From positions 1-56,390 of the forward strand of contig JTLS01000058.1 in NCBI GenBank assembly GCA_000826855.1: 56,390 bases of DNA, written 5' to 3'. Positions 1 through 56,390 of this stretch are shown here, one piece after another. The translations under genes and the position numbers were made by a program. The stretch is from Basidioascus undulatus. Taxonomy: Eukaryota. A model generated the notes under the pieces. That model was not told the origin of the DNA and ran no database searches. It saw nothing but the letters and a program-made list of their open reading frames with translations. Positions within the stretch are counted from its first letter, which is position 1. The number at the start of each line of letters is the position of its first letter.

Positions 1-574
1 CACCCTCCCCCGCCTCCGCCTCCGCACACGCGCGACGACGCAGCCCCAGCCCCAGCCCCTTCGCCCGCGCCCAACAATCACCCCACGCCACAAAACTCTC
101 GTTCCACCACCTCGATTTCCTCTCCACGCCCCTCCCCCCCACGCTCGCTTGCGATTGTGTCATCGTGCGTCTTCCCTCTCCTACGCTCTGCCTTGCCATC
201 TTCTCCTTCGCGGTACTGATGAGAATCCCACTGCACGACAGTACCGCCCCCGCACCCCCAATCCGCTCTCCTTCCTCCCCCGCCTCCTCCCCTCCCTCCG
301 CGAGCGCCGCGGGTCCCTCATCCTGCTCTCCCCGCCGCCCGCGCTCCTGTCCCACCCGCTGCTCGCCGCACACGCCGTCCCCCTCGCGAGCGGGCTGATC
401 GCGGTGCTCCAATACAGGGACGACCTCCTCTCCCTGGCGGGGGACGGAGAGGAAGAAGGGGGGACGCATGAGAGGAGACGCAGCTGCGAGAGCAGCGGGA
501 GTGCGAAGAGCGTAAGGTTCGAGGAGGAGGTGGAGGTTATTGGGGCCGGGGGGCTGGAGGCGGTCGCTGAGTAG
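1..574 (+). CDS. 3' part of a hypothetical protein, weakly SAM-methyltransferase-like; runs off the window start
   Basis: Frame KLSFHHLDFLSTPLPPTLACDCVI joins YRPRTPNPLSFLPRLLPSLRERRGSLILL... across a phase-0 GTGCGT..CTGAT..CAG intron (165-241). Stop TAG ends at 574. Confidence 0.5.
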   Translation, partial: TLPRLRLRTRATTQPQPQPLRPRPTITPRHKTLVPPPRFPLHAPPPHARLRLCHRASSLSYALPCHLLLRGTDENPTARQYRPRTPNPLSFLPRLLPSLRERRGSLILLSPPPALLSHPLLAAHAVPLASGLIAVLQYRDDLLSLAGDGEEEGGTHERRRSCESSGSAKSVRFEEEVEVIGAGGLEAVAE

Positions 575-1995
575 GGGAGGGGTGGCAAGGGTGGGAGGGA
601 GAGGGAGAGAATAGGGGTGCCCATGATGCTTTATGATCTTTGACGCTATCTATACTATTCACGTTTCCCCCTGCTCTACGTCGGACGCGTCGGCCGCTTC
701 TGTGTTGATGTCGGGGAGGAGCTCAAGGTCCTTCATAGCGCACGAACACCGAACTAACTGCACACGCGGTGATCGTCACACGTGACGGAAGGGCACTTGC
801 GTCGCCTTCCGCCTGCTACGGAGCTCATTCGAGAGAGTGGATGCCTTCTTGGTCACTTCCATCAATTTCAGTCAGTCAACAGAACTAGGCGTCTGTCCCG
901 GCGTCACTGTTCTCGGTTTGTCTAGCCTCAGGTCTCAATTTCGCCGTTGCTGCCAGATACGCAACGCAGTACTTACGCTGAATTCTTCCTTGGACTATCT
1001 ATCGCAGCTCCTTCACGCCCTGTATATAGTTTTTCCATTAAAGCTTTAACCTGAATCTTGGGTCCCACGTAAGGCGATGCTCGAAACCCCTCACCCGTGG
1101 GGGGGCTCAAGGTCGAGGCGGTCCAGAAACGCTTTGATTTGCATCATGCTCCCCGTTCCGTACGGCCAGCACTTGACCTTGCATCTAACTTTCAAGTTTG
1201 CTATCTCTGCGTCAAATTCTTTTCAAGTAAGTTATAACTGCGGAGATGGCCTGCAGGCACCCGTTGACGCTGTGACCGACCTACCGAGCGCACTTTCCGC
1301 AACGGTTGATCCTTGGCGTGCGATTTCGTTAGCTTTTCAGCGAGGATGTAGACAGTGCTGTCTAGGCCTGCTTATGGATATTCCTATTCTTCACTTACAT
1401 AAGGCTTGTTCTATTCGGCGAGCCAATGGATGACTCCTTGCTTAGCGGACAGACCTCCTCACCAGCTGATCCACGCTTGTGAGCGGTCATCGTCTTTTGG
1501 TACAGTCGGCCTGAAGCTCGAAAGAACTAGAGATAAAAGTTTCTCGGAGTTGAAGAAACACCAGATGAAGACAGGAGCCTGTTTGGGGATGGCAAACCAT
1601 GTGCATTGCTCCTCTCCCCATCCTGCCAGGAAGGAAACAGCAGGCTATTCAATAGATGGGCAATGCGGCAGAGAAACACATCTGCAAGTAGCAGACGGCT
1701 TGTGCTGTTGACAACCTTTGCAGTGTCGAGGAGAAGGAAAACAAGGATGTGGAGGCGATTGCCGTGCCGTCTCGGCTGGCTGGTCGTGCCGTCGCCAGCC
1801 GATTTGTTCGGCTCATGGTCCTGCACTGACTGCACCTGGCCCTGCCTCCTCCGGGCCTCCGGGCAAGAAGTTCGCATGACTCGGCTTGCTCATCATCCTC
1901 ATCGACCTCCTCCTTCTCAAACCAAAAGTCTCTGGCCGGGAAGACCAGATGTACCTCTTCCTTCTTGAACAAGTACCATAATCGCTTCGGACACA

Positions 1996-4900
1996 ATGTC
2001 CACGTCTTCCTCCACCACCCTCTCAGGCTCACCCGCACCCGAGGCTGCTGCTGCTGCTGCCGCGCATCCTGACCTTGCCTTCAAGACCTCCGAAACCGTC
2101 TGCGACGAGCCCATCGACCCGCGTTTCTCCCCTCTTCCTCCTGCACTGCCGACCAATCCCCCCCCCATCTACGTCGAGTTCGCCCCCGGCGACCCTTCAA
2201 ATCCGTTCAACTTTCCGCGCCGCAAGAAATGGGCGATCTCGCTCGTGTGCAGCGGATTCTCGTGCGTTCGCTCGGCTTGGCTTTCATCCTTGCTCGGGAC
2301 TGTCCTGCTGATGAGTAAGGGGAGGTGAAGATTCTTGACCGCCATTGCGTCTTCTTCGTATGCGATGGGGATGCAGGAGATGGTAGAAGAGCTGGGGACG
2401 AGCAGTATCCTCGGGGAGTTGGGGCTTGGGCTGTATCCTATAGGGTGCGTCACTGTGGATACTTTGTTTTCCAAGGTCTTGTTCTCATTTCGTCGGGTGT
2501 GCACTGGGGGTGCGAAGATTCGGGGTCGCTCCGCTCGTTCTCGCTCCGTTTAGCGAAGAAGTGTACGTCATCCCAATTTGAGATGAGAAGGTGCCGTGTG
2601 GTCCGGACGCTGACGCTTTCTTTCGATACTAACCCTCAGAGGACGCAATGCGATGTGTGCGTCTTCTGACGGTTCCCTTCAGTTCGGAGGCGTCTGACTT
2701 CCCATCCTGCCAACGCCTTTCGCCAACGCAGACCTCGTTACATATTTCATTTGTACGCAGACCACTCTTTGATTCATCTTTCTCCCTTGCTGACTCGTCT
2801 TCGGCGTCTTCGGCAGTCTTCCGTGCATCCTGGCATTTTCCAGCCGCTTTTGCGTTCTATGACGGTCGACTGATTCCAGCTCTTCTCCTTCTCGCCCTCA
2901 CAGTCATGTTTATGGCCCTCGCTTTGGCACCAAACATTGCGAGCGTGCTGGTGTTTCGCCTTCTTCTGGGCATTGCAGCGAGCACGGGCAGCACCATGGT
3001 CGGCGGGACGCTGGCGGACATGTGGGAGACTCATGAGTGCGTTACCACCCCATGCTGCAGTCTTGTTGTGGTCTGGTTCCTGGCGTTGCGCTGATCATGC
3101 TTCACGCTAAATTGCAGGCGTGGGCTGTAAATGCACTTTCCACTTCTCACTGATTCTAGCAAAGACTGACTCCGGGACGACGAATGGTGCAGGCCGATGT
3201 CGATTTTCGCATGCTCTGCAATTCTCGTACGCCCTTCCCACAAAACGACCCATCTTGCATGTTCTCACCGGCCCATTCACATGTTCGGCGTAGGGTGCCG
3301 GTCTCGCCCCGGCATGCTTTTCCTGGGTAGCAGACTCGCACTTGGGCTGGCGATGGATCCAAGTCCGTCTCTTTACCCTCTATGCCCCCAAGCCATATTC
3401 TCACGCACCCTTCAAAGTGGATTCAATTCATTGTCACCGGCGCATTCGGAATTGTGCTTGTACTCACTCTGCGCGAGACGCGCGGTGCGTCTTCCACTCT
3501 GGTTTGGCAGTCTGTCTGCGCTCCGGACTAACGCTGAGGGTTGTGGACACCCAAGGATCTGTCCTCCTCACCTGGAAAGCCCGAAAGCTGAGGAAAGAGA
3601 CGGGCGACATGCGCTACCGCGCCAGGGCGGAGGACGAGCGCGCGAGCTTGAGGGAGCTCATCAAGATCTCGGCTACGAGGCCGTTGTGTGCGTCTTCGAG
3701 TCCTTCGATAACCAACCATTCCCCTCATGAAACTGAGACTGGATGGAGGATTTATCGCCCACAGTCCTGCTTGTGACAGAGTAAGTGAAAATGCCGCGGT
3801 GACTTGTTTGGAGGACAGCAGCTGACGGCGTTGTGTGAATAGGCCTGTGGTGCTTTCGTTTTCTGTTCGTCGTTCTTGCTTCATCTGGTTGTATAACATT
3901 TGAGGCTAACACTCATTCCCACAGTTATGGATAGGATTCGGATGGGCGTGAGTCGCATTCGCTCGGGTTTGCGGAAACTTTGTTGACGTCCCTGCTTTTC
4001 CCGTTTTTAGCTTCTTTTACGCTCTGTAAGCAGTCATGAGCCATCAGAAAGGAGACCGTTGCTTAGTTTCGCCTTGTTGGGTTACAGTATCACAAGGTCC
4101 GTCCTGTCCGAATGCGTCCTGAGGATGCGATCATGCTTACCCGTTCCCGGCGATCAGCATCTCCCATATTTTCCGCACGCTGTACGGCATGTCTCTCGGC
4201 GAAGTCGGTCTTGTATATCTTACCGTCGTGTGCGTATCCCTTGTACTGCTGCGTGTCCGCTGCTTGTAGACGGCCGCATTGACCGTCGTTTCGCCCTTCA
4301 CAGCGTCGCTGCGATTCTCGGATTCTTCTCGAACTTCATCCAGGAACGTTTCTACCAGTGCGCTCACTGAAGTTGTTTGCAGCAGACTGACAAGGGCTGA
4401 TCACGCAACCCTCGAGCAGGAAGGGCGTGAGGAAACGTGGAGCTGAGGCACGACTGTACGGCGCGATGATCGGGGGAGTCTTGTTTCCGGTTGGTGCGCT
4501 GTCTGGTTTTCGCGTGCACTCAGAGAGTTATAGTCTTACTCAGGGTTACTTGAAGGCGCGTTCATCTACGCCTGGACCTGCTACTCCCATGTGTATGTCG
4601 ATGTCGCGCTTCACCTCTGCGCCAGGTTGGGCATCTTCACTCAAGCAGATTTGGCGAGACAGTCACTGGATCGCTCCATGCATCGGAATCACGATAGTCA
4701 TGTTTGGTGTCTACATCGTAAGCATTTCAAGCTCCTAATTTCGGAACACAGACGGCGCAAAGGGCAATTGCTGGAACTCACTTGGGCAGATGTACCTCGC
4801 CGTGTTCAACTACCTCTCCGACTCCTGTACGTCGACACTATTTGTCTGATGAGCCAGGAGTGCAACTGAACAGTCGTGGACGTGATGGGACAGACCTCAT

Positions 4901-5459
4901 ATATGCGTCTTCGGCTCTGGCGGCGCAGTCGCTGTGTCGCAATGTTTTCGGAGGGGTGTGCGTATGCAAAATTTACCCAGTACTCTTCTTTCCCGAGTGT
5001 TATGTCTGCTGACGGGCTAAATTGAACTCTCAGGTTTCCCTTATTCACGCTGTGCGTCGTGCGGCCGAACCTCTATCGGATGAACGTTACTGACACGTAG
5101 ACCCGACAGCCAAATGTATGATCGCCTAGGCTGTAGGTCTCACCTGCTCGCTTCAGTTAAGTTGTCCGCTTTTCTCACATGCCCTGTCTCGTAGTCAATT
5201 GGGCATCAACGCTTGTCGGCTGTAACCTATCCCATTCCATTCCACCTTCCTGCAGGAACCCCCGCTCATCTGTGCCCTCACCCTCGCTCCATCAGTCCTG
5301 GCGGCCGCGCTCGGCGTTGTTCCGTTCATCCTCTTCTTTTTCGGTCCGACCATCCGCGCGAAGTCTCACTTTGCCAAGAAGCTTGCGAGGCTCGAGGAAG
5401 AGCGGAGGCTGAGGGAGAAGGCAGACGAGAAGGTGGAGAAGGAAGGGGATGGTGTATGA
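1996..5459 (+). CDS. MFS drug:H+ antiporter (DHA1 family, TPO/FLR-like), about 28 exons
   Basis: Spliced translation gives GDPSNPFNFPRRKKW, APFSEEVGRN, FRLLLGIAASTGSTMVGGTLADMWETHERG, GWRWIQW, EARL, YASSALAAQSLCRN, FPLF, PFILFFFGPTIRAKS. All joins are GT-AG and keep frame to TGA at 5457-5459. Confidence 0.92.
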
Positions 5460-5874
5460 GTGGGTTGTTGGACTGCAGAACGGATAATCTAGAGCATAGA
5501 GCACATTTTGAAATAGAGTACGCTGTGCGGACTGCCGGATGTGGTGGGTGTCTCTCGTGGAGGAAATGTAGAAAATTTGACTGTCGAAGTGTTGGTCGGG
5601 TGCCAAGACTGCGCCCCTACTTTCCCCCATGCGGGAACACTGATCTGATTTCTCTCTGACTGTGTCCCACGGAGAAGAATGTCCTGATCTTTCGACGACG
5701 ACGTTTCGGCCTTCTACGGTGATCGATCCGGCGGAACGATCTGGCGTCATTCTCCGATGCGATTGAGGGCGGACCCGATTATTCTGCTTGCTTCCCGTCC
5801 ATCATAAACGGCATTTTGGCTCTCTCCTCTTGTCCTCTGAACGGTCGCTTCATTCGGATCATCGACTACTGACC

Positions 5875-7614
5875 ATGTCGATCGCTCACAAAGCCGAAGT
5901 CCTCATCCTCGGGGCGGGGATCTCCGGACTCGCCGCTGCGCAGAGCCTCACAAGGCGCGGCGTCCGCGTCCTGTTGCTCGAGGCCAGAGATCGCATCGGC
6001 GGGAGGATACACGACCCGGAAGAGGGTATTACTTTGGGCGCCAGGTATGGACCATTATTCTGATGTCCAAACGCACTCAAGTGACATATTCGATTCCAGC
6101 TTCGTGCACGGCGTCGTCGGCAACCCCATGAAACGGCTTTGCGATAGACTCGGTTTGGTGCGTCGGGTTCTCAGATACGTTCACCTTGAAACTGGATGAA
6201 CACGCAGCTCTTTAGCCGCTGTACTCTCAGTTGGACGGTGGGGTCGTCGGTTTTCCCGATGGCTCACGCTTGTTTCAGGAAGACGAGGAGCAGGTGGAAC
6301 AGGCTGTGAGTTGCCGCATTACCTCCACTGTTCGGAAGTAGTACTGATGTACAGTACTCTTATACGTAAGGTCTTCCGCACCCTCTTCGAGGACGCACCG
6401 TTACGGGCCGACCGCTCAGTCTCCGCCCCCCTCTCAACCGCCTTCGAGCATCCCGATTGCCCTCTCAATCGCGACGTCAAGTCCTCGAACCGACCCATCG
6501 GGCATGCCATCGCGAATGCGTTTGTTCGCGGGTGGACGGGCGGGGAGCCCGTACAGGTCGGATTGCGGTGGTGGGGCTGGGAAGATGGTTATGCGGAAGG
6601 TGGCGACGCGGTGGTCGTCCGGGGTTATGCGGAGGTCGTGCAATGGATGAAGGGGCAAATCGAAAGGGCCGGCGGGGAGTTTAGGCTGGGTGAGAGGGTT
6701 GAGAAGGTCGAGCTCGTCGCGGCGGAAGGGTCCGAAGGTGTTTCGACATTTACTCCAGCGGCTTCCGCACATGGCTAACCATAGCGATGTTTCCGTAGCG
6801 CACGTCAGCGTCTCGACTTCCTCGAATACGTACACGGCACCCCACGCTCTTGTTACGCTTCCACTAGGCGTTCTACAACACGTCACCCTCCCACGCGAGT
6901 TCACCGATTCTCCCGCCTTCTTCTCTCCGCCTCTCCCTCCGCGACGCATAGCCTCGTTGGCCGCCCTCAGCCATGGCCTGCTCAATAAGGTCGTCCTGCG
7001 GTACCCGCGAGCTTGGTGGAACCCGACCTCGGCGATGTGGATTCACCTAGTCGAGGGCAAGACGGCCTACAATGTCCTTTCCCTGTTGCCCATCAAGAAC
7101 GACCCGACGCTCATCTTCTTCCTCGGCGCGTCAACGGGAGAGTACGTTGGGGTTTCCGCTTTACTGCAAAGGCATCGGAACGCTCATCTTTGTACTATAG
7201 GATCATCGAGAGCATGAGCGACGTCGAGGCTGCGCAATGGGCGCATCGCATCGTGCGAGACTCCCTCGGGGCGGAGGGCTCGGTCGAGCCGGAGAAGGTT
7301 TGGGTAACCCGTTGGAAGTCCGACGAGTTCTCGAGGGGAAGCTACGTCTACCTGCCTGTGGGGGATGCCGAATCGGAAGGCGGTAGCCCGCTCGACCTCC
7401 GCGAGATTGGGCAGCCGCTGTGGGACGGAAGACTGGGCTTCGCAGGTGCGTATACGGCTTTGCTTTCCTCGCACTTTTTGTCTGAGTTGCGTGAGATCTG
7501 GTGCGGGTAGGCGAGGCCACGAGCGTTGACAATTACGCGTCTGTGCATGGAGCATACCTTAGCGGCCTCCGCGAGGCCGAGCGCATTTTGACACTCCGGG
7601 AGTGCTTCTATTGA
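5875..7614 (+). CDS. FAD-dependent amine oxidase (polyamine oxidase / FMS1-like)
   Basis: N-terminal [12 protein letters not shown]...[12 protein letters not shown] dinucleotide-binding motif, [31 protein letters not shown]-terminal LGFAGEAT...[17 protein letters not shown]. Six GT-AG introns with frame preserved. Confidence 0.92.
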
Positions 7615-8389
7615 TCGGGCGCATCATGCATGTCTTCTCCACTCTCCTTCTGTGAACACATACATTATTCGCACGCTTTATCCTGTGCCGTCGCATGCAT
7701 CGTCGATGTCGATGTCAACAAGGTTCTGCAGCTTGTATTGGGCGCTCTGTTCCCCTAAGGGACAGGTGCACAATAATCTCATAACTTGACGCATTTCCCT
7801 AAATTCAGCGCGAGCTTGTTCAAGCTACGAGGACGTCCGCCGTACCGTGTAACATAAGGAAAGATGCACGAGACCAGTGTGCCTGTCTTCTTGGAATGTT
7901 CGTTTGTGGATTGCAGCTGGCCGCACTCCGCTAATAATGGACAGTCTGAAGCTGATGTCCCTTGGGATAATTCCGCTTCTGCGTCTAGCTGCAAGCTTCT
8001 TCGCCGTGACTTGAACATCCAAGCGTGCTTTTTGCCCCTTGACATGTAGTCGTGTGAGTTTCTGTGTTGGATGGCGCCGCCATTCTTCTCTTGAAGCTCA
8101 AAAGATCTTTGGTAGGCCACAAGCGCGCTCCTCCAAGAAGCCTCAGTTCACGTACACAACTGCGTTCTAGCAGCCAGACAACTTTTGGCAACACGGTCTA
8201 GAACACCTCAAGCCCACTTTGCATATATCACCAGATAATTCTGAGGTAAATCAATCTTAGTAGCATAGAGCTCCCCATTTGGGAAGACGTCAAGGTGGTA
8301 CTCCACACGACAGCGCTGCGGCGTTGACGGACGGCTTGTCGTGAGCAGCTGCAGAGTTTCAAGACTACACATCCACCTTGTACACTGAC

Positions 8390-8900
8390 TGTAAGAATGC
8401 AAGGGCAAAGCGTTCAACGGGTGGGAGCAACACTCGTCTTTGACTAATGGCAGCAACGCCATTGCTTAGTATGCTTCAATCGTGTTCTTTGTTCGGGTCA
8501 ACAGCTCGGTCTGCTTTCCAAGTGACTGTGGAAATCTGAATGATCAGGGGTGCTCGGCAATGGCGCCATGGGGACCCGCCTCGAGCAGCTTGTCGGGTCC
8601 TATGACCACCAGACGGCCGGAGACGAGCCTATTGAGGGGCTGTGGACACTTCTTACTCGCATTGGTCTAGTTCTGGAGGCGCGGAGGGGAAGGGGGATGT
8701 GGACGCGTACTTCGCAAAGGTGAAGGCGATCTCGGATGTTCCGTCCGTGAGCCCGCCGGCACGGGCGATGGTGTTGGTACGTGTTCGATTTCTAACTGTT
8801 ATATGCAGAACGTAGATATTTCCCCATTGACACAAGGTCGTTAGGACCTTATCGAGCTTCGACAGAACAACTGGCAGCTATCTCATGAGGGACTTCGCTC
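8390..8900 (+). pseudogene. Decayed MIF4G (eIF4G middle domain-like) gene fragment
   Basis: VLGNGAMGTRLEQLVGSY...DEPIEGLWTLLTRIGLVLEARRGR, then a frameshift in the G-run 8692-8696, then DVDAYFAKVKAISDVPSVSPPARAMVL, intron 8777-8844, then DLIELRQNNW. This parallels the last helices of fungal eIF4G MIF4G. An upstream segment contains a TAG. Confidence 0.6.
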
Positions 8901-9697
8901 CCCCCCCCCACCTGGGTATGCACTGTATTTGAACGCCGCGTCCGACTCAATTACACTTTCTAAACCTATTACCCATTCATAGGCCTTGTATAGTTGTCTG
9001 AATTCACAATAATAATCCCAGAAACGCATGGATCTGTTGAGGAGTCGCAAGCGGCCTGCTGCAAAACGACCACCTGGGCTTCAGGCGTTCAATGCACATT
9101 CGTCGTGTCTTCACTTAACGAGTAGATACGCAGAACGTTCTAATGGTATATTACCTCTACAATCTCAAAGCTCGATAAAGAAGCTGTGGATTGAAAGCGC
9201 AAAAAGCGGTGTTGAGAGACTCGGATTTCACCAGACTGCGGCGGTTGAGAGGTGCCGACAGCTTGCAGCCCCAATCCGTTGTCTGAACTGTTTCCGTACA
9301 CCGCATGAAGTAAGAAAGGCCTACCCTGCTCACATCAAAGAATGCGTTTCAAAAAGACGAGGCAAGTTGCTAGAAGCAGCGAGGAGCGCAGGCCTGTGTC
9401 AGCGGACTGGGGCCGCCGTTCCGTTGCTCGGTCCTCCGCATTCCTCCCGACCGTGTCCGCTCGTTGCCTGTTGGCTAGTCACCGCCACGACAATACTCGA
9501 CCTTTACCATCAGAGCGACCATCCGGCCGATATTGGCGGACTTTCCTGTGCGCATCCATTTACTATTTTACAGTCTGCTGGCAATCGGACCGCACAAGGC
9601 TGATATATGTGGCCCATTTTTTGTAGAGCCCCCGCTCCATCCCGCTTGACCCTCTTCCATCTCGACCGTCCATCGATCGGGATCACCTCATTCTCGC

Positions 9698-11517
9698 ATG
9701 GCACGCATTGCCACTCCGCCGCTTGGCGGACTGCGATCGGCGCCGATTTCTGCGCCTGGGTTCAACGACGACCTGGACGACGACGAGCCGTGGCTGACGG
9801 GCCCTCGCCCGATCAAGGCGCTGCCCAAGCGCCCTTCGCTCTCTGCCGGGCAGCACCAGACGCCTCCGCGAACCAAAGATCCGCCTCCCCTCCCGCGAGG
9901 AGGCGAAGCGGACACTGCGGCGGTGGTGCCTTCCAAGACGCCTTCGCTCGACTCGGGCCCGTCCGAGGACCAGCCCTCCCCGCCGTCCACGCCTATTTTC
10001 CGCTACACCCCGATCGACTTTAGCGCCTTCGAAGACGACGGCGGCGCAGGCGATTACGATCCTGATCTGGATGGATTCGGCTTCGCAGGGTACGTCGATC
10101 ATCATGCCGATGGAGGAGCGGGGAGCAAGAAGCGCAAGGTCCCTGCACCCGGTCAGCTCTCGCCCCTGCCCACTTCCCCGCCGTTCGCAGCGAGCCCGAT
10201 CCGCTCGCGCTCGCCCCGTATACCTGCGAGGGCTTCCCCGTCCGGCAAGCCCGAGAAACACCGCACCTCGCCCGCGGCGCTGGCGGTGCTGCGCAACAAG
10301 GACGCCATCAAGCGCAAGAAGCAGTCGGTGAGTCTTTCATCTTTGCGGTTCCTTGGGCGGAAGATGTTGAGGAGAGATCTGGATGGGTTTCAACAGATGG
10401 CGGCGGTCATGGGTGCGCTCTCGCTCGGCGACTCGCTCGCGCTCGAGTCGGCTCTCCTCGAAGCCGTACCAAGCGCGGCATCCGTCAAGGCCACTCCTGC
10501 CAAAACCCCTCCCTCGCCGACCTCTGCGTCCTCATCTCCTTCGAACTTCCCCGCAAGCGAGTTCGAGTTCGCCTGTCACAGCACCAGTACGTTCCTCTGC
10601 GGCACCTCGCATGCCTTCCTGCCGAATGCTTACTTGTTCTTCTCTCCAAGTCTCCGACCGTCTCGCCTCGATGCGCGAGGAGGTGGCCGTCCTCTCCGAG
10701 CGACTGGAGGCGGAGCTTGCGCGGGAGCGCAGCGCCAAGCCGCCCTCGTCTGCCAACGGTGACGTGGGCGCATCGTCGGCGGGCAATGGAGGCGGGGGGA
10801 AGATGCTCGTTGCGAAAGCGACGATGACGGTCGCGACGCAGACGACCGACCCTCCCCCGTCCGAATTCGAGACTGTCGGCGTCAAGATCATGACGCCCCG
10901 CCCGCTCGGCGAAGCCGAAGGTGCTTTCTTCACGCTTCCCCTAGCCATTTTCTAATCCATGCTGAGCCGCTGCCGCACTCTGCGCAGCTCCCGCCGCCGA
11001 TGCGCCTCGCCCATCGTCCAAGAAGAAGTCCTCGAAGAAGAACCGAGCGAACTCGTCCAACCCGCACCACGTCCGGAACTACGTCCCCGGGCGGACGAAG
11101 CCGTCGGCGACGCAGCAGACCGCGCCAGACGAGTCGACGCTCCTCTTCCCCGCTCCCCTGCGCTTCCTCTCCGCCGACAAGCCCGCGCCGCCCAACGCCG
11201 ACCCTGCGACGGCCATCTCGCCCGCCGACGAGTTCCTCTGCCCCTTCTGCGAGTACGCCATCTTCTTCGGCTCGACCGAGGCGATGCAGCGCGCAGTGCG
11301 TAAGCGCAAGAAGGTCCTCGCTACGCGCCGGAGGGCGCGCGAGCGTGCCGCCGCGGCGGCGAACGGGGTCGCGAGGGACAAGGGCGTGGACGGCGTGGAC
11401 GGCGATGGGCACGGCGAGGGGAAGAAGGGAAAGAAGGGAAAGAAGAAGGGCGCGGTGATCGTGCCGGTCATTGACGTTGGGACCAACACCGACTTTGCCG
11501 AGTTCATGCCGCCCTGA
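9698..11517 (+). CDS. Fungal hypothetical protein (low-complexity, basic clusters, CxxC motif)
   Basis: Long ORF from ATG 9698 with three GT-AG introns (about 10329-10396, 10587-10650, 10921-10987). Contains FPASEFEFACHS, RANSSNPHHVRNYVP and DEFLCPFCEYAIFFGS...RKRKKVLATRRRARER. Strong GC3 codon bias. Confidence 0.75.
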
Positions 11518-12351
11518 GCGGGGAGGGGGGAGCCGCTGCGGACGTTCATCCACGACGGTCCGTCTACTGCTCGATGAGTAAGCACCGTCATCGCTCCCCC
11601 TCCTTCCCATTCCTTCTCTCACTCCGTTTCTTTCCTTGCTTTCTCGTCCCGTCTCTCACTTTTCTCGCTTCTCTCCCTCCTACCTTGCTCGATCTTCTTC
11701 TCCTTAGTTTCTTCCATTCTCGCTGTTCCCTTTTCTCCACGCATTCTGCATTTCACGTTACCCTTTCACATCATCCACTTTCTTCAACTCATCATTTCAC
11801 TCTCGCATGCCCATCTCTCTCCCTAGCATAGCGCATCGGTGCCCGTCGTATACCTCTTGGCTGGACATCATGCTCGTCTTTCGTTTCCTCTAAACACGTT
11901 GCCCAGCTTGATCACGTCTCCTACACACGCACATACACACCCTGCAAGCTAGCTCGCACTGTTCCGTTCGCAGCAGTCACAGTAGTCGCACGCATTCATC
12001 TCTCACTCTCGCTGTGCTTGGCCTGTCCTAAGTCGGAGTTTCACTATGCATTTGTACAGTACTATCATCTTTGAAAGTGTCGCGCAAGCCGCGTCTCGCA
12101 AGACCGTCGTGACAGACAGTCAGACAGGCAGTCGACGTTAGCCTTGGCCCGACGGCTGCCAGTCACACTGCACAGCACACCCACTACCGCCAAAGAGTTG
12201 CTCAATTCAGACTCATTGACCATGCATATGAAACTACCTCGACGCGTCCAGATTTCTGTACCTCTCCATTTCACGAAGTTTGCCTCCCAAAGTCTACCTG
12301 CCTCGACGGTGTGCAATTTGCACCCAACGGGTGCTCCTCGGATGCATTTGT

Positions 12352-15204
12352 TCACAGGGGCTTGCCGGCGAGCGTGCGCTGGAGCATTGCGAGCCCCGCT
12401 ATTGGTACAGAAGCCTGATCAGCTCGATGGACAGATTGGAAGGCATCTCCTCAATGCGCACCTTCAGGCTGGTCCTGTGGAGAAACCTAAGTCAGCTCTT
12501 TGTGAACATCGGAAGAACTGTAATTATTAGACAAACCCAGGGGACCATATGACCAGCTCCGTTGATGGTCGAGAAAGTGAAGCCATTCGCAGAGCGGGTC
12601 AAACCCGCCACACGTCCCTCGACACTCCACTCGCGGAGAGGCTGGGCGTTGAACGCCTCCTTGCCGGACCACTCGAGCATCGACGCCCAGCGCAGGTTGC
12701 CGACCTGACGTACGAAGACAAAGTCCCGTGAATGAGTAAGGAATGAGATATAGGACATGTGGAAGTCGCAGGAAGGCAGCGCACCCAGTTGCAGATCTGC
12801 ATGAGATACGGGGAAAGGAGAGGTCAGTGGGAGAATTATAATGGGAAGTATGACAATGTAGCACCCAGTCCAGCGTTCCGACATAGAGGTGGACGTTGAT
12901 GCCACGCTCCAGCAGTTGCGCAACATACAGCTGAGTCGGCGCGGCCCCTACACCTTCCCGTGCGGGTTCGTCAACAGCGCTCTCCACCATTATCTGCTAT
13001 TGAAACGCACTGTCAAAGTTCCCGTTGAACTCGCGGCCGATGCGGTTCGAGCACTGTATCGTCAGCGGGAAAGTATGTCAAGCCCTAACTAGACAGCACA
13101 CGGCGATAAGCCAGCGACGCACAGACTTGAACGGCCCCAGCGCCTTGGGCACGCCGAGCTCCTTGCGCAGCGCGGGCTGGTCGAGATAGGCACGGATAGA
13201 GCGTGTGATGGGGTAGCAGAGGTCCTCGTCCAGAATGCAGTGCTGTTGCGCATCACACATTCGCCTTCGTCAGCCTGCCGGCGCTCGTCACGCTCGGAAG
13301 TGGTGGCGTACCTCCTCGAGGTTGTACCTGTTGTTCATGAATTAAATGAGCAGGCTGAAAACCGAGAAGATGAGGTTGAGGAAAGGGACGCAACGGGTTT
13401 CTCTCAGCGGTGAAAAGCGGCTCGTCGAAGACGTCCGAGCACCACGACATGGCTGCCTCGCAGCCGATGCGGTCGAAGTGGTTGACGCACTCCCGGTCGA
13501 GCCACGCTTCGCAGCGAGGAATCTATGCCGAGGCGATAAGTCAGGTCGGACACCTCAAAGCAGAGCGCAGCGGACTTACAGACGCCTGCAGCTTGACGCA
13601 AGTCTTGACATCTGCGATAGGCGCGAGGCCGGTACCATTCGCACTGATGGCGTTGGGCTTGCACATCATGTCGTACGACGACGTCAGCTGGTGGATCGAG
13701 TCCGTGATGCCGTTGCCGATCAAACTGTTTGCGGACGAAGCGGGACGGGTTGAGCACGTAGGTGGAAGGGTAAGTTATTCTGAAGGTGAAGGGGAAGAGG
13801 ACTCACACGTTCGTGAGGTTGATCTGATGAATGGGAAAGTAGCGGTGGGTCAGAATGAGGGATATAGGGCTACGGGAGAGCGTGGAACGCACAGGCGTAA
13901 GCCCCTTCTTGACCAGCTCTCGGTTCTGGTCAACGACTTCGGCCGCAAAAACCGGCAAGTAGCGACCTTCAACATCACAGAGTGAGCCAATGAGTTATTT
14001 GTATCATCTTTTAGTATGATATGGAAGGTCCAAGGATGGCGAAGGCGGGGAAAGCGGCTCAGGGAGACCAGGACGTACCGCCGTATGACTCTCCGGCCAT
14101 GGTGAACGCGCGGCTCTTGAACTGAGAGAACTGTTGGATGACAGAGAATTAGCGGCTGTAATGACGCGATTGAAATATCTAGTGCTACTCACCGTCTCAA
14201 AGAAGATGGAGATGAACGCGGCGGCTGTGAACAGTCGGTAGTAGAACCCTCCAAGATGTGCTGAACATTAGAATCAATGCCCATTGCTCACCATCCACTG
14301 CAGCCTCCTCCGTCCGGCCAACGTGCTGGCCATGTTCGCTGTACGAGAAGCCGACGCCGATAGGGGAGTCAAGGAAGAAGAGGTTGGCTGTCCCGATCAA
14401 AACATGATCAGCGCACTTGAGTCAGGCCTCGCGAGGGAGGAAATCCAAATTCCAAATTTACCGTTGGAGTTCCACGCCCACGGGTTCCAGGTGGTACCGT
14501 TCGAGTTCTCGAGGTCCGCGTCCTGCACGACACGCATAGGCCCCTGTGCAGAGAGTAGACCGCGTTCAGTGCGAATGCGACCGCGGGAGGGAGGGAAATG
14601 AGTTACGAGCTCCATAAAGTTACCGAGGCTACTTGAGCATCCAGGACCTCTGTCGCGATTTGGGTGAGTATGAGTACGGAGGCCAACGAAACGTCAAACA
14701 TTCATTATTACCCGTTGATCCACCTGTCGAGGGAATGTCAGACCGGGCGAAGCTAGAAGACGCGAGAGAAGACGAACATGATCACACCGTCTTGGTCCGG
14801 GTTCGAGCGAGACTCATAGAAGGTGAAGAAAAGATGACGGTCGCCCGCACCAACTCTATGAGCGTCATGTCAGTATGTGAAGGCATGAGACTCGGCGTAG
14901 GCTGTTGGAAGCGTACTCGAGGTAGCCGCTGTCTGTGCTCCTCCGCCTCACATTCAGCCTGATCCGCGAATGAACACTTAACGGGGTTGAAGCACTCACA
15001 GCTGCGCACAGTCGGGTCACCAAAAGTCCCTCCTCCACTGGCATCATGCGCCTTGATGCGGATGGAGTGGTTCGGCCACGCCTTGTGCGAGAGAGTCGTG
15101 AAGTCCTCTGCGATGTCCGCGTCTGGGTCGTTCAGCGGCAGCTGCAGTGCTGCGTGTGCACTGAGCGGCAGCAGGGCGCCAAGAAGAAGAGAGAAAAGAA
15201 GCAT
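12352..15204 (-). CDS. Secreted/vacuolar serine carboxypeptidase (peptidase S10, carboxypeptidase Y-like)
   Basis: Signal peptide MLLFSLLLGALLPLSAHA, then WINGGPGCSS, LFFLDSPIGVGFSY, catalytic GESYGG, IGNGITD, YVGTLDW and GAGHMVPWDQPE. Multi-exon; stop TGA at 12352-12354. Confidence 0.93.
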
Positions 15205-16287
15205 TTGGGGGAGGTGGTGGTGGTGGTGAGGAAGAAGGGGAAGCCCGAGCTCCTGATAAGGGGGAGTGATGGACACGCGTGTTGCACGCGAGCGTGATCG
15301 CGCGATGCCGATCAGCCGAGCCGTCTTCAACCGTCGCAGTCGAGCCGATGTACGTCTGCCGAAACGGCTGTCGTACTACGAGGTAGAACTGACATCGGGT
15401 TAAATATCTATATTGAAGATTGCGATGACTTTTGATACAACAGAGACCATGTCCGAGGATTGTTCGGGCCGAACAAGGGAGTTTCTGAGACTGCAGCTGG
15501 TCAATCCCACACGTCCATCAGATAGCTAAACACAGACTCCAACCTGATAAGCGACAGATTGAAGGGAAATTTCCCACATTGTGTTCCGACGAGCGAAGCG
15601 ATAGCCAGCATCTGCACCTCCCAATACACGATTGGTCCTCTGCACAATGTCAGGTCAGCTGAGCCGAGGGATGCCCTTTCGCCTGATTGGCCGTATTTGC
15701 TTTTGTTGATATTTTATTTCTGTGAATTGGAATTGCATTAGTTATAATAACATCTGGCTGCGTGACGGCGAAAGAAGGAGACGCTGGGGAAACCTGTGGC
15801 TGTGAAAGACACGAGAGTAGCCGGAACTCCTGAAAGTCCCCTAGCTTTCTTTCTGAATGTTGTAACCAAGCTGACGTTGACCTATTTGCTTCATGCAGAT
15901 TTTAGCGATGTAGGCAATGTTGCCACTTAAAGGACGATTGAGGTGTGTCGCACAGACTTCCGGCGATGCGTCATAGAGTTCTACTGGCTGAAACGCGGTC
16001 TCCTCTCCCTCGAGCTCTTCTCTTCTCCCTGTTCTCCCTCCTCCCGCTCACGCTCTAAAGCTTTGTTCTTCAATTCGGATCTCACATCGCCTTATTGCAA
16101 CTGTTAATCTCACTCATACCCCCCGAGGGCTCCCTTCAATTTCGCACATTAGTCGACAGTCATGCCACCCGACGTTCGCTTTCGCGGTCTTCCCGACCTA
16201 CAGAATCAACTCATCAGGTCCACTGCTGGTCCTATTCAATTCGATGTTCCTCAATATCATCCCATCTCAGCTTTTTGCTAGGGTATA

Positions 16288-17130
16288 ATGGACTCGTCTA
16301 CGCCAGGTGCCGGACTGTACATCGACAAACTCAATCAAACAGACATCGTTATCATCATTCGATCCGGACCATCGACTTTGGTTCTTCACGCGGACGTCTG
16401 GATGACTTCCGGTGGCAACTTGGCCGATGCGCTGAGGGCACTCACCCGGCAGTCGTCTTTATCTGCTGATACAGAAGTCATCTCCTTCAATATGCCCGAG
16501 GCGAAGCATGTTGCCACTCCTGCTTTAAAGGACTCTCTCGGTTCTCAAATGCCCAGTTTACTGGCGTCGGCTACCCGCACAACCATTACAATCTCCTTCC
16601 TCGATTCACTTCGATGTCCATCGAAAAATCAGGTGGAGCTTTACGCGCTCCCAGCGCGCGCAAGCCGTGGTACGATGCCGGAGATGCGGCCGCCATAGGT
16701 TTCCAGTACGGCGGTCGCCTGCAGTTGATCATGCGTATGGTTTCGGTCATCGTTACCGGAACCTCGGACAACTGGCTGCAGTACGGCGTCGATCGCTATT
16801 CCGCGATTCCTGCGCTCGATCAAACCACACGCCTCGTCTTGGTGGCGAGGCGAACTGCGTCAATCTCGTATTCGCATCCTTGCGGACGCCCAAAGCCGAT
16901 CTACTGTGCCTTTCGGAGAGCCGGACCCTCGGATCGGTATGCAGTTCCGCACCGAAGCGGAACTGGATATTGCTTGTGGCGCTATCGAGTCTCTTTTCGA
17001 CCTTGTCGGAGCTTTGTGCGAGGTCTGCCGAGCGCCTTGTCAATGGATGTGCCGGGGCTACAAGCGCGCAGCGTACTGTGTCCCTGCGCATCAGAAGAAC
17101 ACTGGCAGGAACACAGGGAGGTGCGTACTT
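16288..17130 (+). pseudogene. Frameshifted MYND zinc-finger protein relic
   Basis: Coding-like sequence is split across three frames. The end reads CEVCRAPCQWMCRGYKRAAYCVPAHQK, frameshift, HWQEHREV, which fits MYND spacing with the fourth Cys replaced by Tyr (TAC). Confidence 0.6.
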
Positions 17131-19820
17131 CAGATGCTATCTCCGCTTGCCCGGAAAGATTATGAGCATGCTTGCTTCTCGTTTCTCCTTGCAGTGGTGT
17201 AAATAGCAGCGGGCATGATTCTCTTCGCCGCTGGAGATTCACATGGGGTTCTTTGGTGCAGAAACGTTAATCCATGACATGCATAGAAGCCTTGTCTGCG
17301 CTATTGAGTTCTGCGTTGTCTTGCGTTGCGCACGGCAGGGCACCCACACTGGACTGCGCTCGCCGGTTCGCGTCTTTCGTAGCAGCTGAAAATGTTACAG
17401 TATGAAGAGCCTGAGGCCAGTCCCTTATTTGAAATTCACTTTTGTTGAATACATGATGGACTGTGCAGCATTTAAGTTAGGCAATCGAACGACTGGGGAC
17501 TGGGGACTGGTCGCAGAATCTCCGCAGATTCGTCAAGTAAATGTCTGGTGAGAAAGAGCTGCTTCCGATAGAGAATACCACAGGAAGAGATAATGAGCGT
17601 AAAGACCTCCTTAGACTCTCCTTATGGAAGCCGGTGTCAGCTGGAAAGGGAGACACATATCGGTTAAGCATGGAGCGATGTGCTGTGAGTCCCGCAACAC
17701 GGGCTTTTGAGAGTCTGTCTGTCAAGGTTAGCAGTTGTGACCTGCACAGGAGACGTTACGAGCAAGCTTTTACAGGGTTGCAGACTCTCATGAGAATGGA
17801 GGCAGAAAATGGTCAGCATACACACCAAGGCGTCCTGGAGGTGTGACCTCCTGCTAGAATCCAACGACTCATGTTGGGTCTGGTCTAGATCAACCATCCT
17901 TGCCTGATTTTACTGCAGGCCTATTTGGAGATTTGGATTATTCGAAAAGAAATTGACAAATAATCTGAACATGTGGCGTGTATTTCCCAGCGATTGTTTC
18001 TCACCCCTCGGATGGGCAGCCTTCTGTTTGCGACAGGCTTGATTGTAAAGTATAATGCACCAATATGAGAGAAGAGTTCTATAACCCCCCTCCACAGCAA
18101 TTCAAATCCCTTTGGCTCCAGATCCCAAAGCACAAAAGCAAGCAGTGCGACGGAAACAAACATCTTCCTTGTTGTGCAAGTCGATCATCAACCCATTCTC
18201 TGCCTGTGCCTACATGTAGAGAAAACCACTGCTTTCCGCCAGTTTGAGACACTTCTTTACCCTAGGGTAATCTTCCCGGACCATGGGAGATGGCTACCCT
18301 TGCGGGCATGGCCTGTGAAGACGCTTCAGTCTCGTTGTCAGCCAGGGCTGCCGCAGGTGCTGGGTGCAATTGATCAGAATGACACTTTAGGCATACTTGA
18401 AAGCTTACTTCTCCCATGCTGCCTTTATTCGATCATTACCTTCCCAATGTGCAGCCGTAACGGTCCTTCAGTCCTTGTTGCCATCTGGGGCTCATAGACC
18501 CAATATGCACCATACATTACAAACATTCGCATCAAGTTCCAAACCTGTAGTAAGATAAATGTCTAGGGAACTGTTGGGGGGCGGGGCCTCGGGGTTTGCT
18601 GCACCCTTCCGGAAGGCCTCTCAAATGTGGGGCGTGCGCAGAGGTGCACAGTGAGCGCCGACTGCCAGTTCCAGCCTTTGTCCTCATCGTGATCCTTGAG
18701 TTTATGTGGGTCAGATTCAGAGGAGTGGTAGGAATTACCCGCAAATAATTGCACGAGAAGCCAGGAAAAGAAGCAGGGCTTCTGTTCAGCAACCAGCATT
18801 GCAGCTTTCGACGCTTCAGCGTTTTCTTTCCTATCAGTTGCGAGGGTTTAAGATAATGCTAAGGTCTTCATGACACCATGCATTAATTTGAGTCAAATAG
18901 GCCCTCCAATACATGCAGTACAGAGTCTAGGCGGTGTGCGAAGCGCGGTGGTGTTGCCTGAACAAGGGACGGCCCTCGCTCGTCGGCAACGTATGCGAGG
19001 GCCTGAGGGCGAATTGCTACTGAGACTGTGATAACTATACTCTGATAAGGCACTCTTTACACGAGCCTCAATGTCACGTAGGCCGCGACCAAGGCTAGAG
19101 GACAGCGTCACGCACGCAGCGCGGCACTCGGAAGACGTGGCTTCAAGTGCCGGTGGCAACTGTTATACGTTTTCAGAGCTGTTGGCTGATAGAATTTCCA
19201 GAAGATTTTCAGTTGGCTTCCTACACACCGCCATTGGTACACATTCAGCGAGGGAGCACGCAGGGGCGCGCCACACGCCATCGGACCCCGACGAGCATCT
19301 TGGTTGCAGATGCGTAGATGTGCCACAGAAGTAAGGGACTGACGCTGAAGAATATGTCTGAAGCCCCTTTCATCCCTGCAACAGGAAACGGGGATCTGTT
19401 CCCAACAACCGTGTCCAGGAACCAGCTTTCGAGTGGCAGACTGGACCTCATCCAGCCAGCTTATCCGACACATCCAGCACGAAACGACAGTACCACACAC
19501 GTTTTATCAGGAGTTCCAGCAAATTTTATCGGTCTGACAACGTGGAAAGCGACGCGCAAGCGCATCTGCACTGTGCTGAGCTGAAGGAAAGGTCGAGAAA
19601 CGAGTGTCACCGGCCTTACGACGGCGTGCCTTTTATCGCAACCCTAACGTCGCAGCCGGGCCCAGCTAACGTCACCTTGGACTTGCGTAAGGTCGCCATC
19701 GCACAACGACATCTTCCTCCAGTCACACCCACACCGACACACCGGGCACTCTCCAGTTTCCTTTCTTTTATTCCTCCCATCACCTACACTTCCCCTCTCC
19801 CCCCGCCGCAGTAGCGCATA

Positions 19821-23126
<3,306 letters not shown>

Positions 23127-23651
23127 GTTGGGGTGGAGTCGAGTTATGGGATCGGGTCGGGCGGGGTTGAGGGCACCTTGCGCGAGTGATGATACGCTGC
23201 GTTCGGTCGCCTGTTCTTTTAATGTAAAATAGAAATGCGAGAGCTTTTCCGATTCTGTTTGTGCGGCTGCGCGGGTGTGGGACTGTGCGTTCGAGGGGCA
23301 CTGTGGCAGTCTAGGTCACAGACGTTGAGATCGTTCGAGTTCTGATTGGTCTTGAAAGCGCTCAACTTCGGCTCATGGTATCTTCACGTTCTGTCTACCG
23401 TCAGCACTATTGCGTGCGCATGGGCATTTTGCAGCCTCAACGCGTCGCATGCATGACATGCCGAAGCGACGAAGGCACAGCCAGGAAGGCAGCACAGCTA
23501 CGTCTTTTCACGTTAATGCAGTGTGCCACGCGCATAAAGATGGAGAATTGGCTAGTTCTTTTGTCTCCAGCATGGTTGAGATCGAGGGGCAACTATATCT
23601 ATTCATGAACAGTTCTAGTGTTCGTCTGTCGCTCCTAGACCCGCTCGCTCC

Positions 23652-25109
23652 TTATTCCCTTCCCACCGTCCCGTAAACTTCCTTCCTTCTCTGGTCTGCG
23701 ATGCCCGATGCCTCACGATTGTCAGCGCCGAAAAATGTGTGTCTCTCACCAGACGGGATACGCACCCCACAACGGCATCTCCCTGCGGACCCGCGCAAGT
23801 TGATCGAGGTCAATGTCCGCGAGCGCCCAGACTGGCTTGTCCGTCGTCGACGGCGTCTGCGCGAGCACGTCACCCCAGGGAGAGACGATGAGCGAATGCC
23901 CGTACGAGACGCGCGTGGGCGTGTGCTGCCCTCTACGGTGAACGGACGGAGAGAGGCGAAAGGGGAAGCAAAGTCAGCAGGTGAGGAGGTACAGGGTAAC
24001 GAGAGAGCGAGGACGCACATTTGCGCAGCAGCGATCACGTATGTTTGAGTCTCGATTGCACGCGCACGAAGGAGTGTTTCTGACGGAAAGGATGGAGGAT
24101 TCGGGTCAGCGGTGCCATTCCCAGCCAGTCGCGATGGTGCAGCGAGGAAGACGAACGCCAATGCGCAGCGCCCTGGAGTATGACACGGCTTCTGATTAGC
24201 TGGCATCGCGAGTAATGACCCGGAGATCACTTACGGTCTTTACGGTGAAAGCTGAGGGGTATGTGATGATGTCGGCTCCTTTCCGACGAAGGATGAGAGA
24301 GGGCTCAGGGAAGCTGAAGGATCGACGCCCGAAAAGCGTATGTGTGAGAAGGTCTCTCGAGAGCAGTGGCTAGGGGTCGACATACCGCAAGTCATAGCAG
24401 GTCAGAGATCCGACTTGAGGGAAGCGTGAGCAGTCTGGGTCTGGCAGTGTGGAGCGAAGTGGACGCACTGGCGCCGATCGGTGATCGGGTGGGTTCGATG
24501 ATCTCCTTCCCTGGCTCAGTGGTGTTGCTTTCGAGGATCTTTAGCCCTCCTTTAATGTCCACATCAAACAGGTGTAGCTGTTGATGCCACCCTCCTAGTC
24601 AGGTTGGCGTAATCCGGACGTTGATAACCATGTTGATTCACCCACCTTCCGGTACGAGCTCTTCACCTCCCCGTCCGCCCCGATGATAACATGGGTGTTC
24701 CAGCAGCGGTTGTCCGTCGCTCCAGCCTCGTGCACACCGACGGAGACGAAGACATTTGCGTCTTGCGCTGCAGCGCGCAGAGGCGTAAGGAACGATGAGG
24801 ACGCGAGCGGCTCAGAGAGCTTGGGCACGTCCGTCGCCGCTGCGATGAAGTCTAGTCGCATTGGGTCTATCAGCTTGTTTGTACAAATCCAAAGACAACT
24901 TGATTCTTTGAAATGCAGACCGGAAGCCTCTGGCAAGAATACCGCCTTCGCGTCCGCCTCATGAGCTCGCCAGCCTATCGGACCTGACAGAAAGGGCGAC
25001 GCACCTTAGCACCCTGCGCCGCCGCTCCCGCTATAATCTGCACGCAAGCCGCTACATTTTCGCCGATGGTTGGCACGGCGCGAAATTGGCCGACGGCGGC
25101 GAGGACCAT
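23652..25109 (-). CDS. NIT2: Carbon-nitrogen hydrolase, Nit1/NIT2-type (deaminated glutathione amidase-like)
   Basis: MVLAAVGQF, catalytic triad motifs FLPEA (E), YRKLHLFDVD (K), TCYDLRFPE (C), then YPSAFTVKTGAAHW, LLRARAIETQTYVIAAAQ, SYGHSLIVSPWG. Confidence 0.88.
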
Positions 25110-25693
25110 GATGTGCTGAGGGCCGTGAGGGTGATGGACGTCGAAGGGCAAGATAGTGGCTTGATGACGCGATCTTCGAAGCTCGTTCGACGCGAAGACG
25201 CATCGGGTTTGTTTCTTTTCTTTCTCCCTTTGCTGGCCGGATACCTAGACAAACAAACCCTAACGAAAGCACGGATTCCTGTACGTTTTTAGATTATTTC
25301 CATGCGAGGGGCTCGCCGCATTGGTATACCTTGGCAGTGACCAGCCTGGCCCTGATGCGCAGTGCTTTCCAGCGGCCTGTCACTTTGTGAGATGGTAATA
25401 GTGTGGCGTGCTTCTCTGGATGGGCTATCCAGGAAGCAGAGGCGGTCTACAGACATCTAGCCCAGAGAAGGTATCTTAAGCTTATTTGTTAAGCACTTGT
25501 TGTAAAAACCACACACAACCGAGGTTCCAGACCACTGTGCAGCTGGGCCAGCAACAGTTACCAATACATGCCTTCCGCGACATGGTAAAGGACTCTACTC
25601 TAACCCACTCGTAACCGTTGAGAATGCTTGCTGTGTTACTTAGACAAAGCAATATGCAAGATATATTGTTATTTCTCGAACTGTATGCAACAC

Positions 25694-25766
25694 GGGCATT
25701 TGGTGTAGGGGCTATCACATCTCATTCGCATTGAGGGGGTCCCCGGTTCAATTCCGGGAATGTCCA
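25694..25766 (+). tRNA. tRNA-Ala, anticodon CGC, intronless
   Basis: Acceptor stem GGGCATT/AATGTCC with the G3:U70 alanine determinant. Anticodon arm TCTCA-TTCGCAT-TGAGG, T arm CCCGG-TTCAATT-CCGGG, discriminator A. Confidence 0.93.
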
Positions 25767-25774
25767 TTCTTTTT
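25767..25774 (+). terminator. Pol III oligo-T terminator of tRNA-Ala
   Basis: TTCTTTTT lies immediately after the tRNA 3' end. Confidence 0.6.
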
Positions 25775-26342
25775 GGTTCTTTTCCTGTGTTCAGTTTCAA
25801 CAAGTGAATAGGCAAAAGAAACGGTTGAATGCGTAACACTCTTGTGAAATTCCCAACTGCTGTCCACACACATGGAGCGCTCAGTAGATACTACAGGAGC
25901 GCCTCTGAAAATGTTGCGCCTGCAGGTTGTGTGAATTTCATCCAGACAAGATTTCATGGGCGTTGGCTTTTCAGAGAGTGAGGAAGTCTGGGAGTGATGT
26001 ATGACTGTGCCGGGCCGGCAATGGGCAGTGATCGCTCCTCCAAGTAGCATCGACTTCAGTGCACTACGTTGCTTGAATTTCGTGCTCTTGGTGGATGGAT
26101 CCACATAAACTTGAACCTGTCAGCTTTTCTTCGTTGTGAAACGCGTATTTTGTGACAGTCTGCGCGGTCTGCGCCCGCCAAGCAGTCGCGCGTCGTCTGC
26201 GCGTGTTCCGACTTCGACGCAGGAAGCCTTCCTTGCTTGCCTCTTGCCTTCATCTTCATTGCCATCTTCATCTTCTTTCTCTCGCCCGCACATTTACTGA
26301 CATTCGCTCATTTCACACCGGACTAACGTGATTTCTATACCT

Positions 26343-29300
26343 ATGCTGCGCCCTACGACGCGCCTCATTCTTCGCCAGCCCACGCTCCTTTCCGTCCGCC
26401 CGCGCCTTCTCCCTTCCCCGGCCCTCCAGCACCCCATCCTCCGCGCGCTGCACCAGACCCCCGCGCGCTGGGACAGCCCGTTCTCGCTCGAGCCTTCGCC
26501 GGGCCCGCAGGTGACGGGCGTGAGCGGGCTGCCGGAGGGGAAGGAGGAGAAGGAGGACAAACGGGGCAAGCGGGAGAAGCTCATCGATGCGCTTGCGAAC
26601 AATCCTGCGTTCGCGGCGGTTGTGAGCACTCTGCTCGGGCTATCTGTCATCTTTGCTTGTGGCGGGATCTATATGGTGAGTTGGCGGAACTGGTGGCCGA
26701 GGGTTGAAGGGATGAGGCTGGACTGGGGAGCGAGAAGACGCTTTTGATCTCCCCCATTGCAAACAATATACACCCTCCCCATATCTTTGGACCCATCCGG
26801 ACTCCCACTAATTTAATTCCTCCTTCTAACAGGCCTGGTACAAATGGTCCATCGTCCGTCATCGCCTTCCCCATCACCCGGTCCTGCACCGTCTTCTCAC
26901 CTGCCTCACACTTCCCACAGCTGAACAAGATGGAAGTAGCCTTCCAAAAGGGGTCCGTATACCGTTTTTTCCCTTTCTACATCCTCCATTTTCTCACTTC
27001 CGCTCACGCCTATCCTCCAGCTATGACCCCGCCCTCGAGCGTGCGCCCGCTCTCCTTCCCCCTTCACTTTTCCCTTCCTCTCCCCCTACTCTCTACAACC
27101 TCACCCTCCGCCCCTTCTCCAGTGGCGAACCTCGCCGACCACGTCGGCCCCGAAGCATCGTCCACGCACATTGCGCGGCCCGAGCAGCCCATCATCCGGC
27201 AGATCATGCGCGGCGAGTGCCCGGGGCGGTACTTTCTCATCCTGGGGAGCAAGGGCGTGGGGAAGGCGACGATGATGCTTGAGTGCGTGAAATTCTCTTT
27301 TGGGGCTGTAGGAAGGTGCTGATGATCTTTTGCAGTGCGATGCGCGAGATCGACGCGGACCGGATAGCAGTGTGTGAGGCGCATCCGGACTTGGAAGTGT
27401 TCCGCCTGCGCGTGGGGAAGGTTCGTCTTCGTTACTGTGCAACCTGCATATATTCTTGATGCTGATGTGAAGATGAGAACAGGCCCTGAACTACGAGTTC
27501 CTCGAGGTACGTTTTGAGCGTGCGTGCCCTTGAGCAAGAAGAAGACGCTGATGTAGGCCGGGGATGGCGCAGGACTTCTATGGCGCTCTGTGCGTCCTGT
27601 AGTGGGAAGGAATGAAGATGCGGGTGGGTTAATTGACGCCTGGTGACGACGAAACAGATTCCAGGTATGTCTGTGTTTCTCCTGCGCTTGCCGCGGCGAG
27701 CATCATTGCTCATGTTCTGTTGGGTCCATAGCGCCGTGAACCCCGGGATGGTACGATTCCCGTCCCGTTGTACTTCCCTCCTTCTCACTTACACTCATGC
27801 TCAACTCGGCCTCGCCCGCACCAGCCGGCCCCCTCCTCGACATCGAGGTCCGCCTCCTCTCTCTCCTTTCTCCCATCCCATCGCAACCGGCCGTCCCGCT
27901 GATTAGAAACCATGAACCTTAAAAAGCGCGCAATGAGCAAGCTCGAAAAAGTTGCCATGCGCATCCAGCAGAAGACGGGGCACCCGATTGTCTTCGTCTT
28001 CGTCCGTCACCTCACCTCTATCTCCTCCTCTCCTCCTTTCCTCCACTTCTCCCTGCTCTTTCCTCTCCAAACAAGTCTCAAACTTACGGTGCGATGAAAA
28101 CAGAACAACATGCACCTCTTCCCGAACGACGAGACGGGCGCGGCCGTCATCCACCAGCTGCAGCACCGCGCCGAGGCGTGGGCCGAGAGCGGGATTGCGA
28201 CGTTTGTCTTCTCGTCGGACGACTTTTGGGTGTTTGAGAAGGTGCGCTCGATCTTCCTGCTGCTCTCTACCCCACGGCCCCCCTTCGCTCCCCTCCCCAC
28301 ACCTGTTTTGCGCTGTACGACACATCCTTGGCCTGGCTGCTGGAACAGATGAAGAAGGTCAGTCTGACTTAATTCCATGCTACCGCCACCCTACCAACTC
28401 ACCGTCACCCCGCACGAACAGAATGCAAACCGCCTCTCCGTCGTCTCAGTGTACGATCTCCCCCGCGCAGACTCGATCGGTGCACTTGCACGCTTCCGCG
28501 CCTCGCGCTTTGGGGCCGCAGACCCACTTCTCGCTGCACCGGACAAGGGCGCATCGGTGCTCGAGCAGGTGTACTCCATCGTCGGCGGGCGCCTTAGCCA
28601 CTTGAGCCACGTCGCTCGCGAGCTCGACCCTCTGGCCGCGGCGCAAAGGCTGAAGGAGAGGGAGAAGGCGTGGCTGTTGGCACGCATAGGTTTGATAGGT
28701 GTGTGTGTGTGGCAATGGCGAAAGCCCTAGACGTCGAGCCACCGCTTACGCTGGCGCGCACCGATAGGGGGTGATATGGACGATGATGTTATGGACGAGC
28801 AGGTTTGTGGCCCCCGACAGCTCCTGGGCAATGCTGGGGGTGCTGGGACGCAATGGGACACTGATCCCGCCGGGCGGGGTCACAGAAATGGTCCTCGTGC
28901 TCGTGGCTGCTTCTCCGCAATCTCGCTCGCCAGCGCATCCCAGGAGACGCCGACTCGGCAGAGACGGACACGGACGCGGATGCGGAGGCGCAAGATGGAG
29001 GAGGGGAGGACGCGGGCCCGCCGCTCGAGGCGGACCCCGAGCGCGTCCCGCACGTGAGCTATTATAAGGCGCGGCAACTGATGACGCGGACAGGTACGTT
29101 GTTGCGGTATTGAGATGGAGATGGAGAAGAGAGAGGGAAGAAACAGGGAGGGAGGAGCACGCTGATCCGGGTGGGACCGATTTACAGACTTCTTGGAACC
29201 GCTGGATCACGCGAATATCATCGCTATTGACGTGCGTCCCTTTTCCTCCTTCCCTTCTTCCCTTCTTCCCTTCCTTCTCTCAGCGCTGAAGCTGATTGAC

Positions 29301-29934
29301 GGACGGACCGGACGGGACAGGTCTCGGTGCGTGCCCGAAGGAAGAAGGGAGAAGTAGGTAGAGGAGGGGAAACTAACTGGATGGTGGCGGGGATGGGGTT
29401 AGCACGACGTCCGCACCGACTCGCACCTTCTCCTCACAGCGTGCAGGGAGGTCGTCTCGGAGGAGGGATTCGACGAGTTGTTGGAGGAGACGCGGGATCG
29501 TATTGATGAGGTGCGCCAGATGTTCTCAATATGCCGTCTCGTTCTTTTCCGTTTCCTCTTCGACTTCTCCCTCCACTCCTACACTGAAACTGGACTTTCG
29601 CCTTCACTTTCACTTTCACTGTCGACCCTCACTCTCACTTTTGCCCTTTTTGGACGCGTGATTCAATCCGGCTGACTCGCGCTACGCACTTGCGCTCCTG
29701 ATGACAGATCGAATGGCTGAACCGCACGAGGGAGATCAGTACGTCGCTTTCTTCTTTTCATTCCCTTTACATCACATTTCACTATACCTTCCCAAATTAT
29801 CTCCTTTATTTCTTTCTGATTGTCTGATACTGCTGGCCGTGTGCATAGCTGTCCACGGGCTCATCAAGCACGCAGAGGAGGAGGCGGAGAAGGGCGGAGG
29901 AAAGGGGAAACTTACGTTGGAGGTGCGGATTTGA
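26343..29934 (+). CDS. Uncharacterised fungal P-loop (AAA-like) protein with putative mitochondrial presequence and one TM helix
   Basis: Arg/Leu/Ser-rich, acid-free N-terminus (MLRPTTRLILRQPTLLSVRPRLL); hydrophobic AFAAVVSTLLGLSVIFACGGIY; YFLILGSKGVGKAT P-loop; EAHPDLEVFRLRVGKALNYEF; LLDIERAMSKLEKVA; IVGGRLSHL; MDDDVMDEQKWSS. Many exons. Confidence 0.8.
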
Positions 29935-32500
29935 GGTGGTGGGTGAGTGGCTGGATGCATGGGGAAGATGGGAGGGACGGAAGGTGGGAGGTGGAGGCGG
30001 AGATCGTGCATGCATGGCAGTGCCAGCGCTCGTCTTTGGAGAGGTTGGGTCTGTAGCGCTTGATCGCTGGCTGCGAACACGGTGAGCATACGCTGCAACG
30101 GTTGGGCCTAGGGGTGGAAGAGTACATCCCGCGTGGACATTCGCTTTGCGACTGTGGCGTTGGACCGGCGTGCACACAAAGCGAGGCCGGATGACGCCCC
30201 GCAAATGTGAGGCTTTGGCACTCAGGTTGTTTTAAGCGATGAATGCATCAGAATTGTGGAGCGCATTTTGTCTACGGCTGCTCATTACTCACTCTCGGGG
30301 CCGGTTTGATGCTCCTTTGAGTTGTCTATGGGAAGACAGCTACCGCGCATCCACAGGGTACCGCTTACGTGCATGCCGTACAAGGTCGCTATCGCCAGAT
30401 GGGTTTCGACATTTTGAAGAGACTGCAGTGCAAATCGTGAACAAAACAACGAAGAGCTTGATAATGTTTTGCCTAACACAAATGGATGCCGTTGCAATCA
30501 AGAAGATGGCAAGCAGAGTCGCTGTCTCGAAAATGCAATATGGATACATATGACCTGGAGACACATAAAGTCAATACTTCCGTAATTGTGAACGTCTAGA
30601 AATATCATCTATCCCAGAATCGTGCTCTTCCTCACTCTCGCCACAAATCCCGACGGCGAGAGCTGCACGCCAGCCAAGGACAGCGGCGTGCGCCGAACGC
30701 GCGAGGGCGATGGCTTGTCCGGAGAGATAGAGACAGGGCTGATGCTGGCCCCCAGAATGTTGAAACGCTTCTTCCTCGGGATAGAAGGAACTGGGAGTGC
30801 GAGCGAGGACATGGAGAAAGCCGACGGAGGTGGCCGAACCACTGTTGCGACCCGGCGGCAGGGTTGGGATGGGTAGGAGGCGGTTGGGAGGGGAAGGGTA
30901 GCTGGGAGAGGGAGTAAGAGGGCAATTTTTCTCCAGCATAGGATGTGTACTGGAAGTCGGGGGAGAATGGCGGAGTGGTTGAAGTGGTTGGACGCGGACC
31001 ACGCGTGGGCAGCGGAACAGTGACGGTCCGAGACCTGGAACGATTGGCCGTTGGACCCTCATCAGCCTCGCTGGATCGCTAGATCATAGGATATGTGACT
31101 TGAGTACCTGGTCTTTTCCACTCCAGTCCGTCGTTTTGCTACCGCTCAGCGATTCGACATCAAACGAAGGGAGAAAAGGCTGCCCGTGGCGATTTAAACC
31201 CTTAGTCAGCTTACTTCCTTTGCAACTTTCATCGATCAACTGCGCACCACGCTGTCTGCTCCCACCGCACCACAGGGTGTATTCTTCCTCTTCGCCAATC
31301 ACGCAAGCCTCGCTCAACATCAAGCGGCCCCGACAGCGGTGTTGGGTCGCGCGCGCTTGAACGCCTGCGCTCATCACGTCGGCGACCGCGTCCAGCGGAG
31401 CCGAGCGAGAGGACCGAGAGTAGCGAGCTTGGGAGGTGCATGGACGTGTAACAGTTGAGATGCTACGAGGCTGATGAAGGAGGAAAGAGTTGAAAAGGAA
31501 GAGGACGTGCGAGTCGAGGAAACTGGGTCAAGTTCTGTTATCTTCCTTTTCCGTGCGAGCATGCCAGTGATGGCACTAGTGCATCTCACGGATAGCTTAA
31601 AGCAGACCTCTCAGACCTTCTGAAGATAGCGGGCATGCCGAGTCGAGGAGGCGGAGTTGGAGTGGTTCTGCTGTGTTGCCAGTGCCGTCCGCCCGCCGAC
31701 ATAGCATGGCAATGATAGCGCTGATCCGTCTCGCGGATAGGGATCCCAGACATGCTTGAGCTTATACCTGATTCAATTGGCGGACAGGAGGGAAAGTCAC
31801 GTCGAACTCTCTCGGCCTCGAGGATGCAAGCGAGCTAGCGTTTGCTCAGTACGAAACGAGTTGTGCATTGCAAAGGTAAATAATGGGTGCCTTCCCGAAC
31901 GCCACCGAGTCCGACTGAATTGGTCTTTGTAGAATTGCAGGCTGTTTATCGCTGGTGCTCTTACTATGTCAGCTTGCGCATCTGCTGTGAGCTTGTAAGG
32001 CAAGAAACGCATGGGAGGGTCAGCGGGCAACGCGCGTCCTTGCTCAAGAATTGAACTCAGTGCGATAACCACAGAGGATGGGCAAATTCGCCGTTCATGG
32101 CTTCAGTCATATCCCTAGGAGTTGATCAAGCTCGTCAAGGCAATATAAGCTTTCTGTCGGTCAGCGGCCTGTGCCTGCGATACACAAGGGCGACAGTCAC
32201 TACATGCTGAAATTGCGATGTTCGGTACCTTTGGTCTGCATCCCGTCGATTCCATGTCTTCACAGTCATACAATGTAAGCTATGAGTTGAGGTGTATTCC
32301 GGCCCCTGACGATGGATAAAAAAGAGGAATTGAGTATCAGACGTGCCGCGTCAATCAATGCACGAGCTGCAGACAAGCCGTGAACATTCTCTGCGCGATG
32401 CGCCCACAGTCGCGTTTCGCATACTCAGCTTTAGCAACAAGTTACTCTCAGCGATTGCGTCAAAAGTACAGCGAGTGCATAGGCATAACCGAGTAAGGAC

Positions 32501-35274
32501 TCATGAATCGAACAGTTCACTCCGCCACCCCGCCTTCTCTTCTGCCTGTCGCCGAACGACCCCCACCTCCTCCCTCAGATATCCCCCCAGCTCCCTAACC
32601 CTCCTGACCTTCCCATCCACATCTTGCACCTTGTCCTGAACTTCACAGACTTCCTCCAGCACCTCCCCCTCCGCCTCCTCCACGTGCCGCTCGATGCGCT
32701 CCACGCTCGTCTCCGGCCCCTTGTCCGCCTCGGGCAGCAGCAGCGGGGCCGTTCCGACCGCGATGGCCGTGTCTGACTCGAGGACCTCGGGCGCAGCCGA
32801 GTTGGTGGGGGGTACGATGGGCGAAGAAGAGGAGGACTCGTTCTGGGGAGGGAGCGTGTGGATGATACCATGTGTGGTGATCTGCGTGGCAGTGTGCGGG
32901 TCGGGAGAGAAAGGGGGCTTCGGCTTGGGGGAGCGCGAGCGCGGCGGGGCCGTTAAGAGCGCGGAGAAGTAAGCGGCCAGCCGGGAAGTCCGAGGACTTC
33001 GCAGACGCTTCGCCTCCGCCCGCCGATGGACCTCCCACGCGCGCTCGTCCAGCGCCCGCAGCCCTTGCCGCACTTGCTGCTCCACCGCGATCCGCACCAC
33101 CATGCGCAGCACGACCCTCGCGAGCGGCCGCAGAGCCCACGCGATGAGCGGGTGCGTTTCGCTCTGCAGCTTGATGTCCAGGTCGGGTATGCTGACGCGC
33201 ACGTCCGTGCGGTGCTCGTCGAAGAACGACTTGGGTCCCTCAGCGGCGGAAGAGGACGAAGGAGGAGGATGCGCGAGTTCCGCGTCCACTTCGACGCTGA
33301 GCCCGCGTTCACCGAGGGAGAGCGAGAGGAGTCCGCGCTCGGTGAGCGTGAGGGGCGGGAGGCAGGCGGAGATGGGATTGGGAAGGCGGGAAGCGAGGTA
33401 GAAGGAGAGGTGCGAGAGGGTGAGTTGGAGGGAAGTGAGCGTCAGGTGGACGCGCGAGGCGAAGGGCGGGGGCGGCTCGGGGGTGGAAGGGTGTGGGGAG
33501 GGATGGAGCGTGAGAGTCGGCGATGCGGAGACGGAGAGCGTGGAGGGTAGGATGGAAAGGGAGGTGAGGATCAGGTCGTCGAGGACGAAGTCGAGCGTTG
33601 GGGAAGAGAACTCCGTTCTGCGCAGCCGAGGTAAATTGTCGATCAGTCTGCCCGCCGTCGAGACACATGGTCTAGACTTCAACGCACCTCGGTATAGGAA
33701 CCTCTTTCAAGAACCCCATCAATTGCGGCAAAGCCACGTTCAACGCGTCTTTCCACAGCCCGCCCACGCTGCCGGTCAACGCGCCCCAACCCACAGCCAG
33801 CCCGTTCCCCAGCTCCGCCCCGAGCGCCTGCACCGCACGGACCAGTCTCCACAGCTCCTCATCATTCTTTACGCCAGACACGAAAGCCTCGACCTCGTCC
33901 CGCAGCGTCCGAAGCGCAGCGCGGAATGCCGGTTCTTTCTCCAGCAGCGTCGCGAGGCGGTCGTACAGTCCTTCCGCGTCCACTCGCGCGCGACGCGAGT
34001 GCGCGTACGGCACATCGGTGAAGAGGTGGGAGAGGAAGGAGTCGAGGTCGGAGAGCCAGGCTTGGACGTTGGAGGAGTCGTGCGCGGATTCGGCGAGGCG
34101 CTGGAAGGTGGTGGGGAGGTGGGTGAAAGAGTGGGAGGAGATGGAGGAGAGGAGGCGGGTGAAAGACTGGAAGGCGGAGAGGATGTGCGAGTCGGGATCG
34201 GAGAGTGTCGCGGAGGGGTGGATGGAGGATGGGAAGGAGGAGGCCGTGTCGGCTGTGCGCGAGGCGATAATGAGATACTTGCGCAAGAGCGCGAGGAGGG
34301 TCTGCAACGCTGGCAGGACGTCCGGATTCGCTTGTATTCGAGATAGGAGCTAAGACCGCGGGATTCGCTTGTATTCGAGATAGGAGCTAAGACCGCGAGA
34401 TCAGCTGGACGAGACAAGAATTGCGAATAGCATGAGAAGACATACACGCTGAAGTCGTTCCAGCGCCAACTCCCTCGCCTCCGTCTCGGCAGCTTGCTCC
34501 ACCTTATCCCTCACATCCCCAGCATGCTCCTGCACCTCCTCGAAAGCTTCCTTGCTGTATTTCATTCCCTCCCTCTGCTCAGGCCGAAGGACGTCGGCAG
34601 CATGTCCCACAGCGGCCTTGATTCCCTCGGCTGTGTCGGCGAGGAAGTCGCGCGTGAAGAGGAGCGCGGACGAGAGGAGGGCGGTGGACTCGGAGAGGAC
34701 GGAGGTGAGAAATGTTAGAGTTAGGGAAGCGACTGACGCGAGGAGGAGTGATGCATCATGTTGCATAGAGGTCGTGGAGAGGTCCGAGGGCAGGGAGGGG
34801 AGATCTGTCGCGGTGCGGAGGCCGTGTAAGCGGCGTACTGAGAGGACCGGATGGGTACACTTCACCGATATCGATGTCGTAATCGAGCTCCGCCTCGCGT
34901 ATATGGTAAACGAGCTCCTGAACGGCCTCATGCTCTACATCTCTCCTCAGTCAGCATTCCGTGTAGCCGATAGCAGCAAACCACGCACCATTTCTGAGCC
35001 TCACGAACTCTCTCCCCGCCTCCAGCACTTCCCTTGTCCGCCTGACAGCCCCCATTCTCTCATCACTCAGCGGCCCTCCGACTCTAAGCGCCCCACTCCC
35101 TAGGTCGAGCGCGTCCGAACTGAGCGCGCAATCGAGGAGCGCAACGAGCTGCGCGTCGGTCGGGAGCTTCCCAGCGCGCAGGGCGCCGATAACGGCAGCG
35201 AGGCGGAAGGGAGTCGCGCTGGCTGGTGTGGAACTCGGGCTGCTGAGGAGCGGGGTGCGCTCAGATATGGACAT
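32501..35274 (-). CDS. HAM1/DUF4449-like fungal protein; one splice acceptor is duplicated
   Basis: LAAVIGALRAGKLPTDAQL near the N-terminus, LLRKY, LWKDALNVALPQLMGFLKEVPIPRTEFSSPTLDFVLDDL, and a long final exon ending WRSELFDS. Family assigned from recalled motifs only. Confidence 0.7.
34324..34397. repeat. Perfect 37-bp direct tandem duplication
   Basis: GGATTCGCTTGTATTCGAGATAGGAGCTAAGACCGCG occurs at 34324-34360 and again at 34361-34397. Confidence 0.97.
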
Positions 35275-36250
35275 TACTTGCTCGATAATGGTGGTGGTTT
35301 AGGCGAGATAGGAGGTGCGTTTGTGGAGCTCTGAAAGCGGACTGCATGGCGCTCCGCGTGATCGACCTGCCCGCCTGTGCCGACAAACTAACCTTTCTGC
35401 AGCTTCAAGGCTACCAACTATCGAACTCCATAGCTCGGAAAGCTGCAATATGAACTTCATAAAGGTGAATGAATTCCTCTTGTGTAGTTGGAAGAGGCTG
35501 CTGCCTGTCGACATAGTCACGATAATGCCTGTAACACACTGCAAGTTGGCTCAGACCCAATCAGTCGGATTGCAGAAGAGGATTTTTTCCCTAGATTCAA
35601 GTCATCTAGTCTCTTAAAAATTACAAGCAGAACTGAGGCTTGAAGGCTACACTGGCGCATTGGTCCTAGCAGGCTCGCTCGCCACGCGCGAGCCTCATCC
35701 CCTCATGATTTAGCAGTAGGCCGGGTGCCGCGGCGAATGTGCCGATTCAGGGAAGTTAAAGTTAAGGACAATCTCACTTTTTCATTAGGCCATGTTTCCC
35801 AGTCGTAGCCTGGTACGTCTTCACCAGTGTCGCCTGCCACGCTCGCCGCACAACGTTCCTGGCGTGCAGAACACGGGGATCATACGGGCTGTCAGCTCGG
35901 AACAAGCCAATTAGACCGCCATTTCCGGTATAAAATGCTTCTTACGATTGCAATGTATCTTCGATTTTAGCGGCCCAGCGAGCGGCTCGTGTAAGCTAGC
36001 TCGCGTCGTGCGCTCACAGACGCAGATCCCCTGCTTTCATCCACCACCCCAAGAGATTGATTCAGGCCTTGTCTAAAAGTCATATGTTTCCAAACTGGTG
36101 GGTATGTTTGAACACCAGGCGACCTAGACGAGCGACATCTTCCGGAGACGTGATTCGCTGTGGTATGCACCGAGCTGTGTGGACTGCCACCGTGGAAACG
36201 GCTTTCTTGCTTGAGAGACCCCCCCCCCCCCCNGGGCTACAACTTTTGGT

Positions 36251-38906
36251 TCAAACCTCATTAACGTCGTGCAACTTCTCTCGAAGCTTTCTTGGTGCGT
36301 CCTGACCGGGCGTCCCGCTGCCGCAGTAAAAGCTGGACGCCTCGTTCGGGGTGCCTGCGCCCTTGTAGGTGGGGATAAGAGGGTACTGGGGGCGGTTGAC
36401 GGATCATCAGTGTCACCAAGATTGAGTCGCAAAAATTCTACTCACCTTGCAGATCGGCCGAGTGAACTCGACCTCTCCAGAAGTCGCGTTGTTGTCCTTG
36501 AAGTGCGCAGCGATGAGCGACTCCGGCGCCTCGCCCTGCTCGACCCACTGTAGGAGGGCGAGCAGGACGTCGTGCGAAGCGTCCTTCTAAATGCTGGGTC
36601 TCTTCGGGGTCTGGCCGAACTGCATGTATGCAAGAGATGGAGTCAGCGATTGAGCACGTTCAGAAATCGCAACGGGAAACTGTCTCGCACCGAGTTTGTA
36701 CCCGGACCACCCTGCGCACGTTGGCCGGTATCTTCAGTGACTATCTTAAGTTAAGTAATAAAATAATACACACCTGGCAGTGATACATCCCAGGGACGTT
36801 GAAAAGCCGGTAGAAGCCGTCCATCTCGACGCCATGTCGGGTCTTCATTGTCGTCTGAACTTGCTCGTAGTAATGGTACGAGTTGCCCGTCGAGTTGAGG
36901 GCCTATTATTGCCCCATCGTATGGGCATTCAGTACCAGTAAACCTGGGTTGTCACCTCGGAACTTACGTCGTTCGCACCCACGAAGTGGATGACCTTGCC
37001 CTTGCGCGGTCCCAATGCGTAGGGGCCGAGGTCCGGGTTGATGGCCTGGAAGATGATTCAGACACCGCAATCCGCAGATAACGGGACCAGGTTGCAGGCT
37101 TACACTAATCGCTCCAGGGTCGATAGCGTCGGCCAGCTCGAGGTCGGCCAAAGTGAAGTTGGAGGGCTGCCACGTAGTGTCACTGTCATGCATTGTAAAT
37201 GAGCTCCTCGCAACCACAGAGTAAGATATCCCCTACTCACTTGAAGACAAGATACTTGAAGGTCTGCTGTCCTAGAGCGTAAATGCTAGGCGAGTCGCCA
37301 TAGAACGACGCAACGCCCCCAGGTCCCAGCTCGCCGCCGGGGTACAGTCCGCTGAAAAGATCTGCATGCGTATTCCAATCATCGTGTAAGAACGTTTCTT
37401 GAAAATTGAACGACAAAGACCTACGTTTACCGTCGGCGTCTACCCAAGGGCTGTACAACTTGCGCAGAGCGACGATCTGCGGTGCCGTGAGGCACGTTGA
37501 GGCATTCTGACCAGGAGCGCAGGCCAGCGTCTCGGGACGGAAGCTACAAAGCAGATCATGAGCATACCCAGCCGAGAAAAGGGAGATAAACTGTACCTGC
37601 AGCGGGTTGGCTCTGTGACAATACCGTCCTCGATCTGGAAGCGTTCGGTCGCCGTCAGAATGCAGTACATTGAGTGAAAATGTGTGTGGACGTTTACCCC
37701 GTCCAACCCGTCGCATTGCTGCAAAACCTCAGCGCCGATCACTTCCCATAGCAAAGAAGGGATGTGGGCAGAATTTGATTCCTGAAGATAAGCCGTTAAC
37801 GGATTTGATGATAATACTGACTGACACAGTGGACAAACTAACGGCGGGGTACAGGTAGTTCCCATACTGAACGTTCCAAGCGTTGAGGTGCGTCCACCAG
37901 TTTGCAGGCGAGCCGACGACCTGCGTATCACAGAAGATGTTAACTGTGATCGGTTCCAATGCTGCCCAGCAGACTCACAGCACCGTCGAAAAAGTCGGGG
38001 TAGTCTTGAATCATCTTGAGCCTGAAAGAGACGTCTGTGTCACTTCGAAGGCCAGCGACCTGCCTCGCCTCTTGAACTGACCCTTGCTTGCCACCCTGAA
38101 AGATTTGAAATGTTGCTTCAGTTAACGCTCCAAACACACAGCCAACTCGGAACACACGGCCAACATGAGTACTTACAGACGAGCAACCGAAGTAGTAGCT
38201 GTGGTCCGCAGACTTGCCATAGTACGCCTCCGTGACGTGCTTGGCGACCACGATACTGTTGGCAAGCGCTCGTCCACCAAAATCAATTGCTCCTTCCTAA
38301 TCAAGTCAAGTAGATCTTCAGTAAACTGTACAGGAAGCGATGAGAGCGAGAAGCCTGACCGGGTTGTTCAGAAGCAGGGAGCCATCATCCCGGTCGTAAC
38401 CGCCGTTCATACTGACCCCTACGAAGCCATACCTGTCGCGCATTGCAAGATATGATATCAGTATTAAGCCTCGGATTTCTATAACAATATTCCAGACTTA
38501 CGAAATGGCATTGTACCCGAGCGATGGATAGTTAACACCGCCGGCCCAGCCGCCATTCCCGACGGTGAGAAATCGTGAGTTCCACTCGTCGGGCAGCCAC
38601 ACCTCAGCTCGAGCCGAATGGTTCGTTATAGTCGGAACGTTCAATTGAAGACCTGCTCTTGGGGTTAGCGGTGGGAGGATCAAGCACTTTTTCAGGAGAA
38701 GGGGACGTACGGCAGAATGCTGGAAGCTCCGTTGTCGAAATCTCGTAGGCAGCATCTGTGACGTTTACGAGCTCTCCGGCGTGGTAGTAATGGGCGGCGT
38801 CCAGAAAAGCTGAAACTGCAGGTGGAAGTGCGAAGCTCTCGCAGGGATGTTTCCAGGCGGTTGCCGAGGATGCTAGGATGGCGAGTAAGGCGGCGAGGGA
38901 GGACAT
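36251..38906 (-). CDS. Secreted tannase / feruloyl esterase family hydrolase; in-frame TAG near the C-terminus (possible pseudogene allele)
   Basis: Signal peptide, LPAFCR, EVWLPDEWNSRFLTVGNGGWAGG, nucleophile motif YFGCSSGGKQG, QCDGLDGIEDG, HFVGAND (Asp), FYRLFNVPGMYHC (His), HDVLLALLQWVE, FTRPICKYP. The 3' end is approximate and lies next to an N at 36233. Confidence 0.88.
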
Positions 38907-39412
38907 GATTGCGTTGAAAGAACGACACGTAGGTCTCCCATGCGCTGCTTATAGCTTCATAGACAGCCTCACGTGATTCTTAAGCTCGGGAGAGCCTCGG
39001 AAGATGCCAGCCGCAAGATGGAGTGCAACGACGCATGACCGAAATGGAAGACGTGAGGACGAGGAGGGAGCAGGATAACCCGGGACACCAAAGCATACAC
39101 CGCTCCTGCTGACGGTCTAATACCACAGGCTCAAATGTCTCTTTTTTTCACGAGGTGTAGGCATCACAGGGTCTCCCAGTCTTCAGCAGGCTTCTTGAGA
39201 TCGCCTGCGTTAATGTGCTGATTCGCCGCGAAAGCATATCGAGAAGAAAATCCTCGTCTGCCGCATCCAACATATCTGCTCTGCAGACACGATGAATATC
39301 AACAGGCGTTGAATAGCCTCCTCATCGTTTATGCATCTCATGCTGCCATCGAACCTCATGATAATACAAATACATAGAAAGCAGTGCCGCATGTCCCACC
39401 CGGCAAACCGCT

Positions 39413-42049
39413 TCAAATGGCAAGCTTGAAATCAGGGTGCCTTGAACCCAGGTCGAAGATCTCTTCCGCTGACTTCGTTTCCACGAACCCAAGTTGAACA
39501 TAGTCAGCACAAAGTTCAGTGTAAGAGATCCGGACGGCAGCAAGCGCACCTTTCCCTCCAACCGATGGTCGCGTTCTCCGGCCGCTCGCTGCTTGTTCTC
39601 CCAAGTGTTGTAGAGAACGCCGACGAGCGCGCAAAGGAAGACGCCGGTAGTGCTTCCTATGTTGATGGAATTTCCACGTACATAATCGGCTGCAATATCC
39701 AGTGTCAGAAATGAGGTTGGACAGAGGGCGTCTGAGACGTACGGGCATCGCCAGGCAGGTATGTCCCTGTGGGTCAATATGACGGATTCAGTCATGGAGC
39801 TAGAAAAACTGCGGCAAATTAAGTAGGCTCGACCTACAAGTGGCGATGATAGAACCGATGCTTGAGACGCCGGGAATGATCTGGTTACGTGAAACGTTCA
39901 GAAGAGCTTCGGCCCAGCGAGACTTGAAAGCATGTACCGCGCTAGACACGGCGCGAACTGAGTCTGGGGCCGTGTTGTTGGAACCCCATGCGAGGAAAAA
40001 CTTTTTCAAGAGGGTCAGTTTGAGCTCGGACTCCATCACAACTGGATAACAACTCACGGGCCCAATAGGGAAAGCCCCAACTGCGGTGAGGAATGCCGCA
40101 GCATAGCGCACCTGCAAGTCTTTACTCCCAAGGAACATGCAATATCTGTTTTTTGGTCAGTATTCAAGCAGGAAAGTGAGTTCGACACATGAGAGAGCGG
40201 ACCCGACGATAGCCAGAGTAATGGATCCCATAACGACATAACCTCGACGGTTGATGCGGTTGGATAGATAAGCCGTCAAAAGCGACCAAACCTGGTAAAT
40301 TTCAAAGTCAACTCAGTTGAATACTTTAAGGGCTCGAATAGGGGCTGCTCACAAATGCAACGACGTAAGGGGGAACAGTCCGAAGCTGAACTTCGACCGT
40401 GCTCTTTCCGGGATTCAGACCCCGGACAATAGTAGGCATGAATAGAGCCAGCTATGAAGCAAACCCGCTTGAGCTTCAAGGAGATCCAACAAATCAATCA
40501 AGACGTACCCCTTGCACAGAGATGTTGCAGAGCGTGAAAGCTAACGTGAAAAGCCAGGTGTTGAAGTCCGTGAGACCACGCTTGATCAGCTCCCACTTAA
40601 ATTACAAAGAGCGCTTTCAGCACAGAATCCGCTCCGCTGATAAGTGACAGCACAGACCTTGGGCTTGTCGCTGGATGCCTGTGCCCCAATGGTTTCCGCC
40701 TGGACGCGGGCGATGGCCAGAGCTGCAAGAAGGCCTCGTGTCAGCCAAATCTTCCAAGCCACTCTGCCGGTAGGTCTGTTCGTGTCTGCGTGAGCACCTA
40801 ACTTTCTCGTCTTGGGTGAGGAACCAGGCCGTCGACGGCTCCGAAGCCAAGACGAAATACATGGCAAAGCCAATGGCGATACTGGCTAGCCCTTCAATGA
40901 AGAAGATCATCTGCCAGGTATGCAGCGACCCAATATGGTCGATCTTTAATATGGCCCCGGCGAGCAGGCCCTGTTAAAAACGTGTCAGCGCGCGCAACCA
41001 GCGTCTGCTGGTTCATGGGACATCTTACTCCGAAAGCACCGCTCAAGGCGATAGCAGACACGAAGAAGCCGATCCTGAAAACAAGCTACCGTTCCAGAAG
41101 AAGGTCAGAATGGGATTAAGATGGGGCGGGAAACGCGGGAAATAAAAGAGAGTGACAGCCTTGCAGTCGTTCTGTCGCAAGGTGCAAACCCAACAGTTAG
41201 GAGAACGCATTCTGCTCACCTCGCTGCGACGATAAAAGCGAGAGAGCCACAGCGTGATTCCTGTGCGACAAGTTTAGATGCCTCTTCATCATGTTCGCAA
41301 TGTTCGCAGAGGGGTGGGCTCAGACTTACCACAGATTACCCCGCCTTCCGTCAATCCAAGCATCAAGCGAGCGGCGAGCAATCCCCCGTAGTTCGTGAGC
41401 CACGCCTGGCACATCGTTACGCTCCCGAATGAGAATATGAGGACAGGAAACCAGAGCTTGGCTCCGACAATCTTCAAAGCCATGTCTGTAAGGGAGAACG
41501 TGTCAGTCCAATGTGACGCGGAAATCGCCAAGAGTTTGGCGCACTCGAGGGAATTTCGACCAGAGTGTACGTCTGTACCCGGAATTTCTGTAAGTCACTT
41601 CTACTCAATCTCACAAGTAGTATCTAATTACAATATATAGCACAGTTAGAGATACCGAATATTGATGTCCGGTAAGTCCAAGGTCCTTCTCCATGCCAGC
41701 GATCCGCGCATTGCCTGCGTTTCTTGTGAGCACACGAAGCCTGTTACTTTTTCGGAATTGCGTACCGATGTTTGTCCGATCGAGAGCAGTAATCAGATAG
41801 ATGATCCAGGCCGCTGGGAGAAGCCAGAGGTCCATCTACCACCGCATCCCGAAGAGAATTCAGTGTTGACAGCGTACGCAGTTGGTAGAAGATGCATAGG
41901 CAGCCTACCTTTTGAACCACAGCCCGATTGGCTTTGACATCATTGAGAAGGGGATGTAATTGCACTGACGGTGCGTTCTCGAATCTCTCCGCGTACTCCC
42001 GCTTCGCCTCGTATTCCTGGTTCGAGCCGGACTCCAGCGCCTTCTCCAT
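39413..42049 (-). CDS. MFS transporter, anion:cation symporter (ACS; DAL5/TNA1-like) family; one defective splice donor
   Basis: LDRTNIGNARIAGMEKDLGL, EIPSN, LSRFYRRSELVFRIG, WQMIFFIEG, AWFLTQDEK, TVPPYV, WENKQR, LGSRHPDFK. Multi-exon; frame problem at 40801-40802. Confidence 0.9.
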
Positions 42050-43613
42050 ATTTGTGTCGACTGTGCGCAGTGGCTAAGAAGCCGAGGACCGGGTATGTAG
42101 CAGACTGAAGTGTGGGGTAATTGTAGGGTTTGTGGGGAATGAGAAGCGAGAAGGTCGAAAGGCTGAAAGATAAGTGCTCCGGAGAAGTGTTCCTGCGATC
42201 CAGGTCATGAACCGTTTGCTGGGATCACGGCGCACAGTGATTCAACTGCGTCCACGTGAGCTCAACTACCAGACAACGCACACTTGCGGCTGGCATCAGC
42301 CGGCAAAAGTTAAATGTTGCCCAGGCACTCGGTAGTTCACGCATGAGCCGTATTGACCGCCTGATCAATGGCTAGTGATGGAGGCAACTGTATACGCAAC
42401 CTGCGGGCCGCACCCTCCGAAGGGCATGGCTGTATTTCACCGAGTGGTCTTGAGCCAAGTTGAGCCTCATCTTTGAAGATTTCCAATTGTATTGTTTGAA
42501 ATGAAAAGTGAGCCTTTCAATATTTGTATGGTCAAGCCGTAAAGCACACTCAAGAGTCTTGAGTCAAGACGGATCTGTCAACATGCGGCGAACTACCCAT
42601 CGGAAAGCAGGACTGCTTCGTCGAGGACTCGGGATGGGACCACGGCACTTGCCAATGCCAGGTTCCTGGTGTGTACGGCCATTCAAAGTATATAAAAAAC
42701 AATTAACACCGGATCTAGTGGTCTGTCGAGGAAACAGACGCGGGCCACTTCCATGAGTGGTGAGGCGGTCAGGATGTCTATGTGAAATGGTCTACATTTG
42801 CAGGGTTTCTTTCCTCCCTATCAGTCCTGGAGGAAACGGCTTGAAAATACAATTAAATTCTCCAAACCATCATTCAGTTTCTTAACGTCAGCCAGTTCGA
42901 ATCATCTCATAATCCGCTGTACGGCTACATCAGCGGACCCAATCGGTACTCGCACCTGTCTAGTCATCTTTGAGGAGATACTTTTCTTTCAAAAAAAAAC
43001 CGAAATACCCACTTGCTTATAGAGCTGAGGAGATTTTCGCGGACTTGCTTTCAGGTAATGTTGTCCTCTCAACCCGAAATGCATCGAGTTAGCCTGTGCT
43101 TTCGGACATGGAGCCTTCGTGTCAAGGAAGTTAAATATCACCCAATCCAGTCTGAGAACAGTTCATTTTCCTGTTTGCGAATGTCGGTGGCGCAGGCTGG
43201 TCCCAAGATCCACCCCTGAGAAGCCGCTGTCAAAGTCGGATGGGCCATCCCAACCGGTCCTTGCGGCGTAAAACCCGAGATACTGTACATTCGGTTCAGG
43301 AAAGGCAGTGTATTCACGTTGAGGGTTCTATTGAGTGGGCTTCGACGCGCTGGTTATCCTCAGAGAGTTGTTCAAGAGGACAATAGAAATGAGGACGACC
43401 GGCTTGCGCAAGGCTTGCTTCGATCTCGCCCGGCTGGCATTACCCGCGCCGTCGGCGCCGGATACGGTGCATGGCTTACCGGCGACAGCACCGATCTTGT
43501 TGGCCGTTTGCCCGGTTTTTCTACCTCTCCTCATCCTCTTGTTCTCACACGTTTTCTCGCAACTCACTTGCTTTGCTTCGCTCGTCGGTCCTCACCTCGA
43601 TCATCCCAACATC

Positions 43614-45529
43614 ATGGAGCGCCTCCAACAAATCGCTACTCACCTCACTCCTTCGCGCGGCGGCGTCGCCGCGCTGCAACGAAAGTCGGCGGACGATATT
43701 GTTCGTCTAATTCCTAAGCTGCGGTCACGGAAATGCAAGAAGCAATGCTGAATGCTGCTCGGCAGGTTGTGACACTTGCCGTGCGCAGCCCGATGTGCAA
43801 GGCGTGGAAGGGTCAGCTCAAGGACACTCGGTAAGTCCACACATGTTCTAATGACGGTCGGAAATGCGTGCTAATCCACGTCGCTTCTTTCTGTCCCAGG
43901 GCCGACGAGCTGTTGACCTCCCTGTACAAGGTAGGCCTTAGGGCTCCTCCTCGCGTGCCAAGCGTCATGCTGATTCTTCCGTCCACCTTGAATCAAGGCC
44001 GTAATCATGGAGTGCAATTTCGACCCAGCACTTGTCCAGGACATTACCGTGGGCAACGTTCTTGCGCCGGGACAGGGATACGTGGGTAAGACTCGAAGTG
44101 GCGTACTTGTATCTCTGCATTGCCTTACGACACTCGCATCTGCAGCTCGTGCTTCTGCCCTAGCCGCCGGGTTCCCCGAGTCGACTACCACCCAAGTCAT
44201 CAACCGCTTCTGTAGGTCAAGTTTCCTTCTCTGTCCCCCTCGTATAATCAGCCAGACTGCGTTTGTCGGCGTCTTCTGCTGACCCTCCTCGCGTTCCCAC
44301 AGGCTCCTCGGGTCTCATGGCTGTCAACACCGTCGCGAACCAGATTCGGGCGGGACAGATTGATATCGGCCTAGCCATTGGGGTCGAGAGCATGAGCGCT
44401 CAGAAGGACGAAGGCGCGCCGCAGTTCTCGGACGATCTCATGGCGCACCAGGCGGCCGCGGACTGCAGGCAACCCATGGGCTGGACGAGGTATGGTGCCT
44501 GCATCGCCAAGGATTCAGATGGCTGATAACGAGTTCGGAATACATAGCGAGAACGTTGCTGCGGACTTCAACATCTCTCGCGAGGACATGGACAAGTTTG
44601 CAGCCCTGTACGTAGCTTCCCCTGTTACGACGAACCATCTCCGCTGACTCCATATATCCGCAGCTCACACACCCGGGCTGCAGCTGCTCAAGCCGCTGGC
44701 CACTTTGAGCGTGAAATCGTCCCGATCGAGTCGTTCCAGAAGGACGCCTCGACGGGCGAGCGTCGTCGTGTCGTTATCTCTCGGGACGACGGCATCCGGG
44801 GCGACGCGACCCCCGAGAAGCTTGGCAAGATTCGCGCGGCGTTCCCTCAGTGGGGTGCGGGGCGTACCACGGGCGGCAACGCCAGCCAGATCACCGACGG
44901 TGGCGCCGCAGTCATGCTTATGACCCGGAGGCGGGCGGAGCAGCTGGGCCTGAAAATTTTGGCGAAGTACATTACGACTGCGACTGTTGGTGCGTCCGGA
45001 TGGACACTCAGCTTCTTACGAAACGTTATCTTACACGGAGACTCTCACTTCAGGTCTCGCTCCCCGCATTATGGGCATCGGTCCCTCGCTGGCTATCCCG
45101 AAGGTGCTCGAGCAGGCGGGCCTCAAAAAGGATGATGTCGACCTCTTCGAGGTCATTTTTCGTTCTCCCTCACTCACCATCATTAAAAACCATTCTAAAA
45201 CTTTGTCTCCTAGATTAACGAGGCCTTCGCGTCGATGTATGTCTATTGCGTGCGCCATCTCGGCCTGGACATTGACAAGGTCAATGTCAACGGCGGTGCG
45301 ATCGCGCTGGGGTAAGTCCTTAAATGTCTACATCTGAAATACCTTCTTCACCCCACGGCATCAGTACTGAATCGATGGCACGACTCCCAGACACCCCCTC
45401 GGCTGCACGGGCGCCCGTCAGGTCGCGACGGGCCTGAACGAGCTCGAGCGCCGGAATGGCAAGGTGCTCGTGACGTCGATGTGCATTGGACTGGGAATGG
45501 GTGCTGCCGCTGTTTTTGTTCGGGATTAG
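43614..45529 (+). CDS. POT1: Peroxisomal 3-ketoacyl-CoA thiolase with N-terminal PTS2
   Basis: PTS2 RLQQIATHL, catalytic [50 protein letters not shown]. All exons join in frame. The symbol marks the family; exact paralog not established. Confidence 0.93.
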
Positions 45530-46180
45530 ACAGCACTGGTTGATGTACTACGTATCAAGTTGCATGCACGGCGTGGACGCCAACTGTAGCGCTCGCCCGC
45601 TGCCGTCCAGTCTGAGGCTTTTCAAAGCACCGGCCTGTAGCATCCAGATTTTTGTCGGAGTTCTACATGAAAGAGAGTCTGTTAACCAAGCGTTAGCGTC
45701 CCGTGATAGACAATCCCACGAAGACTGCACCGGCACACCGTCGGCTTTCATTCTGCGAAACTGGTTGCACCCAGAAGATGCTATCGGAACCGCCATATTT
45801 TGAATAAGTAGTATCTGCATGAAAATACGGACATGGATCCCACAGCTCTGGCACTGCACCTACTTGTACAGTACTTCGACGTGCCGGCCGGCCGGGTTGT
45901 GGCGTCGGCTGGCATTCTCCGACATGCAATCGTCCAACGCCAGCGCACAGCGCACAACCTCACAACTTCACATGACCTCACAGCTCATGGCCGACAACGC
46001 TTCTAAGGACGACGCCTCCATCAGGCTGGCATTATCCGAAGCGGAATCGTGACACTCTTCCCAGCAGACACTCGCAGCCGAGTTACTTGACCGGCTTCGT
46101 TCAACTCGAACTACCTCGCCTTCGATTCTTTCACCAATCGCGCTCTCGATACTCACCTTCCATTTCGCTCGGTCAATATC

Positions 46181-48731
46181 ATGGACTCGCAGCCTCCCTC
46201 GACCTCTCGCATAGTCCAACACAAAGTTGGAGCTGCAGCCTCGAGCCAGCGCCCCGCTGCACTCGGGTCTCCGTTCGAATTTCAGGTCCCTGTCGAGAAT
46301 GCCTTGTAAGTATTTCTACAACGGTTATCTTGCGGGTTTACATCACTGAACACTAAACCCACCAATCAACAGCACCTTCCTCTTCTCCTCGCCCTGGACG
46401 CGCACGAACCGCGTTGTGCAAGCCCTCCCCGCGCAACTCTCCGCGCACGCGCACACTCGTCCCGTCCCGCCCCAAACGCCGATCTTCCACTCCCCCCAAA
46501 CCGGCTCGACCCTCTCCTTCGCCCTCCTGCACTCGCTCTCCCTCCGCATCGCAGCCGGCCTCTCCTCCCTCCAGCCGCAGCCGCCGAATGGAACTTCGAA
46601 GCAGCCCACGATCCTCCTGCACCTCCCCAACTCACTAGCGTTCCCTTCGCTCGTCTTTGGCGCGCTCGCTGCAAAATGGATCGTTACGATGGCGAACCCC
46701 GCGCTCGCCGTGCGCGAGCTCGCGCATATCGTTAGGGAGGCAAGGCCGGACGTGGTCGTTACCACTGCGGGTGCGGACGGGAGGGGTCGGATCGAAGACG
46801 CTTGGAAGGAGAGCGGTATCGGGGGCAAGGCGCCGAAGCTGTTTATTGTGCGCGGGGTGGATGGGCTAGGCGGGTTCCCGGTTGAGGGACACGAGGTGCC
46901 GGAGAAGGACGACTGGAGGGCGTTACTGGAGAAGTGGCCGCAGCCGACTTTCAAGGTCGCTCCGATGGTACGTCTCTAGCTCTAACATAATCAATCCAGG
47001 AAGCTGACACTCCCGAGTAAATTAGACGGAACAGCAGCAGCGCGAGACGATCGCTTTCATCCTCTGGTCGTCGGGCACGACCGGCAAGTCGAAGGGCGTC
47101 ATCCTCTCACACCACGGCATCGTGTCGCAGGCCGTCGCGCTGTGGGCGGGAAACCCGGTGTTCGGAGAGCGTGAGGTAAGTTTCAAGTTGGGAAACGCTG
47201 TTTGTGCTTGATGAGTCTGACCACAGTGTTTGCCGTTGCCCACACAGATCTTCTGCGGTCTGCCGCCGTTCTTCCACACTTTTGGACTGGGAAACATCCT
47301 GCTTCTCGTGCGTTGCTTTTTCTAAACAAGCTTTGTGCTATTCCTTACACTAAAACTCTTATGCTACACTCACGCAGGCCCCCACACTCGGTGCAACAGT
47401 CGTCCTCTTCCCGAAAGTGCGTTTCCCACATTACCATCTCACATTCATCCTTGTTCTCTAACTCCTCCTTCACAACCCGCCGCAGTTCGACCTCCCCTCC
47501 TACCTCTCCCTCATCTCGACGTACCGTCTTACGCACCTGCACATCGTCCCGCCCATCGCCGTGCAACTCGCCAAGTCGCCGCTGGTTTCGCAACCAGGTG
47601 TCAACTTCAGCAGCGTCACGGGCGTGTGCTCGGGCGGCGCGCCGCTTGGAGCGGAGGTCATTCGGGAGGTGTGGAGGAGGTGCGGGGTGGTCGTTAAGAT
47701 GGGGTGAGTCGTTTGTTTTTGTTGGTGGGACGAGGAAATTGCGGAACTGAAACTGACACTGTGGTTGGGGGAAGGTATGGGACGTCCGAGACGGGCTCCA
47801 TTACGACGATGGTGGGCGATGCGTGGGGCGAGATCGAGCCGCAGCTGGGAAGTACCGGTTCGCCGCTGCATGGACTGAAGGTCAAGATTATTCGCCCGGA
47901 CGGGTCCAGTGCGTCGTGCCTTCCGCCTCTTATCCCCCTCCATCTTCTCCCTGTGTCGCCTTCTCGGCTCGGACTGAATGTTGCGTCTTATAGCCGCCAA
48001 CATCGGCGAGGCAGGGGAGATCCTTGTCAAGTCTCCGCTGCAGATGCTGGGCTACGTGAACAACGAGGAGGCGACGCGGGAGACGATCGACCAGGACGGG
48101 TGGATTCATACTGGCGATGTGGGGATCGTCGATGAGGGCGAGCGGATCTGGATCGTTGACCGGCTGAAGGAGGTCATCAAGGTGTGTACAGCTTCGCGTT
48201 GTGACTGCGTTGCATCTCGGGCGCTGACGACCTGTCGTTCTTTATAGTACAAAGGGTGCGTCTCGAGGTTTCACTTTCGACTTTGGTACCAAATTCACAT
48301 TCTTTCTCTTCTCTTCGCTACCAGCTTCCAAGTCTCCCCCTCCGAGCTAGACGCCGTTCTGAACTCGCTTCCGAGCGTCGCGGACGCAGGCACGACGAGC
48401 GTGTACTCCGCTTCCGAGGGGACCGAGCTCCCCATCGCGTACGTCGCCCAGCGGCAGGCGGGCGCGGACCCGCGCGCGCTCGCGCAGGAGATCCGGGAAT
48501 GGACCGAGAAGAACCTGGCGAAGTACAAGTGGCTGAGGGCGGGCGTGGTCGTTTGTGAGGCGATTCCGAGGAACCCGAGGTGCGTGGACAGGGAGGGAAG
48601 GGCGCGCTGGATGGGTGCGATGCTGATTTGTGGGGGCTGGGAGGAACAGTGGGAAGATTCTGAGGCGGGAGTTGAAGAACGTCAAGGGCTTGCATGTCGA
48701 GCTGTACCCGAAGAGGGAGTCGAAGCTGTAG
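46181..48731 (+). CDS. 4-coumarate:CoA ligase-like acyl/aryl-CoA synthetase with C-terminal PTS1 (SKL)
   Basis: AMP-binding [70 protein letters not shown]. Ends ...PKRESKL-stop. Includes an 8-nt micro-exon (48248-48255). Confidence 0.92.
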
Positions 48732-49227
48732 AGTAGACCGGGATGTTTTTGCCGGATTTCTTGCGAGAAAATAAATGACTAGGACTTGTGACAACTTGTC
48801 AAGCGTTTTCGAAAGTACTGCACTGCATCCAGACTATTGGCAACGGCCCGAACCGCGTTACGTCGGGTGTCTCAGTCATTTAGCAGGCGTTTGCAGGAAG
48901 TGCTTACCTAATTCTCCTCGCACCAGTCCTCACAATGAAAAATAAACGACTGGAATGTTATGTTGACAAACAAGGATATCGAGATTTGCCGGCTGTATCT
49001 TTGCGTTTCAGAATTGTACACAGCCACATGTCGGGCACCCCTGGAATCAATGGTGTGCGTCGTGGCGTCAGCGCGCCCAAGCGGTTGAGCGTGCCCGCAA
49101 CTCGCATTCCCCCATTGTACACTCACCGATTCGATCCCCCCCGCCCTTGCTTCCCACCATCACCATCATAGACGCTCCAAACGACTGAGCACGACCGAAT
49201 ACAAGACTAGAGAGATTACCGCCCGCA

Positions 49228-52200
49228 ATGCCGGCTCTGACGCTTCCACTCAGTGCGTTCCGGCCATTCCGGGGCGCTCATCCGACCGCCCCATCGGGCT
49301 GCAGCACCGTGCTGATGGTCGGCGGGGAGCACAGCATTTTCGAATAGCTTCTGGACGCCGGATTACAGGAAGGGCCTGGAGCTGCTGTTCGGCAAGCTTG
49401 AGCAGGGCGTAGTGGAGAATGAGGAGGTCGTCGGGCTCCTGAAGGTGAGCTGAGCTGGCATGCCTTCTACGATTCGATGGAGCGGCGGACGATAGAGATA
49501 TGGACCAACGGGGACTGTAACGGACTATACCGCATCATGCGAAACGCTCAGGGATAAAGCCTGATGCTAAGCCCTCATGCAGCCGTACTGATACAACCAT
49601 CTCCAGGCCCGTGCTGCTGCCGCCCAGTCGCACTCGCGTGCGCTCACCTCGCTCCCCGCCCCGCGCCGCAGCGGCTTCGCCCTCTCCTCCACGTCCCCCA
49701 GCACGCTCAGTACGTCTTTCGCTGCGCTGCATGCGGCGTCCGCGGACGAGGGCGCTGCGTACGCGGCGCTTGCGACCGCGCTCGAGCGGCACGCGAAGCA
49801 GTTTGGCGACTGGGCGGAGGGGCACAAAGACCGCATTCGGGGGAGCAAGGCTGCCCTGTTGGATGGCTGGGTTTTAGGATGGGAGGAGGGCAAGGTCGAG
49901 GTGCGTCCTTGTGTCCTTGTGTGGAAGTGTAGCTCGAAAGGGGCGACTAACGGGTTGGCGATGTGGACAGCTGGAGAAGCTCAAGGCGACGCTCGACAAG
50001 AAGCTTCGGGCCGCGGACGAAGCGGATGAGGACGCCAAGTTCGCGCCCGTCGAGGACCCGGTCTCCCCGCCGCCTACGTCTCCCCCCTCTGAGAAGTCCG
50101 AGAAAGCGCTCGGCAAGCAACCTGAGAAGCTCCCCGCCCCGCCCTCTAAGCCGCCGTCGCTCCCCCCGCTCGACACGGCCGACACCGCGCCGCTCGAGCC
50201 CATCATCCTCGCCGGCGTGCCGTTTGCGCCGAAGGACTTGAGCGCGCTCCTCAAGCGCGCGTCGGAGGAGCTTCCTGGCCAGGTGGTCAAGGTGCCGTTC
50301 TTGGGCGAGTACCAGGTGGGTTCCATTGGCGTGATGATGGGTCATCTGCGGCGCACTGACAAGATCACCGTGTGGTGTTGTATCAGGACTGCTACTCTGG
50401 TGAGGACCTCACCAACTGGTTTCTAGCCAAGGTGGCCGACTTCAACGGTAGCGCCGACAAGGTCGTCGAGGCGTGCAGCGCGCTCGCCGAGGACCTCGAG
50501 CTCTTCCGCCGCATCGGCGGGCTGGGCAACAAGTTCGAGCCCAAGTGTGTTCTCATCAATTTCGCCCTCTGGTCTCACGCATGTTCCTGACACCCTTCTC
50601 GCTTTTGCTCCATAGGTCCGACTGGTTCTACCAGTTCCGCCCGAAAGCGTTCGAGCTGGAAGATGCACTCTACTCGGCGCGCTCGCAGCCCGTGGGGACC
50701 CCGCTCCTCTCCACGCCGGCAGCGGTCTTCTCCTCGCCGGTCCTTCCCTCTTCGACGAACGTCCAGGCGCGCGTTGGCTCGCTCCTCCAGCGTGCGGGCT
50801 CGCTCCGCACGGCGCTGACGGGCGCGAACCCGAACGAGCCGCCGCGCGTGCGCGCGCGGCGCGAGGCGGACAAAGCCAAGGCCGAGTATGAGGGCGCGCT
50901 CAAGAGGCAGGAGAGGCAGCGGCTCAGCGTCGAGGAGCGCGTGGAGGAGGCGCTGAGGGCGCTGCAGAGGTGCGAGTTAGACAGGCTCAGGGCGATCAAG
51001 ACTGGTGAGTCGTGTTCTCTCCTTCTCTTTTTCCCTTCCCGAAATACTCATGTGCTCTTCACGTTTGTAGTCCTTGGGGCCTACGAGTCCACCCTGAAGG
51101 CGATACACACCTCGCTGGGCACCGCGCTCGAGTCCTCGGCCGTCGCGGTACAGACGTACCAGCCCGAGCACGACCTGTCGTCGCTCGTCGAGCGCCACCG
51201 GACGGGCGCGTTCCGCCCCGCGCCGCACATCGTCGGCCGCCACGACCTCAGCCTCTTCGGCGGCGACCTCCGCAAGCTCGTCCGCGCCGGCGAGGAGGAG
51301 GGCAAGGACCGCGAGGTGCCGGAGGTGCTCGCGGCGCTGCTGGCTGCGCTGGAGGTGACGCTGGGGAAGGTCGAGGAGGATGAGCGTGAGTCAATGATAC
51401 TACCTTGACAACGCATTGAGCGCCAGCTGATAAGATGGTTGAGGACACAGAAAAGCGCAAGAGCTGGATCTTTGAGGGTGCGCCGGTATGTCTTTTCGCA
51501 GCAACAACAGTACAGCTGAACATCCTTCTTTCATCTTATCTCCAGTCCCTCTCTCCGCAACGCATCACGTCCGCGAGTCGCTCAACGCCCTCCCGAAGCC
51601 GTTCAGCGCCTCCGTGGAGTCCACGCTCGCCGTCCTGGCAAAGTACGACGCGCCCGTGCTCGCGTCCGCTATCAAGCTGTGGGCGCTCGAGCTCGACCCG
51701 CCCCTGGGCGGCTACGACGCGTGGGAGGACGCGCGCGCCGTGTACCCGTCCGTAGGCGCCGAGGGCGTCGAGGTCGCCGTTGACGACGTTAGGAAGGCGC
51801 TCGAGAAGACGCCGCTCGTGAATGCTGTTGCTCTGGAGGCTGTGCTGGGCCACTTGAAGAAGTACTTTGAGACGATTGGGTCGGATCCGGGCTGAGGTGC
51901 TGAGTGTTCGGTTGGCGGCTGCAGCTTGGTGGTTTCCACGAAGTCGGACGAGACGGACGAGGTGTTCTTTACTAAGCTCGCGCTGTGCTTGGGCCGAGGT
52001 ACGTTTCCACAGCATTTTCTCGAACAAAGCCTTACAGGCCGAGGTGTTTGCAGTCTTCTTCCGCCCTCGCGTCGAGACGGACATCACCCTGCAGGAGCGT
52101 CACATCACGCCGCTCTTGATAGACTTGATTCGGAGGCACGACGAAGTCCTGCCGCCCGTGAGTCATCCATCATTCTGTCGAGCACCCTTCCCTGTTATCG

Positions 52201-52973
52201 ATGCTGACGTTCGCTTTGTGCCTCGGCCGCAGCTCATCGCCAAGAAGAAGCTCGATGCGGACCGGCCGACGCCGCAGCGCAAGCGCACGAAGCCGATCGA
52301 CCAGCGCCTCAGCCGCTCGCGCCTCTCGGCAGAGATCAAGCCCGAGGAGTTTCTGAGCCTGCGCCTCGAGCAACAGCGCGCGACCTCCGCCGCCTCCGGC
52401 ACGAGTCCGCGCAACAGCCTCGTCCTCCCCGAGGGCGCCGCCCCGCCCGTGCCTGTCTCTGACTCGCCCGGCAGCACACCGACCAGGCCGGATCTGGCGA
52501 GCTTGCAGATCCCCACTGAGGACGGCACCGCGAATCAGGAGGAGGGACAGCACAGCGTCGTCATCTCCCCGCCTACTCCGATCGACCCGCCTGTTCCCGC
52601 CCCGGCACCAGCGCCGGCGCCTGCTGTCGCGTCCAGCCCTAGCACGGGCGGCGCTAACCTGAGCCGGAGCAGCGGGAGCGGCAAGGGTCGCCGTCCGGGC
52701 GGTGCGCGCCCTCCCCCGTCCTCCCGCGTGTCTTCCTCCGGCTCCGCGCCTGCGCCTTGCCCCCTGGTCGGAGCTGAGGACGACGAGGCCCCGCCGCCGT
52801 TCGAGCCCGAGCAGCCGCCCAGCCCGCCCGCCGGGCGCGGCCCGAGCCCGCAGAACGTCGACCCTGAGGAGTACAAGCGCCGCGGGAAGGGCGACAGGCG
52901 CATCAGCGCGGGCGCGATGAAGCGCGAGAGCTGGGCACGCACCGTCGTGTCTGAGAACGAGGCCGAGGACTAA
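49228..52973 (+). CDS. F-BAR/DEP/RhoGAP-domain protein (Rgd2/Rga8-like)
   Basis: FSNSFWTPDYRKGLELLFGKLEQGVVENEE (FCH start), FRRIGGLGNKF, RKSWIFEVPL, ASAIKLWALELDPPL, RKRTKPIDQR, Pro-rich tail. Confidence 0.85.
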
Positions 52974-54889
52974 CTGAGGAGGTGTGGGGAGGTTTGAATC
53001 TGCGGGCGGGATCTAACACTGCGGACATTGCTCGCTGCTCCTTTTGTTTCTGACTGTCTTTCTCGTTTTGAACATGTTCTCGTCTTGCTATGCTCCCTTT
53101 GTCGTCTTGTTTGCTTCTGTGAACTTCAGGATACCCTGCGATGCAGAGGGCGAATACCAGTCTGTACTTATGTGGCTTGCAGCGCGAGCACTCCACCATC
53201 TGCGCACTTTCAGGTCGCCCATGCAGACTCTTAATACACTTGGAGAACTCTAGAGTCGAACAGTCGAACACAGCCGTGACATGCAGGGTCTGAACATGAG
53301 CCAACAGAAACCGAGGACATGCCAACATCACTAGTCAACAGTACGCGCAGCCCTCGCAGCAACGATAAACTCCGCCAACTCGCTGAGACCAAAAAAATCG
53401 TCGCCGCCCGCGTTCGTGTAAGAATCGTCGCACACGATCCAGTCCTCAGCGTCGTCTGCGTTGTTAGGAGCGGGCCCAGTCGGAGAGGGGAGGAGGTGGG
53501 TAGGGGACGTTGTTGTGTAGTCTAGCGCGGACGAAGACGAGGAGGCCGAGGCCTCACGTCCGTGGGGCTTGTCAGATATGCGGGTTGCCTCGACGGCGGA
53601 AATGGGAGAAAGCGAAGGCCGAGATATGACGAAGGAGGGGTACGCGAACAGGAATCCGTCCCGGCTAAAAGGAACGCTCTCGACGAAGCGTCGGTCGATC
53701 TGGTTACCCCGAGTGCGTTGGAGCAGGGGCAGGATAGGAGCTTCGATGTCGCGGAGAAGCGTCGCTGAAGTCCTCGGCGACGACCGGCGTCATCCGCGCC
53801 GTATGACCGGCAGTGTTGGCCGTCACCAGCCATCCATCTTCGGAGGATACATTAGCATCTAGCAACGGAAGTCTCGACACCAGGAGCAACGCACAGCCCG
53901 GAACAAGAGACAGACACGCCACTCCCCCGATGAGTCGATCTTGCACAATCTCGCTGCCCTCGCCGGCCCCGAGCTCCGTCGCCGCGTTGGCATGAGCGGC
54001 ACCACGGTGCGGTGGTGGAGTGCGAGCGTCGTCGCCGAAGTGCTATGGGCCGAGAAGATGAGCTGGCTTAACGTATGAGAAAGTGGAGAGGAGAACGCAC
54101 GTAAAGAAGCACACAGTGACCCAGCTCATACACGTCGCCGCGATCATGACATCAACTTAGCGCATCTGCGCCCTCAGGCCTTCCCGTCGCCCCGCGTCTG
54201 AGGAGATGTTGTAACGCTCGAAGATCTTTGTAAGTGTCGTGCAAATGCATGCAGAAGTAGATGGTGGGCTGCGTTTGCTGGTGGTTGTCGGCGGGATACG
54301 TGACTGCAACCTTGTTCGGCTTCGGACAAAACTCCGAAAGCAGCAGCGTGGAGTCCGCGCGTATGCTCATGAGGGCGCGGAGAAGCTTGTCGTCCTCATG
54401 GCGATCGATTGAAGGAGACAGTTGGATGTAATTCGTGAACGCCGGATTAAGTACGCTGCGGAGCTCAGAAAGCGAAGGACGGGTGAACAAGCATTTGCCA
54501 CATGCGATCGACGACGACCGGGACGCGCAATTCGACATTCGAGCGAGGCGTTCAGATGGTGGGCAAGTTGACCACGCCCACTGTACTGAGAAGTGTAGGG
54601 CCCATGGCAACGATGAAAAGCGTTGTTGTGGGGAGAGTAAGAGAAGGGAGTGATGTTTTGAGAAGGGAGTGGCAGTGGCGCCCACAATCTAACCCATGTC
54701 GCTGACATTCCTTTGGACTTTGGCATGTTCTTTTTCTGCTATTATGCTCTTTTCGGCCTGTCGTACTTTGGTCGTATTGTTATATGCTTAAACGCCAGGA
54801 TACCCTTGATATGGAGAGGGAGAAGGCGAGTACCATCCTCTACTTATGTGCTGGTATCATCCACGCATGTTTGTGTGTTATCTGCCATG

Positions 54890-54911
54890 GAGCACTGAGC
54901 GAGCACTGAGC
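54890..54911. repeat. 11-bp tandem duplication (GAGCACTGAGC x2)
   Basis: Directly visible in intergenic sequence. Confidence 0.8.
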
Positions 54912-56390
54912 GATGAAATGAAGTACGTTGTTCTCAGCGGGCGAGCGTTGACTTAAAAACTGCCGCCCCTTAGAAAGGAGGCTGAGTGCGTGAAGGACCG
55001 TCGGCGGACGGACTTGGAGACAACAGTCATGTCGACACAATCCCGCTTTGCTGCTACTGTGGTTGGGTAAACTTTTTAAGCAAACCAAGGCAACTTCAAA
55101 GTGAGAGCATTTGCACTTCACAAGCGAAGGGTGCCTGATACTTTGGTAAACTCAAGAGTCTGGAAGGTGGCTGCAGTGTGTCGCTGCATCGGTCTGTTCC
55201 GGTCCAAGATCTCCCCAAGTAATACCTGCCATAATCCCGCCATTTTACACCAATCTGGGTTTGTGTATTGTACCAAATTCCGATTCTATTTATCACCCAT
55301 CCAATTGAGATCTGGATGCTGGAGCAGTCATCTCCACTGATGGACACGGAGTCAAGGGTAGTTGTGAGACTTTGCTTAATTGCAAGGCCAGACCACACTA
55401 CCTACAATTTGACTGATCCAATTACATTTCCTGTCGCAAGACCAGTGTCCATCAACGGACGCTTGTTTGCATTGTGAGTATCAGATCTGTCCGTGGACAA
55501 ACTGCGGGATCCACCACGAAGGCACATAGACGCGTCAACCTGCGACGCTCTTTCTTTTCCTCTACCAACATCTGCTCCCCACTTCTCTCCCCTTGCCGCT
55601 ACCTCTATTCCGTCCCGTCTCTCTCGATCTCTTGCAGGGACATTCACGATGCACCGCACTCACGGCATGGAAGCCCAGTTTGGCATCGGTGGGGGCAAAA
55701 TCAATCCTGCATCGGTGGCAGCGTTCAAGCGTGCCGAAGCACACTTCCAGCGTGGCTATCGGAGAGGAACGCCGAACGTCAATGTCCTCTTTCTCGAAAA
55801 TATGGGGAACTGTATGGTCCTTGTAAAATGTCATTGACGGACGCATATGTGCAGATTTCACAATGGGCATGATCGAGACTCGCAAAGCACTCGAGCTGGA
55901 CTTTGGCAAATTCGGATGCCTGGCTGGATTCGATCCGAATTTGAAAGCATATCTTGGTACCACTGCGTGCACAGCCCTCGGCGTCAGTCCAACAGCCCAA
56001 TGTCGAAATGGAACAGGGGGAAGGGAGCAGACAGCCAACTTACAGCCCGCAACTCCTCCTCCGCCTTCACCTCCCTGACCTTCCTCAACAACCTGGAGTA
56101 GTGCGCCCTCCCCCACAGCGCGGAATTACTCCCCTCCGGCGAGGCTCCAACCCAAGCTCCAACTCCCTGCGCGCCTCCTGCACGTCCCCACCCGACGTCC
56201 ACAGCGCGACCCCGAGCCACAAGTGCGGCGCGGCATCCACGAAGCCCGGTGGGGCCACAGTGTCCCGCGCGGGCGCGCTCACTACGAAGCGCAGGTTTAC
56301 CACCGCCTCGCTGATTCGGCCTGAGTGCCGCTTCGCTTGCGCGAACTTCCGATGGCACCTGGGGAGCGGGGTGGGTGGCGGAGGGGAAAG

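Follow-up and report, generated by a model that had tools for sequence, protein, structure and literature searches.

The four-gene block

Four adjacent genes form a block within the window, which is the whole 56,390-nucleotide stretch of DNA analysed, with a tannase/feruloyl esterase gene and an ACS-family MFS transporter gene on the minus strand diverging from a peroxisomal 3-ketoacyl-CoA thiolase gene and a peroxisomal 4CL-like CoA ligase gene on the plus strand (Table 1). The gene models confirm the existence, adjacency and strands of the block as described in a first-pass annotation of this DNA, the divergent gap matches the 1.56 kb given for it there, and the open reading frames tested between the genes, where no recognisable gene had been seen, contain zero Pfam families. 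The Pfam scan of the window open reading frames identifies the families Tannase, Thiolase_N/C and AMP-binding with AMP-binding_C. A single gapless DNA contig of run X1, which may itself be the source of the DNA under study, covers 36222-49500. The spliced contigs used below belong to run X3, whose library is not on record, and the joints they bridge are counted among those listed, with 21 more existing.

Table 1. Positions of genes, promoter elements and apparent lesions in the block
Feature	Position	Strand	Remarks
Tannase/feruloyl esterase gene	36251..38906	-	17 exons, 550 codons; Pfam PF07519
In-frame TAG, esterase codon 459	36587..36589	-	when canonical intron 36690-36620 is spliced
Element CGGCTGGCATCTTCCG	38998..39013	-	91 bp upstream of esterase ATG
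ACS-family MFS transporter gene	39413..42049	-	~18 exons; TIGR00893/HpaX matches; C2055 paralogue
MFS intron with phase conflict	40723..40802	-	comparison with C2055 paralogue
Divergent intergenic region	42050..43613	.	1564 bp; two element copies; read from sequence
Element CGGCTGGCATCAGCCG	42287..42302	+	237 bp upstream of MFS ATG
Element CGGCTGGCATTACCCG	43431..43446	+	167 bp upstream of thiolase ATG
Peroxisomal 3-ketoacyl-CoA thiolase, RTO4_9065 class, intact	43614..45529	+	11 exons, 414 aa, PTS2
Element CGGCTGGCATTCTCCG	45906..45921	+	259 bp upstream of ligase ATG
One-mismatch copy AGGCTGGCATTATCCG	46023..46038	+	142 bp upstream of ligase ATG
Peroxisomal 4CL-like CoA ligase, intact	46181..48731	+	11 exons, 617 aa, C-terminal SKL

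The thiolase and ligase genes are direct neighbours in tandem (45529 to 46181). All 10 thiolase introns are bridged by X3 spliced contigs, and the N terminus carries RLQQIATHL, a predicted PTS2 peroxisomal signal. Several ligase junctions among the joints listed are bridged as well, including that of an 8-nt micro-exon (48248-48255). The esterase model has a hydrophobic N terminus forming a leader and is predicted to be secreted; it contains GCSSGG, GANDA and MYHC, corresponding to CS-D-HC, the catalytic set of the tannase/feruloyl esterase family. It is 44-45% identical to the fungal homologues P0245/P0242, and the C-terminal exon matches PDB codes 8bhh, 6fat, 9hun and 6g21. Exons of the MFS gene match TIGR00893 and TIGR02332 (HpaX) with E values of 1e-7 and 1e-8, scores that lie under the whole-protein cut-offs because single exons were scanned. 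At least three MFS introns among the joints listed are bridged by X3 contigs, and a close paralogue is located on contig C2055 of the same genome.

A common promoter element

The promoters of all four genes contain the element CGGCTGGCATnnnCCG, a Zn2Cys6-like CGG-N10-CCG arrangement with the fixed positions CGG-CTGGCAT-nnn-CCG over 16 bp. Zn2Cys6 sites of the Gal4/Put3 type are inverted CGG triplets separated by a fixed spacer, which in Put3 is 10 bp. The block element has the same geometry, with the Put3 spacer length, and differs from these sites in also fixing seven spacer bases (CTGGCAT). The 10-mer of the element occurs four times in the window, once per promoter, compared with 0.17 expected, and none of 100 shuffles reaches four; a 9- or 10-mer common to all four promoters is found in 0 of 2000 shuffles. 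Outside the four promoters the 56-kb window holds no element even at three mismatches with intact ends, and of the 10 exact sites in the 32-Mb genome four fall within the 7-kb block. The one-mismatch copy AGGCTGGCATTATCCG lies within a stretch covered by an X3 contig beginning at 45931. The co-regulation claimed in the first-pass annotation is borne out to the extent that one element is common to all four promoters, and this inverted CGG element upstream of the members supports a putative Zn2Cys6 regulon, with the gene for the putative factor absent from the window.

Six exact sites lie outside the block. Two of these precede genes for peroxisome-targeted enzymes, a PTS2 short-chain dehydrogenase (SDR, contig C2325, RLAQVSGHI) with the element 109 bp upstream and a PTS1 nitronate-monooxygenase-family gene with the element 355 bp upstream; the other four are without a clear pathway gene. 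A stand-alone PTS1 MaoC hydratase (C2734, ending SKL) has a two-mismatch site 136 bp upstream. The hydratase and dehydrogenase that had been expected to act in trans are accordingly found as unlinked genes elsewhere in the genome, and the element marks both of these steps missing from the block, the dehydrogenase with an exact copy and the hydratase with two mismatches. The shared promoter element, present also ahead of genes for enzymes that the block lacks, is new to this analysis. The contigs carrying FOX2 (C601) and a POT1-type thiolase (C2884) have no element site. Three copies of DUF3237 were found, all frameshifted or stopped, two of them with an upstream element.

Relation to characterised pathways

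The ligase tree (a quick tree), a check proposed with the first-pass annotation, places the block ligase within a fungal group that holds the Rhodotorula (Rhodosporidium) toruloides protein RHTO0S04e00848g, with an SH-aLRT of 100 for the grouping with P0163, the R. toruloides member, and the other 4CL-like paralogues of the genome fall outside this group. An xKL or xRL terminus is present in 106 of 106 full-length members. The equation of P0163 with R. toruloides 16635 is indirect, through the AKL terminus of 16635 and a BLAST note: 16635 alone among 17 R. toruloides AMP-binding genes has an Aureobasidium protein as its BLAST note, and Aureobasidium proteins are the best matches of the block ligase. 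By this indirect route the ligase would belong to the group of the R. toruloides coumarate/ferulate ligase 16635, whose mutants have fitness values of -1.77 on coumarate, -3.60 on ferulate and -0.20 on oleate. The block ligase is 41% identical to P0163 and has a maximum identity of ~41% to any relative, with a long branch in the tree, so its specificity may have shifted. Assignment as an HcsA-type ligase was set aside on indirect grounds: HcsA, reported as missing from most basidiomycetes, is placed with Fat1/FatA-C (PMC8140964), and the block ligase groups with 4CL/PCS60-like proteins; the FAT1 orthologue of R. toruloides is a different gene, 9912.

The thiolase is 70.8% identical to Gelatoporia 110489, itself the best match of RTO4_9065 (69.8%), compared with 50% to the separate POT1-type copy of the genome (C2884). 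This comparison with POT1 paralogues, made by identity, rules out a housekeeping POT1 type and places the thiolase in the group of the R. toruloides coumarate/ferulate enzyme 9065, for which mutant fitness is -5.61 on coumarate, -3.43 on ferulate and -0.29 on oleate, and which is flagged for phenylalanine too. In a difference with the block thiolase and its clear PTS2, no PTS is given for 9065 in the table of PMC7873862.

The peroxisomal, beta-oxidation-like p-coumarate/ferulate pathway of R. toruloides (16635, 9469/16515, 10551/10558 and 9065; PMC7873862) resembles the present system in the ligase group (indirectly) and the thiolase class, in the replacement of FOX2 by a stand-alone hydratase and a PTS2 dehydrogenase, and in the response of tannase-family and DUF3237 genes to the same substrate. 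On coumarate the log2 values rise from 1.33 to 10.04 for 12455, the one tannase-family gene listed, from 6.88 to 10.20 for 9065 and from 4.27 to 9.22 for 16635; all three DUF3237 genes are induced, and neither of the two nitronate-monooxygenase genes is induced at the mRNA level. The SDR and hydratase pair with R. toruloides 10551 (needed and induced) and 9469 (induced, with no fitness defect in mutants) by domain and targeting signal rather than by alignment. The R. toruloides genes lie on scaffolds 9, 1, 2, 10 and 13, whereas the block is contiguous and includes the esterase and transporter. The literature search found no cis-element or regulator for the R. toruloides hydroxycinnamate enzymes.

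In Aspergillus niger, hcsA-katA with foxA, theA-D and faeB under FarA/FarD (PMC8140964, PMC10512302) likewise has a peroxisomal CoA ligase adjoining a dedicated thiolase, a hydratase/dehydrogenase in trans and a feruloyl esterase within the same regulatory circuit. FoxA is fused, whereas hydratase and dehydrogenase are encoded separately here. The proposed A. niger site CCTCGG occurs 59 times in the window compared with 46.5 expected, barely above chance, and is absent from 42831-43613 (thiolase-proximal) and 45530-46180 (the ligase promoter); among the block promoters it is found at 38995 and 42082 only. The hcsA-katA pair is limited to Eurotiomycetes (37/50), and the KatA clade is almost restricted to them (PMC8140964). 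For this pathway, a pairing of ligase and thiolase genes has been described before in Eurotiomycetes (PMC8140964), with a ligase of a different family.

Linkage of orthologues in relatives, a further check of the proposed cluster, did not appear in any of three distant basidiomycetes or four ascomycete ligase loci from metagenomes. The block counterparts in R. toruloides are on scaffolds 9, 1 and 2, and the ligase and thiolase are on different contigs in Auricularia subglabra and Meredithblackwellia; both enzyme groups are widespread and mostly unlinked. The genomes compared were all distant, so a cluster restricted to its own lineage, probably near Dacrymycetes, is possible; the module is so far known from one genome. 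Predicted fungal phenylpropanoid-degradation clusters include a ferulic acid esterase class (bioRxiv 10.1101/184242), which in its outline resembles the block in having four or more genes anchored on such an esterase. These clusters are 89.4% Pezizomycotina and 4.7% Agaricomycetes; the words "thiolase" and "ligase" are absent from the main text of that source, which places the gene content of its models in supplements, so some overlap with the block is possible.

Proposed function and alternatives

Judged from sequence, the four genes most likely make up a co-regulated module for hydroxycinnamate catabolism, in convergence with Aspergillus hcsA-katA. The block is probably where part of a basidiomycete regulon for the catabolism of hydroxycinnamates (p-coumarate, ferulate, caffeate) is clustered, and this regulon would work as follows. 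The secreted esterase would liberate acids from plant esters, and the ACS transporter would take them up, the weakest step, in which the promoter element is the sole link to the substrate. The PTS1 ligase would form the CoA thioester in the peroxisome, the unlinked MaoC hydratase and PTS2 SDR would produce the 3-oxoacyl-CoA, and the PTS2 thiolase would remove acetyl-CoA to leave hydroxybenzoyl- or vanilloyl-CoA. A single dimeric Zn2Cys6-type activator encoded outside the window may bind CGG-CTGGCAT-nnn-CCG in all these promoters. The cluster would have originated independently of hcsA-katA, with its peroxisomal core intact. Of the release-uptake-activation-shortening module proposed in the first-pass annotation, the hydroxycinnamate class is favoured by the grouping of ligase and thiolase with the R. 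toruloides coumarate/ferulate enzymes, and the part that is qualified concerns the esterase and transporter, which may be non-functional in this strain.

The apparent lesions in these two genes are, with the 16-bp element, the features that go beyond the earlier annotation. The TAG lies in the best-supported splice model of the esterase, the 91 codons downstream still match solved esterases, and run X1, which may be the source of the DNA, is without any alternative letter at the site; one X3 contig crosses the predicted intron 37596-37544 unspliced. Near 40802, where the paralogue on C2055 offers a GT donor in phase 1, the block MFS gene offers a phase-0 GT only, leaving no in-phase donor, and use of the canonical acceptor shifts the frame. 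Given this stop and the missing donor, the esterase/transporter half may be decaying, possibly through recent damage in the strain. There is about an even chance that the same regulon is half dead, with esterase and MFS as pseudogenes or null alleles so that only the ligase-thiolase pair works today, a reading that qualifies the main explanation and agrees with the breakage of all three DUF3237 copies, two of them element-bearing. However, the element is still perfect in both promoters, X3 contigs bridge three MFS introns, weaker splice sites in the esterase and weaker acceptors in the MFS gene give in-frame rescue, and some lesions are at G runs and may therefore be assembly errors. The 11 other genes of the frame-integrity control are without stop or shift, a lenient control because the same aligner also bypassed the MFS lesion.

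It is rather unlikely that the regulon is real and serves other acids, such as cinnamate, phenylalanine-derived acids, phenylpropionate, lignin dimers or suberin/cutin aliphatics. The divergence of the ligase, the phenylalanine flag of 9065, the action of bacterial DUF3237 proteins on lignin dimers (PMC12607616) and the element before a nitronate-monooxygenase-family gene, whose R. toruloides relatives are not coumarate-induced, are consistent with such substrates, but no element is found at FOX2 or the POT1-type thiolase, and the families that do bear it, among them DUF3237, agree with those responding to coumarate in R. toruloides. Four unrelated neighbours without common control would fit the linkage conserved in none of the genomes checked, but are made very improbable by the element enrichment in window, shuffle and genome counts, with one copy per promoter and the missing pathway steps also marked. 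Least probable of all is a biosynthetic module that provides secondary metabolism with benzoyl-type starter units. A CoA ligase plus a thiolase can give benzoyl-CoA, but the polyketide synthase, peptide synthetase and ammonia-lyase families are all missing from the 143 window open reading frames scanned, and a secreted esterase with an importer indicates catabolism.

Within the preferred hydroxycinnamate reading, a fuller proposal is offered tentatively and may well not hold in all its parts: the element would be bound by a putative Zn2Cys6 activator that responds to hydroxycinnamates, differs from FarA and may be shared throughout Dikarya. The block would be a release-uptake-activation-cleavage cluster that came together independently in an early-branching lineage of Agaricomycotina, in convergence with hcsA-katA, and whose outer genes are now decaying. 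If true, the element would also place the ACS transporter, DUF3237 proteins and the nitronate-monooxygenase-family enzyme of the peroxisome in the catabolism of phenolics by fungi. A ligase-thiolase pair whose ligase is of another family than the Aspergillus one would clearly exemplify convergent clustering, and this in a phylum for which such clusters are reported to be rare. The sensing and use of ferulate and p-coumarate by basidiomycetes are poorly resolved, the enzymes being known through R. toruloides mutant screens. With the 16-bp element defined, the regulator can be tested for directly. The element also names a candidate importer plus additional pathway members, and it provides basidiomycete hosts with a candidate promoter inducible by phenolics.

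Organization of the gene block

The source assembly comprises 32 Mb in 2992 contigs, and the window is the entire contig C2524 (C numbers denote contigs of this assembly, L numbers fetched loci and P numbers protein records). The first-pass annotation described four adjacent genes in two diverging pairs, and the gene models agree, with a gap of 1564 bp between the left pair (esterase and MFS) and the right pair (thiolase and CoA ligase). The left flank has a HAM1-like gene and the right flank a RhoGAP gene, both unrelated housekeeping types by Pfam. A single contig from the DNA run X1 spans 36222-49500 gap-free, and X1 may itself be the assembly source. The contigs of run X3 are spliced (library not on record) and bridge 10 of 10 thiolase introns, several ligase junctions and, among the joints listed, three MFS introns. 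They back an 8-nt ligase micro-exon (48248-48255) and bridge the MFS intron 41086-41219, which at 134 nt is about twice the usual length here. X3 contributes one 238-nt contig on the esterase, and the uncovered parts of that gene and all contig depths are left out of the evidence. At position 44806 in thiolase exon 8 the window has G and both runs have T, probably a window error or an allele. The poly-C run at 36219-36236, just beyond the esterase stop, contains the sole N of the window (36233), and two X1 contigs join there.

Features of the block and its flanks in the window
Feature	Position	Strand	Basis and remarks
Tannase-family esterase	38906..36251	-	gene model
ACS-family MFS	42049..39413	-	gene model
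Thiolase, 414 aa, PTS2	43614..45529	+	gene model
CoA ligase, 617 aa, SKL end	46181..48731	+	gene model
Amine oxidase	6651-7510		Pfam; without element
S10 carboxypeptidase	12495-12947		Pfam; without element
Cdc48	19996-22937		Pfam; without element
Carbon-nitrogen hydrolase	24598-25005		Pfam; without element
HAM1-like	32504-35298		Pfam; without element
RhoGAP	51476-51895		Pfam; without element

A promoter element in the block and elsewhere in the genome

A repeated word was first spotted by eye, and all k-mers common to the four upstream regions were then enumerated, with the divergent gap halved between its two promoters by our choice. The sole 10-mer present in all four is CGGCTGGCAT, which occurs 4 times in the window compared with 0.17 expected; a common 9- or 10-mer arises in 0 of 2000 Markov shuffles and a common 8-mer in 13 of 2000. 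The co-regulation proposed by the first-pass annotation is supported by this one element common to all four promoters, and chance neighbors are very improbable. Each of the four copies is part of a longer CGG-CTGGCAT-nnn-CCG, in which 10 bp separate two inverted CGG triplets, the geometry of Zn2Cys6 sites; they lie 91, 237, 167 and 259 bp upstream of the start codons of the esterase, MFS, thiolase and ligase, respectively. A window scan at ≤3 mismatches with intact ends finds no element beyond those of the block. The site CCTCGG proposed for the Aspergillus regulator FarA is rejected as the common element, with 59 occurrences compared with 46.5 expected and none in two of the promoters.

The genome holds 10 exact copies of the full element, 4 of them inside the block. 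One of the remainder lies 109 bp upstream of a PTS2 short-chain dehydrogenase (C2325) and another (L127 4141, C623:15640) lies 355 bp upstream of a nitronate-monooxygenase-family gene with an SKL end, whose product could, as a guess, be a peroxisomal enoyl reductase of the pathway; the other four of six are without a clear pathway gene. Two exact elements in C2484 (L129 1085 and 5007) are 3.9 kb apart near a pantothenate kinase gene, without a clear target. Scanning 22 candidate loci at ≤2 mismatches gives 5 sites, 2 in promoters. A 2-mismatch site lies 136 bp upstream of a stand-alone MaoC hydratase with an SKL end (C2734), the remaining two MaoC loci being FOX2 and fatty-acid synthase, and another (L009 3921, C2389:11920) lies 127 bp upstream of a 4CL-like paralogue, between it and a divergent gene that resembles a type II dehydroquinase. 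The enoyl-CoA hydratase loci, the intradiol dioxygenase and the C2240 thiolase have no ≤2-mismatch upstream site in the stretches examined, some promoters being cut by contig ends. The hydratase and dehydrogenase were expected to be supplied in trans, and the C2734 gene (variant) and the C2325 gene (exact) carry the element, which predicts pathway steps missing from the block. This link to the rest of the pathway is the most useful feature of the block. Rhodotorula toruloides likewise splits the pair, with a PTS2 dehydrogenase (10551) of mutant fitness -1.65 and -2.26 and a dehydratase (9469) that is induced and has no fitness defect (PMC7873862).

The looser pattern CGGCNNGCATNNNCCG, chosen after the hydratase site was known, has 36 sites in the genome compared with 18 for a reversed control, and all 36 loci were examined. 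Among the 32 sites outside the block, 7 are upstream of relevant genes by a sorting that was not blind. These are the short-chain dehydrogenase, hydratase, monooxygenase-family and 4CL-like paralogue genes, a tentatively PMP22-like gene and a diverged pair of DUF3237 genes. None of the 18 reversed-pattern sites is upstream of a comparable gene, several of these loci being unannotated and the sorting again not blind; one is inside a PEX3 exon. Several degenerate sites fall within coding exons (e.g. C2690 and C1579) and are counted as chance. The element-bearing C210 gene is tentatively PMP22/Mpv17-like; searches with Pfam and Atlas found no family for it. Neither the exact nor the looser list has a site for FOX2 (C601), the POT1-type thiolase (C2884) or the thiolase of C2240, which disfavors a general fatty-acid regulon. 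All three DUF3237 copies found (L185 in C2382, L135 in C2542 and L192 in C2502) have frameshifts or stops, and two keep an element variant ~77 and ~113 bp upstream; compared by blastn, these two regions match over 19 bp at the element and nowhere else. In R. toruloides coumarate strongly induces 3 of 3 DUF3237 genes (PMC7873862), and the bacterial members of this family act on lignin dimers (PMC12607616). About 250 bp upstream of their ligase orthologues, two closely related Sordariomycete-like loci (L012 and L013) have a CGG-N10-CCG site that differs from the element at 2 positions, a weak hint that the element may be more widely conserved; no such element-like site is found at the orthologue loci L011 and L014.

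Relatives of the ligase and thiolase

Quick trees were calculated for both enzymes. The window ligase falls on a long branch within a widespread fungal group (Microbotryomycetes, Auriculariales, Jaapia, rusts and Sordariomycetes) with SH-aLRT 100, separate from four distant outgroup loci and from two 4CL-like paralogues in this genome, and all 106 full-length group members have an xKL or xRL C terminus. Its copy number in the genome is estimated from one exon. The R. toruloides group member is P0163 (41% identity to the window ligase), which is matched indirectly to gene 16635: both have an AKL end, the best hits of the window ligase are Aureobasidium proteins, and of the 17 R. toruloides genes annotated as AMP-binding, 16635 is the only one whose BLAST note names an Aureobasidium protein. 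Horizontal transfer from ascomycetes, for which the Aureobasidium hits were the cue, is not supported, the group being widespread and the tree without nesting in ascomycetes. Gene 16635 is induced on coumarate, has mutant fitness values for coumarate, ferulate and oleate of -1.77, -3.60 and -0.20, respectively (PMC7873862), and is given as p-coumarate-CoA ligase in a later paper (PMC10398944). The Neurospora member NCU02485 is in a CLR-1 plant-wall regulon table (PMC4620465).

The window thiolase shares 65-72% identity with basidiomycete proteins and groups with Dacrymycetes (SH-aLRT 97), a placement from one gene. It is one of three POT1-like thiolases in the genome, with those of C2240 (60%) and C2884 (50%). 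The best hit of R. toruloides 9065 is Gelatoporia 110489 (69.8%; PMC11822028 supplement), which is P0097 and has 70.8% identity to the window thiolase compared with 50.8% to that of C2884. For mutants of 9065 the corresponding fitness values are -5.61 (coumarate), -3.43 (ferulate) and -0.29 (oleate) (PMC7873862). This closeness together with the mutant phenotype suggests that the window thiolase is of the class required for hydroxycinnamates, and C2884 appears to be of the fatty-acid class. A role for the window gene as housekeeping POT1 is rejected, as a distinct POT1-type copy is present. The C2240 gene (L002 4915-6960) encodes another thiolase of this class; it sits on a long branch and lacks both PTS2 and the element.

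Function, integrity and linkage of the block

The block is probably part of a hydroxycinnamate regulon. Mutant data for their groups in another species suggest that the peroxisomal ligase would activate hydroxycinnamates with CoA and the peroxisomal thiolase would cleave the hydroxycinnamates thiolytically, and family and promoter point to ester release by the esterase, import by the MFS and a Zn2Cys6 activator supplied in trans. The single tannase-family gene listed for R. toruloides, 12455, is induced by coumarate, its log2 level going from 1.33 to 10.04 (PMC7873862). Three of the four block families are co-induced in this distant basidiomycete, since its ligase, thiolase and tannase-family genes rise on coumarate. 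That the regulon serves another acid class is unlikely, and a biosynthetic module is very improbable.

The chance that this strain lacks a working esterase and transporter is about even. If the canonical intron 36690-36620 is used, the esterase has an in-frame TAG at codon 459, 91 codons before the end, and the stretch after it still matches solved esterases. The stop region is not alignable to a close relative because the homologues are fragmentary, with 7 fragments in the search of representatives and PDB alignments that begin just past the stop. The MFS has only a phase-0 donor where its close C2055 paralogue has a phase-1 intron, and the broken DUF3237 copies point the same way, but weaker splice sites could restore the frame in both genes. 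Eleven other modeled genes have no stop or shift, a lenient control because this aligner found a way past the MFS lesion too. The lesions may be decay at the regulon edge or assembly error. A third tannase-family gene (L007 in C882, 2576-4756) has guided models with shifts or stops, which may be real or may stem from the alignment.

In Aspergillus niger hcsA and katA adjoin, as in 37 of 50 Eurotiomycetes, and HcsA is Fat1-like and described as absent from most basidiomycetes (PMC8140964). Induction of faeB there requires FarA and FarD, with CCTCGG sites proposed for faeB, hcsA, katA and foxA (PMC10512302). The block works like the hcsA-katA pair but is not a member of that system, and it has the same parts as the R. 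toruloides pathway in a different layout (PMC7873862). A survey of 556 genomes has a ferulic acid esterase cluster class with few clusters in Agaricomycetes, and its supplementary cluster models may include a similar arrangement (10.1101/184242); homologues in Cutaneotrichosporon are only proposed (PMC12891635). A literature search for a fungal esterase, ligase and thiolase cluster with ferulic acid found nothing, a motif search found nothing related by title among the matches listed, and wider searches found no title describing the arrangement or element, most subscription journals being outside their scope.

The R. toruloides counterparts are on scaffolds 9, 1 and 2, and the ligase and thiolase records of Auricularia subglabra and Meredithblackwellia are from contigs that differ in length. 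The 80 metagenome loci listed include 4 fungal ligase orthologues, all ascomycete-like, which have no thiolase, tannase or MFS match in the 7-22 kb available for each; the other 76 are distant 4CL-like genes, apparently bacterial. The linkage that the first-pass annotation proposed to check in relatives is not found in three distant basidiomycetes and these four loci, a comparison of distant genomes that speaks only against an ancient and widespread cluster. The block is real and probably co-regulated and is known so far from one genome. One apparently bacterial metagenome contig (L046) has a tannase-like ORF (87-572) ~8 kb from a 4CL-like ligase (8796-10337).
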